Below the pieces are notes generated by a model. That model did not search any database, was not told the DNA's origin, and was given only the letters and a program-made list of their open reading frames with translations. This document shows, in pieces, positions 1 to 64,000 of a DNA stretch of 64,000 nt (position 1 is its first letter; every line of letters begins with the position of its first letter). The stretch lies in assembly GCA_963666985.2 (NCBI GenBank), contig CAXXIA010000001.1, forward strand, positions 320,001-384,000. Reading direction: 5' to 3'. Source of the stretch: Spirochaetia bacterium. GTDB lineage: Bacteria; Spirochaetota; Spirochaetia; DSM-2461. Position numbers and translations under genes: made by a program.

Positions 1-13
1 CAAGAATCCCGGG

Positions 14-532
14 GTGGAGGCGAGTCTTGTCGGTTCCTCCCATGATCCGATTCGATTCCGTTCGGGGCTGCCTCAATCCGTTTCAGGATTTTTTCGCTTA
101 AACGGTATAACGCTCGCGGAGCCGAACGGCAGACAAGACGCCGTCGGCATCGACGGAAGAGGAACGCTGTTTCTTCTTCGGCCGGAGGCGCAAAAAGGCT
201 GGATGGAAGACGCGGTGGCCGGTTTTTACGCCGTTCTTTCCAACGGAGAAATCTTAAATCCCGTTGAAGAGCGTGATGCCGTTGGTGCACTGGGCTGGTC
301 AAAAGACTCCTCGGCGATTTTCTTCTTTGTTTCCCGGGGACATAAGGGAAAGGGTTTTACGTATCGGGAAGTCGGCGAAATACTACGCGCTCTCGGTGCC
401 GAGAACGCCCTGGCGATGGACGGCGGCGGATCGGTCCGGCTTGTTTGGAGAGAAGGTGAAGATATTATCAGTTTTCCCGACAAACCGCTCTATAGGGCCG
501 TACCGAATCGGCTGGTGTTTATTCGGCGCTGA
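14..532 (+). CDS. Phosphodiester glycosidase (NAGPA/DUF2233-like) family protein, probably the C-terminal part of a gene starting left of the window
   Basis: Family motif ALAMDGGGS and C-terminal RAVPN. The GTG start is at the window edge, so the true start is uncertain. Confidence 0.7.
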   Translation: MEASLVGSSHDPIRFRSGLPQSVSGFFRLNGITLAEPNGRQDAVGIDGRGTLFLLRPEAQKGWMEDAVAGFYAVLSNGEILNPVEERDAVGALGWSKDSSAIFFFVSRGHKGKGFTYREVGEILRALGAENALAMDGGGSVRLVWREGEDIISFPDKPLYRAVPNRLVFIRR

Positions 533-620
533 GGATGCTGAATTATTCGTATAGCCGAAGATGACATTGGAAAAGAACTCTTTTCAGATCGATCCGTATA
601 ATTCTCAGTTTCTCCGAATA

Positions 621-1406
621 CTATTCTGAAAAGCCCTTTTTAGAACCGAGGATTCGGGAGATCTCCTTTCCCGCAAGCAGGACTTCTTCCGTTAATCGCT
701 CCATATCCGCAAGGATGCGGTCTTTGGGACCCGAAATACCGATCGCCGCCTCTATTTTCCCTTCAAAGCTGTAAATCGGAGAAGCGATGCAATGGACATA
801 ATTCTCGTATTCTTCCAAATCGTAGGCAAATCCCTGTTGTTCAACCTTCCTCAGTTCTTTTTCTATTGATTCGATATTAACGATTGTATTCTCGGTATAT
901 TTCCGAAGATCGACTTTTTCAAGAAGCTCGAAGAGTTCCTTAACGGGAAGATCACAAATAAGACATTTCCCTACGGCCGTACAATACAATTCTTCACTGT
1001 CTCCGATGTTCGTGTTCGCGGCGATGGTGTTCGCCGCTCTCTCTCTGTCGATAAAAATCGCCCGTGTGCCCGAGCGTACGGCCAGATGAGCGTTTTCATG
1101 CGTTGTTTGCGCGAGTGATTTGAGAAACGGCGAGGTGATATCGGTGATTTTGATCTGATCCCGAAGAGCTCCCGCGAGTCTGAACACTCCATAGCCCAGC
1201 CGATAACTCTTTTTTGATTCATCTTGGCGGACCAAGTCGTGGTTCGCCAGGGTGGCCAGGAGTCTGAACGCGGAACTTTTATCCACGGAGATATAATCCG
1301 CGAGTTCGGATGATCCTAAAGACAGTTCCGGACTGTCGGCGATTTTTTCCAATAAACGAAGCGCTCTGTCTACGGATTGAACGGTTGTGTTGTCTCTCTC
1401 GGGCAT
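621..1406 (-). CDS. IclR-family transcriptional regulator
   Basis: N-terminal VQSVDRALRLLE HTH, LYCTAVGKCL, and C-terminal CIASPI...AAIGISGP. Start moved to ATG 1406 because the GTG at 1421 lies inside the promoter. Confidence 0.95.
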   Translation of the reverse strand: MPERDNTTVQSVDRALRLLEKIADSPELSLGSSELADYISVDKSSAFRLLATLANHDLVRQDESKKSYRLGYGVFRLAGALRDQIKITDITSPFLKSLAQTTHENAHLAVRSGTRAIFIDRERAANTIAANTNIGDSEELYCTAVGKCLICDLPVKELFELLEKVDLRKYTENTIVNIESIEKELRKVEQQGFAYDLEEYENYVHCIASPIYSFEGKIEAAIGISGPKDRILADMERLTEEVLLAGKEISRILGSKKGFSE

Positions 1407-1412
1407 GGACGA

Positions 1413-1484
1413 AGAATACACTTATGCGGGCGATAGGTCAATTTTTGATTGACTTATGCGCAATGTGGATGCATAATACGCATC
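1413..1484. promoter_or_regulatory. Back-to-back sigma70-type promoters with candidate IclR operator palindromes
   Basis: Minus strand: TTGACC(1441-1436)-17 nt-TATTCT(1418-1413). Plus strand: TTGACT(1449-1454)-17 nt-CATAAT(1472-1477). Inverted repeats TTATGC-N11-GCATAA (1454-1476) and GATGC-N7-GCATC (1468-1484) overlap the plus-strand promoter. Confidence 0.75.
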
Positions 1485-1485
1485 A

Positions 1486-2322
1486 ATGAAGCACGATGTC
1501 ACAGATAAAGATCTTCGTATCGTTTCGAGAGACTTGAGAAAGCTGATAATCGAAACGACTCATCATGCCGGTATGGGGCATACGGGCGGTTCCCTTTCGG
1601 AAGTGGAAATTCTCGCGGCCCTTTACTTTCGCGTTTTACGCGGTCTTAATCCGGGTGGTGCGGAAGATCCGAAGCGTGATCGGTTCATTCTTTCAAAGGG
1701 ACATGCGACTCCGGGATATTACGGCATTCTTGCTCTGCGGGGATTCTTTCCCGTAGAGGAACTGATGAGTTTCGACAGTTTGGGCTCCCGACTTCAGGCG
1801 CATCCCGATATGAAGAAAACACCGGGAGTCGACATGTCCACGGGTTCTCTTGGTCAGGGGCTTTCCTGCGGTATCGGTTTTGCGGCGGCGGCGGCCAGGG
1901 ACGAATCCCTTGGCGGATTTGTGACATTCGTCCTTATGGGCGACGGGGAAATGCAGGAAGGACAGGTTTGGGAGGCCGCGCTCTATGCCGGCTCCAGGCA
2001 TTTGCCGGGTCTCGTCGCCATAGTGGATGCAAACGGACTTCAGCTTGCCTCGACGGTTTCCGACTCATCCAATCCCGAACCGATCAACGCCAAATGGAGA
2101 TCATTCGGATGGATGGTTTTCGAAGCCGACGGACATAACCCCGAGGAACTTGCTGAAGTTCTTGAGGCGGCGCGGGCTGCATCCAAGGACGGTCCCGCCG
2201 CGGTTATTGCCAGAACCGTTAAAGGAAAAGGGGTTTCGTTTATGGAGGGACGTCCGGAATGGCACGGCAAAGCACCGGACGATTCCGAAAAAGATGCCGC
2301 GCTTAAGGAGATTCTTTCTTGA
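1486..2322 (+). CDS. Transketolase N-terminal subunit (split transketolase)
   Basis: GHTGGSLS, RDRFILSKGH, STGSLGQGL, TPP motif GDGEMQEGQVWEAA, TVKGKG. Confidence 0.95.
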   Translation: MKHDVTDKDLRIVSRDLRKLIIETTHHAGMGHTGGSLSEVEILAALYFRVLRGLNPGGAEDPKRDRFILSKGHATPGYYGILALRGFFPVEELMSFDSLGSRLQAHPDMKKTPGVDMSTGSLGQGLSCGIGFAAAAARDESLGGFVTFVLMGDGEMQEGQVWEAALYAGSRHLPGLVAIVDANGLQLASTVSDSSNPEPINAKWRSFGWMVFEADGHNPEELAEVLEAARAASKDGPAAVIARTVKGKGVSFMEGRPEWHGKAPDDSEKDAALKEILS

Positions 2323-3299
2323 TTGGTGAACGAATTGCTCAGCGTCGAGCCTTCGGCCGGGCCCTTGTCGAGATGGCGCCGGACTATCCGAAAATGCTTG
2401 TTCTGGACCCGGATGTCTGTACATCCACGCAGACAGCCCTTTTCAGGGAAGCATTTCCGGAACGTTTTTTACCGATGGGTATTGCCGAGGCCAATGCCGT
2501 CTCGGCGGCAGCCGGACTGGCCTGCTGCGGATTCATTCCCTGGGTTTCGGCTTTTTCCGTGTTTCTCGCGGCGCGGGCCCTGGATCAAATTCGGGTTTCC
2601 GTTGCCCAGACCGGACTTCCCGTTAAGCTGAACGCGGCTTACGGTGGGCTTCCTTCCGGCCGCGGCGGTGCGACGCATTCCTCCGTGGAGGATCTTGCGG
2701 TGATGAGATCCCTGCCGGGGATGACGGTTCTGTGTCCGGCCGATGCCGTTGAAGCCGGGGCGATGGCCCGTGAGGCCATGCGGATATCCGGTCCTGTTTA
2801 TCTGCGGACGGTTCGCTGCGAAGTTCCGACGATCTTTGAAGACGATTTCCGTCCGGAAATAGGCAAGGCTGTGGTTCTGAACGAAGGTTCGGATGTCGCC
2901 ATTGTGTCCGAGGGGATGATGAGCGCCCGTGCTCTCGAGGCGGCGAAAATTTTAAAAAACGAGGGACTCGGGGTTCGAGTTCTTCATGTGGGTACGATCA
3001 AGCCGCTGGATGAAGCGGCGATAATCAAGGCTTCAAGGGAGTGCGGGGCCCTCCTTACAGTGGAAAATCATTCCGTTCTCGGAGGTCTTGGGGGTGCCGT
3101 CTGTGAAATTTTGGCGGAATCGGCACCTTGCCGGGTTCGCCGTCTCGGGTTTCCCGACGTTTTTATGGAATCGGGAGATGATGAGGCGATTTTTTCCCGT
3201 TTCGGATTGGATGCCGAAGGAATCGCCGAAGCCGCCCGGAATCTTGCCGGAATAGAGGAACAATCAGGAGAAGGCCATGAACATAGCCGTAATCAATGA
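2319..3299 (+). CDS. Transketolase C-terminal subunit
   Basis: MGIAEAN, GGATHSSVED, TIKPLD, TVENH..GGLG. TTGA overlap with the upstream gene. Confidence 0.95.
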   Translation: MIGERIAQRRAFGRALVEMAPDYPKMLVLDPDVCTSTQTALFREAFPERFLPMGIAEANAVSAAAGLACCGFIPWVSAFSVFLAARALDQIRVSVAQTGLPVKLNAAYGGLPSGRGGATHSSVEDLAVMRSLPGMTVLCPADAVEAGAMAREAMRISGPVYLRTVRCEVPTIFEDDFRPEIGKAVVLNEGSDVAIVSEGMMSARALEAAKILKNEGLGVRVLHVGTIKPLDEAAIIKASRECGALLTVENHSVLGGLGGAVCEILAESAPCRVRRLGFPDVFMESGDDEAIFSRFGLDAEGIAEAARNLAGIEEQSGEGHEHSRNQ

Positions 3300-3885
3300 G
3301 GTGAGCGCCGCGCATAGGAATAAGGATATCCTGGATGCGCTTGAAGGACGGGGACACCGGATTTACAACTGCGGAATGACCGGAAAGGACACGGGTGATG
3401 AACTTAATTATCTTCATACCGGATTTCTTGCCGGTTATCTGCTTGAAAAGAATCTTGTCGATCTTGTCGTGGGAGGATGCGGAACCGGGCAGGGATTTCT
3501 TAATTCCGCATTACAGTATCCCGGGGTTGTCTGCGGATTGATCCGGACGCCGCTGGATGCCGTTCTGTTCGCCAGAATTAACGGCGGAAACTGCATTAGT
3601 CTGGCGCTGAATGAGGGATACGGATGGGGAGGAGAACTCAATCTTTCTCTGATTTTCAACGCGTTTTTTTCCTCCGAAATCGGTTCGGGATTTCCCGAAC
3701 ACAGGAAGGAGCCCCAGCGGGAATCACGTCGGGCGCTGAATGGAATTTCCGCAGCCTCCCATAAAAATTGGGACGATATTCTCGCAAGCTTGTCCGATGA
3801 TTTTGTTCGGCATTGCCTTTCCTTTCCCGCGACCGGCAGCCTGCTCGGCGGAGAGAAGAACGGCGGGAACGGGCTTTCCCGATGA
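3277..3885 (+). CDS. RpiB/LacA/LacB-family sugar(-acid) isomerase (long DUF3666/DhuI-like type)
   Basis: GGCGTGQG catalytic motif, INGGNCISL, GYGWGGELNL. SD GGAGAAGG. Confidence 0.85.
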   Translation: MNIAVINEVSAAHRNKDILDALEGRGHRIYNCGMTGKDTGDELNYLHTGFLAGYLLEKNLVDLVVGGCGTGQGFLNSALQYPGVVCGLIRTPLDAVLFARINGGNCISLALNEGYGWGGELNLSLIFNAFFSSEIGSGFPEHRKEPQRESRRALNGISAASHKNWDDILASLSDDFVRHCLSFPATGSLLGGEKNGGNGLSR

Positions 3886-5786
3886 GTAACGGCGTTCGTT
3901 CTTTCCGGGAACAGCGTGCGGCCGCCGTTGCCGATGCCGGCGGACTGGAAGAAGCCGTTCGGGCCGGAGCGTTTGCGGCTGTAGAGGGAATGACTGTTTC
4001 GGAAGCACTTGTTCTCGGGTTTCTCCGCCAGGGAGTCAGGAAATATATCGGCGTCTTCGGGCACGGATCGACGGAGCTTGGAGAAGCGCTCAGGATTTAC
4101 GAAAGCGCCGGTCTTGTGGAAGTTTATAATGTCCGAAGCGAAATTGAAGCGTCCCACGCCGCTTCCGCATTGAAGCATACTTACGGCGAGACCGCCGCGG
4201 TCTTTACATCCATCGGTCCCGGGGCCCTTCAGGCGCTCTCCGCCTCCTTGGTCGGTCAATCGGACGGACTTGGAATCTACTACCTTTTCGGCGACGAGAC
4301 GACGCACGACGAGGGATACAACATGCAGCAGATTCCGGGCCCGGGACAAGCGCAATTCCTTAAGCTCACCTCCGTCATGGGCGCCTCCTATCAGCTTCAT
4401 ACCGGCGAGGCCCTTCCCTCCGCCCTTAAGAAAGGAATAGCGACGGTTTTTAATCCCGAAGGAGCCCGGCCGTTTTATCTTCTGCTTCCCATGAATGTGC
4501 AAGGACAATCTCTGGACGGATTCAATATCGGGGAGTTGCCTCGGATTCCGGAAATCCATACCGTCATGCCTTCGGGAAATACGGCATACGAGCGTGCCGT
4601 GGACATAATTGCCGGAGCGGAAAAAACAGTTGTAAAAGTCGGGAACGGAGCCATGGTGCTTGCCGATTCCTGCGGACATTCCGCTCGGCTTTCCGAATTT
4701 CTGCAGCGGGCCGATGCTGTATTCGTCCACGGGCCGCAGGCGGTCGGGCTTCTTTCGGGAGATCATCCGCGAAACATGACGATCGGGGGCAGTAAGGGAT
4801 CCATTTCCGGAAATTATGCCATGTCGGAAGCCGATCTTGTCATTACCGTTGGCGCCCGGGCCGTCTGTCAATGGGATTCATCAGGGACCGCATGGAAGAA
4901 CGTTCGAAAAATTATTTCCATCAATACCCGGACCGAGGATGCGTTTCATTATAACCGGACTTTTCCCCTTATCGGGGATGCCGCGGAGGTTATTGCCGCT
5001 TTAGTCGCCGTTATGAAGATGCGCGGTCTGGACAAGGGAAAAACACCTTCTCCGTGGTTCCTTTCCTGCGCGGAGAAAAAAACCGATTGGGAAGCATTGC
5101 TTGCTTCCAGGACAAGCGGGCCGCCGCTTATGGATTCCAAATTCGACGAAGAGGTGCTCACGCAGCCGGCGGCCATCGCCGAGGTTCTTGATTTCTGCCG
5201 GAGCATCGATGCGGTGAAATACTTTGATGCCGGAGATGTTCAGGCAAATGGTTTCCAGTTGACGGAAGACGATAGGCCGGGCATGACCTTCACGGAGACC
5301 GGTGCCTCGTACATGGGGTTCGCGGCTTCGGCCGTCCTCGCATCGGCCATCGCGGACTCGGGCCGATACGGTGTGGCCTTCACCGGAGACGGGAGCTTCA
5401 TGATGAATCCGCAGGTTCTTATTGATGCTTCGGCTCTCGGCGTACACGGGATGATCGTTGTATTCGATAATCGGCGGATGGCCGCGATATCAAGTTTGCA
5501 GGAACAGCAGTACGGCTTCGAATTCCGCACAGACGATCAGGTGGCCGTTGATTACGCGGAAATGGCGGGCTGTGTCGACGGGGTGAAGGGCTTTCGGGGA
5601 GGACGCACAAGGAAAGCTCTTCGGGAAACGCTTCGTTTGGCACATGGCTTCGGAGGGCTCTCTCTGGTTCATCTTCCGGTCTATTACGGCCCGGATGAAC
5701 GCGGCGGTTTGGGAGCCTACGGTGATTGGAACGTCGGCAGCTGGTGCACGGCCGTTCAGGCCGAAAAGCATCGAATAGGGCTGTAG
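3882..5786 (+). CDS. TPP-dependent enzyme, IolD-like (cyclic dione hydrolase / acetolactate synthase superfamily)
   Basis: GVFGHGS and TSIGPGA resemble IolD. TPP motif GDGSFMM...DN. Start set at ATG 3882 (ATGA overlap). Confidence 0.8.
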   Translation: MSNGVRSFREQRAAAVADAGGLEEAVRAGAFAAVEGMTVSEALVLGFLRQGVRKYIGVFGHGSTELGEALRIYESAGLVEVYNVRSEIEASHAASALKHTYGETAAVFTSIGPGALQALSASLVGQSDGLGIYYLFGDETTHDEGYNMQQIPGPGQAQFLKLTSVMGASYQLHTGEALPSALKKGIATVFNPEGARPFYLLLPMNVQGQSLDGFNIGELPRIPEIHTVMPSGNTAYERAVDIIAGAEKTVVKVGNGAMVLADSCGHSARLSEFLQRADAVFVHGPQAVGLLSGDHPRNMTIGGSKGSISGNYAMSEADLVITVGARAVCQWDSSGTAWKNVRKIISINTRTEDAFHYNRTFPLIGDAAEVIAALVAVMKMRGLDKGKTPSPWFLSCAEKKTDWEALLASRTSGPPLMDSKFDEEVLTQPAAIAEVLDFCRSIDAVKYFDAGDVQANGFQLTEDDRPGMTFTETGASYMGFAASAVLASAIADSGRYGVAFTGDGSFMMNPQVLIDASALGVHGMIVVFDNRRMAAISSLQEQQYGFEFRTDDQVAVDYAEMAGCVDGVKGFRGGRTRKALRETLRLAHGFGGLSLVHLPVYYGPDERGGLGAYGDWNVGSWCTAVQAEKHRIGL

Positions 5787-5800
5787 AAGAGGAGGGGTGA

Positions 5801-6973
5801 ATGAATCGGTTGGGAGTTGCCGTTGTCGGATGCGGGAGAATCTCCGATCTTCATGCGGCGGCGTATCAAGAACATCCCGATGCACGAATAGCGGCTGTTT
5901 GCGACATTGACGCGGCCGCGGCTCGGAAAAAAGCCGAATTATGGGGCGCGGAAAGCTTCACGGACAGTTTTAATGAGGTTCTGGCGAATCCGTCGGTGGA
6001 TGCCGTTGAGATTCTTGTGCCGACCCGGCTTCATGAAGAATACACGGTAAAGGCCTTGGCCGCCGGAAAGAACGTTTCCGTGCAGAAGCCCATGGCGGTG
6101 AATCTGAAAAGCGCCGACAGGATGCTCGCCGCGGCGCGCCGTGCGGGCAAACTGCTGAAGGTCGCGGAGAACTATGCCTTTTTTCCGCCGTTGGTTACGG
6201 CAAAAAAGATTCTCGAAGATGGGGTAATCGGTGAACCGACGAGCCTGAGAATGAAAATGATTGCCGGAACGGGCGGATGGTCCGTTCCGGCTGCGGCTTG
6301 GTCATGGCGTCTTAAGGATCTCGCGGACGGAATGGGACTCCATACATTCGATCACGGACATCATATGTGGGCTTCGGCGTACTATCTTTTGGGACGATTC
6401 GATGCGGTGACGGCATGGATTGATGAAACCAATCGGATTATCGATTCTCCGGCGGTGGTGCAGTGGCGGCATGAATCGGCGAAGAGATACGGCCAATGCG
6501 AATTTCAGTACGGACCGGAAATACCGATTCCCTCGCCGTATTACGCCGACACTCAATGGTTCGACATCGCGGGAACCAAGGGTGTTATTGTGGTGAATCG
6601 GGGAACCTCCGGAATCATCGATGCTCCTGCGGTTCAGGTTTATTCCGGAGGAGTCTGGAAGGATTACGATGTTGAGCGGGATTGGGGCTCCGGTTTTATC
6701 GGTTCCTCCCGTAATTTTATCAACGCATTGATCGGCAGAGAAAAACCTTTATTGAATATGGAAGAAGGACGGCATGTGCTGGCGGCCACAATCGCCATAG
6801 CCAAGGCGAGCCGAAAGTACAGAACGGTCTATCTTGAAGAGCTCGATCGAATATTTCCGGGAGCTTACGCCCTGCGTCGGCGGGGGAACGATCGCCGGGA
6901 AAAGGCTCGGTTTCTTAAGGAGTTAACGGTTTCCATTCGGAAAGAGGATGTAACAGGCGAGAATCTTACTTAG
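5801..6973 (+). CDS. Gfo/Idh/MocA-family oxidoreductase
   Basis: VVGCGRIS Rossmann motif, VQKP (variant of CEKP), DHGHH. SD GGAGG. Confidence 0.93.
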   Translation: MNRLGVAVVGCGRISDLHAAAYQEHPDARIAAVCDIDAAAARKKAELWGAESFTDSFNEVLANPSVDAVEILVPTRLHEEYTVKALAAGKNVSVQKPMAVNLKSADRMLAAARRAGKLLKVAENYAFFPPLVTAKKILEDGVIGEPTSLRMKMIAGTGGWSVPAAAWSWRLKDLADGMGLHTFDHGHHMWASAYYLLGRFDAVTAWIDETNRIIDSPAVVQWRHESAKRYGQCEFQYGPEIPIPSPYYADTQWFDIAGTKGVIVVNRGTSGIIDAPAVQVYSGGVWKDYDVERDWGSGFIGSSRNFINALIGREKPLLNMEEGRHVLAATIAIAKASRKYRTVYLEELDRIFPGAYALRRRGNDRREKARFLKELTVSIRKEDVTGENLT

Positions 6974-6989
6974 TGCGGGAACAATTTTG

Positions 6990-7076
6990 TTGACAGCGCC
7001 TTAAGGGTATGGAAAAATGAAATTGGTAAGATAACTTTACCTAAAATCCAAAATTGGTCATGTAGGTATACCAATT
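6990..7076 (+). promoter_or_regulatory. Promoter with two tandem FadR/GntR-type operators
   Basis: TTGACA(6990-6995)-17 nt-AAAAAT. Operators AATTGGT-N11-ACCTAAA (7021-7045) and AATTGGT-N11-ACCAATT (7052-7076). A FadR-type regulator is encoded in the operon. Confidence 0.7.
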
Positions 7077-7098
7077 TATGTGTTTTAAGGAGACATGA

Positions 7099-9078
7099 GT
7101 GGGTTTAATCGCCGATAAAAAGACGATTCTCGAAAAAGAATTCCTTGTGAACTTCCGGAATCGTGCGTTGGACGACGGGATTTCAGCTAAGGATATTGAG
7201 GAGGGACTTAAAGTCCTTTGCTACACCTGCAATACATCCGATGTTATCGGATTCGCTCTGAAAACCCTTGATCTTTCCTGTGTTGTTGAAGTGGACGAAC
7301 GGACGTGGTCCTTGGTGTTCGCCGGCGGCTTCTGTTCGCTTTATTCGGACGCCGTCGCTCTTCCGGACATGACAATGACTATGCGCGGCGATATCGCCGT
7401 AGGACTGATAACGGGCCGGATTAATTCCGGTGTCGCTTTTATGTGCGGTGATTTGCTTTATCGAGGGAAAAAGAACGCCGCTTTGAATTTCCAGGCCGTA
7501 TGCGAACTGTTTCTCGACGAATCGGGTCTTTCCGAAAGTTCAAGAGAAGACGCCCCATCCGCTTTGAAAAAAGCCGAAGGAAGCAAAGGCGCTCTGAAGT
7601 TCGGGGTTGTCGGCGGCGGAAGCGCGTTTACATTCCATTACGAGGCCGTAAAAGAGTCGGATCTTCTTCAATTTACCGCCATCTATGACGCGAATATCGA
7701 TAACGCCCGGAAGGTCGCGAAGAGGGTAACAGGCGCTCCTTTGACCGTGTATGAAACCCTCGACGATATGCTCGCTTCGGATATCGACGGTGTTTTGGTG
7801 ATTGTTCCTCATCTTTATCACGAACAAATTGTTATCGCGTGTTTGGAGAAGAGAAAGCATGTTCTTTGCGAAAAGCCCATGGCCACGACGGTCGAAGCCT
7901 GTCGGAACATGATCGAAGCCGCAAAGAGAAACAACGTTCGTTTCATGATCGCCGAGAACCATCGTTTCTTACCGGCGCATAACGTTATGAAGCAGGCCGT
8001 CGAAGACGGCTTGGTCGGGGATATTCTGATGGTTCGCGCCTATGAAGGCGTCAATGAGATTCCCGGCTTAAGTACCAGCGGCTTCTGGAAGGGCGATCCG
8101 ATTAAAGCCGGCGGCGGCTCTCTCATGGATATGGGAGCTCATAAATTCGCCACGATCGAGTACCTCTTGAACAGCCGATGCACGTCGGTAACGGCGATGC
8201 TCGCCAAACAGGCGATAAACCTTCCCGAGAAGGCCGAAGATAACGCCGTCGCCATGATGAATTTCGAAAACGGAGCCATCGGTGAACTGACCGTAAGCTT
8301 CACACAGATGACTCCGCCGTATAACAGCATGGAAATCTACGGGACCGAAGGCACCATTCTCGAAAATCACGCCTGGGAGAATCCCGTTCGGATTTATTCG
8401 TTCAATAAGTCCGCTCCTTCTCCTCAGACATGGTACGAACCGGAAGTGGAGCATGCGCCTTTCCCCGGATATTACCCGATTTCCGTCAGGCGCGAAGACG
8501 AGCACTTCGCACGATGTATTTTGGAAGAGAAAAATCCGGAATTTACACCGGAAGACGCGATGAGCGCCATCGTCTGCATCCTCGCCGGTTATCTCTCTTC
8601 CATCGAAAAGCGTCCCGTGACGCGTGAAGAAATCATGAATCTCTCCGATCAGGGGCGAACGGGTGAAATCCTGGAGCGTCTGGCGGAGTCCATACCTATC
8701 AACAGCAAGCTTGCGGAGGTGAAAAGCGTGCAACCAGTCGGTTATGCCAAAGATAAAGCGGCATCCCTTATGAAGAAGAACAATCTCGATTTATTAATCG
8801 CGACCTCACCGGTGAATGTTTACTATTTATCCGGCCTGCCTGTCATGCACAGTGCTCCCAATCCCATTTTGGAAGCCTTGGCGAATCAATATCCGAATAT
8901 CGCCGCGATTCGAAAGGGCGGTGAGGGAACCGTGTTTCATTGGGATGTTTTCAGGAGCGTCGGAGAGTTCTGCTGGGTACCCCGAGAGTGTCGGAATCGA
9001 CAGCAGGGCAAGTCTTCAGTCGGCCCTGGCTCTGCAGATAAAAAAATGGGGCTTGGTCGGAAAGAGAGTCGGTGTTGA
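7099..9078 (+). CDS. Fusion protein: SCP2 (sterol-carrier-like) domain + Gfo/Idh/MocA oxidoreductase + creatinase/prolidase N-domain; frame breaks at about 8980
   Basis: N-terminus PDMTMTM..D....LITGRINSGVAFMCGDL.YRG (SCP2-like). FGVVGGG, HVLCEKP, DMGAH (Gfo). LDLLIATSPVNVYYLSG (creatinase N-domain). Confidence 0.85.
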   Translation: MGLIADKKTILEKEFLVNFRNRALDDGISAKDIEEGLKVLCYTCNTSDVIGFALKTLDLSCVVEVDERTWSLVFAGGFCSLYSDAVALPDMTMTMRGDIAVGLITGRINSGVAFMCGDLLYRGKKNAALNFQAVCELFLDESGLSESSREDAPSALKKAEGSKGALKFGVVGGGSAFTFHYEAVKESDLLQFTAIYDANIDNARKVAKRVTGAPLTVYETLDDMLASDIDGVLVIVPHLYHEQIVIACLEKRKHVLCEKPMATTVEACRNMIEAAKRNNVRFMIAENHRFLPAHNVMKQAVEDGLVGDILMVRAYEGVNEIPGLSTSGFWKGDPIKAGGGSLMDMGAHKFATIEYLLNSRCTSVTAMLAKQAINLPEKAEDNAVAMMNFENGAIGELTVSFTQMTPPYNSMEIYGTEGTILENHAWENPVRIYSFNKSAPSPQTWYEPEVEHAPFPGYYPISVRREDEHFARCILEEKNPEFTPEDAMSAIVCILAGYLSSIEKRPVTREEIMNLSDQGRTGEILERLAESIPINSKLAEVKSVQPVGYAKDKAASLMKKNNLDLLIATSPVNVYYLSGLPVMHSAPNPILEALANQYPNIAAIRKGGEGTVFHWDVFRSVGEFCWVPRECRNRQQGKSSVGPGSADKKMGLGRKESRC

Positions 9079-9856
9079 AGAGACGATGCCGAAGTTCCTT
9101 CTCGACGTTCTTATGCAGGAACGGTTGGAACTGGTCATCGTGGATGCCGATGATGTGTTCCGTGACATGCGGCTCGTAAAGACCGATGAGGAAATACAGC
9201 GAATTCATGAAGCAACTCGGATTACCGAGAAGGCTATTCAGCGCTGTATCGACGAATTGAAAATAGGCACGACCGACAATGAAATTTTATCCCTGGCCCG
9301 CAAAACAATGCTTGATGAAGGCGCCGACGGCTGGAATCACCTCACTTTATCCATCGGCGGTTCGGATCCCGAGGCTCCGGGCATCGGCATCGCCGTGAAG
9401 AAGAACGATATTATTCGTCTCGACTTCGGAGCCGTCTATAAGAATTATTCGGCCGACGTGAACGCCGAAGTCATCATCGGCGAGGCCACGGACGAAGCGA
9501 CGGCTTTTATCGACGGACTTCTGGATTTTCAAGCGTACTTCGAAAAGCGCATCAAGCCGGGCGTGAATATGAAAAAACTCGGTGAAGAAGCCGTCGAGTG
9601 GTACAAAGAGGCTTATCCCAACGGCATAGCCTTCTGCATCGGTCACAGCATCGGCCTGGAATGTGAAGATGTTCATATGTTCGGTGCCTTCGGCGCTTTG
9701 GACATGGAATTCGAAGAAAACATGGTTCTCGAAATAGAAGCATGGGAGGACTACAACGGCTATCTGATCGGAGTGGAGGACTGTTATGTCGTTACCAAAA
9801 CCGGCTGCCGCAAGATGACCACCCTGGATAAGCACATTATTTCCATCAAGGAGTAA
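8984..9856 (+). CDS. M24 (Xaa-Pro peptidase/creatinase fold) catalytic domain, in the +1 frame relative to the upstream ORF
   Basis: RLVKTDEEI. Metal ligands present in RLDFG..Y..YSAD, IGHSIG, LEIE and GVED. No own start codon; it continues the upstream protein if one C of the C4 run at 8980-8983 is skipped. Confidence 0.85.
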   Translation, partial: ESVGIDSRASLQSALALQIKKWGLVGKRVGVEETMPKFLLDVLMQERLELVIVDADDVFRDMRLVKTDEEIQRIHEATRITEKAIQRCIDELKIGTTDNEILSLARKTMLDEGADGWNHLTLSIGGSDPEAPGIGIAVKKNDIIRLDFGAVYKNYSADVNAEVIIGEATDEATAFIDGLLDFQAYFEKRIKPGVNMKKLGEEAVEWYKEAYPNGIAFCIGHSIGLECEDVHMFGAFGALDMEFEENMVLEIEAWEDYNGYLIGVEDCYVVTKTGCRKMTTLDKHIISIKE

Positions 9857-9860
9857 ACGA

Positions 9861-10649
9861 ATGAAACCGTTAATTATTGTCGCCACGCCGAATATATGCT
9901 GGCTCAAACCCGATGTTTCGTATCCCAAGAACGCCGCCGAAATTGCCGAGGAAACCGTTCTCTGCCAAAAAGCCGGTGCTTCGGTTCTGCATATTCACGG
10001 CGAAGGCCAGTGGAAGGAAGTGCATGAAGAAGTCCGTAAAAGATGCGACATCATTATCCAGAGCGGTATGTCCAGCTTTACTCTGCAGGAGCGGATTGAA
10101 GTTTTCGAAATAAAAACCGAAATGGTTTCCATTATTTTGAATCATCATGCCGAGGCCTTCGCCGAAGTGGACTGCAATATGCTGCATACCCTCGAAGAGC
10201 TGACGGAGTACGCCGAGGCCTGCAGAAAGTATGGGGTTAAGCCCGAATTCGAAGTTTGGCATACCGGGTCCATTTGGAATCTGAACCGGCTTATCGAGAG
10301 GGGGCTGCTGGATGCTCCGTATATAACGACGTTGTTCTTCGGATGGCCGGGCGGTACGTGGTCGCCTCCCACGGTCGAAGAATACCTCTACCGCCGGAAG
10401 ATGATGCCCGAGAACTGCGCCTGCACCGTCAGCATTATGGATGAAAAGCAGATGGATATTCTTGTGGCCGCCATCATGAACGGCGACAACGTCCGAGTCG
10501 GTACCGAAGATTATCCCTACGACCGCAGCGGCAAAGTCTGCACGACGCATGAACTGGTCGCGGAAATCGCGGATATTTCGAAAAAACTCGGCCGGCCCAT
10601 CGCGACCGCCGATGAGGCCAGAAAAATTCTGGGGCTCGGAGGGAACTAA
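9861..10649 (+). CDS. Beta-keto acid cleavage enzyme (BKACE/DUF849, 3-keto-5-aminohexanoate cleavage family)
   Basis: PLIIVA, AGASVLHIH, GVKPEFE, VRVGTED, GRPIATADEARKILGL. Confidence 0.9.
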   Translation: MKPLIIVATPNICWLKPDVSYPKNAAEIAEETVLCQKAGASVLHIHGEGQWKEVHEEVRKRCDIIIQSGMSSFTLQERIEVFEIKTEMVSIILNHHAEAFAEVDCNMLHTLEELTEYAEACRKYGVKPEFEVWHTGSIWNLNRLIERGLLDAPYITTLFFGWPGGTWSPPTVEEYLYRRKMMPENCACTVSIMDEKQMDILVAAIMNGDNVRVGTEDYPYDRSGKVCTTHELVAEIADISKKLGRPIATADEARKILGLGGN

Positions 10650-10651
10650 TC

Positions 10652-11422
10652 ATGACGGAGAAAAAAGTTGCCGTCGTCACCGGCGCGGCGAGTGGAATCG
10701 GAAAGGCTTCGGCAAAGAGATTCGCCGACGAAGGATACGCGGTCGCTCTCTTTGACCGGAGCGCGGATATCGAGGGAGTCGGAAAGGAATTGCATCGGAA
10801 CGGTTCCGAGTGCCTGGCCCGCAGGGGAGATGTTTCTTCGGAAAAAGATGTCGCTTCGTTTATAGCCGATGTTGAGTCTGAATTCGGACGGATCGATGTA
10901 CTGAACAATAACGCGGGCGTTGTCGTCGTTAAGCCTTTGGAAGAGACCTCATTTGAGGACTTCAGCCGGGTGGCCAACGTGAACATCGGCGGAACCTTCC
11001 TGCTGTGCAAGTACGTGCTTCCCATCATGAAGCGCGCAAAAAAAGGCGCCATTGTAAATCTCGGTTCGGTTTCCGGACATGTGGGACAGACCGAACACGC
11101 TATTTACGGCGCCACTAAGGGGGCGGTTATCGCTTTTACCCGTGCCGTGGCCTGGGAAGTTTCCGCATATGGAATCCGCGTGAATTCCGTCAGTCCCGGT
11201 TCGGTCGATACGCCGATGCTCCGCTCGGACATCACTCTTGAATCCGAACGGACGGGAATGCCCTTTGAGGATGTAAAGAAGCTGCGCGAAGCCGAACAGG
11301 CTTTCGACCGCTGGGCCGATCCTTCGGAGATTGCCTCGGCCATCTATTTCCTGGCCGAAGACGGCGCTTCCTTCATTACCGGATCGGATCTTCTCGTCGA
11401 TTGCGGCTGGGTGGCCAAATAG
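10652..11422 (+). CDS. Short-chain dehydrogenase/reductase (SDR)
   Basis: TGAASGIG, NNAG, YGATK, VSPG, DCGW. Confidence 0.95.
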   Translation: MTEKKVAVVTGAASGIGKASAKRFADEGYAVALFDRSADIEGVGKELHRNGSECLARRGDVSSEKDVASFIADVESEFGRIDVLNNNAGVVVVKPLEETSFEDFSRVANVNIGGTFLLCKYVLPIMKRAKKGAIVNLGSVSGHVGQTEHAIYGATKGAVIAFTRAVAWEVSAYGIRVNSVSPGSVDTPMLRSDITLESERTGMPFEDVKKLREAEQAFDRWADPSEIASAIYFLAEDGASFITGSDLLVDCGWVAK

Positions 11423-11423
11423 T

Positions 11424-12155
11424 ATGACTCCCGACGCCTGTGATTTTGAAATTACCAAAAAGCAGTCCACTACCGGGATTATTACGGAAAAGCTGATAGA
11501 TCTGATCCGAAAGCGCAGTCTCGGTCCCGGTGACAAGCTGCCTCCCGAGAGGGAACTGTCGGAAATTATGGGCGTCAGCAGGCCCTCTCTCAGGGAAGCT
11601 CTTAAGTCCCTCGAGATGATGAGCATCATAACGATCAGACAGGGATCGGGCGCTTATGTGAACGATCTCGATCCCGAGAGCGTGGTGGAGCACCTGGATA
11701 TCGTTTTTAAATTGGACGATTCGCTCTATCACGATCTGTATAAAGCCAGGAGAGTTCTCGAATCCGCGATCTGCCGAATGGCGGCCGAGAACATCACCGA
11801 AGCCGAACTCGTGGAAATCGAAAGGAATATTCATATATCCGACGAAGCGGTTAACGATCCTCAAAGATTTTTGCAGCTCGATCTGGAACTTCACGATCTT
11901 ATCCTCAGAGCGTCGAAGAATCGAATACTTCCGGTTTTTATTCAGTCGATCAACAAGCTGAATCTGATTATGAGGGACAAAACGAACAGCCTTTTGGAAG
12001 TGCGTCAGGCTGCCGTCGCCGATCATCAGAGGATTCTCGGGGCGCTGAAGGAGCGGGACGGAAACGCGGCGGCACAGGCGATGGAAAACCATCTGCACAG
12101 TGTTGAGCAAGGCTTCTATAACCATCGCGATAAGGAGAACCCTGATGAGCAATAA
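11424..12155 (+). CDS. FadR/GntR-family transcriptional regulator
   Basis: PGDKLPPERELSE.MGVSRPSLREAL wHTH plus FCD domain. Start placed at ATG 11424 just after the SDR stop. Confidence 0.95.
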   Translation: MTPDACDFEITKKQSTTGIITEKLIDLIRKRSLGPGDKLPPERELSEIMGVSRPSLREALKSLEMMSIITIRQGSGAYVNDLDPESVVEHLDIVFKLDDSLYHDLYKARRVLESAICRMAAENITEAELVEIERNIHISDEAVNDPQRFLQLDLELHDLILRASKNRILPVFIQSINKLNLIMRDKTNSLLEVRQAAVADHQRILGALKERDGNAAAQAMENHLHSVEQGFYNHRDKENPDEQ

Positions 12156-13095
12156 GTATTTTGTAACCGGAGCGACCGGTTGCATCGGAGGATGGGTCGT
12201 CAAAAATCTTGTGGAATCGGGAAAAGAGGTTTCCGTTCTTTCCAGGAGCGGCGGCCTTGAAAAACTCCGATTGATTATGGATGAAAAGGATATCGCGAAA
12301 GTCGCGATTCTTAAGGCCGATCTGATTGATTACGACGCGATGAAATCGTGGATTGAGCGGCGGAAGGTTACGAAAATTATTCATCTTGCTGCGATGCAGC
12401 TGCCGTTCTGCAAAGCGGATCCCAGACTTGGCGCCAGAGTCAATGTTGAGGGGACGGTCAATATTTTCGAAGCCGCCAAAGCGTGCGGAATCACATCTCT
12501 CGTTTATTCCAGCAGTACCGCCGTATACGGCAAAACCGAGGACTATGGAGAAGAAATTCTCAGACACGATACGGAATTCCTTCCTCATTCACATTACGGA
12601 GTCTACAAAATCGCCAATGAATGGAGCGCGAAGGTTTATTATGAGTCGGACGGAATCTCCAGCATCGGAATAAGACCGTATGTGGTCTATGGCCCCCTAA
12701 GGGACCAGGGAATGACCTCAACTCCCACAACCGCGATGAAGGCGGTTCTTAAGGGAGAAAAATATCATATTTCCTACGGCGGAAGATTCGATTTCCAATA
12801 TGTGGACGATACCGCCAAAGCCTTTATACAAGCGGCCGATGTCGATTTCAGCGGCGCGGAAACATTCAACTTGGGCGGCGGCTCCGTAACGATGGACGAG
12901 GTTGTTTCGGCAATCGACAAAGCCTTGCCCGGCGCCGCCGATTTGCTTTCTTATACGGATTCACAGCTTCCGTTCCCGCCCGCCGCGGAAAACATTCAGC
13001 TTGAAAAACTCATCGGACCCATCTGCTCGACTGATTTGGAAACGGGTGTAAGGCAAAGTATGGAGATTTTTAAATCGGCTGTCGAGACCGCATAA
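12145..13095 (+). CDS. NAD-dependent epimerase/dehydratase family protein
   Basis: VTGATGCIG, IIHLAA, YSSSTAVYG, YGVYK. SD AAGGAG before ATG 12145. Confidence 0.92.
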   Translation: MSNKYFVTGATGCIGGWVVKNLVESGKEVSVLSRSGGLEKLRLIMDEKDIAKVAILKADLIDYDAMKSWIERRKVTKIIHLAAMQLPFCKADPRLGARVNVEGTVNIFEAAKACGITSLVYSSSTAVYGKTEDYGEEILRHDTEFLPHSHYGVYKIANEWSAKVYYESDGISSIGIRPYVVYGPLRDQGMTSTPTTAMKAVLKGEKYHISYGGRFDFQYVDDTAKAFIQAADVDFSGAETFNLGGGSVTMDEVVSAIDKALPGAADLLSYTDSQLPFPPAAENIQLEKLIGPICSTDLETGVRQSMEIFKSAVETA

Positions 13096-13207
13096 AAGCT
13101 CCGGAACTGCCGGCTTTCCCGAAAAGGGAATACGGAGTCATGCGGCCTGGATTCATAGAGTCGGATCAGTGCCTTTGCTGTGGAAAAGGAACCAAGAGGA
13201 GGTTTTC

Positions 13208-14188
13208 ATGAACTCTAAGATTAAGTTCGTCGTAGTTCTGGTCGCCCTCGCTTCTCTTTGTGCGTTTCAGGCATTTGCCAATGGACAGAGCGGAGCCGAC
13301 GATCAAACCGTCATCGGTATCTCAATGCAGGGAAATCAGAGCGGTTTTGTACAGTACATCACGTCCGGTATGTGGGAATGGCAGAAAGCCAATGCCCCGG
13401 ATGTTAAGCTTGAGATTGTCTTTGCCGACGATGATGCGGCGAAGCAGCTCTCTCAAGTGGAAACATTCGTCGCCAAACGCGTCGATGCCATCATTATTAA
13501 TCCCGTGGATAAGGTTCAGTGCGCCGTTGCCGTCGATACGGCATTCAATGCGGGTATTCCCGTTCTGACCGTCAACACCATCACCGAAAGTAAAAACGTC
13601 ACGGCCCATGTGGGTTCCGACGATGTGCAGTCCGGCTATCTCCAGATGAACCGCATTTTCGACGTTATCGGTGATGACGGCCGTGTGGCTTATGTTGATG
13701 CCGTTTTGGGGCATTCCGCACAGGTCGGCAGAACCGAAGGCTATATGAAGTCTTTGGCCGAGCATCCCAAAGCCACCCTTGTTGTTCATGACACCGGAAA
13801 CTGGTCGGGCGACGAATCGATGAAGCTTGTCGAGAACTGGCTTCAGTCCGGAAAAGAGTTCGATGCCATCGCCTGCATGGCCGACTGTCAGCTTATCGGT
13901 GTTGTGACCGCCGTGAAGAATGCGAACATGGCCGGGAAACTCGTTCTTGCCGGCATGGACTGCGATCCTCTCATCATGGAAAGCATCCAGGAAGGCATCG
14001 TCGACAATTCCATCTGGCAGGACGGCGTCGGTCAGGGCGCGAACGTCGTACGCTTGGCTCTTGAAGCGGTGAAAGGCAATTCGATTTCCGACTTCTATTT
14101 GCCGTACGAAGTGTGCACCGGAGAGAACATCAACCATTACTTGGAACTCGCCAAAGAGCGTGACGCTCTGGCGAAGAAGTATTTCTAA
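13208..14188 (+). CDS. Sugar ABC transporter (CUT2) substrate-binding protein
   Basis: Signal peptide ending AFANG, RbsB-like VDAIIINP and VGSDD. SD GAGGAGG before ATG 13208. Confidence 0.92.
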   Translation: MNSKIKFVVVLVALASLCAFQAFANGQSGADDQTVIGISMQGNQSGFVQYITSGMWEWQKANAPDVKLEIVFADDDAAKQLSQVETFVAKRVDAIIINPVDKVQCAVAVDTAFNAGIPVLTVNTITESKNVTAHVGSDDVQSGYLQMNRIFDVIGDDGRVAYVDAVLGHSAQVGRTEGYMKSLAEHPKATLVVHDTGNWSGDESMKLVENWLQSGKEFDAIACMADCQLIGVVTAVKNANMAGKLVLAGMDCDPLIMESIQEGIVDNSIWQDGVGQGANVVRLALEAVKGNSISDFYLPYEVCTGENINHYLELAKERDALAKKYF

Positions 14189-14214
14189 GGGAATATTCCC
14201 GAAAAAGAGCGATT

Positions 14215-14250
14215 CCCGGTACGGAGCGATCATTTCCCGCCCGTACCGGG
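14215..14250 (+). terminator. Intercistronic stem-loop after the binding-protein gene (mRNA stabiliser or attenuator)
   Basis: CCCGGTACGG...CCGTACCGGG, a perfect 10-bp stem. Confidence 0.55.
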
Positions 14251-14279
14251 ATTTCGACCTAAACGGAATGGAGTGAACT

Positions 14280-15800
14280 ATGATGCCTCGGGAAACGGTA
14301 CTGGAAATGAAGGACATCGATATGAGGTTCATGGGCGTCCATGCCCTGGACGGAGTGTCGTTTGCCCTCAATCGGGGAGAAGTCCACGCTCTGGTCGGTG
14401 AGAACGGTGCCGGGAAATCGACTCTCATGAAGGTTCTTGTCGGGCTTTATACGCCGAATGCCGGAGAAATTGTCTATAAAGGAAACACGGTTGAATTCAA
14501 GTCCGTCAGAGAAACCCGGGATGCGGGAATCTGCATGATTTTTCAAGAATTCAACCAAGTCAAACACATGACCGTCGCCGAGAATATTTTTCTTGGACGG
14601 GAACCGAAGACGAAATCCGGCTCGGTAGATTTTAAAACAATGATTTCCGAATCACGGAAGATTTTGGAAGACATGAGCATCGATATAGATCCGAAAAGCT
14701 ATATCCGTGATTTGACGGTCGCCAAGCAGCAGCTCGTGGAAATCGTCAGAGCCGTGTCTCAGAACGCGGACATCATCATTATGGATGAACCTACCTCCGC
14801 CTTAAGCAATATCGAGATTGAACATCTCATGGAGACGGTTACTTCCTTGAAGAACGAAGGGAAGTCCATCGTTTTCATTTCTCATAAGCTGGAAGAAATA
14901 TTCGGCGTATGTGACCGCGTTACGATTTTACGGGACGGGCATTTCATCCGTTCCTGCCCAATCGAGGATATTGACGAACCGGAATTGATTCGGCTGATGG
15001 TGAACAGAGAAATCTCCGAGATGTTCCCAAAACAGCCCGCTCATATCGGTGAGGTTGTCCTGGAAGTGAAAGGACTCACAATAGACGGACTTTTTAAAGA
15101 TGTCAGTTTCAGTCTGAAAAAAGGTGAAATTCTGGGAATCGCGGGTCTTATGGGTGCCGGAAGAACGGAAGTTGTCGAAGCCATCATGGGCAGCCGGGCT
15201 CTTGACGATGGGGAAATAATCCTCAAAGGCCGGAAGATTCTCAATAGAAGACCGAAGGACGCCATAAAGAGGGGAATCATTCTCGTTCCGGAGGATCGGA
15301 AGCGTCATGGTGTGATTCTGAAACTCAGCGTGAAGGACAATATTCTGATGTCCGCTTTGAAGAAATGTCTTAAAGGCGGCCGAATCAGAAAGAATCTTGA
15401 AAAGACATTCACGGATGAATACATGGAGAAGCTGCAGATAAAGGCAAGTTCCGGAAGTCAGGTCTGCGGAAATTTATCCGGTGGAAACCAGCAGAAAGTC
15501 GCCATTGCCAGAATACTCAATGCCGATCCGGATGTGATTATTCTGGACGAACCCACACGCGGTATTGATGTTAAAACGAAATCGGATATCCATCGCCTTA
15601 TGTCGCAGCTTGCCGGTCAGGGCAAGGCCGTTCTTATGATTTCGTCTGAAATGGCGGAAGTTTTGGGTATGAGCGACCGGATTGTCGTTCTTCACGAAGG
15701 TCATGTTACGGGAATCCTCGATCGAGACAAAGCGGATTCCAATGAAATCATGAAATACGCAATAGGATACACCGGAGAAGGGGAAAAGAATAATGGATGA
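14280..15800 (+). CDS. Sugar ABC transporter ATP-binding protein (RbsA/MglA-like, tandem NBDs)
   Basis: GENGAGKST, IIMDEPT, LSGGNQQKV, ILDEPTRG. Confidence 0.97.
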   Translation: MMPRETVLEMKDIDMRFMGVHALDGVSFALNRGEVHALVGENGAGKSTLMKVLVGLYTPNAGEIVYKGNTVEFKSVRETRDAGICMIFQEFNQVKHMTVAENIFLGREPKTKSGSVDFKTMISESRKILEDMSIDIDPKSYIRDLTVAKQQLVEIVRAVSQNADIIIMDEPTSALSNIEIEHLMETVTSLKNEGKSIVFISHKLEEIFGVCDRVTILRDGHFIRSCPIEDIDEPELIRLMVNREISEMFPKQPAHIGEVVLEVKGLTIDGLFKDVSFSLKKGEILGIAGLMGAGRTEVVEAIMGSRALDDGEIILKGRKILNRRPKDAIKRGIILVPEDRKRHGVILKLSVKDNILMSALKKCLKGGRIRKNLEKTFTDEYMEKLQIKASSGSQVCGNLSGGNQQKVAIARILNADPDVIILDEPTRGIDVKTKSDIHRLMSQLAGQGKAVLMISSEMAEVLGMSDRIVVLHEGHVTGILDRDKADSNEIMKYAIGYTGEGEKNNG

Positions 15801-16794
15801 AAGTATTAAGTCTCGGCGCTTATCGCTGAGCCTCCGCACTTTAAAAAGGTACAGCAGCGAATATGGAATCTTCATCGGATTCGTCTTGATTGTAATTTTC
15901 CTTTCGTTCGCCACACCGACTTTCGCGACGTATTGGAACCTTATAACCATACTCAGACAAGTGGCGAGTATCGGCATCGCCACTGTCGCCGTCGGTATGC
16001 TGATAATAATGGGATGCATCGATCTCTCGATCGGTTCCATGTTTGCTCTGTGCGGCATCACCGCGGGACTTATTATCTCAACGGGCAAGGAAGGTTTCGG
16101 ACTGCCGGTTCCTTTGGGATACGCCGTAGGGATTGCAACGGGCGTACTGTTCGGATTCCTTAACGGTATTATCATTGCCAAGGGGAAAATCCCCGCCTTC
16201 ATCGTAACAATGGCTTCCATGTGGATTGCCAGGGGACTGGCCCTTATTTTGGCGCACGGAATGCCCGTCGGGAGTTTTCCCGATGCCTTTACCTATTTGG
16301 GAACGGCTTCAATCGATAAGGCGAACATTCTTCCATGGTCCGTTATTGTTTACCTTCTTGTTGTTATCGTGATGGATTTCGTGATGAAAAAGAGGCCGTT
16401 GGGAAGATATATTTATGCGGTCGGCTCGAATGAGGACGCCGCACTGGCGGCCGGCATCAATACCCAGGCAATCAAAGTAAAGGCCTATCTTCTTGAAGGC
16501 GGATTGCTTGGATTGGCCGCGACGCTTCTTGCTTCACGGCTGAAATCGGCCGCTCCGGCATTAGGCCAGGGATACGAACTTGATGCCATTGCGGGCGCCA
16601 TCGTCGGCGGTGTAAGTTTTTCCGGAGGAATCGGGACCGTCTGGTCCATGGTGCTCGGGGCTATTATTATCGGAGTTATCAACAACGGAATGGACCTTCT
16701 GGGCGTTGAAGCGTTTTACAAGCAGATCGTCAAAGGTCTGATTATTCTTTTCGCCGTTTTGCTGGATCGTCAAAGAGCCGGTCGCGCGGAATAA
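15793..16794 (+). CDS. Sugar ABC transporter permease (RbsC-like)
   Basis: IDLSIGS, GRYIYAVGSN, YELDAIA..GG; hydrophobic. Confidence 0.95.
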   Translation: MDESIKSRRLSLSLRTLKRYSSEYGIFIGFVLIVIFLSFATPTFATYWNLITILRQVASIGIATVAVGMLIIMGCIDLSIGSMFALCGITAGLIISTGKEGFGLPVPLGYAVGIATGVLFGFLNGIIIAKGKIPAFIVTMASMWIARGLALILAHGMPVGSFPDAFTYLGTASIDKANILPWSVIVYLLVVIVMDFVMKKRPLGRYIYAVGSNEDAALAAGINTQAIKVKAYLLEGGLLGLAATLLASRLKSAAPALGQGYELDAIAGAIVGGVSFSGGIGTVWSMVLGAIIIGVINNGMDLLGVEAFYKQIVKGLIILFAVLLDRQRAGRAE

Positions 16795-16856
16795 CCACAA
16801 AAGGTTTTCCGCGGCTTGCATATCGAAGTCCTTTTATTGATTTAATCTCCGTATAC

Positions 16857-16991
16857 GTAGGGCCAAGTCGTATTGGCTCTACATTTTCATTACGGATTCC
16901 TCCGGGCCGCTCCCTTGGCCTGCTTCAGCATCCATGCTTGAAGCTTGCTCCTATTTAGTCGCAAACGGCCTCGGGCTTCGAGTCCCTAAGG
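16857..16991. repeat. tRIP/REP-like palindromic element carrying an inverted copy of the tRNA-Arg T-arm
   Basis: GTAG-type hairpin GTAGGGCCAA-GTCGTA-TTGGCTCTAC (16857-16882). Internal hairpin around GCATCCATGC. GGCTTCGAGTCCCTAAGG resembles tRNA-Arg GGTTCGAGTCCTCTAGGG in the opposite orientation. Confidence 0.5.
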
Positions 16992-17009
16992 TTCCCTATA
17001 AACAGAAAA

Positions 17010-18732
17010 GGGGCTGTCTCATAAGAGGCGGCCCTTTTTCATGTCTGGAAGAATTCCCTTCTGAATTCAAGGGTGGTAGAATTCTTCATGGACACTAAAA
17101 AGAAGGCTACATTCAAAGATTACGAAATCAGCCAACAGATGCTCCTGCCTCCAAGTCTCGATGAACTGCTTCCCGCAAACCATATATCCCGCACAATCAA
17201 CAACTTCATCGACACGATGGATACCAGTGAGCTCTTCAACGCCTATCCGGGAGGCGGTGCCAGCAGCTACCACCCGGTGATGATGCTGAAGGTTCTGGTG
17301 TTGGCCTACTCGAAACAGCTGTATTCCTGTCGTCAAATCGCAGACGCTCTTCGTGAGCAGATATGCTTCATGTGGATCAGTGGTAATAACCGTCCTGATT
17401 TCCACACGATAAACAGATTTCGTAACGGTCCATTGAAGAAGAGCATCGAGAAAATCTTTGCCTCAATGGCCAACAGCCTCATCGAGAGCGGACATGTCCA
17501 GATGGAGAACTACTTTCTCGACGGCACAAAAATCGAATCAGCAGCTAACAAATACACATGGGTATGGGGCCGGGCGACAGACAAGTTCCAGAAGCGCCTG
17601 GCCGGCAATATGGATGAGCTTTTCGAATACATCGACCGCATCAATGAAGAAGAGGATGAGAAGTACGGCGACCATGACCTTCCCCATGTGGATCCTCAAG
17701 GCAGGCCGATGTCGGAGATTCTCGAAGATGCGGTATCCAAGCTCAATGAAGAGCTGCGCAAGGATCGGGAGGAGCGAGAAAAGAAGGAGATTCAACGGAG
17801 ATTGAATACCGCTAGCAAGGACTATCTCCCTCGTGCCAAAAAGTATGAGCAGCAGAAGAGAATCCTCGGCGACCGAAATAGTTACTCGAAAACAGACTAT
17901 GATGCGACTTTCATGCGGATGAAAGAAGACTATATGAAAAATGGTCAGCTCAAGCCCGGGTACAACATCCAAATGGGTACTGAGAACCAGTTCATCCTCG
18001 GATATAGCATCCACCAGAGTCCCGGTGACTCCCTGACATTGCCGCTACATATGGAGAAACTGAAAAAGAATCTGAAACGCTATCCGAAAAGAATCATTGC
18101 TGATTCAGGATATGGTAGTGAAGAGAACTACCAGTGGTGTGAGGATCATGGTGTCGAGAAGTACATCAAGTTCAGCTACTTCCACAGGGAGCGGAAACGG
18201 AAGTTCAAGAAGCAGATTCATATGAAAGAGAACTGGGACTATCGTGCCTCTGATGATACATACCGGTGCCCCAAGGGTCGCCGATTCAAACACGAGGAGA
18301 CCAGAATCTCGAAAACAGGTTCAGGATTTCCGACCACTGAAAAAAGGTATACAGGCCCTGGATGCCAAAGGTGTTCTCTCCGAATCCGGTGCTGCAAATA
18401 CGGAGGCAAAGAGCGCATCCTGACGGTTCGTCCAAACCTGGAACGGCATAAGTCTGAAGTGCGCAAGTTGCTGACTTCAGAGGAAGGACTGAGAATGCGC
18501 TCTCTCAGGCCGATTGAAGTCGAATCTGTATTCGGAGATATCAAGACGAATATGGGATTTCGGAGATTCCGAACCAGGGGATTGAAGATGGTCAGTACTG
18601 AATGGGGACTGTTGAGTATGGCTCATAACATGAGGAAGCTACAGAAACGATAAGGGGATGGGAGGGAACCTCCCGTCTTCGGAGGTCAACCAAATTTTAA
18701 AAGGGGCTGTCTCAAACTAATGAGACAGCCCC
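17010..18732 (+). mobile_element. IS1182-family insertion sequence (about 1.72 kb)
   Basis: IRL GGGGCTGTCTCATAAG (17010-17025) and IRR CTAATGAGACAGCCCC (18717-18732) match 15/16 as inverted repeats. The symmetry extends into flanking GAAAA/TTTTC, so the exact ends are uncertain by a few bp. Confidence 0.88.
17088..18653 (+). CDS. IS1182-family DDE transposase
   Basis: DUF772-like YHPVMMLKV and PDFHTINRFR; DDE motifs LDGTKI, IADSGY, VESVFG; KPGYNIQ. ATG 17088 preferred as start. Confidence 0.95.
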   Translation: MDTKKKATFKDYEISQQMLLPPSLDELLPANHISRTINNFIDTMDTSELFNAYPGGGASSYHPVMMLKVLVLAYSKQLYSCRQIADALREQICFMWISGNNRPDFHTINRFRNGPLKKSIEKIFASMANSLIESGHVQMENYFLDGTKIESAANKYTWVWGRATDKFQKRLAGNMDELFEYIDRINEEEDEKYGDHDLPHVDPQGRPMSEILEDAVSKLNEELRKDREEREKKEIQRRLNTASKDYLPRAKKYEQQKRILGDRNSYSKTDYDATFMRMKEDYMKNGQLKPGYNIQMGTENQFILGYSIHQSPGDSLTLPLHMEKLKKNLKRYPKRIIADSGYGSEENYQWCEDHGVEKYIKFSYFHRERKRKFKKQIHMKENWDYRASDDTYRCPKGRRFKHEETRISKTGSGFPTTEKRYTGPGCQRCSLRIRCCKYGGKERILTVRPNLERHKSEVRKLLTSEEGLRMRSLRPIEVESVFGDIKTNMGFRRFRTRGLKMVSTEWGLLSMAHNMRKLQKR

Positions 18733-18741
18733 TTTTCCATT

Positions 18742-18815
18742 TACGCCCTAGAGGACTCGAACCTCTGACCCTCGGCTTAGAAGGCCGATGCTCTATCCGG
18801 CTGAGCTAAGGGCGC
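18742..18815 (-). tRNA. tRNA-Arg (anticodon TCT), CCA not encoded
   Basis: Cloverleaf GCGCCCT...AGGGCGT-A; anticodon arm TCGGC-CTTCTAA-GCCGA; T-loop GGTTCGAGTCC. Upstream TTCACA-17-TATTAT promoter. Confidence 0.96.
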
Positions 18816-18865
18816 GTACAATTCGCAGGCCATAATAACGGGTATGAGCCCCGTTGTGAAGCCGT

Positions 18866-18938
18866 TCGGAATGGCGGGACTCGAACCCGCGATCTCCTGC
18901 TCCCAAAGCAGGTGCCCTAGCCGCTGGGCTACATTCCG
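18866..18938 (-). tRNA. tRNA-Pro (anticodon TGG), CCA not encoded
   Basis: CGGAATG...CATTCCG-A; anticodon arm CCTGC-TTTGGGA-GCAGG; GGTTCGAGTCC. Upstream TTGACC-17-TAAAAT promoter. Confidence 0.96.
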
Positions 18939-19046
18939 TGCTGGTGCATTTTAGGGATTGGAAGGCCGCGGGTCAATGAGGTGAGTTCTAAAGTCTTTAT
19001 CCATTAGGGCTTGACCTGAAATGATCCCTCGGTTTCCCTTTAATAC

Positions 19047-19691
19047 ATGTCAAAGAAACCGGGTGCGGGAGATCGGCGAGTCAGGATTATTCTCGATATT
19101 CTGGCCGACGAGTATCCCGATCACACTTCCATGCTTACGTATCTGAATCCCTACCAGCTTACCGTCTCCGTGGCCCTATCGGCGCAGACAACCGATGCCG
19201 CGGTAAACAAGGTTTCACCGGAACTGTTCCGGCGATGGCCCAATCCCGCTTCGCTCGCATCGGCCGATGTGAACGAGTTGGAACAAGTGATTCATTCTCT
19301 GGGATACTTTCGACAAAAGGCTCGGAATCTCATCGCCGCTTCCCGCAGGATTACGGAAGTCTATTCCGGAGAAATCCCGAAAGAGATGGACGAGCTGACA
19401 TCTCTTCCCGGAATCGGGCGAAAGAGCGCCAATGTCATCAGAGGCCACATCTGGGGTTTCCCGGGCATTATTGTCGATACGCATTTCGGCCGAGTCTGCC
19501 GCCGTCTCGGGCTGACGGAAGCGGCCGATCCTGCGAAGGTGGAAAAGGACATTGAAGCGATGATTCCCCGGGAGCGGTGGAATGAGTTCTCGATGACGGC
19601 CAATTATCACGGCCGGAAGTACTGTATGGCCCGTAAACCGAATTGCTTTGAATGTCCCCTGGAGGGTGTTTGCCCGAAGTTCTGTGTATAA
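19047..19691 (+). CDS. nth: Endonuclease III
   Basis: LSAQTTD, HhH LPGIGRKSAN, VDTH, 4Fe-4S motif C-x6-C-x2-C-x5-C. Confidence 0.96.
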   Translation: MSKKPGAGDRRVRIILDILADEYPDHTSMLTYLNPYQLTVSVALSAQTTDAAVNKVSPELFRRWPNPASLASADVNELEQVIHSLGYFRQKARNLIAASRRITEVYSGEIPKEMDELTSLPGIGRKSANVIRGHIWGFPGIIVDTHFGRVCRRLGLTEAADPAKVEKDIEAMIPRERWNEFSMTANYHGRKYCMARKPNCFECPLEGVCPKFCV

Positions 19692-19723
19692 CGACTCTCG
19701 GCGGCAGGAGCTGAAAGTTACGG

Positions 19724-20695
19724 CTAAAAGAAACCGTGAAGATCCGCGATAGTGGAAAAGCCTTCTTCTTCCATATACCGCCGAATCCCGTCGAGAATTT
19801 GTTTCGGCGCGTCAGGATGGGAGAACAGGGCTGTTCCTACCTGAACGGCCGAGGCTCCGGCCAAAAGGTATTCCAGGGCATGTTCGGCGGTTGAGATGCC
19901 GCCCATGCCGATTACCGGGATGCCGACAACCTTTGCGACACGCCATACGGCGGCCACTCCCACGGGCCGAATGGCCGGTCCGGAAAGTCCGCCGATGCCC
20001 CGCGGAATCGCCGGCAGGCGGCGCTTTACGTCGACTTTCATTCCGGAAACGGTATTGATGCAGGAAAGGGCATCGGCACCGGCCGACGCGGCGGCTCTGG
20101 CGATTTCGGTAATATCGGTAACGTTCGGAGAAAGTTTGACAATCAGCGGCTTTCCGCAGATGCGGCGGACCGCCGAGGTCAGCTTTTCCAGTGTTTTCGT
20201 ATCCGTGCCGAAGGCCATTCCCCCATGGTCCACGTTCGGACAGGATACATTCAGTTCGATACCCCAGACGGCATCAATTTCATTCATGGCCTCGGCAACC
20301 GTCAGGTAGTCTTTTTCGGAAGCACCCGCGACATTAACGATCGCCGGAGATGAAAGGGTTTCAAGGATGGGGACTTTTTCCTTTATAAAGCGCTTAAGAC
20401 CGGGATTGGCGAGACCTATGGAGTTGATGATGCCGGCGTCGGTCTCCGCCAGTCGGGGAGGAGCATTCCCGGCTCTGGGCTCCGGAGTAACGGCCTTGGT
20501 ATAAACGGCGCCCAGGGATTCAAGATCGGTAAGATCCCTGAATTCTTCACCGAAGCCGAAGGTTCCCGAGGCAACGCCGACCGGATTCGGCATTTTTTTT
20601 CCCGCGATGGAAACACTCAAGTCGATTTGCGCGATGCCGGAAGCGGGAGAATCTGAAGGAGAGGCGCCGTTTCCTGAGTCGCTTTCGCAGATCAC
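19724..20695 (-). CDS. pyrD: Dihydroorotate dehydrogenase B catalytic subunit
   Basis: NPVGVASGTFG, NSIGLANPG, ELNVSCPNV, VKLSPNVT, GGLSGPAIRP. GTGA overlap with pyrK. Confidence 0.96.
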   Translation of the reverse strand: MICESDSGNGASPSDSPASGIAQIDLSVSIAGKKMPNPVGVASGTFGFGEEFRDLTDLESLGAVYTKAVTPEPRAGNAPPRLAETDAGIINSIGLANPGLKRFIKEKVPILETLSSPAIVNVAGASEKDYLTVAEAMNEIDAVWGIELNVSCPNVDHGGMAFGTDTKTLEKLTSAVRRICGKPLIVKLSPNVTDITEIARAAASAGADALSCINTVSGMKVDVKRRLPAIPRGIGGLSGPAIRPVGVAAVWRVAKVVGIPVIGMGGISTAEHALEYLLAGASAVQVGTALFSHPDAPKQILDGIRRYMEEEGFSTIADLHGFF

Positions 20696-21531
20696 CAAAC
20701 AACCTCCCTTGAGTCAAATACGGGTCCGTCGCTGCACGCACATTTATAAGAGAGGGCATTATCATGACCGCCGGCGGAATCGGATGGAGAAGAAGCGGAA
20801 ACGGTTTTCACCGCGCAGCCGCAGCATGCGCCGACACCGCAGGCCATACGCTCCTCCAGGGAGACCCAGCAGGTTCTTCCGGCCGAGAGGGCCAGAGTAT
20901 GAACGGCGGCCATCATCGGCATCGGACCGCAGCAGTAATAAACATCGTCGTTACCCGATTCCTTCGGGATTCCGCTCAAAACAGTACCTCGGATTCCAGC
21001 GGATCCGTTATCGGTGCAGATCTGCAAACTGATTTCTTTCGGCCAGATGATATCGGGAATAAACTCGGCGGTACGGGCACCGAGAACAACGGTGGGAAAA
21101 AAACCTTTCTTTATAAGAGAACGGGCCAAATAAAGGATGGGACCGATACCGATACCGCCTGCGATCAGGATGGGATGAGCGCCGGCGGAAGGTTCCGGGA
21201 AGCCCGTACCCAGAGGGCCGATCCAATCGACAACATCTTCTTTTTCGAGGGTGGAAAATCCCTGAGTCGCCGTTCCTCTGATTTCGTAGATAAAGGAAAA
21301 ACCGTTCTCATCGGCATCCGCGTAAGCAAATGGGCGGCGAAGAAGAGGCACGGGAAAATTCACGGGAAGCAAAGTAAAAAAACGGCCGGGACGGGGAATA
21401 TCGCTCTCTTTTCCCGGTTTTATAACACCATCCTCGGTATAAACCAGGGTCATTTCCCTGTATCCCTGAGCGATGGAGCGATGATCGGCTACCCGTGCGC
21501 GGCCCCGGCTGCGGCCGGAACCGGAACTCAT
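20692..21531 (-). CDS. pyrK: Dihydroorotate dehydrogenase B electron-transfer subunit
   Basis: LRRPF, GPLG, IAGGIGIGP, CGP.PM, MACGVGACCGC...CSDGPVF. Confidence 0.95.
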   Translation of the reverse strand: MSSGSGRSRGRARVADHRSIAQGYREMTLVYTEDGVIKPGKESDIPRPGRFFTLLPVNFPVPLLRRPFAYADADENGFSFIYEIRGTATQGFSTLEKEDVVDWIGPLGTGFPEPSAGAHPILIAGGIGIGPILYLARSLIKKGFFPTVVLGARTAEFIPDIIWPKEISLQICTDNGSAGIRGTVLSGIPKESGNDDVYYCCGPMPMMAAVHTLALSAGRTCWVSLEERMACGVGACCGCAVKTVSASSPSDSAGGHDNALSYKCACSDGPVFDSREVVW

Positions 21532-21962
21532 TTATTTTCTGCCTGAATCCCCGGCGCGGGTTGGTCTTTTTTCGTGTGCGAATTAATCCAATGCGTGAGA
21601 TTCTGAAAACGCATAGCCGTTTCCTGATCGATTGTATGTTCCATGTTGCAGGCCTGTTTCTCAGCGTCTTCGCCTTCGAGTCCCAATCCCTTACTGAAAA
21701 AATCGACAAGAATTTCATGTCTTTGGAAAACGGCTTTGGCAAGTTTTGTGCCTTTGGAAGTGAGATTAATAAAGGAGTTTTTCTCGTATTCAACCAAATC
21801 TTTTTTCTTCAGTGTTTTCAAAGCACCCGTAACGGACGGCATTTGAACCGAAAGTTTATCGGCGATATCTTTGACTCGGGCGACACGATTTTTCTGTTCC
21901 AGAAGGAGAATCGTTTCCAAGTAATCTTCCATGCTCGGGGTAAGTTCTTCTTTTTCCCTCAT
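21528..21962 (-). CDS. DtxR/MntR-family metal-dependent transcriptional regulator
   Basis: SMEDYLETI, ARVKDIA..L.V..PSVT, RHEIL, ACNMEH. Confidence 0.93.
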   Translation of the reverse strand: MREKEELTPSMEDYLETILLLEQKNRVARVKDIADKLSVQMPSVTGALKTLKKKDLVEYEKNSFINLTSKGTKLAKAVFQRHEILVDFFSKGLGLEGEDAEKQACNMEHTIDQETAMRFQNLTHWINSHTKKDQPAPGIQAENK

Positions 21963-22017
21963 ACTAAAACGGTAACAGATTAGCCGCCGTTAAGCAAGAT
22001 CAGCGGACGTATGAATA

Positions 22018-22659
22018 TTAGTCCGCGGCGCTCGATAACGGAGGTGCTCTGCGGAGCCGTCTGCACCACTGAGAACTCCAGACGGCCGATAAAAACCACG
22101 GACGTCCTATGATGTAATCGACTCGAAAGCATTCCAGTAAGAGAACTCTCCATCCCGAAGGCGGTTCACCTGCTTCAAAACCGGCCGCTTCCCGCCCTTT
22201 GAATGCGTTTACCGCCGAAGGAAAGGATAGAGGAACACCCCTAAAAGGCGGATAAAGGGGGTTTGAACGAAGGCTCGGAGGTTCTGAGAAACCGGTGATG
22301 AAGAGAGTTTCTTCCTCGATTTCCGTATGCACTGCTGCGGTTTTGGCTAAAGCTTTACCCAGATGATCAAGCCACCCATCCGATTCCACGGGCAGGAAGG
22401 AAACGCCTGAGGATTCCTCAATCATCGGCAGTTTCCCGGGGATAAGAGGCGAGGTGCACGGAGGCAGGAGTCCCGGAACAGGCGGAGAAACGGGATCGGA
22501 TGACTCAAAGATGGGAATCATGGGAGGAAAGGGATCGGGAATCCTTCCCCGTTTTCCCTCTTCTCGCCTTATCCTTTCGACGAGGGCGGCCTGCTGCTGG
22601 GGTGCCGTCAATCCGACCAGATAACGAATTTCAGTCGATGACGACCGGGATAAGCTCAT
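22018..22659 (-). CDS. Hypothetical proline-rich protein
   Basis: Open frame filling the gap between DtxR and the divergent gene. ATG 22659 avoids overlap. No family recognised. Confidence 0.55.
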   Translation of the reverse strand: MSLSRSSSTEIRYLVGLTAPQQQAALVERIRREEGKRGRIPDPFPPMIPIFESSDPVSPPVPGLLPPCTSPLIPGKLPMIEESSGVSFLPVESDGWLDHLGKALAKTAAVHTEIEEETLFITGFSEPPSLRSNPLYPPFRGVPLSFPSAVNAFKGREAAGFEAGEPPSGWRVLLLECFRVDYIIGRPWFLSAVWSSQWCRRLRRAPPLSSAAD

Positions 22660-22696
22660 GATACACTTATACCCGATTCGTAAAGGTGGGACCATC

Positions 22697-23470
22697 GTGA
22701 AAACCAAAGTTAAAAGTGTTGTTGATGAGATCGTCGACGTTCTGAAGAACTGGAATGGAATCCGCGCCGTAATTCTGCAGCATTTCGCGGAAAAGGATAT
22801 CTACGATCCGAATTTTTCGATAACACTCGATGTTTTTCGTGATGAGGAAGTCCCGAATCGGGAGGAGCGGGAAAAGGCCTTCCCGGAAGCCCGATATTTT
22901 GAATCTTCGCGGGTTCGATTTAAAGACCGCTTTATGATGAACGATCTTCCGGTTCGGATCTCCTATAAAGACTGTTCTCGGGTGGATGCCGTACTTGACG
23001 CCATCGGTACGGAAGATTGGCTTTCCATGGAACGGGGAACCTATCTTTTTCATCGCATCGCCACGGGAACTCTTCTTTGGAGCCGGGATGATTGGATGAA
23101 GGGCGTTCTTGTTAAGCTTGATACGCTTCCCGATGTGTTCTGGACTTCCTGGCTGGAATCCTGTCAGCGGCATATCGATCATTATCTGGGCGATATGACC
23201 GCCGCGGCTTTAAAGGAAGACGAGCTTTATTTCCGTTTTTCTCTTTCGGGATTTCTTAAGTCCGCCGGAGAACTTCTTTTTGCCGTGAATAAAGTGTTTG
23301 AACCCGGTCCGAGAGATTATTCGGCGACTTTGGTCCTTTTGGAGAACTTGCCCGAGGGTTTTGAGGCTAATTGGACCAATTTGCTCCGCGACGACGGAGA
23401 ATTACCGGCGGACAGAAAGGGTGAAGTGGCGACTCTGCTGGCCAAGAGCCTTTTTTCCCTGCGGCCGTAG
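22697..23470 (+). CDS. DUF4037/nucleotidyltransferase-like conserved protein (spirochaete type)
   Basis: DIYDPNFSITLDVF NTase-like N-terminus and helical C-terminus LFAVN..FEP. GTG 22697 has an upstream AAGGTGG. Confidence 0.65.
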   Translation: MKTKVKSVVDEIVDVLKNWNGIRAVILQHFAEKDIYDPNFSITLDVFRDEEVPNREEREKAFPEARYFESSRVRFKDRFMMNDLPVRISYKDCSRVDAVLDAIGTEDWLSMERGTYLFHRIATGTLLWSRDDWMKGVLVKLDTLPDVFWTSWLESCQRHIDHYLGDMTAAALKEDELYFRFSLSGFLKSAGELLFAVNKVFEPGPRDYSATLVLLENLPEGFEANWTNLLRDDGELPADRKGEVATLLAKSLFSLRP

Positions 23471-23584
23471 ACAAAGATGAGCCGTAATCCGAATCCCGGA
23501 CGGGGTTTACACGTTTGAGGCTTTTCGGTAAATTTGTTCCGCTTGTAATATTCGGTACGTTTCGAAACAAGAAGGTGAAAATAT

Positions 23585-23812
23585 ATGTCCAGGAAATGTG
23601 ATATTTGCGGCAAGGGGACTATTTCCGGCCACAGCGTGCCCAGGAAAGGTCTTCCCAAGAAAAAGGGCGGTGCCGGTCAGCATATCGGCGTGAAGTCCAA
23701 GCGGCTGTTTAAGCCCAATCTCGTAAAAATAAAAGCTTTAATCGACGGCAAACCGAAGTCCATTAAGGTCTGTACCCGCTGTCTTAAAGCGGGAAAAGTC
23801 GTTAAGGCTTAG
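23585..23812 (+). CDS. rpmB: 50S ribosomal protein L28
   Basis: MSRKCDICGK...KRLFKPNL...VCTRCLKAGK (zinc-binding type). Confidence 0.97.
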   Translation: MSRKCDICGKGTISGHSVPRKGLPKKKGGAGQHIGVKSKRLFKPNLVKIKALIDGKPKSIKVCTRCLKAGKVVKA

Positions 23813-24612
23813 TTTTTACCGTCCGCGGCCCTGATGATTAAACCGTCACGGGCCGGACGAACACCGCGGGGCGATGCTTTCGTCAAACGGCGATGAGATG
23901 CCTCGTGGCTGATGTGAGTGAGATACGCCCGTCTCGGGCGTATTTTTTTTATTTCTTCCAGTGCCTTCTCCACATTGAAATGCGTCGGGTGAGCCTGAAA
24001 TCTGAGGGCCCCGATAATCAGAACATCCAAGTTTTCCAACAGCGGATAACTCTCTTCGGGAATCTCACTGGCGTCGGTGATGTAGGCCACCGGACCGCAG
24101 CGCCATCCGAATACATTTAATCTGCCGTGGATTACCGGAATGGGTTTGAGAGTGAGATTCCCGATCATAATGTCGTCTCCGGGATTCACCGGATGAAGGT
24201 TCACTTTCGCTTTGCCTCCGCCTTTCTGGGTGTTTCTCCAGAGGTAATCGAAGCGGGATGCGATTTCATCCAAGGTTTCTGCGGAGGCGTATCCGGGAAT
24301 GGGACGGTTCCACGTGAGGGCACGCAAGTCGTCCAGACCATGCAGATGATCGGCATGAGCATGGGTCCAGAATACGGCGTCAAGAGAATTGATGCCCGCT
24401 CTTAGGGCCTGAAGGCGGAATTCCGGCGCCGTATCGATGAGAACCCGTGTTCCTCCCGCTTCGATGAGAATGGAACAGCGATATCGCCGGTTTCTTCGGT
24501 CCCAAGAGCGGCAGACAGGACACCGGCAGCCCGGAACGGGAATCCCGATGCTGGTGCCCGTGCCGAGCATGGTTACGGTGTATGCTGCCGATTCGATCCG
24601 CTCTTTCCTCAT
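23809..24612 (-). CDS. MBL-fold metallohydrolase (PhnP-like)
   Basis: LGTGTS.GIP..GC.C.VC, LIDT, THAHADHLHGLDD, YITD, LTHISH. Start reassigned to ATG 24612. Confidence 0.92.
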   Translation of the reverse strand: MRKERIESAAYTVTMLGTGTSIGIPVPGCRCPVCRSWDRRNRRYRCSILIEAGGTRVLIDTAPEFRLQALRAGINSLDAVFWTHAHADHLHGLDDLRALTWNRPIPGYASAETLDEIASRFDYLWRNTQKGGGKAKVNLHPVNPGDDIMIGNLTLKPIPVIHGRLNVFGWRCGPVAYITDASEIPEESYPLLENLDVLIIGALRFQAHPTHFNVEKALEEIKKIRPRRAYLTHISHEASHRRLTKASPRGVRPARDGLIIRAADGKN

Positions 24613-24788
24613 GCGCCTTAGTATATCGGGATGCGCTTCGGGAGAAAATGATGAAGGATGTCTTGTCGAAATAACCGCCGCGGAAAACCGACTCTTGCGG
24701 AGAACTTTCTTTTGCGGCAAATACGGCCTTTAATCGGGAGACTGCAGAATATCTGATTTGTAACCTATAATAAGCCTAGAGGATTGAA

Positions 24789-26153
24789 ATGAGCGAAATG
24801 GAATCTTGTCTGGTTTTATCGGGCGGGGGAGCCAAAGGGGTTTATCATATCGGAGTCTGGAAGGCTCTTCGGGAATTGGATATTCCCATCAAGGCCATAG
24901 TCGGGAATTCCATCGGGTCCATTGTCGGAGCGTTTCTGGTTCAGGGGCTTGATGAAGTTCTTGAAGAAATCGGGAGCACCATCGGCATCAATTATATTTT
25001 GGATATTCCGGAGGAATTGGTCGACGGGGGAGAGCTGACCGTTGATAAAGTTCGTTCTTCCGCATTTCGAAGTTTTTATAAGTCGGTCGCGGAAAACAAA
25101 GGATTGGGTACGGGTCCTTTGAGAAAGTTGCTGGAAACGCATATCCGGGAAGATGAAATTCGAAAAGGGCATATTGATTTCGGCGTCGTCGGCTACAGCA
25201 CCACGGATATGAAGCCTCGCGAAATATTTCTGGAGGATATGGAAGAAGGCGAACTGATTAATTATGTCATGGCAAGTTCGGCTTTTCCCGGATTCCAGCG
25301 TCCGGAAATCGCGGGGAAAAAATACATCGACGGCGGTGTTTACGACAACATTCCTTTCGCCATGGCCAAGAGACGCGGGTATAAAGATATCATAGTCGTG
25401 GATATATCCGGTGTCGGCGTGAAGCGTCGGCCGGATATTGAAGGAGTCCGTACAACCTATATCAAGAATACGATCGATATGGGCGGTGTTTTGGATTTCA
25501 ATCGCCAATTTCTGGACGAATACACGCGGCTCGGATACCTGGACACAATGAAAACCTACGGACGATATCGCGGTCGTGATTACTTCATTATTCCGGATGT
25601 GAATTTCGAGGAACAATTTCACGAATATATCGATCGAGGTGAGGGGCGGGAAAAAATCCTCGAATACGGCGGGAAAATCATAAAGAATACCCGCTCGGCG
25701 ACAGTCTCGTCGTCGGTTAAAAGCCTTTTTCCCAGGCATTCCCGTTATAACCGCCGGTGGCTGTCCGTTTTCGTCGACTGCGCGGCCATGGCGACAGGGG
25801 TTGAGAGAATTCGGGAATGGACCTACGCCGATCTTATCCGGGAAATCAGGAAACAAGCGGACGACTTAAGTCTTAGGGTGGATGGGCTCGCACCCTCGGA
25901 TCGGAAGGAAACCCTTTCCCATGTTCGAAAAGGACTTCGAAACCGGAAACTTTTCAGTCCGTCCTATTATTATCTTCTTCTTGCCGAACGTTATCTTCCC
26001 GAGCATCTGGGACGGGCGCTCGTAAAACTTCTCGAAGAATTCTCTCACGAATTACCCGCAGCGCGTTTTTTTATCGACCATTTGACGGAGTTCCCGGAGG
26101 GAGTTCGGCGGGAAAAGCGGAAATGGTATCCGCACCGAAAAAAATCGAAATAG
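24789..26153 (+). CDS. Patatin-like phospholipase
   Basis: LSGGGAKG, GNSIG nucleophile elbow, ASSAFP, DGG. Confidence 0.93.
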   Translation: MSEMESCLVLSGGGAKGVYHIGVWKALRELDIPIKAIVGNSIGSIVGAFLVQGLDEVLEEIGSTIGINYILDIPEELVDGGELTVDKVRSSAFRSFYKSVAENKGLGTGPLRKLLETHIREDEIRKGHIDFGVVGYSTTDMKPREIFLEDMEEGELINYVMASSAFPGFQRPEIAGKKYIDGGVYDNIPFAMAKRRGYKDIIVVDISGVGVKRRPDIEGVRTTYIKNTIDMGGVLDFNRQFLDEYTRLGYLDTMKTYGRYRGRDYFIIPDVNFEEQFHEYIDRGEGREKILEYGGKIIKNTRSATVSSSVKSLFPRHSRYNRRWLSVFVDCAAMATGVERIREWTYADLIREIRKQADDLSLRVDGLAPSDRKETLSHVRKGLRNRKLFSPSYYYLLLAERYLPEHLGRALVKLLEEFSHELPAARFFIDHLTEFPEGVRREKRKWYPHRKKSK

Positions 26154-26299
26154 AGGATGACTTCGAATCCGCTGTTTCCGTTTTATATCTTTTACTGCCA
26201 TATGGACTTAGGTAATCTGCGAATCCCGTAAAAATAATTACGTTTCTCCTGTAACAAACTTATTAGACAAGTGTTTGCTAATCAGGAGTGATTTTAGCT

Positions 26300-28732
26300 A
26301 TGAAAATAAGGTATTTCGGCCTTCTCGCGGCGATTCTCATCGCCGGCTGCGCCAGCTTCGAGGGCCCGGTTCCCGTGAACACTCAATGGGAAGTCACCTG
26401 GTTATCGCCGAAAAATGCCGACGGTGTGAACGACGAATTGTACATCGATTTGGATGTTCCATCGGTCAAGGGCCTGAAAATCCAAGGATACGCGTTTGTT
26501 GTTACCGATTCTCTCGGTCGAACGGTTTATAGCCTGGAAGATTCATTGCCTGTGAAGACAAGCCTCCGCGATTACAAAAATTCCCTGAAGATTCCGGAAG
26601 CCTTGGTATGGGACGGCCGGATGACCGACGGCGCCTGGGCTCCCGACGGTGAATACAGATTTCACATTGATGTATTCGCGCAGAAGGACTTCAGCGGCAC
26701 TTCTCCGGAGGGCACGGTTATCGTGGACAATACGTCGCCGTCTGCGGTTTTGGCGGTTCCCTTCCGTTCGTTCTCCCCTAATGGCGACGGCCGGCAGGAT
26801 ACGCTCCCGGTGCATTTTCATGATGCGTCTCAGGAAGCCGTATGGGAAGGGCAGGTCGTGGATGCCTCGGGTAAGGTCCGCCGTTCCATCTTTTGGAACG
26901 ATCTTCCTCGGGATTCCGAATGGAACGGCACCGACGATAGCGGAAATCGGCTGGCCGACGGTGTTTATGTTTACCGGATTATGAGTACGGACGAGGCCGG
27001 AAACCGCTTTTCGGCGGAAATCACCGATCTCCGTTTGGATACCAAACCGTCTTTGGTGAACCTGGCTCTTTCGGAAACCGTAATTTCACCCAACAGTGAC
27101 GGAGTTCTGGATTCTCTGATGCTTATACCCGGGCTCTCTCGAACATCGGGTATTGTCGGCTGGTCGCTGAAGATCGTGGATACCGCCGGGAAGGCACTCA
27201 AGAATTGGAGCGGAAGCGGAATCCCGGCGCGAACATCCTTCGACGGCCGAAACGATCAGGGCCGAGTTCTGGCCGACGGCGGATATTATGGGGTTCTTTC
27301 GGTGGATTATGAAAACGGGGACAGAGTCGAAGCGGGCAGCGAATCGCTTATCATCGATACCCTGGCGCCGTCGGCCGTATTCTCAGCCGAATATACACTG
27401 TTCTCACCGGACGGAGACGGCCGCCGAGACACCATCGCGGTAAATCAAAGTTCAACAGCGGAAATCACCTGGAACGTCGGTATAAAAAACGCAGGCGGAG
27501 TCCCCGTAAGATCCGGAAGCTGGAACGAACGTCTCACGCCGTTCATTTGGGACGGTCGGGATGATGCCGGCAATCTTGTTCCCGACGGAAATTACCGTTA
27601 TGAAGTTTCGGCCGTCGACCGCGGAGGCAACCGCTATACCGGAGGTATTTCGGGAATCCGCGTGGATACCCGGCCCACTCCGGTTTCTCTTACCGTTTCC
27701 GGTTCGGGTTTGAGTCCCAATGGTGACGGCATGGCGGAAACCATAGTCTTCAAACCCCTGCCCGTGATTCGCGAAGGAATCTCCGGATGGTGGCTGATCG
27801 CATCCAATTCCACGGTTCCCGGTTCGGAATGGAATCTCTCAAGCGTTGGCGGAAGTGCTCCTCCCGAATCGATTGAGTGGAACGGCCGGAATGACGCCGG
27901 TGCGGTCGTGGACGGAACTTATAACGTTACCTTGACCGTGGAATATGAAAAAGGCAACCGAACGGTGAGTGCGCTGGATACGAAAGTTATCGTGGATACA
28001 ACGCCTCCCTCGGTCGCGGTATCGGTTTTCCCCAAGCCTTTTTCACCCGATGCCGACGGTTTTGCCGACGAACTCACCATTTCTCCGACGGCTATCGACG
28101 CAAGCCGTATTACGAGCTGGTCCGTTGATATTTCCGATCCCACCGGAACACCGTTTTTCCATCGGGAACTCAGCGGAGCCCCGACCGATTTGCGCTGGAA
28201 CGGCCGGAGCGGCTCCGGGGAGCTGGTTCTCTCGGCAGAGGATTACGGACTGAAAGTTTTCGCCGTTGACGAATACGGCAACCGAGGAGAAGCCTCCGGT
28301 AAAATCCCGGTGGACATCCTGGTGATTCGGGAAGGCGATCGGCTTCGCATCAGTATATCCAGTATCTATTTCAAGCCTTATACCGCGGACTATTTCGATG
28401 TTCCCGCGGATGTGGCCAAGAAGAACCTGGAAACATTGAACCGCTTGGCTGAAATCCTTAAAAAGTACGCGGATTATCACATCCGGCTTGAAGGGCATGC
28501 GGTCCGTACTCTTTGGTACGATGAGAAACTCTGGCGCGGCGAGGAGCAGGATAAACTGATGCCGCTTTCGGTCTCTCGAGCCGAAGCCATACGGGACGCT
28601 CTCGTCCGTCGCGGAATCGTGTCGTCGCGGATGTCGATTGCGGGATACGGAGGTACCCGGCCTTTGGTGCCCCACAGCGACGAGACGAACCGCTGGAAGA
28701 ATCGCCGTGTGGAATTCATTCTCGAACGCTAA
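26300..28732 (+). CDS. Lipoprotein with tandem FlgD-Ig-like repeats and a C-terminal OmpA/MotB peptidoglycan-binding domain
   Basis: Lipobox IAGC; six SP(N/D/K).DG repeats each followed by W(D/N)G...DG.Y-like motifs; C-terminal IEGH-like RLEGH and NRRVEF. Confidence 0.88.
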   Translation: MKIRYFGLLAAILIAGCASFEGPVPVNTQWEVTWLSPKNADGVNDELYIDLDVPSVKGLKIQGYAFVVTDSLGRTVYSLEDSLPVKTSLRDYKNSLKIPEALVWDGRMTDGAWAPDGEYRFHIDVFAQKDFSGTSPEGTVIVDNTSPSAVLAVPFRSFSPNGDGRQDTLPVHFHDASQEAVWEGQVVDASGKVRRSIFWNDLPRDSEWNGTDDSGNRLADGVYVYRIMSTDEAGNRFSAEITDLRLDTKPSLVNLALSETVISPNSDGVLDSLMLIPGLSRTSGIVGWSLKIVDTAGKALKNWSGSGIPARTSFDGRNDQGRVLADGGYYGVLSVDYENGDRVEAGSESLIIDTLAPSAVFSAEYTLFSPDGDGRRDTIAVNQSSTAEITWNVGIKNAGGVPVRSGSWNERLTPFIWDGRDDAGNLVPDGNYRYEVSAVDRGGNRYTGGISGIRVDTRPTPVSLTVSGSGLSPNGDGMAETIVFKPLPVIREGISGWWLIASNSTVPGSEWNLSSVGGSAPPESIEWNGRNDAGAVVDGTYNVTLTVEYEKGNRTVSALDTKVIVDTTPPSVAVSVFPKPFSPDADGFADELTISPTAIDASRITSWSVDISDPTGTPFFHRELSGAPTDLRWNGRSGSGELVLSAEDYGLKVFAVDEYGNRGEASGKIPVDILVIREGDRLRISISSIYFKPYTADYFDVPADVAKKNLETLNRLAEILKKYADYHIRLEGHAVRTLWYDEKLWRGEEQDKLMPLSVSRAEAIRDALVRRGIVSSRMSIAGYGGTRPLVPHSDETNRWKNRRVEFILER

Positions 28733-28743
28733 TTATTGAGTAT

Positions 28744-28777
28744 CGCGGATTCCGGTTTTTTACACCCGGGATCCGCG
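28744..28777. terminator. Stem-loop between convergent genes
   Basis: CGCGGATTCCGG/CCGGGATCCGCG, 12-bp stem with one G-U pair. Confidence 0.55.
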
Positions 28778-28787
28778 GGATTCCCGA

Positions 28788-30212
28788 TTATCCCGTAATA
28801 CGGCCTTTCGATCCGGAATACACATGATGCGCCATTCGGCCGACGCCGTTGAGGCTTGTTATCAGAAGGAGAATCCCGCATCCTTCCGTGGCCAAATCGG
28901 CAAGGGTTTGCATTAAATCCCTCCGGGAACGTTCGGGCAGAATGATTCCCGGCTGTTCAACAACGACGACTTTCGGCCTGAAGAAGCGAAGCATCTGGAA
29001 CGCCACTGAAAATTGGACATGTTCGGTTTGAGTTTCCAGGGGGCGATTGAACGTTTGACGGTCGAGTGAAAGCCTTGCCTGCAAATCCTCTCCGAGAAAG
29101 TTTCTTATTCGGGGATTCACCGTACCCGGACGGCGTAATTTATCGGGAATCGCCAACAGGATATTGTCCAACGGACTTAAGCAGGGAATCGTCAGTTCCC
29201 TGGCGTCTTTCGGAACCAGAAAAATGGAGTTTTTTCGGAGGGACGCCTTCGTATGCAGGTTCGGATAATTGTTTCCAACTTTAATCCTGCCGCTGAAGTT
29301 CTCTTTTCCCCTCATAATGTCCATAACGACATCGTTAATACTGTGATCCGTATCCAGAAGGGCAATGATTTCTCCTTCATGTATCAGAAGGTTCAGAGAT
29401 TCGATGGTTGCCGCCCTTATGTTTTCCCACGACATTACTTCTTTATTCCCCGCTGTCGGTCCGGGTGCCGAATGTTCAATCGTCCCTCCGACAAGGGCTG
29501 TGAGAATTGGTTGAATATCATTGCCGCTTTCCGGTGAATCGACATTCAGTACGGTCCTTCCGGATTGTACGACAAGAAGTCTATCCGATCTGGGAGCAAG
29601 ATCGGCCGCGTCATGTCCCAGCAGAACAACCGAAATCCCATCGTCGTTCAGCTCTCGAAGAATAACTCCAAGCTCCGATTTTTCCTGCTCGTTGCAGAAG
29701 GAAAAGCAATCCTCCATAACGATGATTTCGGCTTCCTGCCACAGCATTCTGCATAGCAGGAGTTTGATTCTCTCGAAAAATCGCAAGTTCCGAGTGTCTT
29801 TTGAAACCAGCGGCGTAATTTCAAGTTTCCGAAGGAGAGGAGCGACGGATTTCGACTTCTTTCGCTCCTTTACCCACTGAAAGGGAGCATCGACTTGATC
29901 GAAAAGCGTGATGTTGTCGATTACGCTTAATGAGGTGATCAGAGACGCGTTGCAGTCGATACAGGAGATGCCCGATTCGCTATTCCGGATCTTTTCTCGA
30001 TACGTTGTCGGTTGTTCTTTGAACCAAATCCTGCCGCCGTCGATAGGCAGTTTCCCGTTGAGCAGGGAAAACAGCGCGGTGCGTTCAAGTTCGGACATCG
30101 TGAGGATTCCTAGTGTTTCTCCTTTAAAAACACGGAGTCTGAAACCGTTTAAAACCGGAGCCTGTTTATACCGGCAGAAGATATGTTCCAGGCGGAGAAG
30201 TTCTTGTTTCAT
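28788..30212 (-). CDS. RbsA/MglA-like tandem-NBD protein with degenerate catalytic motifs (ABC pseudo-ATPase)
   Basis: Colinear with sugar ABC ATPases (LLRLEHI, KGETLGI, GRIWF, LSVIDNI, GISVVLLGHD, DRLLVV, HEGEIIAL, LVPKD, GILLLITS). Walker A, signature and Walker B motifs are replaced in both halves. The frame is intact. Confidence 0.8.
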   Translation of the reverse strand: MKQELLRLEHIFCRYKQAPVLNGFRLRVFKGETLGILTMSELERTALFSLLNGKLPIDGGRIWFKEQPTTYREKIRNSESGISCIDCNASLITSLSVIDNITLFDQVDAPFQWVKERKKSKSVAPLLRKLEITPLVSKDTRNLRFFERIKLLLCRMLWQEAEIIVMEDCFSFCNEQEKSELGVILRELNDDGISVVLLGHDAADLAPRSDRLLVVQSGRTVLNVDSPESGNDIQPILTALVGGTIEHSAPGPTAGNKEVMSWENIRAATIESLNLLIHEGEIIALLDTDHSINDVVMDIMRGKENFSGRIKVGNNYPNLHTKASLRKNSIFLVPKDARELTIPCLSPLDNILLAIPDKLRRPGTVNPRIRNFLGEDLQARLSLDRQTFNRPLETQTEHVQFSVAFQMLRFFRPKVVVVEQPGIILPERSRRDLMQTLADLATEGCGILLLITSLNGVGRMAHHVYSGSKGRITG

Positions 30213-31156
30213 ACCGGTTTTTCCGAGAGAACCGTGCGCGATGTCATCTTCGGAAGCGTAATTTCCAATTCGGTTCCCACATCCGGGGCGCTGGAGATTG
30301 AAACTCCGTAGTCGGAACCGAAATACCTGTTGATGCGGGCGTTGATATTGAAAATAGCGATGCCGGAATGAGTGGAGTCTTCTTCCGTTCCGGCATGAAG
30401 CGGTATCACTTGAGTTTCCTGAAGCCGTGTATTGATGCGGGCCAGTGTTTCGATATCGATGCCCACGCCGTCGTCCACCACCCGTATCAGCAGAGATTTC
30501 TCCGTACAGGCAAGACGAATTTCGACATTCCCCGGCCCGCTTCGAAGCTCAAGGCCGTGATAGACGGCATTTTCCACCGCCGGCTGAATCATCAGTTTCG
30601 GGACGAGACAATCGAGAAGACCGGCGTCTTCCTCTTCGTTGACGATTGTTAACCGGAAACGTTCATCGAATCGGTATTTCAGAATTTTGAAATAGAGTTC
30701 CACATAACGAAGTTCATCGGAAAGCCGCACCAGGTTCCCTTTGCTGCCGACGCCGTATCGGAAAAAAAGGGAGAGAGTTTCGGCCATTTCGGCTATTTCC
30801 TCTTTGCCGTCCCAGAGTGCCTGACCTCGAATGGATTCCAGGGTATTCGAAAGAAAGTGGGGATTAATCTGACTCTGAAGCGCGGCTATTTCGGCTCTTT
30901 TAATCTCCAGTTCCATAAGAGCATCCTGTTCTTCGGCGGCTTTATTCGGCTGCCGGGAAAAGCGATCCCCCGAGGCTCGACGAATGAACGCCGCGGACGT
31001 GCAGACAAATGCGAGGAGAACGAGTGTCGCGGCGATATAACCGGAAACGCCGTGGACCAATCGCCAGCAGCCGATTCCGTACCCGATCGATCCCGTGAGT
31101 ACAATCACCGCAAACCGTGTGATCCATTTTTTTTCTGCGGGCGGGAAACGGATCAC
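30209..31156 (-). CDS. YesM/LytS-type histidine kinase with two short TM helices and no extracellular sensor domain
   Basis: ALQSQINPHFLSNTLE, IQPAVENAVYHG, DDGVG, SGIAIFNI. The two N-terminal hydrophobic segments are joined by a very short loop. Confidence 0.93.
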   Translation of the reverse strand: MIRFPPAEKKWITRFAVIVLTGSIGYGIGCWRLVHGVSGYIAATLVLLAFVCTSAAFIRRASGDRFSRQPNKAAEEQDALMELEIKRAEIAALQSQINPHFLSNTLESIRGQALWDGKEEIAEMAETLSLFFRYGVGSKGNLVRLSDELRYVELYFKILKYRFDERFRLTIVNEEEDAGLLDCLVPKLMIQPAVENAVYHGLELRSGPGNVEIRLACTEKSLLIRVVDDGVGIDIETLARINTRLQETQVIPLHAGTEEDSTHSGIAIFNINARINRYFGSDYGVSISSAPDVGTELEITLPKMTSRTVLSEKPV

Positions 31157-32763
31157 TGATAGATCCTGCGATATTCTCCGGGAGTGATTCCGATATGTTT
31201 TCGGAAAACCTTGAAAAAGTACTTTGCTTCCGGATATCCCACTTCCCTGGCCACTTGGGCCAGGGTGGATCTTTCCGTACGGAGAGCTTCCTTAGCCGCC
31301 TCGATTCTTCTTTGGGTAAGATAGTCGGAAAACAATATGCCGGTTTCCTTCTTAAAGAGGGTTCCAAGATACGTTGGGTTCATTTGGAAACGGGAAGCCA
31401 TGTCTTCGAGATGGATCGGACTGGCATAATGCACATCGATGTATTCCCGGATTTTCCTTACGGGCAAGCTCTCCCTGGCGTGTCTTTCCCTTTCAATTCG
31501 GCGCATTGTTCCGCAAAGGGGTTCTCTTGCCGCATTCAGAATGTCTTGCGGTGAATCGGCGTGGCGGAAGCCGTCATAGAGCCCCTCGAAGATATTTTTT
31601 CGAATCGCGGAAACGGTATTTTCAGGAAGAGCCCGAAGAAAACGGTCACAGAGTTCTTCCGCGGCGGCGTGAAGAAATCTTCCCGGTGTTTCGCCGCTTA
31701 TTTTCCCGATAAAAACATCGAGCCATGTTTCGAAGGCTTCATAATCCAGTGTCTCGGCGAAATTCGCCATGCTTTTTATTTCCGCCGGGTCCAGTCCTGA
31801 ATAGTCCTTATACACCGCGGCTCCTTTACAGAATACCGCCTCGTTTTTCGCCCTCTCGCGGCGGTCTCTGACCGATGCGATCGCCGAGCGGATCGACCGA
31901 AGCCAGGAAAGGGCGCCCGAGCCTTTGGGGCCAATGCCGATGATGATGCCGCCGCCGCCGAGAGGTTCGAGACGAATAAGCAGATTTTCAGCGAATTCCT
32001 TCAGACCGGATGAAACGTTTTCTTCTTCCGAATCCTCATAGCGCAGCAGCATGGCAATCCCTTCCATCGCCGCGCCGCTGTGGAAATCGAGACAGTTCCT
32101 GCCGACAACCCGCTGGGATATGTCGATAAATTTCTCTTCCAAATTCGAGAGAAACGAAAGTTCCTGTTCCTCATTCTTTACCGACAGTCCGCTGACCGCG
32201 AATACGGCTTGAAAAATTCCGCGGTTTGAAACCTCCCGGTCGAATTCTTCACACAGCTGATTGATGCCGGAATCATTCGGATTGTTGCAGGCCTGGAGAA
32301 TCCGCTCCATCACATCTTTTTTATAACGATCCCGACTGACCGCGAGCTGCTGTTCAAGAGCCTTCTCCGGGCTGATTGAGCGGAGCCGACTGCCGATTTT
32401 CTTCAGCGTTCGGTTCAGTTCTTCTTTCTGCAGGGGTTTGAGGATGTAGTCATCAACATCCAGTTTGAGGGCCTTCCGGGCGTAATCAAACTCACGATGT
32501 CCGGAAATAACGACGAATCGTGTTTTGGCACCCGTGGATTTATGCCGGCGGATCAGTTCCAAACCGTCGATACCCGGCATCCGGATGTCGGTAACGACAA
32601 TATCGGGCTTCAGTTTGCTGATTTGATCCAGAGCTTCAAGACCATCCTGGGAATTCCCGATCTCCACCATGTTGAGTTCGGCCCAGTCGACAAGCATGTG
32701 GATTAATTTATACCCTTTCGGCTCATCTTCCGCGATGAAAACCCGAATCGGTTCGGAATTCAT
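31153..32763 (-). CDS. YesN-type response regulator (REC + AraC HTH)
   Basis: IAEDE, VVTDIRMPGIDG, YILKP; C-terminal YLGTLFKKETG...VGY.EAKYF..VF....GITPGEYR. Confidence 0.96.
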   Translation of the reverse strand: MNSEPIRVFIAEDEPKGYKLIHMLVDWAELNMVEIGNSQDGLEALDQISKLKPDIVVTDIRMPGIDGLELIRRHKSTGAKTRFVVISGHREFDYARKALKLDVDDYILKPLQKEELNRTLKKIGSRLRSISPEKALEQQLAVSRDRYKKDVMERILQACNNPNDSGINQLCEEFDREVSNRGIFQAVFAVSGLSVKNEEQELSFLSNLEEKFIDISQRVVGRNCLDFHSGAAMEGIAMLLRYEDSEEENVSSGLKEFAENLLIRLEPLGGGGIIIGIGPKGSGALSWLRSIRSAIASVRDRRERAKNEAVFCKGAAVYKDYSGLDPAEIKSMANFAETLDYEAFETWLDVFIGKISGETPGRFLHAAAEELCDRFLRALPENTVSAIRKNIFEGLYDGFRHADSPQDILNAAREPLCGTMRRIERERHARESLPVRKIREYIDVHYASPIHLEDMASRFQMNPTYLGTLFKKETGILFSDYLTQRRIEAAKEALRTERSTLAQVAREVGYPEAKYFFKVFRKHIGITPGEYRRIYQ

Positions 32764-32856
32764 GATCGGAATATACCATAAGGGAAGGAAAAAGAGACCC
32801 GTTCCGGTCCGGGGAAACGGAGGAAGAAGGCAAGGTTCTCCCTCCGCACCGCAGAT

Positions 32857-33840
32857 TTATACACGAAAGAGTCTTTCTGCGTTCTTGTGGTAGATCATCT
32901 CTTTCTCTTCATCGGTTGCATCAGATTCTTCAATGCAGGAAATACCCGTTTCCATGGAGGAAAGAGGATAATCACAGCCGAAGAGGATATGATCGATGCC
33001 CATGGCCGAGATGGCGCATCGGAGCGTTTCCGGATTATATTCGCCGCTTGTGCTCACATACAGGTTCCGTTTGATGTAGAACGACGGTTCCCGGGTAATC
33101 CGGCCTTTTGAGAGGTAATCGGTTTTGTCCGAGCCTTCGTCGATGCGTCGGAGAAGATACGGCAGAGTCTCTCCGAGGTGGCCGAGAATGAGTTTCGCGC
33201 CCGGGTGCCGTTCGAAGACACCGCCGAAAACAATCCTCAGAGCATGGGTGGTTCCTTCGGCGGCCCAGTTCCACGCCGGGCCGAGCATTTCGGTGTAATC
33301 TCCATAGGCTTCGATTTGATCCGCCGCCGGATGGCCGACATGCAGATACAGAGGAACATCCAATTCTTCCAAAGAGGCCCAAACATCATCAAACTGCATT
33401 TCATCGAGATATTCGAAGTTCGAATGTCCCTGAATCATCACCCCGACGAAGCCGAGTTCTTTTACGCAGCGTTCCAGTTCCATAACGGCCGCGGCCGGAT
33501 CCTGCAGCGGAAGTGTTCCGAAAGCCCGGAAACGGCCGGGATATTCCGAGGCCAGCGAAGCGGTAATATCGTTGTACAGCTTGGCGGCTTCCACCGCTTT
33601 TACGGCATTATCGAAACCTTGCGCGGCCGGCCACATGGCCGAGATAATCTGCATGTCGATTCCGTTTGAATCCATGGAAGGAATACGGTGTTCACCGAAA
33701 GGCTTGTCGCTCAGAGATAATTTCGTTTCCACGAATTTTTTCCCCATAATGTCCGGGAACGCCATCTTCTTTTCCCATTCTTTCATCTGAACCAGCATTT
33801 CTTTTGTTGAAAAATGTTCTTCTATCGCGATTTTTTTCAC
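32857..33840 (-). CDS. Amidohydrolase-2 family protein, gamma-resorcylate/2,3-dihydroxybenzoate decarboxylase-like
   Basis: KIAIEEHF, PLYLH, ILGHLGETLP, FGCDYP. Start at GTG 33840 with SD AGGAG. Confidence 0.85.
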   Translation of the reverse strand: MKKIAIEEHFSTKEMLVQMKEWEKKMAFPDIMGKKFVETKLSLSDKPFGEHRIPSMDSNGIDMQIISAMWPAAQGFDNAVKAVEAAKLYNDITASLASEYPGRFRAFGTLPLQDPAAAVMELERCVKELGFVGVMIQGHSNFEYLDEMQFDDVWASLEELDVPLYLHVGHPAADQIEAYGDYTEMLGPAWNWAAEGTTHALRIVFGGVFERHPGAKLILGHLGETLPYLLRRIDEGSDKTDYLSKGRITREPSFYIKRNLYVSTSGEYNPETLRCAISAMGIDHILFGCDYPLSSMETGISCIEESDATDEEKEMIYHKNAERLFRV

Positions 33841-33883
33841 CTGATTTCTCCTGTAATTATGTGATTCATAAGCTTCAATTTCC

Positions 33884-34912
33884 CTATTGTGCGCTGTTCG
33901 CGGAAGGAGCATGACCTTTGACGAGTTTTGCCTTTCGAATAATGCTTTTCGCCTGATGGGAATCCATGGCTATGGCCGTAACCAGCACCAAGCCCTTTAC
34001 CATATATTGAGGATACACATCGAGCTGCATCATCTGCATCCCGTTGGTGATGACCGTAAGAATCAGAACACCGATGACGACGCTGGAGATTTTTCCGCCG
34101 CCGCCGCCCATCCTGATGCCGCCGAGCATGGCGCCGGCGATAAGGGTGAATTCGGTTCCCGGCCCCATCGAAGAGGTGGAAGAGCCCGACCGGGCGATAA
34201 AGACAATCGTTCCCAGGGCGGTAAAGAAACCCGCGATGGTGTAGACGATAATGCGTATTTTTTGAATATTCACGCCTGAGAGTTCCACGGCCTCGGCGTT
34301 GCTGCCCAGTCCGTAGATATAGCGTCCGAAGTAGGTCTTGTTGAGCATGACGGAGCCGAAGGCGACGACAAGAATCATAATGATGATCGCCACCGGAATC
34401 GGTCCGACATACCCTTGCCCGAGAACCCTGAACTGTTCCGGGAAATTGAAGTATGTCTGGGAGGATGAGATCATGAAAGAGGCTCCCATGAACACGTACT
34501 GGGTCGCCAGAGTGATGATGAACGGAAAAACACCCAGCCAAACATAAAGTAGGCCGTTCATGAGCGACATGGCGCAGCCCATAACCAGACCCAAAGGAAT
34601 AATCAGGCCGATCGGCATGCTTGTATGGGTCATCAGATGCCCGAGGACCACACCGATTAAGGACATCTGATATCCGATGGAAAGATCGATTCCTCCCGAA
34701 AGCATAATCAGGGCGACTCCGACACCGACGATGATGAGATAAGAAGCCTGATTGAGAATGTTGCGCAGGTTTATCGCGGTTAAAAAACGGTCCGACTGCA
34801 ATGAAAAAACAACGATCAACACCAGAAGCACGAAGTACATGATGTGGTCTCTGATAAACGTTGTTATATGTTTGCCCGTTTCGTTCGGCTTTTTATCGAC
34901 AAGCGGATTCAT
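33884..34912 (-). CDS. Sugar-type (CUT2) ABC transporter permease
   Basis: GGIDLSIG, FGRYIYGLGSN, EFTLIAGAMLGG. Start at ATG 34912 (SD GGAGGGAG). Confidence 0.94.
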   Translation of the reverse strand: MNPLVDKKPNETGKHITTFIRDHIMYFVLLVLIVVFSLQSDRFLTAINLRNILNQASYLIIVGVGVALIMLSGGIDLSIGYQMSLIGVVLGHLMTHTSMPIGLIIPLGLVMGCAMSLMNGLLYVWLGVFPFIITLATQYVFMGASFMISSSQTYFNFPEQFRVLGQGYVGPIPVAIIIMILVVAFGSVMLNKTYFGRYIYGLGSNAEAVELSGVNIQKIRIIVYTIAGFFTALGTIVFIARSGSSTSSMGPGTEFTLIAGAMLGGIRMGGGGGKISSVVIGVLILTVITNGMQMMQLDVYPQYMVKGLVLVTAIAMDSHQAKSIIRKAKLVKGHAPSANSAQ

Positions 34913-36419
34913 ACTTTTTTTCTCCCTCCAATGCGGCGGCCCCGCCTCCGGAAGCCATGTTGAGAATGTATTCCTGTGTGAAGTAATCTTTCGGAACTTC
35001 ACCGACGAATTCTTTTTCGTGAAGAACGACGATTCTGTCGGACATGCCCAGCAGCTCTTCCATATCCGAGGTGATCATAATGATGCATTTCCCTTCGGCG
35101 CACAGATCATTCATGAGCGCGTACATCTCATGCTTCGCGCCGACATCGATCCCCCTGGTCGGTTCATCGAAAACCAGGATGCTCGTATCCGCCGCAAGGG
35201 TTTTCGCCACCACGACTTTTTGCTGATTCCCTCCGGAGAGATTCAAGACTTTTTGTTTCATGTTCGGTGTTTTTATACTCAGCTGCCGAATATACTCCTT
35301 CGCCAGATCCTGCTCTTTTTTCGTATTGACAAGGAGCATTCGGGCAAGTTTTCTAACGGCCGCGAAAACAATGTTCCAGGAGACACCATTCATGAGAAAG
35401 CATCCGTCACGCTTTCGGTCTTCCGGAACCAAACCGATGCCGTATTTCAGGGCATCGGAAGGGGATGTGATGTCCGCCGGTTTACCGTCGACAAGAATTT
35501 CACCCCATTGACGCCGTTCGGCTCCGTATACGACTCTCATTATTTCGGATCGGCCGGCGCCGACGAGACCGGCCATTCCCAGGATTTCTCCCTTTCTTGC
35601 TTTGAAGGAAACGTTTTTCACTCCGTTCCCGGTCAGATTTTTCAGTTCCAGGGCGACGGGTCCCGGCGGCGTCTTTCTAACAGGGTATGTTTCCGCCAGT
35701 TCACGTCCGACCATATCGCATATCAGTTCACTGCGGCATGTGTCCGCAACATTTTTTGTCACAACGAATTCGCCATCTCTGAATACGGTTACCCTGTCCG
35801 CTATTCGGAATATTTCATCCAGTCGATGGGATATATAAATGATGGTGACACCTTCTTTTTTCAGCTGTGTGACGATGTCCATAAGAATGGCAATTTCCGC
35901 GGCCGTCAGCGGCGCGGTCGGTTCATCCATAATGAGGATTCCGGCGTTTTTTGAGACGGCTTTGGCGATTTCAACAATCTGCCGTTTCGCGCTGCTTAAC
36001 GACCTGACGGGTGTTCTCGGATCAATATCCACTTTGAATCGTTCAAAAATCGCCGAAGCGACCTTGTTCATTTCCCGCTGATTGACGAAATGTCCGTATT
36101 TTTTCCCCAGGCAGATATTTTCGGCCGCCGAGAGAAGGTCTATCAGATTGTATTCCTGGTAAATAGCTTCGATACCGTTGGAGCGGGCCTGCGCCGGCGA
36201 AATACCGGCGTAGGTTTTACCGGAAACGGTAATTGTTCCGCTCTCCGGGCGCACCGCGCCGGTAATCACCTTAATGAAGGTGGACTTCCCGGCTCCGTTT
36301 TCTCCCACAATCGCGTGTATTTCACCTTTGCGGAAATCTACGGAAATTTCATTCAGCGCGACGACGCCCGGATAGATCTTAACTATTCTCTCCAGAGATA
36401 AAATTGTATCAGTTTCCAT
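34893..36419 (-). CDS. Sugar-type ABC transporter ATP-binding protein (intact)
   Basis: GENGAGKST, LIMDEPT, LSGGNQQKV, FDEPTRG. Confidence 0.97.
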   Translation of the reverse strand: METDTILSLERIVKIYPGVVALNEISVDFRKGEIHAIVGENGAGKSTFIKVITGAVRPESGTITVSGKTYAGISPAQARSNGIEAIYQEYNLIDLLSAAENICLGKKYGHFVNQREMNKVASAIFERFKVDIDPRTPVRSLSSAKRQIVEIAKAVSKNAGILIMDEPTAPLTAAEIAILMDIVTQLKKEGVTIIYISHRLDEIFRIADRVTVFRDGEFVVTKNVADTCRSELICDMVGRELAETYPVRKTPPGPVALELKNLTGNGVKNVSFKARKGEILGMAGLVGAGRSEIMRVVYGAERRQWGEILVDGKPADITSPSDALKYGIGLVPEDRKRDGCFLMNGVSWNIVFAAVRKLARMLLVNTKKEQDLAKEYIRQLSIKTPNMKQKVLNLSGGNQQKVVVAKTLAADTSILVFDEPTRGIDVGAKHEMYALMNDLCAEGKCIIMITSDMEELLGMSDRIVVLHEKEFVGEVPKDYFTQEYILNMASGGGAAALEGEKKYESACR

Positions 36420-36452
36420 GTTCGCTATCCCTGTGAAAGAAAGAACTCATAA

Positions 36453-37550
36453 TCAGTTCATCAGGAAGTTGTTTTCAGGATTGTCAATCAGGAAGTCGTA
36501 TCCGATGGCATCCACCGTCCAAATGTCGTCAAGAACCCAGAAAGGGGTTTCCGCTTCACCGAACAGAATACGCTTGGTTACCTGGAAGAGCCCTTCGGCC
36601 ATGAAGACCTTCACCTTCTGACCATGAGTTCCGTAATTGCACGATCCCCGAAGGATGCTTTTGTTTCCTTTGGAACTTTCAATCAGGGGTTTGGAGGTTC
36701 CGTCCGAGTAGCTTCCGGCAAACACGGCATATTTCGACAAATCCAGATTTGGCTGAGATGTAATAAAGTTATTGACGCCGACGGCCGGAGCCTCCTGGAA
36801 CGACAGGAAAAGCTTAATCTGGGGATCCATGGTCATGGCTTCTTCGGCGGCGTTATAGCCCAAATCGATTGAATTATGAGCCTTGGCCGTATAGGTAACC
36901 TGTATCCGCGGATCTTCAGCGGCCGCGGCTATCATGGCATCATAAACCTGCTTGAAGATGAAGGTGTTGTTGAATCCGATAACCGCGGCGTGGATATCTC
37001 CTTCTTTGGCATCCGGGTAGTTTTGATCGATCCAAAGCGACCCCATCTTGGCCACCTGTTTTCCGAGTTCCGAGTATTCTACGGCGGCGCCTCCGGAGAG
37101 CTGATCGTAATAAGCCGGATACTGTCCGTTGAACACAACGGGGATTCCGGCATCCATGGCCTGCAGACAAACGGATTTAACGGCTCCCTGATCAATGGGT
37201 GCGCAGATGATGAGATCGACGCCCATGGAAATGAAGTTTTCCATATGGGAAATCATCAGGGAATTGTCTCCCTCGCAGGCCATGACGCTGACATCAACAC
37301 CCAATTCCTGCAAATTTTTTTGAATGTAATCCACCGTCATTTTCAGGAAGGGATTGGAAAGAGTGTTGACGGCGTAACCGACGGTTACGGTTTCTCCGGC
37401 ATCAAGCTTTTCCTGAACGGTTTTTACGGCCTGATTAGCGGCGGTCCCGTTTTTCGAAGCGGACTCCGATTTCTCTTGGGAACATCCGATAAAGCAGCAC
37501 AGCAGCAGGATCGGAATGAGCCCGAGCAGTACACGTCCATTGCTTTTCAT
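36453..37550 (-). CDS. Sugar-type ABC transporter substrate-binding lipoprotein
   Basis: Lipobox FIGC; TLSNPF, GVDLIICAP, AGIPVV (class I binding fold); divergent C-terminal half. Confidence 0.88.
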   Translation of the reverse strand: MKSNGRVLLGLIPILLLCCFIGCSQEKSESASKNGTAANQAVKTVQEKLDAGETVTVGYAVNTLSNPFLKMTVDYIQKNLQELGVDVSVMACEGDNSLMISHMENFISMGVDLIICAPIDQGAVKSVCLQAMDAGIPVVFNGQYPAYYDQLSGGAAVEYSELGKQVAKMGSLWIDQNYPDAKEGDIHAAVIGFNNTFIFKQVYDAMIAAAAEDPRIQVTYTAKAHNSIDLGYNAAEEAMTMDPQIKLFLSFQEAPAVGVNNFITSQPNLDLSKYAVFAGSYSDGTSKPLIESSKGNKSILRGSCNYGTHGQKVKVFMAEGLFQVTKRILFGEAETPFWVLDDIWTVDAIGYDFLIDNPENNFLMN

Positions 37551-37572
37551 TTTTGTCTCCTTATGCGTTTTG

Positions 37573-38535
37573 TTATATTTTCAGCAAACGCTGAGCGTTT
37601 CGCCGAAATATTTGCTTTTTTTCATCCTCGGGAATGGTCATCTTTTCCACCGATTCGATCGTCAGAGGGATTTCTTTGGGAGTCATTGCGGGAAAATCGG
37701 TCGCGTAGACCATTCTGTCCGGACCGAAAAAGCTGTAGCCCAGTTCCAGGGTGGGTGCCGAATGTCCGTATATGGCGGTATCACCGTAGAACTTGAACAG
37801 GTTTTGATACCAGACTTGTCCCATTTCTCCGCATTTGTTCACCGTGTATGGCGGATCATCGAAATACTGAGCTTTGATTCGTGTATGAAAGGCGGGAACG
37901 AACGCTCCGCAGTGGTGAGTGATGAATTTGATTCCCGGGAACTGTTCGAAAACACCCGAACGGGCAAGAAAAATCATGGCGAGACTGGTATCCAAAGGCC
38001 AATGGAGCATTGTGGCGATATCAAAGGGCTGGGGCAGCGGACCATGGGCAAAAACCGGGTGAATCCAGATAGGAAGATCATAGTCGGCCATCATTTCGTA
38101 GAGGGGAAAGAGACGCTGCGAATCCAGCTGTTCTCCGACGATATTGCTCGATATCTGAATACCTTTCATTCCCAGGTTTTCAACGGCCCGCCGTCCTTCG
38201 GCAAGCGCCGCGCCGATATCCGCCATCGGCAGGGTTGCCGCCGCGGCGATAAAATGGTTTGGAAAGTCCCGAACAAGAGCCGCCATTTCATCATTGGCTA
38301 AGGCCGCAAGATCCGCCGCCGATGACGAATCCGTCATGGATTCCAGATCCGGTCCCATCAATGTGATAACGGATGTATCTCCGGGGGCAACTTCATCCAT
38401 AACTCCGGTACGTTCGATCGGATCGGAGAGAATCGATGCCGGCGGGGAAGGGTGATGGTTGATTTTTCTTTTGTCGAGTTCGCTCAAGTATCGTTTTGGG
38501 AGGACATGAGTAAAAAAGTCGATGTTGCCGGACAT
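37573..38535 (-). CDS. Amidohydrolase-2 family protein (ACMSD-like, IDxFxH variant)
   Basis: IDFFTH, ANDEMA, PIWIHP, ITHHCG, YGDTA, YATDFP. Confidence 0.88.
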   Translation of the reverse strand: MSGNIDFFTHVLPKRYLSELDKRKINHHPSPPASILSDPIERTGVMDEVAPGDTSVITLMGPDLESMTDSSSAADLAALANDEMAALVRDFPNHFIAAAATLPMADIGAALAEGRRAVENLGMKGIQISSNIVGEQLDSQRLFPLYEMMADYDLPIWIHPVFAHGPLPQPFDIATMLHWPLDTSLAMIFLARSGVFEQFPGIKFITHHCGAFVPAFHTRIKAQYFDDPPYTVNKCGEMGQVWYQNLFKFYGDTAIYGHSAPTLELGYSFFGPDRMVYATDFPAMTPKEIPLTIESVEKMTIPEDEKKQIFRRNAQRLLKI

Positions 38536-38570
38536 AGATGTACCTCTGTAATATTTCTGAAAGACGGGTG

Positions 38571-38642
38571 ATTCTATTCGTACGAAATTTTCACTGTCAA
38601 CGCGGATCTGGGATTTGGATACCTCTTATTGGATTTTGATAC
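38571..38642 (-). promoter_or_regulatory. Promoter of the amidohydrolase/ABC operon with an upstream direct repeat (candidate YesN/AraC site)
   Basis: TTGACA(38600-38595)-18 nt-TAGAAT(38576-38571). GTATCAAAATCC (38642-38631) and GTATCCAAATCC (38622-38611) match 11/12 at a 20-bp period. Confidence 0.7.
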
Positions 38643-40339
38643 ATTCGGGTTTGATGAGTGAAAGGATTCACCGTGAGAACGTTTCTTTTTCCGAAAAGAG
38701 CACGGCCATAACGGATTATTCCGCTATGAATCAGGATTTCGATCGCTTCTTCGGCGTCTTCCAATTCCCAGCCCGCCAAACAGCCGAATCCGGGACTTTG
38801 ATCCAATCCCAGCCGTCGGATTTCCATTGTGCGCCGCCCGATCAGGATACGGGCCATTCGGCCTTTGCCGAATCGGCGGTTATTGCGGCGGACTGTTTTT
38901 AGGATGGATTTGAATTCAGGCGGCTCTTTCCAGACCTCTCCGCCGCAGACGTCGCAGCCTGTGCAGTCCTGCGCCTCAATCCCCAGGGATTCCAGAAGCA
39001 TCTCCCTGCGGCAGCGGCCGGCGGAGAGGGCGTAGCGAAGTATGGTATCGCGGCGGACGCGGGCGAGAGATTCGGGAGAGTCTGAAGAGGCATCGAGTGT
39101 TTTTCCGCCGGATGTCCGCATGGTGCCGAGCGGAGAGTTCGATATCGCGCGGAGAGGGGCAGGGCCTTCCAAATCTTCTTTTGAAGCGGCCTGAGAGGAT
39201 CGGTATTCGTTTTGTTTCCCGTGAGGAGCGCTTTTGGGATTATCCGGGTTTTGATAATCAGCCGTATCTTCGGGCGTCAGGATAAGCCAAGCCTTTGCGC
39301 CCTTGCCGTCACGGGAGGCTCTGCCTGATTCCTGGAGATACGCTTCCGCCGAGCTCGGTGGGGCAAGGTGAACGACGGTGCGGATATTGCTCTTATCAAC
39401 GCCCATCCCATAAGCGCAAGTTGCACACAGAATACCGTCGCGGCTCGAAAGAAACCAATCCTCCAGACGCTTTTTCTCGGCGGGAAGCAGGCCCGCATGG
39501 TAGTAGCGGATCTCTTCATCCTTAAGCCGGTGCCGAAGTATTCTGGCGGCGGTTTCCACGGAAGAACGCGTGGGGCCGAATATGATGCAAGGCCTTTGTT
39601 CTTCTCTGACCAAACGCTCCAGGATGTGGAAGCGGCTGAGGGTCGGCAGAACACCGTAGCGGATGGCGGGTCTGTCCGGATCGGCAAGGGCTTCGGATGG
39701 CCTTTCTCCGTTGAAGAGCAGATCGGTTATACGCTCCCTGACGTGCGGACCGGCTGTCGCCGTGAGGGCCAGGACGGCATCGGGATTCCATTCGGTAACG
39801 AGGCGGCCCAATTCGGCGCAGGCCGGTCTGAAGGTTTCGCCCCATTGACTGACGGTATGGGTTTCATCAACCACTAAGAATCGCGGTTTTAAAGCTTTGA
39901 TTCTCTCCGATACGTCCGCGATCGCGAGGATTTCCGGATTGGCCAGAATAATGTGAATCTCGCCGTTTTCCAAAGTGTTCCATACGTCGCGGCGCTCGGC
40001 GGCGTTCAGTCCTCCGCGCAGAACGGCGCACGGTATCTTCGCCGCGTCAAGGCGGCGTTTCTGATCGGACATCAGGGAAAGTAGGGGGAAAACAGCCACG
40101 GTTAGGGCGCCGCTCATCACGGCCGGAAGCATCCAGCAGAGGCTTTTCCCGGCACCGGTGGGAAGAACCGCGATGCGGCGCAGCGGCTCCGGCGCCTCTT
40201 CGTTTTCATTAGCGGGTACAAGAGCATCCAGAACCGATGCGATAACAAGACGCTGCCAAGGATAAGGAAACGAAATTCCGAAAATGATTTGGGCGGTTTT
40301 TTCGATCGGATCTTCACAGTCAAGCGTTTTTAAGTTCAT
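38597..40339 (-). CDS. recQ: RecQ-family ATP-dependent DNA helicase
   Basis: LPTGAGKSLC, PLLSLM.DQ, DETH, WGETFRP, ALTATA, GMGVDK, QESGRASRDG, Zn module CRR...CTGCDVC, RQC-like tail. Confidence 0.93.
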   Translation of the reverse strand: MNLKTLDCEDPIEKTAQIIFGISFPYPWQRLVIASVLDALVPANENEEAPEPLRRIAVLPTGAGKSLCWMLPAVMSGALTVAVFPLLSLMSDQKRRLDAAKIPCAVLRGGLNAAERRDVWNTLENGEIHIILANPEILAIADVSERIKALKPRFLVVDETHTVSQWGETFRPACAELGRLVTEWNPDAVLALTATAGPHVRERITDLLFNGERPSEALADPDRPAIRYGVLPTLSRFHILERLVREEQRPCIIFGPTRSSVETAARILRHRLKDEEIRYYHAGLLPAEKKRLEDWFLSSRDGILCATCAYGMGVDKSNIRTVVHLAPPSSAEAYLQESGRASRDGKGAKAWLILTPEDTADYQNPDNPKSAPHGKQNEYRSSQAASKEDLEGPAPLRAISNSPLGTMRTSGGKTLDASSDSPESLARVRRDTILRYALSAGRCRREMLLESLGIEAQDCTGCDVCGGEVWKEPPEFKSILKTVRRNNRRFGKGRMARILIGRRTMEIRRLGLDQSPGFGCLAGWELEDAEEAIEILIHSGIIRYGRALFGKRNVLTVNPFTHQTRMYQNPIRGIQIPDPR

Positions 40340-40456
40340 ACGGTATTTTACGTACCGGAATTGAGATTCTCTTGAAGTTCTTCAAATCGAAAGAAAAGAT
40401 AGAATTAATCGAAATAATTTTATTGACCGGAGAAGGTATTCATTGATAATGAGTAT

Positions 40457-42313
40457 ATGAAATCGTACCGGAAAAGACCGGTAGCCGTGCTCATTATAAT
40501 CTTGTTCTTATTAATGAATGCGGCCATCGCTTATGGAACCCAAGATTATCCCAGGGCGAATAGCGGTTTTATTAATCTGCGGTCATATAATTTTGAAAAA
40601 AATGGGCCTGTTATCTTATCGGGTGAATGGGCCTTTCATTGGGGAGTTCTTATTGATGAAGAGAACTTTCAGCGCCTCAGTGAAATGCGGCCCGCTTATT
40701 ATCATAATGTTCCGGGATATTGGAATACTCTAACAAAATATGATTCGTCTATAACGCCGCACGGCATTGCGACTTATGTGATAAAGATCGATCTAGGTCC
40801 GAATAACCGAGATCAATTGGCCTTAAGATTCCAAAATATTACACCGAATGCCGATATTTATATTAACGGCATTCGTTTGGTTGAATCAGGCGTTGTTCAT
40901 GCCGATCAGAGGATTTCGAAATCAGGAAACCGCCCTCGAATTATCCCTTTGTATCCCATACATGAGAGTCCGATTGTTCTCGCTGTCGGTATCTCCAATT
41001 ATCATTTTATAAAAGGCGGATTGAACAAGCCGATACAAATCGGATTATATGATGATCTTCTTCTCTCAAGGGAACGCATTCTGGTTATCGATGCGTTTTT
41101 TCTCGGAGGACTAATGCTGATGGGCCTGTATCAGCTGGCTCTTTTTTTCCTCAACAGGAAGCGGAAAACAACCCTCTTTATGGCGCTTATCTGCTTTTTA
41201 GCCCTGATGTTCTCAGGATTCCGGAATGAAATGGTCCTCCTTTCACTGTTCCCGGGTTGGGAAGGTGAAACGACTACAAAAATCCTTTATCTGACTTTGG
41301 CTCTGGTTCCTCCGATGATCAGTCTTTACACTTCAAATCTTTATCCTCTCTGCTTTAGAAAATCTTTCCATTTACTTTTTATCCCTATTGGAGTTATCGC
41401 TTTTTTTACAATTCTTTTTACAGATAAGTCCTTTTTTACACGCCTCACACTTTTATTTGAGATTCTGATTGTAAGTGCGACAGTGTATAATCTTGTGGTT
41501 CTTGTCATCGGATATTTTCGAACAAAAGAACGTCCTCTCCTTATTTTTTTGGGCGGTCTTCCCTTTCTTTTCCTCAGCATCGCCATAGGAATAATGGACG
41601 ATGTTAATCCTCATCCGATTCAATGGGCGGGTGGAATCGCCTTTGTTTTTATTCTCTATCAGACTTTTATACAGGCATATTTTTATTCCCATGTTTTTGA
41701 TGAAATTGATGACCTTTCTCTTCAGAAAACTAAGCTTGAAAAACGAAATATTGAATTATTCAATCTGTCGTATATCGACAGTTTAACCGGTATTTGCAAT
41801 AGAAGATTAATGGATGACTATTTAGCCTCAAACTGGAGGGTGAATTCCTTAAGTGAACGATCGTTGGGAATAATTCTCATCGATATTGATAACCTCAAAG
41901 CGTTTAATGATTATTATGGTCAGCGTAAGGGCGATTTATGCATTATGAAAGTTTGCGAACTGATCCGGGAAGGACTCGGGGAAGATGATCGATACACCTT
42001 ATCCCGATATGGAGGTGATGAATTTTCTTTGATTGTTTCCGATGTGGATGAGATAAACCTTTTTCAGCTTGCTGAAACAATTCGCAAAAATGTTGAATCG
42101 GCCGGAATTGAACATTCATCATCTCTCTTGGGCGTGGTTACCATCAGTTTGGGATGCGTAAGTTTTATACCGGATATCGAGCAGACATACGATGTTATCT
42201 TGGATGCAGCATCATCGGCTCTGTGTAAAGCGAAGAAATTGGGAAGAAACAGAACCAACCGATACGGAGTCGACAAAGGGTTGGAACTCTGGCAGCCGAT
42301 TGCTGCGGATTGA
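40457..42313 (+). CDS. Membrane diguanylate cyclase (extracellular beta-sandwich + 7TM-DISM-like + GGDEF)
   Basis: LSGEWAF and GIATY extracellular domain, about 7 TM helices, IDSLTGICNRR, DIDNLKAFND, RYGGDEF. Confidence 0.9.
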   Translation: MKSYRKRPVAVLIIILFLLMNAAIAYGTQDYPRANSGFINLRSYNFEKNGPVILSGEWAFHWGVLIDEENFQRLSEMRPAYYHNVPGYWNTLTKYDSSITPHGIATYVIKIDLGPNNRDQLALRFQNITPNADIYINGIRLVESGVVHADQRISKSGNRPRIIPLYPIHESPIVLAVGISNYHFIKGGLNKPIQIGLYDDLLLSRERILVIDAFFLGGLMLMGLYQLALFFLNRKRKTTLFMALICFLALMFSGFRNEMVLLSLFPGWEGETTTKILYLTLALVPPMISLYTSNLYPLCFRKSFHLLFIPIGVIAFFTILFTDKSFFTRLTLLFEILIVSATVYNLVVLVIGYFRTKERPLLIFLGGLPFLFLSIAIGIMDDVNPHPIQWAGGIAFVFILYQTFIQAYFYSHVFDEIDDLSLQKTKLEKRNIELFNLSYIDSLTGICNRRLMDDYLASNWRVNSLSERSLGIILIDIDNLKAFNDYYGQRKGDLCIMKVCELIREGLGEDDRYTLSRYGGDEFSLIVSDVDEINLFQLAETIRKNVESAGIEHSSSLLGVVTISLGCVSFIPDIEQTYDVILDAASSALCKAKKLGRNRTNRYGVDKGLELWQPIAAD

Positions 42314-42414
42314 AAAGACAAAGGCTTCCGTTTTCTGATGTTTAACCGTTTTTGCTTAAGCTTCTATAAAGATGATTATGCGGGTGTCGGATCGGTTTTC
42401 TTTTAAAGTGATCT

Positions 42415-42813
42415 TCAAGTAATTTTCTTTAAAGCCTCTGAGCGTTTATTCGCCAGTTTCTGAAGTGTAATCCGATCCACGGCATGGCGTTCGTTGAACC
42501 CGTGGGCGATTACGCCCGTTTCATCGACCGCTTTCAAAGCGATTCTAATAATGTTGTCGACCACTTCCGTAACTCGCGCTTCTACGGTAATTGTCTCACC
42601 GGCCGGTGTCGGTTCTTCATGCGAAATCTGAATAAGGGCCGTAACGCTTGTAACGCCATCATTCAGAATCGAATCGAGAAGCTGCCATGATGTATTGAGC
42701 ATATAGCGGGTGAGGGCCGCGGTGGAAAGAAACCCGTCGAAAATATCGTTTTTTGCGATATCCCATTGAAGCGTTAAGGACTTGCCGTCCAGCTTTGTTT
42801 TCAAACTGGTCAT
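42415..42813 (-). CDS. Hotdog-fold thioesterase, FlK-like
   Basis: LSTAAL, ISHEEPTPAG..ITVEARVTEV, VIAHG..ER. SD GAGGAGG. Confidence 0.75.
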   Translation of the reverse strand: MTSLKTKLDGKSLTLQWDIAKNDIFDGFLSTAALTRYMLNTSWQLLDSILNDGVTSVTALIQISHEEPTPAGETITVEARVTEVVDNIIRIALKAVDETGVIAHGFNERHAVDRITLQKLANKRSEALKKIT

Positions 42814-42991
42814 AGAGGCCTCCTCACAAGCATATTCTAAGCTTCCTTCGGTGAGGCTTCCAGTTTCAAAAATGTGACTTTGCCAATTAAATCAAACGTG
42901 TTTCACGTTAGCGGAAAGATCGGTGTAAGATGAATTAAGACGATGCCGATCTTCCGTTAACCGGATCGAAAAGTAGTGGTATTCGCCTTGG

Positions 42992-43270
42992 TTAAAAAAT
43001 ATTTTCAGCCGATTGAGACGAAACGAGAAGCGAATCGAGGGAAGGCGGAACCGGTCCTTTCACAACACCCGGGTCCAGGCCTTTTTCCTTCATAAGGGCG
43101 GCGCCGATAGTCTCGGCCGGGATGCCCATGGAAAGAGCCCGATCCACCTTCGCACGTAATTCTAAAGCCGCGTTGATTGTTTTATTATCCACGACGGTTA
43201 CCATTCGATTCTCCTTTATCTGTTCGAACTGCCTCGTTGTTTTATTTTCGTCAGCTTTAAAGGCCGACAT
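42992..43270 (-). CDS. Hypothetical protein
   Basis: 92-aa ORF with protein-like composition following the GH3 gene; no family recognised. Confidence 0.5.
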   Translation of the reverse strand: MSAFKADENKTTRQFEQIKENRMVTVVDNKTINAALELRAKVDRALSMGIPAETIGAALMKEKGLDPGVVKGPVPPSLDSLLVSSQSAENIF

Positions 43271-43318
43271 TACGAGAGAATCTCTTGGTCTTCCGATAAG
43301 TTTTTCTGGAAATCCGTC

Positions 43319-45685
43319 TCAATAAATGTTTTTATGAAGGGTTCGTATATCCGACGCGCTTTTCATTCTCCATAAACCCTCAATGATCCGATCGGAGCCT
43401 TCGAGTGTTATGATGCTTCGATGGAGGATGTCTTTTGACGATGTTCCCAGCATGATTTCGAATTCCCCCGCTTCAACGACACGTTTCCCGTCCACACGCG
43501 TAAATGAAAGCATGTCCGTGGGAATGGAAAAGGCCACTTCCAGGATTTCCTCCGCATCTACCGAAACACGCCGGAAAGCTTTCAATTCCATGAGAGGGCG
43601 AACAAGTGAGGCATAGCAGTCCCGAACATAGATCTGTATCACCTCTTCGCCTGATCGTTCTCCGAGATTTCGGATGCGGCAGCTTATCTCAACCGTTCCG
43701 TCAATCGGGATTACCGCAGATTCAAGCGCGATATCGGCAATTTGAAACTTTGTATACGATAATCCGAAGCCGAAGGGCCTGAGAGAACCGAATTCGGGCT
43801 GTATCGGAGTTCCCGGCGATTTGAATTTATGATTATAAAAGAACGGCATTGCCCCGGCCGATCGGGGAAAGGAAACAGGCAGTTTTCCTCCCGGATTCAC
43901 CTCGCCGAAGAGGACCCTGGCTATTGATGCCGCTCCCCGGCCGCCGGGCAGTCCGGCGTATAGAATGGCTGCCGATTCTTCATCCGCCCGCCCGAGACGG
44001 TAGGGGCGGCCGCTGGAAAGTACGGTAACTACGGGCTTCCCCGTATCCAGAAGAGCATTCAGCAGCTCCTCTTGAGGACCCGGCAGGGATAAAGATGATC
44101 TATCGGAACCTTCTCCAATGGTTCCGGTGAGAAAAAGACCGGAAAGATCGCCCACCATGGCGACGATGACATCGGCCTCCGAAACGATTTGAGCCGCTTC
44201 CGGGATTCTTGAGGTATCCGTGCTGATCCATGATTTCTGGGCACTGCCGTCCAGTCCCACTTCACCCGGAAAGACCGGAGCGCTGTCGGGACGTCCGATG
44301 AGAACGTCGCAGCCGCGTGTGTGAATCAGTTGATCGTCCAGCCGATTGGATAAGATGTCCTTTAATGTTTCCAAACGGTCCTCATCTTCGCTCTCACCGG
44401 CTGAAATTAAGTGAACAGGGAAGGAATAACCGTTGAGCATCGCAAGAGGATCGTCCGCCAGAGGGCCTGTTAAGGCGATTTTAAGACCCGGTTTCAGCGG
44501 TAGAATCCCGTTGTTTTTTAAGAGGACCATCGAGCGGTCGGCGGCTCTGAGAGAAAGATCGATGCTTTTTTCCGATCTCAGATGAACAGCTTCTTCGTTG
44601 ATGAAAGGATTATCCAGAAGGCCGAGTCTCGATTTTTCTTTGAGAATTCGTCTGACGGCTCTATCGATTACCGAGCCGTCGATAAGTCCTTTATCCATTG
44701 CCCGGGCAAGAGCTTTGCCGTATACCGTATCTCCGGGAAGTTCGATGTCGACCCCGGAACTTATGGCTGCCGCCGCCGCTTCTTCAAAGCCGCTTCTGGT
44801 TCTATGATCGGTATGGAGCTGCGCAATCCCTTCATAGTCCCCGACGACAAGGCCGTCGAATCCCCATTCTTTTCTCAAGATATCGTTGAGATAATAAGAT
44901 GATTCGTGCATGGGAATACCGTCGATGTCATGGTACGCGGGCATAACCGAACCGGCTCCCGCCAGTTTCACCGCCATTTCAAAGGGCAAAAGGAAGGTAT
45001 CGTTTAATTCCCTCATCCCGATCCGGACCGGAGCGTGGTTGCGTCCGCCTTCACTGAAGGAATGGCCGGCGAAATGCTTCAGCGTGGCGATGATACGGCG
45101 GTCCGAACCCTGAAGTCCTTTGACATAAGCACATCCCATGCAGCCGACGAGGTAAGAATCTTCACCGAAGCATTCTTCACTGCGTCCCCATCTGGGATCA
45201 CGGATAACGTCAAGAACCGGAGAAAGGGCCTGTCTTGAACCGACGGCCTGGACTTCGTCACCGATTGCGGCGGCGATATCCCGGACCATGTCTTCATCCC
45301 AGAGGGCGCCCATGTTGACCGAGGACGGAAAAATCGTGCCGCCGCGGGCCATCAGCCCGGCAAGGCACTCTTCATGCGGCAGAGCGGGAATGCCGAGCCG
45401 GGTCCGCTCCACAAGAAATTTCTGGATTCGGTTGAGACTTTTAACACCATCAATCGGATTGATGGGAGCGGCTCCCAGCGGTCTGGTAATTTGGCCGATT
45501 CCATTTTTCATGGCTTCGAAAGGATCCTCATTAGAGGATTCGTGCCGCAAGCCCGCGAGATTCTTTATGGAAATACCACCATCGGTATCGGTTATAAGCC
45601 AGATAGAGTGAAGCTGGGCAATTTTTTCGTCCCAAGTCATGCGGGAAACCAGGTTGGCTGCGCGTTGATCGTGTTGAATCATCAA
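43319..45685 (-). CDS. Glycoside hydrolase family 3 (beta-xylosidase/beta-glucosidase) with C-terminal Fn3-like domain
   Basis: RLGIP, RDPRWGR.EE, TLKHF, VMPAY, WGFDGLVVGDY nucleophile, NPGGKLP, FGFGLSYT. Confidence 0.96.
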   Translation of the reverse strand: MMIQHDQRAANLVSRMTWDEKIAQLHSIWLITDTDGGISIKNLAGLRHESSNEDPFEAMKNGIGQITRPLGAAPINPIDGVKSLNRIQKFLVERTRLGIPALPHEECLAGLMARGGTIFPSSVNMGALWDEDMVRDIAAAIGDEVQAVGSRQALSPVLDVIRDPRWGRSEECFGEDSYLVGCMGCAYVKGLQGSDRRIIATLKHFAGHSFSEGGRNHAPVRIGMRELNDTFLLPFEMAVKLAGAGSVMPAYHDIDGIPMHESSYYLNDILRKEWGFDGLVVGDYEGIAQLHTDHRTRSGFEEAAAAAISSGVDIELPGDTVYGKALARAMDKGLIDGSVIDRAVRRILKEKSRLGLLDNPFINEEAVHLRSEKSIDLSLRAADRSMVLLKNNGILPLKPGLKIALTGPLADDPLAMLNGYSFPVHLISAGESEDEDRLETLKDILSNRLDDQLIHTRGCDVLIGRPDSAPVFPGEVGLDGSAQKSWISTDTSRIPEAAQIVSEADVIVAMVGDLSGLFLTGTIGEGSDRSSLSLPGPQEELLNALLDTGKPVVTVLSSGRPYRLGRADEESAAILYAGLPGGRGAASIARVLFGEVNPGGKLPVSFPRSAGAMPFFYNHKFKSPGTPIQPEFGSLRPFGFGLSYTKFQIADIALESAVIPIDGTVEISCRIRNLGERSGEEVIQIYVRDCYASLVRPLMELKAFRRVSVDAEEILEVAFSIPTDMLSFTRVDGKRVVEAGEFEIMLGTSSKDILHRSIITLEGSDRIIEGLWRMKSASDIRTLHKNIY

Positions 45686-45702
45686 TGACTCCTCGGTTTA
45701 CC

Positions 45703-46554
45703 TCATTCCTTGATGGAACCGAGGGCTACGCCGGCGATGATATACCTGGACAACAGGAAGTAAATTACGAATAAGGGGAGTACCGTAAGGGATAGTCCGA
45801 GATAAACGGAACCGTATTCGGTTCTATAAATATCTCCCCTGAGTAAGCTTACCATTATCGGCATGGTATATTTGCTTTTGTCGGTTAGAAGAATGAGCGG
45901 TCGGAATAAATCATTCCAGCTGAAAACAAACGAGAAAATTGCTTGAGTGGCCAAAGCCGGTTTCATGATTGGAATGATGATTCTGTTGAATGTGTATAAT
46001 TCTCCGGCGCCGTCAATACGGGCCGAATTAACAATGTCGAGCGATAAAGTCGCCAAGAGATACTGACGCATGAAGAAGACAACGGCGGGAGATGCTATGG
46101 CGGGAAGTATCAAAGGCCATAAACTGTTTGTCCATCCGATGCGGTACATGAACTGGTAGAATCCGATGGTTGAAACCTGCGCCGGAAGCATTAAAACCGC
46201 CATGATGAACGTAAAGAACGGCTGACGAAGTTTCCAGCTGTACGCTACCAATCCGTAGGCGGTTAAAGAAGAAAAATAGACGGCACAAAAGGTTGCCCCT
46301 GTGGATATTAAAAGAGAATTGATAAAGCCTACGAGCGGATTAAAACTTTTACTTAAAAGTATCTTCATGTTGTTCAGCAGATGAGTTGACGGTAAAAGGG
46401 CAACCGAACTCTGCTGAATCTCATAAGTTCCGCGTGTGGCATTAATGAACATTACCCAGAAAGGGAAAATCGATAGAATTGAGAGGAAAATGCAGACAAT
46501 ATAGACAATCGTTTTTGAAATGTTACGCGAAGTTTTCATGCTTTTCGAGATCAT
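45703..46554 (-). CDS. Carbohydrate (CUT1) ABC transporter permease, MalG-like
   Basis: EAA-like NSARIDGA, WNDLF.PL. Confidence 0.95.
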   Translation of the reverse strand: MISKSMKTSRNISKTIVYIVCIFLSILSIFPFWVMFINATRGTYEIQQSSVALLPSTHLLNNMKILLSKSFNPLVGFINSLLISTGATFCAVYFSSLTAYGLVAYSWKLRQPFFTFIMAVLMLPAQVSTIGFYQFMYRIGWTNSLWPLILPAIASPAVVFFMRQYLLATLSLDIVNSARIDGAGELYTFNRIIIPIMKPALATQAIFSFVFSWNDLFRPLILLTDKSKYTMPIMVSLLRGDIYRTEYGSVYLGLSLTVLPLFVIYFLLSRYIIAGVALGSIKE

Positions 46555-47522
46555 ACAGCCATCCCCTTTGCTGCGGCTTTTTGCATTTTTATCCGCGTTT
46601 TCTCATACTTTCTTTCCCGTATCGCTTCTTTATCACGCATGATGAAGAAAAGGATGCCTGAAAGAAGGGCAATAATAAGGAACATAATAAGACTGGCCGC
46701 CGACGCTCTGTTGTACAGATAACTGCCGCTGAAGGCTTGATTGAATATAAAAACACTCGTGGTTAACGTCTCTTGATTCGGTCCGCCCCAAAGATACAGT
46801 TTCGGAATATCGAACATCTGCAGTCCGCCGATTAAGCTGGTGACCAATGTGTAAAGTAAGATGGTTTTCAGCCTGGGCAGGGTGATGCGGAAAAAGATTT
46901 GTGAAGGGCTTGCGCCATCGATTTCAGCGGCTTCAAAGAGCGACGGATTAATTCCCAAAACTCCCGCGATGAGAATAATCATGGTATTCCCATACCACAT
47001 CCAGAATTGGATAAACGCAACCACTCCTTTTGAGGTCCAAGCTTGCTGATGAAAATTGGCGGGAGAATCATATATACCCAAAGCCATAAAAACATCGTTA
47101 ATAGGCCCTTTCGGATAGCCGAAAAGAGAGTTGAAAAGAATGGCGATCGTGGCCGCCGTAATGATATTGGGCATATAGATCAAGACTTTAAAAGCCCCTT
47201 GTCCTTTAACCTTGAGTCGGCTGTTTGTAAACCAAGCGGCTAAAAGAAGGGCCAGCAATATTTGAGGGATGAAATTCATAATCCAGATAATAAATGTTGT
47301 TGATAATGATTTTCGGAACGTCGCGTTATTAAGAATGATCTGGAAGTTTTCAAACGGTTTTTCCAGGATGTGAAACTCGGTCTTCGTAAGACCTCTCAGA
47401 TCCGTAAATCCGATAATCGTTGTAAAAATTACAGGATAAAGAGTAAAAATTAAAAAAGCCAATACGAAAGGTATAGAAAAGAAATATCCATATTTCGCGT
47501 AACTGACACCCTTGCGCCTCAT
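46551..47522 (-). CDS. Carbohydrate (CUT1) ABC transporter permease, MalF-like
   Basis: FEAAEIDGAS..QIFFRITLP, GGP. Confidence 0.95.
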   Translation of the reverse strand: MRRKGVSYAKYGYFFSIPFVLAFLIFTLYPVIFTTIIGFTDLRGLTKTEFHILEKPFENFQIILNNATFRKSLSTTFIIWIMNFIPQILLALLLAAWFTNSRLKVKGQGAFKVLIYMPNIITAATIAILFNSLFGYPKGPINDVFMALGIYDSPANFHQQAWTSKGVVAFIQFWMWYGNTMIILIAGVLGINPSLFEAAEIDGASPSQIFFRITLPRLKTILLYTLVTSLIGGLQMFDIPKLYLWGGPNQETLTTSVFIFNQAFSGSYLYNRASAASLIMFLIIALLSGILFFIMRDKEAIRERKYEKTRIKMQKAAAKGMAV

Positions 47523-47609
47523 AAACCAGATACCTCCATTGATACACCCCTGCGGCCGGCAGTTTTTTTCAACGACAGTCAGAAGATGTTTTCTCTTCTG
47601 ATGAAAAAG

Positions 47610-47643
47610 AAAGGCACGAGAATGGTATCATTCTCGTGCCTTT
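47610..47643 (-). terminator. Strong stem-loop between the binding-protein and permease genes
   Basis: AAAGGCACGAGAATG-N4-CATTCTCGTGCCTTT, a perfect 15-bp stem followed on the minus strand by a U-rich tract. Confidence 0.8.
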
Positions 47644-47656
47644 GCACATACGGTAA

Positions 47657-49006
47657 TTACTTGGAAGGAATAGCGAGGTTATCGGCGACTTGCTGCTTAA
47701 AGTCGGCAATAGCCTGTGCTCGGCTCTTATTGCCCGCAGAGTATTCGCGTACCTGATCCCGCCAGATCATGTTGATGGATTCGTCATACTGGTTTTTGTT
47801 CCGGCCGGTGGCAAAAGCGCCGGCGGGTACAAAGGCGTCGAACATGTTCTGTCCGCCGAGGAACGGAAGTGTACCGTCGGACATTTTCATAACGGTACCG
47901 GAGGCAACCGTGTCTTTTGTTCCGCCGGGGCCGTTGAGAGTACCGTTGGCCCAGTAGTACTGAAGACCGGTTTTGGAACTGTCGAGGGTAATCCATTCGA
48001 TGATTTCACCGACGGCATCTTTGACCTTGCTGTCTTTATTGGCGATCACCCAGGTACCGCCCCAGAAGAATCCCACGGGAGGTTCACAGACGGCCCAGTC
48101 GCCATAAGTGCCTTCGCCGGGAGCCGAACCGCCGCAGTTGCCGGCCATAACGTAGTTTATCAGCCATGCGGGACCGAAATAGCCGAAAATCGGCTGCGGG
48201 CCGGCGTCTTTCATGTCGGCGAACCACGCATCGGTCCAGTCACGAGTATCATTATGATAGCCTTTGTCCAGAAGTTCTTTGGCTATGTCCAGGAAGGCTT
48301 CTCTATCCGGATCGAGATACAGTTTACCGTCGACAACCCAGCCCTTCTTGGAGGCGCCTTCAACGGCATGCCAAATGTCGCCGTCGCCGGAAACGATACC
48401 GTAACCTTTGGCCTTCAGAGCCGCGGCGGCTTGGAAGAATTTATCCCAGCCCGGACCGACTTTGGTCTTAATCACGGCGGGATCGTCCGTTCCCCAGACA
48501 TCCTTGGCGATCGAACGGCGGTAAATGAACGCACCGCCGGTTGCCTGGTAACCCAGTCCGACGAGTTTCCCTGAACCGTTTGTTCCGATTTCAACGGTAT
48601 AGGGTGCAATCTCGGCTTTTTTCAGAAGTGTATCCACATCAATCCCGAGATCTTTATACGGCGCGGCGAATTGAGAGGCATCACCTTGGGTATACTTCAG
48701 AACGAACGCCGATTCCGCGCAGTAGAGGTCGGGCGCATCCGCACCGCCGCTCATAAGCGCCTGATCGAGAGCCGGCTGATAAGCTCCGTCGGTGGTGGCG
48801 ATGATGGTGGTTTTGATTTCATAGTCGAAATCGGGATTCATCTCTTTGTAGCGCGCCAGCATCTTGGGGACTTCGTCGGTGAAACTCCAGACGTTGATTA
48901 CCTTGGGACCTGCGGCCGCCGATGAGCCTTCATCACCGCCGTTGGCGAATACGACGCCGGTAGCCAGTAACGTGATGCTCATAATAACAAGCATGAGCTT
49001 TCTCAT
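47657..49006 (-). CDS. Oligosaccharide ABC transporter substrate-binding protein
   Basis: Signal peptide ending VFANG, INVWSF, APDL, FFWGGTW. SD AGGAGG. Confidence 0.93.
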   Translation of the reverse strand: MRKLMLVIMSITLLATGVVFANGGDEGSSAAAGPKVINVWSFTDEVPKMLARYKEMNPDFDYEIKTTIIATTDGAYQPALDQALMSGGADAPDLYCAESAFVLKYTQGDASQFAAPYKDLGIDVDTLLKKAEIAPYTVEIGTNGSGKLVGLGYQATGGAFIYRRSIAKDVWGTDDPAVIKTKVGPGWDKFFQAAAALKAKGYGIVSGDGDIWHAVEGASKKGWVVDGKLYLDPDREAFLDIAKELLDKGYHNDTRDWTDAWFADMKDAGPQPIFGYFGPAWLINYVMAGNCGGSAPGEGTYGDWAVCEPPVGFFWGGTWVIANKDSKVKDAVGEIIEWITLDSSKTGLQYYWANGTLNGPGGTKDTVASGTVMKMSDGTLPFLGGQNMFDAFVPAGAFATGRNKNQYDESINMIWRDQVREYSAGNKSRAQAIADFKQQVADNLAIPSK

Positions 49007-49070
49007 TAGAATACCTCCTGTTTTTTTACGGATCTCCTTACGGAGTATCCTTAAAATCCAACAGTATTTT

Positions 49071-49136
49071 ATGGGCGAGAAAACCCCTCCCGATAGGGGC
49101 GAAAATTCCGGTTTGCTTATAGGTGGATTTACCTAT
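49071..49136. promoter_or_regulatory. Three phased 18-bp boxes, candidate NarL/LuxR binding sites
   Basis: ATGGGCGAGAAAACCCCT (49071), AGGGGCGAAAATTCCGGT (49095) and ATAGGTGGATTTACCTAT (49119) share A-N2-GG-N8-CC-N2-T at an exact 24-bp period. Confidence 0.6.
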
Positions 49137-49779
49137 GAGTGGCTTGAAACCAGGATACGGCGAATCGCCTGACATCGGCGCTGCTTTCCAGATTAAGCTT
49201 TTCTTTCAGGTGTTCCTGATAGGTGTTGACGGTTTTAACCGATAAAGCCAAGTTCCGGGCGATTTCCGTTGCGCCGAATCCTTGGCCGATGAATTCAAGG
49301 ACTTCCGTTTCGCGTTCGGAAAGGCGGTCTATAGGGGAATTCTCACCGTCTTTGGGCGCGGCAAACATCGATTCAAGAATCCTGTTGTTCATTCGTTCCG
49401 ATAAATAGACTCTTCCCGAAAGGACTGTTCGGATGGCTTCAAGAATTGTTTCGGGAGCTTCCTGTTTCATGACAAGTCCGCGGGCGCCGGCTTTCATGGA
49501 ACGTTCCGCGTAGACGATTTCATCATGCATCGTGACAATCAGGACCGGTACGTCCGGATGGATTTTTTTCATTGTCCGAACCAAATCCAGACCGTTGTCG
49601 TTTCGCAAAGAAATATCCACCAGAGCGATATCGGGAGTTAATTGTTCCAAAGATTTTAAGGCTTCTTCGGAACTGCCCGCCTCCGAGGCGACTTTATAAT
49701 CGGTTTGGCTGTGAATCAACGCGACCAATCCTTGCCTGAAAACCGGATGATCGTCCACAACAAGAAAGTGCCTGATCAT
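49129..49779 (-). CDS. NarL/LuxR-family response regulator
   Basis: VVDDHPVFRQGL, ALVDISL, LSERETEVL..IGQG...EIA..L.LSVKTV. Confidence 0.96.
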   Translation of the reverse strand: MIRHFLVVDDHPVFRQGLVALIHSQTDYKVASEAGSSEEALKSLEQLTPDIALVDISLRNDNGLDLVRTMKKIHPDVPVLIVTMHDEIVYAERSMKAGARGLVMKQEAPETILEAIRTVLSGRVYLSERMNNRILESMFAAPKDGENSPIDRLSERETEVLEFIGQGFGATEIARNLALSVKTVNTYQEHLKEKLNLESSADVRRFAVSWFQATHR

Positions 49780-51875
49780 ATCGTGCCTCTGAGAACGGGG
49801 AGTGTATATCGGACGACGGTACCGGTGGTTCCGGTTTCTATTTTTAAATTTCCTCCGGTTTTCTCGGCTCTATACCGCATTATTTTCAATCCCATGCCGT
49901 CCACGGGTTTTTTTTGAGCAATGCCTTTTCCGTTGTCGGCCACCTCCGCGGTGAAAAACGGGGAACCTTCCGAATCGAAAGTATCCATAATACGGATTTG
50001 AATGCCGCTGCAGCCGCTGTGGCGGACCGAGTTGTGAAGGGCTTCCTGAATTATTCTGTAAATCTCCAAGGTTTGTTCCTTATCATCATCTTCCCATTGG
50101 GAATCAACGGTTACCGATACCGATATGCCCGAACTGGAATGAATCGCCTCGGCAAGAGCCTTGAGCGCCAAGAGAAGCCCTTCTTCCATAAGCCCGACGG
50201 GAAGGAGTCCTCTGGCGATGGCTTTGGTCCGTTCAATGGAATCCGCCAGAAGTTTATTAATTGTCGCGATACCGTCCCGGAGATTTCGGTCTTCGTTTTT
50301 GAGTCTGCTTTCCAAAACGCTGGTGTGCATGGCGATTCCCGCGAGGTATTGGCAGAGATCGTCATGCAGATCCTGACCGATACGCTCCATGGTTCGGCGG
50401 GATATTTCCGTAACTTCGGCCTCCAGGCGAATCCGTTTATCTATTTCTTTGCGGAGCATCCGGTTGGTTTCGGAGATTTGCCTGGTACGCCTGACCACTT
50501 CTTTTTCCAGACTCCGTTCATGTCCTCGGATTTGTTCCAGAAGCTGGGCCCCTTGAAGAGAACTCGCCAGCTGCATGGCCAGAATCTCATAAACATCGCC
50601 GCCCGAAGAGTCCGTGGGAAGAATGAGATAGCCCAGAGCATGATCCAGAAAGACCAAAGGTACGAGAATCCATATCTTTCCGGAACGCGCGGTGAGCAGT
50701 CCTTCGGGCAGAATCCGAGAAGCCGGAACGATGATTTTTTTCTTTGGAAAAACAGACGGTGCTTCTTCAATCAGATTATGGAGTATCCGTTCCGTTGAAT
50801 TTTCATCTCCGCCGTAGAGAACGAGAAATCCGTCGCCGAAACCGATTTTCCGGAGTCCTTCGCGAAGACGGGCAAGAAGAGCCGATGTTTCGAAGGTTTC
50901 GGAAAGTGAAAAGCCGATTTCCCTTAAGACTTTGCTTCGCTCTTTTTCTTCCAGGCGGCGGGTGGCTTGGATATGACTCTGCTGAAGATGTGAAGAGTCC
51001 TTTTCATTCTCTTCATGGGCGGCGCAGCCGCAAGATTGGCGATAAACCGGCCGGCAACCGAGATCGATATTTCGACGTTCTCCTCCTTTCATCATCAGCC
51101 GCAGTTCTTTCATAGCCTCCCGCCCCAGGTCTTTGAGCGGCTGGTGAACCGTTGTGAGAGGAGGATTCGAATACAGTGTTTCCTCAATTCCGTCAAATCC
51201 CGTCAGTGAGATGTCTTCGGGAACACGAATTCCTCTGCATTGGAGTTCCTTCATGGCGGCCAGAGCCATTCTATCGTTGAAACTGATAATGGCATCGGGC
51301 TTTATCGGTGATTCTAAAAACTTTGAGACGGCATCTCTGCCGGATTCGGGTTCGAATGTTCCGTTGAACAGCAGCCGCGGATCCAATGTCAAACCATGAT
51401 CCTTTAAGCGCTGTTCCACGGCCAGCCGGCGCTGTTCCGATTCAACATGCCACCGGGGCCCGGCGATTACGGCGATTCGGGAGCGATGGTGTACATCAAT
51501 AATATGGTCCACCAGCTCTCCGAGGGCATTCCGGTTATCCACACCGACATTGCCCGCGCCTTCCACCGGTACGCCTATGGAAACCATGGGGATAGCTCCG
51601 TGGGCGTCGAAGAGCCGCTGTATCCGTTCCCTTCCAGCATATGTTGAGATTGCTCCGGCGATAACAATCAGACCGCTGATGTTTTCCGGAGTCGCCATTT
51701 CATAAACGGCATTGGCCGCGGCTTCTTGAGCATCAGGCGAATCGATTCTTGAACCCAGAAAGCAGATGACGCTGTCGTCGCTCCGAGAGGCTTCTTCGGT
51801 AATGCCTTCCCATACGCCTTCTTGGTAGGAGTCGCTGAGTTCCGCCGTTAAAACGCCGATTTTTCTTCCTTTCAT
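49776..51875 (-). CDS. Cytoplasmic histidine kinase: LacI-type sugar-binding domain + HisKA_3 + HATPase
   Basis: N-terminal LacI effector fold without HTH (PDAIISFNDRMA, VPEDISLTGFD, PPLTTVHQP, RQSCGC). RIGQDLHDDLCQ, QEALHNSVRH, DNGKG, GMGL. No TM helix. Confidence 0.92.
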   Translation of the reverse strand: MKGRKIGVLTAELSDSYQEGVWEGITEEASRSDDSVICFLGSRIDSPDAQEAAANAVYEMATPENISGLIVIAGAISTYAGRERIQRLFDAHGAIPMVSIGVPVEGAGNVGVDNRNALGELVDHIIDVHHRSRIAVIAGPRWHVESEQRRLAVEQRLKDHGLTLDPRLLFNGTFEPESGRDAVSKFLESPIKPDAIISFNDRMALAAMKELQCRGIRVPEDISLTGFDGIEETLYSNPPLTTVHQPLKDLGREAMKELRLMMKGGERRNIDLGCRPVYRQSCGCAAHEENEKDSSHLQQSHIQATRRLEEKERSKVLREIGFSLSETFETSALLARLREGLRKIGFGDGFLVLYGGDENSTERILHNLIEEAPSVFPKKKIIVPASRILPEGLLTARSGKIWILVPLVFLDHALGYLILPTDSSGGDVYEILAMQLASSLQGAQLLEQIRGHERSLEKEVVRRTRQISETNRMLRKEIDKRIRLEAEVTEISRRTMERIGQDLHDDLCQYLAGIAMHTSVLESRLKNEDRNLRDGIATINKLLADSIERTKAIARGLLPVGLMEEGLLLALKALAEAIHSSSGISVSVTVDSQWEDDDKEQTLEIYRIIQEALHNSVRHSGCSGIQIRIMDTFDSEGSPFFTAEVADNGKGIAQKKPVDGMGLKIMRYRAEKTGGNLKIETGTTGTVVRYTLPVLRGTI

Positions 51876-52001
51876 TCCGACCCATGGTACGCCCGGATTG
51901 TCATATATTCAAATAAAAAGCTCCGGCGATGAAGCGCTTGGGGGAGTCTCGGGTTGAAAAAAGAGAGGCGGGCGGAAGCATTCACCGCATAAAGCGGCGG
52001 A

Positions 52002-52919
52002 TTATATTCGATTTTGAAGCCGCGTGATTTTCGTGTCGATCCGGTCGATTTCGGCTTCGATATCGGCTCTTTTACGGACCAGCTTCACCCGTTCCTGCTG
52101 AAGTTTCCATATATAGGCCTGGACATCATGGATTTCGTTATCCATATATTCTTCAACAACATCTCGGATCAGACGTCCCGGAAGCGCCGGATCATTTTTA
52201 TTGCGGCGAAGGGCCTCTTCAAAGGCGGCTTTTCGGTTCTCTTCATCTTTTAGCCGCCCGAATTGCGCCGCCGAGCTCGTGGTGAGGGAGTGAGCGGCAT
52301 CGGCGGTTTTGTTATTTTCGGAAGTTTTTTTTCCCTTCGCCGCGTTTTGAGCATCGGCGGCGTCCGGTACGTCTTCCGGTTCGTCGGCGTCCGCGGGAAA
52401 AGTCTCGGCGGACGCGTCATCGGCGGTTTTTAAAACGGTGTTCGGCTCGGAATCCCCGGAGTCGTCTTCTTTGTCGGTCGATGAGCGCAGCAGGGACTCA
52501 CGGGCCGAACCGGCCCCGACGATAGCGGAAACCCATTGGGCCGATTTCCCGAGTCTTGCCCCAACCTTTTCTTGGTTCCCGTGTTTCTCCACCAGAATGG
52601 CGACTCCTCGTTCAAGGTCTTCCGGCGGCAGAGCCTCGGCCTGAATGTTTTCCACGAGCTGGAATTCCACGAGATCCGCTCCGGAGAGGGGTTTTATAAT
52701 GCGCGCCAAGAAATTAATGCCCAAATGACGGCAGGCATTGGCTCGGCGGTGACCCGTCGCAAGGCGGAATTGATTCTCTTCCCACCAGCCTGTTCCGGGT
52801 TCCAGCTGTCCGTGCTCTTGAATGGATGCGGCAAGAGCACCTGTTTCATCGAGGATGCTTCGAATGTTCGGTGACGACCAGTCTATGTTTTCCGGAGGGA
52901 TTTCTTGTATGTCGATCAT
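52002..52919 (-). CDS. Orphan ParB/RepB/Spo0J-family protein with an acidic insert
   Basis: LAASIQEHGQLEP, TGHRR (GxRR), QLVENIQ, HTH NQEKVGARLGKSAQWVS, C-terminal coiled coil. Confidence 0.85.
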   Translation of the reverse strand: MIDIQEIPPENIDWSSPNIRSILDETGALAASIQEHGQLEPGTGWWEENQFRLATGHRRANACRHLGINFLARIIKPLSGADLVEFQLVENIQAEALPPEDLERGVAILVEKHGNQEKVGARLGKSAQWVSAIVGAGSARESLLRSSTDKEDDSGDSEPNTVLKTADDASAETFPADADEPEDVPDAADAQNAAKGKKTSENNKTADAAHSLTTSSAAQFGRLKDEENRKAAFEEALRRNKNDPALPGRLIRDVVEEYMDNEIHDVQAYIWKLQQERVKLVRKRADIEAEIDRIDTKITRLQNRI

Positions 52920-55312
52920 GATTCAGACGATCCGATACTGTTTTGCTTATCTTCTTTCGTTATTTCCTTAATATGATACAGCCGTGAACCGAAGTCGCCC
53001 ACCAAGCGGATCTGCTCGTTATAGCCCGTGCCGATGAACTGATTCGGCAGTCTGTATCCGGCATACATCAGTTCATCTCCGCCGGCTTCGAAGGAATCTG
53101 TTTTCTGTTCGAACATATAATGATTGCTCACCATCGTATGAACAACACCGTCGGCCTTCATCTTGACCGGACTGATCTGATTTATCAAATCTCCGAAGGC
53201 TTTGATGTTCAAATACTGAGTTCGTCCGCCAACCGCATAAAGAGCATCTTCTTTCAGCCCCAAGGGCCTGATGTCTTCGAATCCCATGTTCGGTTTCTGG
53301 AGTTTCTGATAATCACCCACCATGGCTTCCGAGCCGTCTTCACTGACGACCATCCAGAGAGTTCTGTTCGAATCAAAAGGTGATTCGATACGGTGGAACC
53401 GGCCGAACTGGAACAGATTGCGATGCTCCTTATAGAATTCAATCTGCTTGGTAATCACTTTCTTGTCGAAAGCGTTGATTTTCGTTACATCCAGCTCGTA
53501 GCCCAGAAGTCCGAACGCCGCTGTATTGAACCGCGTTTCGATGGGCGTATTTCGAAGAACCTGGTGAGACGGTTCACCGCTGACATGAGCTCCCATGGTT
53601 GAGAGAGGGTAGGCGAATGAGGTGCCGTATTGGATGTCGAGACGTTCGATCGCGTCGGTATTGTCGCTGGTCCAGGTCTGCGGCATGTAATAGAGCATGC
53701 CTGCGTCGAATCGGTTCCCGCCGCTGGCGCAGGATTCGAAAAGGATATCCGGAAATCGTTTCTTTAGATGATCAAGGATTGCATAAAGGCCCAGAACATA
53801 GCGGTGGACAAGTTCTTTTTGGCGTTCAGGGGGCAGGGCGGCGGAATATGCATCGCTGAGATTCCGGTTCATGTCCCATTTCACATAGCTCACGCCGGAG
53901 CGTTCAAAAAGATCCGTTAAGGTTGTTTTTAAATACTCAACAACCTCATCGTTGGCTAAATCCAGCATCAGCTGATGGCGGCCCTTGGAAGGCGGCCGAT
54001 TCGGCAATTTTATCGCCCAATCGGGATGTTCTTCATAAAGACGGCTTTTTTCATTCACCATCTCCGGTTCCACCCAGAGACCGAATTCCAGTCCGAGTTT
54101 CCGAATCTTGGAACCGAGCCGCTCCAATCCTCCGGGAAGTTTCTTTTTGTCTTCAAACCAGTCCCCGAGACTGCTTGTATCATCGTCCCGTTTGCCGAAC
54201 CATCCGTCGTCCAGAACAAAAAGTTCAATGCCCAGTTTCGCCGCTTCACCGGCAAGGGCAAGAAGTTTCTGCTCATTGAAATCAAAATAGGTGGCTTCCC
54301 AGTTGTTCAGAAGCACCGGTCGCGGAACGCCTTGCCACCGGAGCGGAATGATATGATGGTTGATGAAATCATGAAAGTTTCGGCTCATGCCGTTCAGGCC
54401 TTCGTTCGACCAGGTTAACAGGGATTCGGGTGCCTGAAAGGATTCACCGGCCTCCAGCCTCCAGGAAAAATCGAAGGGATTAATTCCCATCTGCACGCGC
54501 AAAAGATCGTGCGGACTAACCTCCGCGCTTGCCATGTGGCTGCCGCTGTAGACCAGAAGAAATCCGTAAGCTTCGCCCTCCGTCTCTCCTGTTCGTTCAC
54601 CGGCGAGGCACAGAAAAGGATTGTGATTCGCGCTGCTGACGCCTTTTTTGGAATCGATGGAGAACATCCCTTCCCGCAAGGGGGCGCGATGAACATGCCG
54701 TTCCCGAATCCATTTTCCGTCCAGGGTAATCACATCGAAATTCGATCGGGGAAAATCCAGGTTGAAGCTCATCAGCTTTTCCGTGATAACCGGCGAATCG
54801 CCGACATTGATTAGGCGGATGCTTCGGGTAATGATGTCCCGTTCGGAAAAGACGGAATAGCTCAGTTCCGCTTTAATGCCGACGAGATTGTCCGAGAGCG
54901 TTATTACGAGGGTTTGAACATCGCTTTCACCGTCCGCGGGAAACGATGAAGGCAATCCTTCAAGCGGCTCTTTTCCGTTATAAATACGGTGGGATTCATA
55001 CGTACAATCAAGAACACGGGAACCGTCTTCAAAAAGCAAGGATAAGGATGGCTCCCTATAGTCGCCTTTTCCGTAAGAAGCCGCTTCCAGCCGTGTTGAA
55101 TCGAGAGTGAAATGAGCGGTTTTTTCATCGTAGTTCGTACTGCCGCCGGGAGCGAGAGCAAAGTTCCGGTAAAGCCTGATGTAGTCGGATTTTTCGCGGA
55201 TACGCCGACCGTAATAGAGCGTGGAAAGGTGTCCGGAAACGAGAACTTTCATGATATAGCTGGTGTTTTGCGTGGAAAGGTGAAATTCTCCTTTACCGGT
55301 ATCGTGGATCAT
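52916..55312 (-). CDS. Alpha-galactosidase, GH36
   Basis: LLNNWEATYF, LFVLDDGWFG, FGLWVEPEMV, YVKWDMNR, ESCASGGNRFD, WTSDNTDA. Confidence 0.97.
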   Translation of the reverse strand: MIHDTGKGEFHLSTQNTSYIMKVLVSGHLSTLYYGRRIREKSDYIRLYRNFALAPGGSTNYDEKTAHFTLDSTRLEAASYGKGDYREPSLSLLFEDGSRVLDCTYESHRIYNGKEPLEGLPSSFPADGESDVQTLVITLSDNLVGIKAELSYSVFSERDIITRSIRLINVGDSPVITEKLMSFNLDFPRSNFDVITLDGKWIRERHVHRAPLREGMFSIDSKKGVSSANHNPFLCLAGERTGETEGEAYGFLLVYSGSHMASAEVSPHDLLRVQMGINPFDFSWRLEAGESFQAPESLLTWSNEGLNGMSRNFHDFINHHIIPLRWQGVPRPVLLNNWEATYFDFNEQKLLALAGEAAKLGIELFVLDDGWFGKRDDDTSSLGDWFEDKKKLPGGLERLGSKIRKLGLEFGLWVEPEMVNEKSRLYEEHPDWAIKLPNRPPSKGRHQLMLDLANDEVVEYLKTTLTDLFERSGVSYVKWDMNRNLSDAYSAALPPERQKELVHRYVLGLYAILDHLKKRFPDILFESCASGGNRFDAGMLYYMPQTWTSDNTDAIERLDIQYGTSFAYPLSTMGAHVSGEPSHQVLRNTPIETRFNTAAFGLLGYELDVTKINAFDKKVITKQIEFYKEHRNLFQFGRFHRIESPFDSNRTLWMVVSEDGSEAMVGDYQKLQKPNMGFEDIRPLGLKEDALYAVGGRTQYLNIKAFGDLINQISPVKMKADGVVHTMVSNHYMFEQKTDSFEAGGDELMYAGYRLPNQFIGTGYNEQIRLVGDFGSRLYHIKEITKEDKQNSIGSSES

Positions 55313-55566
55313 GATTCGCTCCTTTCAAATAATGCCGTTGTTTTATGAGATCAGAGAGTTCATCGTGAAGGAACAAAATCAATCGGTCAATAAGGTTATG
55401 ATTTATAAATTTCTGTGTTAAAAAGAGGTGAGAGAGCGAGACTTAACAGCTGATTCGCAAAACGAAACAGCGAACCGATATTTAAACGATTCTCAGCCCT
55501 TTAAAAAAATCGACCGGGTCTATCGGGATTCGTTCAAAAAAGGCGGGAAAAAGCGAATGGGCGGGA

Positions 55567-55594
55567 AACGGCGACCGGTGCATCGGCCGCCGTT
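55567..55594 (-). terminator. Stem-loop after hydA
   Basis: AACGGCGACCGGT/ATCGGCCGCCGTT imperfect stem just downstream of the stop; weak U tract. Confidence 0.45.
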
Positions 55595-55600
55595 CGTCAG

Positions 55601-57328
55601 TTAGCCTACGCGGCGGTTCGTATAAGAAGTGTGCAGAAGATGATGCGATTTTTCTCCGAGCGGTTCAATCAAGAACTCTTCATACAGTTTTTTGATGGCC
55701 GGATTTTCATGGGACTTTCGAATCTCCATATTCCGATCCACCCGGTAGAGAGCGTCGATCCTTTTCTGTCTTTGGGCATTCGTAGAGCCATAGGGCTGTC
55801 CGCCGCCGCCGATGCAGCCTCCGGGGCAGCACATCACTTCAATAAACGTATAGTCGTTTTCTCCCGATTTAATGGATTCCATAATCTGTTTCGCATGCGC
55901 CAGTCCATGAGCCACGGCGACCTTCACAGGTGTTCCGGCCAGATCCACTTCGGCTTCTTTAATACCTTCCATCCCCCGAACATCTTCGAATTCCACTTCT
56001 TCGAGTTCTTTACCGGTCACAACCTCGTAAACCGTTCTTAAAGCCGCTTCCATAACACCGCCTGTCGCACCGAAGATGGCGGCGGCACCTGTGGAAATCC
56101 CCAGAGGATCATCATATTCGCTTTCTAAAAGCGTGTTGAAATCAATTCCCGCCGAACGCAGCATTCGGCCCAGTTCCCGGGTGGTTAATGCCACATCCAC
56201 ATCACGATAACCGCTGTCGTTCATTTCGGGCCTCTGTGCCTCGTGCTTTTTCGCCGTACAGGGCATGATGGAAACAACAAAGATATCTTCCGCCGGAATT
56301 CCGCTTAGTTGAGAATAGTAAGTTTTCGCCAGAGGACCGAACATCTGCTGAGGCGATTTGCACGTCGATACATGAGGCAAGAGTTCGGGATAATACTGTT
56401 CGATGTAGTTGATCCATCCGGGACTGCAGGAAGTGAGCATGGGCAGTACCCCGCCGTTTTGCAGACGATGAATCAGCTCATGACCTTCCTCAATAATGGT
56501 CAGATCCGCGGTAAAATCGGTATCAAAAACCTTGTCGAATCCCAAAGCCCTCAGGGCACCGACCAGTTTGCCGGTGGAGATTTCCCCCGGCGGGGAATTA
56601 AATTCCTCGGCGATGGAAACCCTTATGGACGGAGCCGTCTGAACCACGACATGTTTCCTTTTATCATCAAGCGCAGACCACACTTCGGAGGTTTGATCTT
56701 TCTCATAAATGGCGCCGACAGGACAGGAGAGAACGCATTGGCCGCAGAGGACGCATCCCACTTCGGAAAGACTTTTACCATATTCGGGAGAAACACAGAT
56801 ATCCGTACTTCTGTTATGGCTGTAGAGGATTCCGACTTCTTGAACATGATGGCAAACCTCGGCGCATCTGCCGCACTTGATGCATTTGTTATTGTCTCGG
56901 ACCAGAGCGGTGGAAGAGAGGTCTAAAGGAAGCCTTTTTTCCTTCTTTTCCGCCTGAATTACCGTTAATCCCAGCATGTCCGATAATTGTCTGAGTTCGC
57001 AGTTCCCGTTGCGAATACACGTAAGGCATTCCTGGGGATGATCCGCCAAAATTAATTCGACAATGGTTTTGACCGTTTCCCGTACCCTTAAGGTATTGGT
57101 GAGGATGCTCATACCTTCTTCAACCACCGTGGAACAGGAAGGTACAAGGTTTTTTCGTCCTTCGATTTCAACAACGCAGACACGGCAATTTGCCTTGACG
57201 CGCTGATCCGGATGATGGCATAAGCTGGGAAGCTTGATCCCGTTTCTTTTGGCCGCTTCCATTATGGTTATTCCCGAAGGAACGGTTATATGATTTCCGT
57301 TCAGACGAATGGCGATATTCTCCTTCAT
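55601..57328 (-). CDS. hydA: [FeFe]-hydrogenase catalytic subunit (group A, NADH-dependent type)
   Basis: H-cluster motifs TSCSPGW, MPCTAKKHE and EVMCCPGGCIGGGGQP. N-terminal 2Fe-2S, His-ligated 4Fe-4S and two 4Fe-4S motifs. LLHT small-subunit tail. Confidence 0.97.
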   Translation of the reverse strand: MKENIAIRLNGNHITVPSGITIMEAAKRNGIKLPSLCHHPDQRVKANCRVCVVEIEGRKNLVPSCSTVVEEGMSILTNTLRVRETVKTIVELILADHPQECLTCIRNGNCELRQLSDMLGLTVIQAEKKEKRLPLDLSSTALVRDNNKCIKCGRCAEVCHHVQEVGILYSHNRSTDICVSPEYGKSLSEVGCVLCGQCVLSCPVGAIYEKDQTSEVWSALDDKRKHVVVQTAPSIRVSIAEEFNSPPGEISTGKLVGALRALGFDKVFDTDFTADLTIIEEGHELIHRLQNGGVLPMLTSCSPGWINYIEQYYPELLPHVSTCKSPQQMFGPLAKTYYSQLSGIPAEDIFVVSIMPCTAKKHEAQRPEMNDSGYRDVDVALTTRELGRMLRSAGIDFNTLLESEYDDPLGISTGAAAIFGATGGVMEAALRTVYEVVTGKELEEVEFEDVRGMEGIKEAEVDLAGTPVKVAVAHGLAHAKQIMESIKSGENDYTFIEVMCCPGGCIGGGGQPYGSTNAQRQKRIDALYRVDRNMEIRKSHENPAIKKLYEEFLIEPLGEKSHHLLHTSYTNRRVG

Positions 57329-58590
57329 GCGGACATCTCCTCTGCATAACGAACGCAGCCGTTCATATACTCATCTCGGTAATATTTCAGTGACGATTTA
57401 AGACTGTTGCCCGCCGCCTGCCCGAGTCCGCAGAAGGAGGCGTCTTGCATTACACGTGTATACCGATCAAGCCGATCCAGATCTTCTTCGGTTGCTGTTC
57501 TTTTATTCAGCTTTTCAAGAAGGATGTTGACTTGCCGGAGACCCTCACGGCACGGAGTACATTTCCCGCAGCTTTCATGGAGAAAAAAACGAACTCGATT
57601 TCGAACATTTTCGAGAATATCTCGCGTGTCGTCCAAAACAAAAAGTGCTCCGGAACCGATGGTTATTTCTTTTTCCATACAGCATCGATATTCCAAGAGC
57701 GTATCAAGCATTTCCGAGGGAACCAGAACACCCGAAGCTCCTCCGATATTAACGGCTTTCACCTTCCGGCCGTCCTTCGGTCCCCCGCCGTATTCGTAAA
57801 CGATATCGTGGAAACTTGTTCCGTAGGGAACTTCATACAGACCGCGTCTTTTCACATCGCCCGAGAGCGATATAAGTTTTGTTCCCGGACTGTCCTCGGT
57901 TCCTATGGAGCGGTACCACTCGGCACCCTTCTCGATGATTTTCGGGATGTTCGCAAGGGTTTCCACATTGTTGATCAGCGTCGGTTTTCCCAAGTAACCC
58001 GCTTCGGTTGGGTAGGGAGGCTTCAGCCGAGGCCGCCCCTTTTTCCCTTCGAGAGATGATAAGAGGGCCGTTTCTTCACCGCATAAATAACTGCCGGCTC
58101 CCGAAAAGATTTCAAGGTGAAGAGAAAACTCGCCGCCGAGTATATTTTTACCGAAAAGACCGGCTTTTTCAGCCACCGTTATGGCGTTCTTTATCTTTTC
58201 CTGCGCTTCAGGATATTCATGCCTGACATAAATAAATCCTTTTTCGGCTCCTGCCGCGTAAGCGGCGATAAGAATTCCTTCCAGCAGCTGAAAAGGCAGA
58301 TGCGTCAGTATAAATCGATCCTTAAAGGTTCCGGGCTCTCCTTCATCGGCGTTGCAGATGATGAAACGTTCCTTTTCAGAGGCGGAGGCGACCATACCGA
58401 TTTTTATTCCGGTAGGAAAAGCGGCTCCGCCGCGGCCTCTGAGACCGGCGCGATTCAGTTCCTCCACTATGAATGAGGAATCTTGGGACATCACTTTGCG
58501 GAGTGCCGAGAATCCGCCTCTTGAAACGTAGGAATCCAGATCGATAAATTCATCGAAATCGGTATTGAAAATCCAATTGCTATTCTTCAT
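57325..58590 (-). CDS. hydB: NuoF-like diaphorase subunit, short form (421 aa)
   Basis: LRGRGGAAFPTG, NADEGEPGTFKDR, GAGSYLCGEETAL, ESCGKCTPCREG, SFCGLG. No C-terminal 2x[4Fe-4S] domain. Confidence 0.93.
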   Translation of the reverse strand: MKNSNWIFNTDFDEFIDLDSYVSRGGFSALRKVMSQDSSFIVEELNRAGLRGRGGAAFPTGIKIGMVASASEKERFIICNADEGEPGTFKDRFILTHLPFQLLEGILIAAYAAGAEKGFIYVRHEYPEAQEKIKNAITVAEKAGLFGKNILGGEFSLHLEIFSGAGSYLCGEETALLSSLEGKKGRPRLKPPYPTEAGYLGKPTLINNVETLANIPKIIEKGAEWYRSIGTEDSPGTKLISLSGDVKRRGLYEVPYGTSFHDIVYEYGGGPKDGRKVKAVNIGGASGVLVPSEMLDTLLEYRCCMEKEITIGSGALFVLDDTRDILENVRNRVRFFLHESCGKCTPCREGLRQVNILLEKLNKRTATEEDLDRLDRYTRVMQDASFCGLGQAAGNSLKSSLKYYRDEYMNGCVRYAEEMSA

Positions 58591-59053
58591 CCGTTTGCTC
58601 CATTTTTTTTATGATTTCTACGGCGCTTTCCGGAGTGAGATTCCCGAAAACCTGATCGTCGATTTTCATTGCCGGCGACATATAGCAGGCACCGAGACAG
58701 TTGACAATCTCAAGAGTAAAAAGACCGTCTTCAGTGGTTTCATTCACATCAATGCCCAGTTTGTCTTTGACGGCTCTATGGATCGCTTCTTTACCTGCGT
58801 TTTCACACGGAGCATTACAGCAAATCCTGATGAGGTGTTTTCCCCGGGGAACTAAAGAAATTTCACTGTAGAATGAAGCGGTTGAATACACCCTGCTTCT
58901 GGAAAGATTTAATTTCTCGGCAATTTCTTTTACGTTCTCCTCGCTGATGTAATTACAAGGATTTTTTTTCTGATACTCCAGTAAAACGGGAAGCAAAGAA
59001 TGACTTTGTTCGGACGTTAATGAAGATGCTTTTTCAACGAGAACCATGCTCAT
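58580..59053 (-). CDS. hydC: NuoE-like 2Fe-2S subunit
   Basis: VYSTASFY, C-x4-C (ICCNAPC), TTEDGLFTL, CLGAC..SP. Confidence 0.93.
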   Translation of the reverse strand: MSMVLVEKASSLTSEQSHSLLPVLLEYQKKNPCNYISEENVKEIAEKLNLSRSRVYSTASFYSEISLVPRGKHLIRICCNAPCENAGKEAIHRAVKDKLGIDVNETTEDGLFTLEIVNCLGACYMSPAMKIDDQVFGNLTPESAVEIIKKMEQTDEE

Positions 59054-59587
59054 TAATTAACCTCTCTTTTTGGTTTTTGCGATTCTATTTTGCCTCAATA
59101 ATGAATGTCAATTAATATGTTTTTATCTATAATGGTTATATTTAATTCGCATAATGATGCTTGATAGTGCAAAAATGATTCTTGTAAGAGCGTAAAAGAT
59201 GGTATATCCGGCTCTCGATAATTTGATAATAAATGTTCTGTATTGTAATGATTTTTATCGATATTTTATTTATGAAATATATTTTGGATATTGCAGAGTA
59301 TGAAAGTGATATCTGTTGTTCATGAAAAAGAGCCCTCTTATGATGAGCTGTAAAAAGGATAAAAATATCGATAAAATGAGAATGATTTTACTGCGTTTTT
59401 TTATACTGTTTTTTATCTCATGAAAAAGGTGCGTTCTTAATTCTTAACTTATCGAGAAAATCGAACTGTTCCGGCTTATAATCGGAATTATGAAAAAGTC
59501 TCGTATTTCTCGGATTGCTTTCAGCCCGGCTTCATCGACTCTTATAGCGGTTCTTCCGCTTCCGGCGAGTATCCCGGTCAGCCGGTA

Positions 59588-59716
59588 ATGGGCCTTCTTA
59601 ACATCTCCGAGACCGCGGCGGGATTCGATTGGACGGGATTCACTTGGCGGACCTTGGGGATTCTTACAGTGATTACCGTTCTCTTGTTCTTCTTTTTAAA
59701 CGATATAAAGAATTGA
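59588..59716 (+). CDS. Candidate 42-aa single-TM small protein (or gene remnant)
   Basis: MGLLNISETAAGFDWTGFTWRTLGILTVITVLLFFFLNDIKN. Coupled by a TAATG overlap to a 32-aa ORF at 59490-59588. Confidence 0.3.
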   Translation: MGLLNISETAAGFDWTGFTWRTLGILTVITVLLFFFLNDIKN

Positions 59717-59866
59717 ATATAAAAGAGGGAGCGTTGTTTCAGCCGATGAGTTCGGTTTCGATTTTGAAGCCACTATTTCCAAACTTATCGTTTCAGGTAA
59801 ACTTGTTCGCAGGGAACGCATCAGCATGATTCCCGATTGATTCATCGACAAGCCGGGGAGGTACTG

Positions 59867-60481
59867 ATGAATATGGATTCCTGGATAACAGCCTTTTTGG
59901 CCCTTTTTGCGATTCTCAATCCTCTGGGACTTATTCCGCTGTTTACGGAATTTACCGAAGGTTTGGGAGCAAAGGACCGAATTAAGGTTTACAACATAAC
60001 CGTCCTAACCGGTTTCTCGACGATGGCCGTAATGACGTTTTTGGGCGAATGGCTGATAAAAAATCTTTTCCAGATTGATATCGTCGAGTTCCGGATCGCA
60101 GGCGGCATTCTTTTAACGATAATCGCCGTTAAATACATTGTTTTTCCGCAAAAGGAAGAAGCATCCGAAACAAGTGCCGAAGAAATACGGGCGAAAGCCA
60201 TGGAATCGGGGATCGTTCCCATGGGTGTTCCGCTTTTGGTCGGTCCCGGATCTATCGTTACCGGTATTCTGATAATGGATAAGAACGGATTTGTCGTAAC
60301 TTTTACCGCCCTTATTTCCGTTTTCATTACGTGCTGGGGCTTCTTTCAGCTTTCACCTGTTATAAGCCGCCTTATGGGAAAGGTGGGAAGACTTGTTATC
60401 AGCCGTGTTCTTTGGATCTTTATTGCCGCAACCGGTGTGCATTTGCTGCTCTCCGGAATACGGGAGATGTTCGGCATTTAA
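59867..60481 (+). CDS. MarC-family membrane protein
   Basis: LFAILNPLG.IP.F, FRIAGGILL, IVPMGVPLLVGPGSI. SD GGAGG before ATG 59867. Confidence 0.93.
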   Translation: MNMDSWITAFLALFAILNPLGLIPLFTEFTEGLGAKDRIKVYNITVLTGFSTMAVMTFLGEWLIKNLFQIDIVEFRIAGGILLTIIAVKYIVFPQKEEASETSAEEIRAKAMESGIVPMGVPLLVGPGSIVTGILIMDKNGFVVTFTALISVFITCWGFFQLSPVISRLMGKVGRLVISRVLWIFIAATGVHLLLSGIREMFGI

Positions 60482-60521
60482 CGGAAAGCGGATTCGCTGA
60501 GATTCAAGTTTTTCGTCATTA

Positions 60522-61901
60522 TCAATGTTCGGCGGTGAATCCCGTTGAGAGAGAAGCGCTCTTTCCCAGATTTCTGACTTCTCTTACAAGCAGAACGGTT
60601 GTAAGGAGTGTTGAAAGAATATCGGCAATAGGGAAAGAGAACCAAACGCCCGAGGTTCCGATAAACCTGGATAGAATCAACACGAGCGGCAGGAGAATGA
60701 TGAACTGCCTGGAGAGACCCAAAATAAACGACTCATTCGGTTTCCCGACCGATTGGAAATAACTGGATCCGGTTATTTGAATCGCCGCAAAGGGAATCCC
60801 CAAAACCATGATTCGCAGAATACGGGCGCCTTCCGTGCGAAGGGTGCCTTCGGCGCCGAAAAGCGCCATGCAAAACTGCGGCATAATCATCATGATGAGG
60901 TATCCGATAAGGGACGTTAAGAATGCGACGAACAGCGCAAGAGACAGACTTGATTTCACACGGTCAAAACGTTTGGCTCCATAGTTATATCCGGCTATGG
61001 GCTGAAAACCTTGCGCAATACCGACTATCGGAAAAATTATAATACTGTTGAGTCGGGAGATCATACCGAAAATGGCTATTGCGTCGTTTCCGCCGTATGT
61101 TCCGAGCGTATTATTTATAACGAGCTGAAGAAGGCTCATCCCCGCCGATTGAACGAAAACCGGTATACCGAGTACCGTCATTTCGGGAACCAGCGAGAAG
61201 TCGGGCCGGAAATGCTTTTTATTGATGGGAATATTGGAATCCCCGCGGGCATAGATGAAGAGAAAATAAACACATGTGAAGAATTGTCCGATTATGGTGG
61301 CCACGGCCGCTCCGCGAACTCCCATTCCCAGAACGATAATAAGAATAGGATCGAGGATGATGTTAAGAATCGCTCCGATGGCCATTCCTATCATTGCGGA
61401 GCGGGCATTCCCTTCCGATCGGATCAGATTGCTGGCACCCATTCCCAGCGCGAAGAAGAAGAAACCGGGTGCGACGATGGAAATATAGTCGACGGCATAG
61501 GGCATTATTTCATCGGTCGCGCCGAAAAGCCGGAGGACCGATTCCTTAAAAATAAGGAGAATAACGATAAGAAGAAACGTTGCCGTTACGATGATTGTGT
61601 ATGCCGTGCCGGTTGCGCGCGCGGCCGCATCCGAATCCTTGGCACCGAGGCGTCGTGACGTTATTGATGCGGCACCGACGCTGATTGCTTGAGCAAAGGA
61701 AGAAACAAGCATCTGCAGCGGGAAGACGATCGAAAGCGCCGCTATGGCAAGAGGACCCACCCCATGACCGACGAATATTGTGTCTACAATGTTATAAAGT
61801 GCGTTGATTATCATGGCTACCGTAGCAGGCAGAGCCATGCGAAAAAGCAGCGGAAGTACGGCTTCCTCACCGAGAATCTCGCTTCCTTTATTTGGCTTCA
61901 T
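60522..61901 (-). CDS. MATE-family efflux transporter (MepA-like)
   Basis: LYNIVDTIFVG, NIILDPI, MGVRGAAVAT, QPIAGYNYGA. Confidence 0.95.
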   Translation of the reverse strand: MKPNKGSEILGEEAVLPLLFRMALPATVAMIINALYNIVDTIFVGHGVGPLAIAALSIVFPLQMLVSSFAQAISVGAASITSRRLGAKDSDAAARATGTAYTIIVTATFLLIVILLIFKESVLRLFGATDEIMPYAVDYISIVAPGFFFFALGMGASNLIRSEGNARSAMIGMAIGAILNIILDPILIIVLGMGVRGAAVATIIGQFFTCVYFLFIYARGDSNIPINKKHFRPDFSLVPEMTVLGIPVFVQSAGMSLLQLVINNTLGTYGGNDAIAIFGMISRLNSIIIFPIVGIAQGFQPIAGYNYGAKRFDRVKSSLSLALFVAFLTSLIGYLIMMIMPQFCMALFGAEGTLRTEGARILRIMVLGIPFAAIQITGSSYFQSVGKPNESFILGLSRQFIILLPLVLILSRFIGTSGVWFSFPIADILSTLLTTVLLVREVRNLGKSASLSTGFTAEH

Positions 61902-61949
61902 TTCTTTTCTCCTTAGCCTTCTTGATCATTGCATATGCGGGTTATGTAT

Positions 61950-61965
61950 GCAAGTAGTTGCTTGC
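61950..61965. promoter_or_regulatory. Candidate TetR operator between divergent MATE and TetR genes
   Basis: Imperfect palindrome GCAAGTAG|TTGCTTGC. Confidence 0.55.
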
Positions 61966-61998
61966 TTTATCGCGAATATTCATATAATATGATGAAAC

Positions 61999-62574
61999 AT
62001 GGGGCAATCGACCGGTGATAGAATCCTGAAAGCGGCACTCGATCTTTTTTCAGAACACGGTTATACGGATGTAACAACCAGAAGAATCGCATCCGCGGCC
62101 GGTGTGAACGAAGTAACTCTGTTTCGACTCTTCGGTACGAAAAAATTGCTTTATATCGGTGTGTTTGAACGGTTCTCTCTGAAACCCGGACCGGACGTTC
62201 TGGAGGGAATAACATACGAGCTGAATACCGACCTGAGAAAATTCGGTCATAAATTCGTAAAGCTGTTTCTGAATAATCTCAGAATTGTCAAAATGAGTTC
62301 ACTGGCGCTTGCCTCGGAAATCCCCGAAGTCCAATCGAAACTCGGCATTCAAATTCATGAACTGAAATACGTTATCGAGCCTTATTTCATCACAATGAAA
62401 AAACGGGGTTCCCTTTTCGGCGATCCGGTTTCTTCATGCGATCTTTTTGTTGATCTTCTTTTCGGTTATGCGGGACACATCGAACGATCCGGAAGAGTGG
62501 ATGAGTTATCGAACTCTCTGGATCGTCTTATTTCAATATTCGCCTCGGGGATAGCTTCAACGGTAAACTCATAG
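61999..62574 (+). CDS. TetR/AcrR-family transcriptional regulator
   Basis: RILKAALDLFSEHGY..VTTRRIA..AGVNEVTLFRLFGTK. Confidence 0.95.
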   Translation: MGQSTGDRILKAALDLFSEHGYTDVTTRRIASAAGVNEVTLFRLFGTKKLLYIGVFERFSLKPGPDVLEGITYELNTDLRKFGHKFVKLFLNNLRIVKMSSLALASEIPEVQSKLGIQIHELKYVIEPYFITMKKRGSLFGDPVSSCDLFVDLLFGYAGHIERSGRVDELSNSLDRLISIFASGIASTVNS

Positions 62575-62953
62575 GGATGCCGGGTAAGTAGGTCGGTCAG
62601 ACCAAACAATGGAATCCGACAAACGGCCGAAGAGGCTTTTCGGAGAGTTCCTAAAAATAACGACTTGGATTAATATAAGAACTTCAACACAAGGTGACAT
62701 CGGCGTCTGTTCGGTAATGATACTCTTTTTTAAGAGTTTCAACTCTTTAATCAACAGTCTTGAGAGGGCGGTCCGGCCCCTCTTGTCCGAAGGCTCTGAA
62801 GCAAAATGCTTAGCCGCAGTTTCTTTGTGATTGTTCGGGATTCTTGAAGAAATGGTGAAGATTTTTAAAAGAACCGAAGATAAATACTGGAAATCATGAC
62901 TTCCTGAAAAAAAGGCGGTAATAAAATAACGAATATGGAGAAAGGATTAAGTA

Positions 62954-64000
62954 ATGGCAAATACGGTCTTTAGTTCACTGCAGCAAAATTTTAAATATAG
63001 AAAATACCAAGGACATGGCAAGCGATGGTTCATTCTGGGAGTCACCGCAGCCGTTCTCCTTCTTCTTTTTGGAATGATCACTTTGCTTTTTTCCGATCAA
63101 ATGATGCTTCAGACTCCCATTATTACTCAGGAGCCTTCGATTATCACTTATTTGGAAGGTGATGTGGAAGCTTTCATTCATGGTGATTGGATAACGGCTG
63201 AGATCGGAACGAAATTGAACGAGGGAGACGGAGTACGGACCGGTTCCGATTCATACGCCGATGTTCGTGTTTATCAAGATTCCGTTTTACGTCTGTTGGC
63301 GGATTCCGAAGTGATATTGGATGAGTCCGCTATAAAAGAACATAATATTGCGGTTAATGCAGGATTGGTTCTCGCGAAAGTTCGGCTGCTGTTTGATGGA
63401 CAGAGCCTGCAGTTTTTCACACCTAATGCCATCGCGGCCGTTCGGGGAACGGAGCTGGTTTTCGAATCGACACCGGAAGGCAGCCGAATTTATGCTCTTT
63501 CGGGAATCACCGAAGTGAACGCTAAAGATTATCCTGAAGAACCGATTTTATTGGCCTATGAGAAAAGCACTACAATTCGGAGCGGATCGCCTCCAACGGA
63601 TCCTGTTCCGATGGAAGCGGAAGATATTGCCAGGTTTCGGCGTGAAATCAATCTGATTCACTCCCAGGAAGTTTTCTTAATAACCCAGGATATTTTGTTT
63701 AAACCCGACAGTGCCGAAGTTTTGTCCGAATCAATAGATACGCTTGATGAGGTGGCGAGGACAATCCGTTTGAAGCGTGTCAATATCCTTATTGCCGGGC
63801 ATACGGCCGATGTGGGGAATACGTCCGCTCAAATCAGGCTATCCGAGGAACGGGCGCAAACGATACGCAATGAATTGATTAAAAGGCATGTTTCCCGGCG
63901 AAGGCTGGAAACCATCGGTTACGGCGGCAGCCAGCCGATCGGTGATAACAATACTCCGGAAGGTCGGGCGCAGAATCGTCGTGTGGAATTTATTCTGACG
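62954..64000 (+). CDS. FecR-domain + OmpA-like domain membrane protein (3' end outside the window; not in the ORF track)
   Basis: Hand translation from ATG 62954: TM helix, then ITYLEGDV...GDGVRTGSDS...TPNAIAAVRGT (FecR), then ILFKPDSA...IAGHTADVG...LSEERA...GYGGSQP...NRRVEFILT (OmpA C). Confidence 0.88.
   Translation, partial: MANTVFSSLQQNFKYRKYQGHGKRWFILGVTAAVLLLLFGMITLLFSDQMMLQTPIITQEPSIITYLEGDVEAFIHGDWITAEIGTKLNEGDGVRTGSDSYADVRVYQDSVLRLLADSEVILDESAIKEHNIAVNAGLVLAKVRLLFDGQSLQFFTPNAIAAVRGTELVFESTPEGSRIYALSGITEVNAKDYPEEPILLAYEKSTTIRSGSPPTDPVPMEAEDIARFRREINLIHSQEVFLITQDILFKPDSAEVLSESIDTLDEVARTIRLKRVNILIAGHTADVGNTSAQIRLSEERAQTIRNELIKRHVSRRRLETIGYGGSQPIGDNNTPEGRAQNRRVEFILT

Follow-up and report, generated by a model that had tools for sequence, protein, structure and literature searches.

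A catalytically dead RbsA paralogue as candidate input subunit of a sensor-less YesM-type histidine kinase

Introduction

Transcriptional regulation by an ABC ATPase is exemplified by MalK, which regulates its own operon; active MalK acts on the transcription factor MalT through an extra C-terminal domain, and this design is kinase-free, unlike the one considered here. The ATPases of CUT2 importers (RbsA, AraG, XylG and MglA) share tandem-NBD homology, fold and an architecture of ~500 aa with the protein described below, but they normally keep one composite active site, which that protein has lost. Among transporter-coupled kinases, BceS is of the HisKA type and works with an OmpR-type regulator, and BceB is an exporter-type permease; in the module presented here, the kinase belongs instead to PF06580, the regulator is of the REC-AraC type and the transporter is a CUT2 importer (PF02653, RbsC-like). 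YesM/YesN systems possess the same PF06580 core, acceptor His, HATPase_c domain and REC-AraC regulator, but their kinases (~600 aa) carry a large extracellular sensor and a HAMP domain, whereas the 315-aa kinase of this locus has neither.

BceAB-BceRS of the Bacillota (PMC10314905) offers the parallel of a two-helix, sensor-free kinase that depends on an ABC transporter, with pairing at the operon level; however, its ATPase BceA is active and contact between kinase and permease is made within the membrane, whereas the present kinase comes coupled to the gene for an additional, motif-less ATPase. In PstSCAB-PhoU-PhoR/PhoB of Escherichia coli (PMC5775613), importer conformation sets the state of a kinase lacking a periplasmic sensor via a cytoplasmic adaptor. 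PhoU, which fills this role, is no paralogue of an ABC ATPase and binds the working one, whereas the candidate adaptor here is a dead ATPase copy. CuaDSR and XylFII-LytS-YesN likewise have an AraC-type regulator, a third regulatory-operon gene as input and an adjoining sugar ABC operon as output, but their third component is a solute-binding protein, which binds a large domain that the kinase (627 aa in the case of CuaS) exposes outside the cell (PMC10384115); the present kinase is without ectodomain, and its third partner is a pair of cytoplasmic NBDs. A literature search confined largely to non-subscription journals returned no description of a dead ATPase wired to a sensor-less kinase.

Organization of the locus

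The window, that is the whole stretch of 64,000 nt analysed, is covered by one contig of a sequencing run with zero differences, and this contig is possibly the source of the DNA. It contains a regulatory triad and, next to it, an importer operon (Table 1). The three genes of the triad are chained by 4-nt stop/start overlaps, GTGA at 31153-31156 between regulator and kinase and ATGA at 30209-30212 between kinase and pseudo-ATPase, and the ORFs lie where the initial annotation had put them. The closest solved relative of the amidohydrolase at 32857..33840 is gamma-resorcylate decarboxylase (E 3e-61). Since two neighbours of the importer are aromatic-decarboxylase-like amidohydrolases, its substrate may not be a sugar and is perhaps a hydroxybenzoate-like acid.

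Table 1. Features of the regulatory triad and of the adjoining importer operon
Feature	Position	Strand	Basis
Pseudo-ATPase, RbsA/CUT2 tandem-NBD paralogue, 474 aa, full-length	28788..30212	-	motifs, tree, diagnostic residues, fold model
PF06580 (YesM/LytS-type) histidine kinase without sensor domain, 315 aa, GTG start	30209..31156	-	Pfam, hydropathy
YesN-type response regulator, 536 aa	31153..32763	-	ORF; Pfam REC + AraC HTH
Terminator-like hairpin between importer operon and triad	32798..32821	-	consensus match; regional count not above chance
Amidohydrolase_2 enzyme; start 33840 inferred from ribosome-binding site, ORF open to 33912	32857..33840	-	
RbsC-type CUT2 permease (PF02653), the operon's only permease; start 34912 inferred, ORF open to 35002	33884..34912	-	
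Intact RbsA-type tandem ATPase, every catalytic motif present	34893..36419	-	
Divergent Peripla_BP_4 substrate-binding protein	36453..37550	-	
Second amidohydrolase_2 enzyme, first gene of importer operon	37573..38535	-	
Candidate importer-operon promoter region	38571..38642	-	-35/-10 match and upstream direct repeat

The pseudo-ATPase and its kinase

The pseudo-ATPase aligns with the intact ATPase of the importer over 458 columns at 19% identity (E 1e-16). Its sole Pfam match, to ABC_tran, is weak (28.5 bits versus 172.5 bits for the intact ATPase), and it scores 84 bits against the NCBIfam RbsA model, the cut-off of which is 745. In the alignment, TMSELERTA stands where Walker A has GENGAGKST, IVMEDCFS where Walker B has LIMDEPTA and QTEHVQF where the signature has LSGGNQQ, and the second Walker B is VVVEQPG; the switch His and the catalytic Glu are gone. 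NBD1 lacks the Lys of Walker A, the Glu of Walker B and the switch His, and NBD2 lacks the LSGG. The AlphaFold2 model nevertheless predicts a complete tandem-NBD fold (pLDDT 85.4, pTM 0.83), with the tandem ATPase DppD as best PDB match (TM 0.77). The protein had been described initially as a full-length frame with the tandem-NBD layout of the intact ATPase that has lost Walker A and both Walker B motifs, a description with which alignment, ORF and model agree; the loss of LSGGNQQ stands as well, while its reading as 'about LETQTEHVQ' has to be shifted slightly.

Assignment to a wider pseudo-ATPase family is supported by diagnostic residues (14/42, versus 0-6 in active ATPases) and by quick trees, in which the window protein sits on a long branch, with at most 27% identity to its nearest homologues among the matches listed. 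Single-sequence searches with this protein gave 13 weak matches and no close relative, and 40 related genomes likewise yielded none.

The kinase matches PF06580 and HATPase_c and no further Pfam domain, in keeping with the Cache-, PAS- and HAMP-free protein first annotated. Its phospho-acceptor His100 lies in QINPHF, and the N and G boxes are intact. Hydropathy predicts a weak helix (residues 16-34, 1.5) and a stronger one (40-58, 2.2) separated by a loop of 5 residues, which is the nearly loop-less pair of TM helices already noted. The family follows the same plan: Cache, PAS or HAMP domains at E<=0.01 were absent from 56/56 kinases, and a two-helix hairpin with a loop of 0-16 residues occurs in 59/66. 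In one clade of five loci, the kinase has no hydrophobic helix and the pseudo-ATPase is retained, so that the link to the kinase must be cytoplasmic in that clade. Another kinase gene neighbouring an ATPase gene in the same genome was rejected: the kinase is a long one that has been split, and the ATPase next to it is intact.

The family across genomes

The family was reached only via homologues of the kinase; single-sequence searches with the pseudo-ATPase did not reveal it. A contig scan with the kinase as sole query gave 11 loci, of which the two best-scoring ones inspected carry long, unrelated kinases, and a word-based profile search gave 20 matches and missed most of the family. The pseudo-ATPase is present at 70/75 short-kinase loci (adjacent at 68) versus 0/30 loci of long sensor-bearing kinases, or in 39/40 versus 0/18 clusters at 60% identity. 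When the search was started from the pseudo-ATPase, 7/7 informative new loci had the short kinase and the regulator directly upstream. An intact CUT2 ATPase and permease were found at 41/41 well-flanked short-kinase loci versus 5/18 controls, and the kinase stop lies within 30 nt of the pseudo-ATPase start in 46/60 loci. The synteny with short kinase and CUT2 importer that the initial annotation had proposed to look for is nearly invariant. Regulator, short kinase and pseudo-ATPase form a conserved unit, common to many anaerobic bacteria, and the window locus fits the family in its gene order, its diagnostic residues and the CUT2 importer nearby. The family comprises no fewer than 150 clusters when grouped at 50% identity, its 150 best profile matches are 373-556 aa long, and databases annotate its members as ordinary sugar ABC ATP-binding proteins. 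Since named organisms carry the system (for example Muricomes intestini and, with a kinase homologue, Faecalicatena contorta), it is open to experiment.

Could the gene be a functionless, decaying duplicate of the local ATPase? Its very low identity to everything, its long branch and the want of a close single-sequence homologue would fit such an origin. However, the number of clusters, the intact frame and the complete predicted fold argue against it, and topology tests reject a grouping with the clade of the local ATPase (p-AU 3.6e-6 and 7.3e-5; these tests and the family placement are based on quick trees). In addition, dN/dS is 0.05-0.18 in nine unsaturated pairs of the family; the window gene has no close pair, as no close orthologue was found for its own branch, sequencing runs included. 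A dN/dS near 1, one of the refutations named at the outset, does not apply to the family, whose values are far below 1 and indicate purifying selection; the branch of the window gene lies outside the measured pairs. Clusters, dN/dS and topology tests refute decay at the family level, leaving it an extremely slight chance here, and the family is of one ancient origin. Its other members have also lost the catalytic motifs, another point on which the annotation could have failed: all five tested residues occur together in 0/70 members versus 80/80 active controls. As the Walker A Lys survives in 32/70, some members may still bind nucleotide.

In ABC importers, the segment following the Q-loop contacts the coupling helix of the permease. 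Relative conservation within the family peaks at the N-terminus (1.46), in the Q-loop and the stretches after it (1.31, 1.20) and in those of Walker B and the D-loop (1.18, 1.28); the minima fall on Walker A (0.94, 0.72) and on the second signature (0.79). At the N-terminus, E4 (94%) and R7 (81%) are family-specific and, compared with active ATPases, new. Over 47 loci, among which kin are not independent, tree distances correlate at 0.74 for pseudo-ATPase and kinase, 0.61 for pseudo-ATPase and permease and 0.46 for kinase and permease; in this same non-independent set, the last value falls to 0.02 once the pseudo-ATPase is partialled out, and 0.45 remains between pseudo-ATPase and permease after removal of the kinase. 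A divergent extra permease lies directly behind the pseudo-ATPase at 6/70 loci, in three pairs; at two of them (L189 and L200) it closes the regulatory operon, with transcription pointing away from the importer.

Promoters of the importer genes

Homologous loci carry a conserved tandem motif of 21 bp ahead of their importer genes, ~20 nt before a -10 box. In 12/20 held-out loci it reaches scores of 11.9-22.3, against a maximum of 8.0 among controls, in line with the mechanism proposed below. With the family matrix, this motif was not found in the window, where the regions ahead of the three candidate starts score 3.8 (importer operon), 6.4 and 1.8. The candidate importer promoter of the window (38600-38571) combines near-consensus -35 and -10 boxes (11/12, spacer 18 nt), a poor fit to activator control, with a different repeat ahead of them, a 12-nt direct repeat of period 20 (38642-38631 and 38622-38611), which is a possible regulator site.

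Proposed mechanism and alternatives

The motif-less RbsA copy is likely the missing input subunit of the kinase. It would take the position of the active ATPase on an RbsC-type permease and report to the kinase when that permease is loaded with substrate; the YesN regulator, likely phosphorylated by the kinase, would then switch on the neighbouring importer operon, and the importer would in this way serve as receptor of a sensor-less kinase. We infer, with a probability of roughly 0.55, that the pseudo-ATPase docks on the permease and relays its substrate state, because of the linkage to short kinases and CUT2 importers, the conservation peaks at the N-terminus, Q-loop, post-Q-loop and Walker B/D-loop with a dip at Walker A, the six loci with a divergent permease, the helix-free kinase clade and, more weakly given related loci, the co-variation of tree distances through the pseudo-ATPase. 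We likewise infer all of the physical contacts, the direction of control and, for this genome, the target and the substrate. A precedent is provided by transport-dead PstB mutants, which still set the state of PhoR (PMC5775613). The conserved post-Q-loop segments also belong to the structural core and do not prove docking. As most loci have no dedicated permease, the pseudo-ATPase would there compete with the active ATPase for that of the importer. Put more tentatively, a non-transporting complex of the dead ATPase with the permease of the importer or its own might turn outside substrate binding into kinase activity. An NBD pair unable to close on ATP would have to report substrate binding, which sits uneasily with docking, as do, for the window, the missing promoter motif and the long branch.

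The pseudo-ATPase might instead be a cytoplasmic regulatory subunit of the kinase that senses an imported metabolite or a nucleotide or binds the active ATPase, with no permease docking, much as PhoU links PstB to PhoR. The tightest co-variation, that with the kinase, would suit such a subunit, and so would the new N-terminal residues, the retained Walker A Lys, the soluble-kinase clade and the scarcity of dedicated permeases; the coupling of a divergent permease in three locus pairs and the permease correlation that persists without the kinase are nevertheless left unexplained, and we regard this alternative as unlikely, if worth keeping in mind. A kinase reading the active importer through its own helices, in the manner of BceS and BceAB, with the pseudo-ATPase as a co-inherited modulator (a brake, a chaperone or a competitor of the active ATPase), appears rather improbable. 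Its hairpin does resemble those of intramembrane-sensing kinases, an intact importer is always nearby, and BceS touches BceB via TM helices (PMC10314905). However, the helix-free kinases keep their pseudo-ATPase, the gap between the two genes is usually short, none was seen beside importers under long kinases, and none accompanies two closely related importer paralogues of the same genome.

On the docking reading, the input route of a sizeable group of YesM-type kinases without sensor domain would be explained, a natural ABC subunit with a dead ATP site would be used in signalling, and an importer rebuilt into a receptor would represent a new bacterial receptor class. A signalling family of divergent clusters has been hidden under a wrong database label. 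If docking is true, the system would also provide a direct test of whether a conformation is enough for transporter-coupled sensing or the ATP cycle is required, a question already raised for PstSCAB and BceAB. As to how the family may have arisen, one locus (L147) has a near-intact extra ATPase and three (L146, L201 and L139) have half-degenerate copies; the steps proposed lead from a near-intact extra ATPase through half-degenerate and fully dead copies to dedicated permeases and helix-free kinases.

Anatomy of the triad

The unit formed by a YesN-type regulator, a short kinase and an RbsA-like protein stripped of its catalytic motifs (the pseudo-ATPase) is real and conserved. All three reading frames of the initial annotation are present with the lengths and both 4-nt overlaps ascribed to them, and the proposed domains were recovered, namely REC and AraC in the regulator and PF06580 and HATPase_c, with nothing else, in the kinase. 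The latter also has the predicted pair of hydrophobic helices, separated by a 5-residue loop, and its His100 and ATP-lid motifs are intact. The 474-aa pseudo-ATPase gives a weak ABC_tran match in a Pfam domain search; it aligns end to end (19% identity) with the intact ATPase that lies 4.7 kb upstream, in keeping with the tandem-NBD layout attributed to it, and Walker A, the catalytic Glu, the switch His and the signature are each substituted, as had been claimed for the Walker motifs and the signature. Its AlphaFold2 model (28 sequences) is a full tandem-NBD fold (pLDDT 85.4) matched by tandem ABC ATPases, e.g. DppD (TM 0.77). Because a TG-extended -10-like box, absent from the promoter-scan flags, lies ~8 nt ahead of the regulator ATG, the three genes may have a leaderless transcript of their own.

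Positions of the triad, its homologues and other features (window coordinates unless a locus is named)
Feature	Position	Strand	Remark
YesN-type regulator	31153-32763	-	
Short kinase	30209-31156	-	315 aa
Pseudo-ATPase	28788-30212	-	
TG-extended -10-like box	32763-32790	-	
Importer operon	32857-38535	-	same-strand genes upstream of triad: amidohydrolase, binding protein, ATPase, one permease, second amidohydrolase
Intact ATPase	34893-36419	-	
Catabolic cluster	1486-18653	+	transketolase, TPP enzyme, oxidoreductases, GntR regulator
Second CUT2 importer	13169-16794		closes catabolic cluster
DDE transposase	17073-18653		follows importer
Putative sugar ABC and glycosidase operon	43319-49006		
Soluble kinase and NarL-type regulator	49129-51875	-	kinase 699 aa, LacI-type sugar-binding domain fused to HisKA_3 core; pair directly upstream of sugar operon
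[FeFe]-hydrogenase large subunit	55601-58590	-	with NuoF-like partner
Long YesM-type kinase	G000:C2:2947899-2949675		window's own genome; two overlapping frames
Convergent pseudo-ATPase	L144:10167-11654		strand opposite to kinase
Convergent pseudo-ATPase	L049:793-2355		strand opposite to kinase
Displaced pseudo-ATPase	L194:2993-4456		a few kb upstream of regulator
Displaced pseudo-ATPase	L195:14159-15610		a few kb upstream of regulator
Extra ATPase, regulatory operon	L147:12684-14210		adjoins 485-aa kinase
Extra ATPase, regulatory operon	L146:5800-7470		Walker A only retained
Extra ATPase, regulatory operon	L201:5727-7226		Walker A only retained
Extra ATPase, regulatory operon	L139:7832-9304		Walker A only retained

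Relation to known systems

The triad resembles BceAB-BceS (PMC10314905) and PstSCAB-PhoU-PhoR (PMC5775613), where the transporter supplies the kinase input, and CuaDSR/XylFII-LytS-YesN (PMC10384115) in regulator type and operon logic, but, as far as the accessible parts of these sources describe them, it falls outside each on a tested feature. The accessory proteins named in the accessible part of a phosphorelay-regulation review include none of a dead-ATPase type (PMC12189002). The full-text literature searched, in which most subscription journals are missing, yielded no account of a kinase paired with a dead ABC ATPase, and the triad is apparently undescribed in print.

Linkage of kinase and pseudo-ATPase

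Single-sequence searches, including related genomes, returned no close homologue of the window pseudo-ATPase. The window kinase gave 403 matches; the 120 listed are 244-374 aa long and mostly two-helix, and the named organisms among them are Bacillota. With a kinase profile as sole selection criterion, 80 metagenome loci plus genome loci were collected, 18 of 123 being excluded for a truncated N-terminus or <400 nt downstream. A pseudo-ATPase is found at 70 of 75 short-kinase loci (window counted), directly downstream in 68, versus none of 30 loci with a sensor-bearing long kinase, a count that is partly circular for those scored loci on which the pseudo-ATPase profile was trained, though not for the later genome loci. 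By 60%-identity clusters, the figures are 39/40 versus 0/18. Three of the five exceptions have short flanks, and their sister loci have a pseudo-ATPase a few kb off; the other two (L146 and L201) carry a half-degenerate extra ATPase immediately ahead of the regulator. The reverse search yielded nine new loci, one with an active ATPase and one at a contig end; in the remainder (7/7), a short kinase and regulator stand immediately upstream. An intact CUT2 (RbsABC-type) ATPase and permease occur at 41/41 short-kinase versus 5/18 long-kinase loci with ≥7.5 kb on each side.

Two loci have a pseudo-ATPase convergent with the kinase, so translational coupling is not obligatory. Behind the displaced pseudo-ATPases of L194 and L195 lies a gene without assigned family (~680-750 aa, two predicted helices).

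Loss of catalysis and origin

Across 70 full-length family members, the Walker A Lys persists in 32, the switch His in five and each signature Gly in one. Since no member has all five tested catalytic residues and all 80 active controls do (Walker B columns being ambiguous by one position), ATP hydrolysis has likely been lost. Some members may still bind nucleotide, but that of the window is unlikely to do so. The dN/dS ratio is 0.05-0.18 in the nine pairs with dS <0.5 among 42 compared, and reaches 0.27 in other computable pairs; no pair includes the window gene.

One FastTree branch (0.926) holds all 70 members, with the near-intact extra ATPase of L147 as sister, and a site-heterogeneous IQ-TREE model unites 17 of the 18 sampled members (SH-aLRT 99), that of the window included. 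Placement of the window pseudo-ATPase within the local ATPase clade was rejected (p-AU 3.6e-6 and 7.3e-5, 22 rows). Long-branch attraction could unite the family rows in these analyses, but the window protein carries 14 of 42 family-diagnostic residues versus 0-6 in 79 active ATPases. The extra ATPases in regulatory operons are apparent intermediates.

A candidate adaptor

The best reading, with a probability of about 0.55, is that the pseudo-ATPase is a candidate adaptor that would link the importer permease to the kinase. In ABC ATPases the post-Q-loop groove binds the permease, the same segments being also structural; in the family, the N-terminus, the D-loops and the post-Q-loop segments have gained in conservation at the expense of the ATP site. 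Six loci (three pairs) have an extra permease immediately behind the pseudo-ATPase, at tree distances of 2.5-3.6 from the permease of the importer at the same locus. The extra permease gene is last in a regulatory operon oriented away from the importer in L189 and L200. Among 66 kinases, 59 have two helices, two have one and a clade of five has none; this clade retains the pseudo-ATPase, with an adjoining importer in both loci of sufficient flank, and its input therefore cannot pass through membrane helices. Tree-distance correlations, weak evidence drawn from non-independent kin, are 0.74 for pseudo-ATPase/kinase, 0.61 for pseudo-ATPase/permease and 0.46 for kinase/permease, the last vanishing once the pseudo-ATPase is accounted for. 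Together these observations point indirectly to an adaptor role. It counts against this role that in most loci the importer's own permease is the sole one. Two paralogous importers in the window genome (65% ATPase identity) lack an adjoining pseudo-ATPase because the genome has a single copy; transport is thus probably independent of a local copy.

Candidate regulator target

Upstream of homologous importer genes, a tandem repeat, AAAnAnnnCCCnCTnT, of period 21 lies ~20 nt ahead of a -10 box, as would be expected of a site bound by an AraC-type activator. The repeat matrix, from 19 training loci chosen after the repeat was spotted by eye, has an information of 276 versus ~161 in base shuffles. 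Held-out loci score 11.9-22.3 in 12 of 20 cases, two of these being near copies of training loci, and gene-internal controls ≤8.0. The target in the window is uncertain, since no site matching the family matrix precedes its importer operon (score 3.8) and the promoter there is near consensus (11/12, palindrome in the spacer), with a different direct repeat, of period 20, immediately upstream.

Substrate, distribution and other observations

The importer substrate in the window may be an aromatic acid, since the flanking amidohydrolases resemble gamma-resorcylate and 5-carboxyvanillate decarboxylases and such enzymes were found at no other searched locus. A contig of another study (runs X3/X4) holds a 97-98% identical copy limited to window 35150-38600, with a truncated ATPase bearing a small insertion and a 234-nt deletion in the binding protein; the triad is absent from the matched part, and the contig looks like a decayed importer-operon copy in a related strain.

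The system is present in 9/37 genomes of the organism's family and 2/400 of its phylum; the organism itself, judged by the general style of its proteins, is probably a spirochaete. At least 18/400 genomes from the class that includes a Ruminiclostridium MAG have a kinase match, at least 15 of them short, as lower bounds with five candidates scored per genome. A profile search gave at least 150 pseudo-ATPase matches among 50%-identity representatives, all those listed at ≥388 bits; among the 150 listed, the full Walker A pattern occurs in five, an SGG or LSGG signature in five and DEP[TS] in one. In databases, the family is annotated as ordinary sugar ABC ATP-binding proteins. The split YesM-type kinase elsewhere in the window genome is likely a frameshift.
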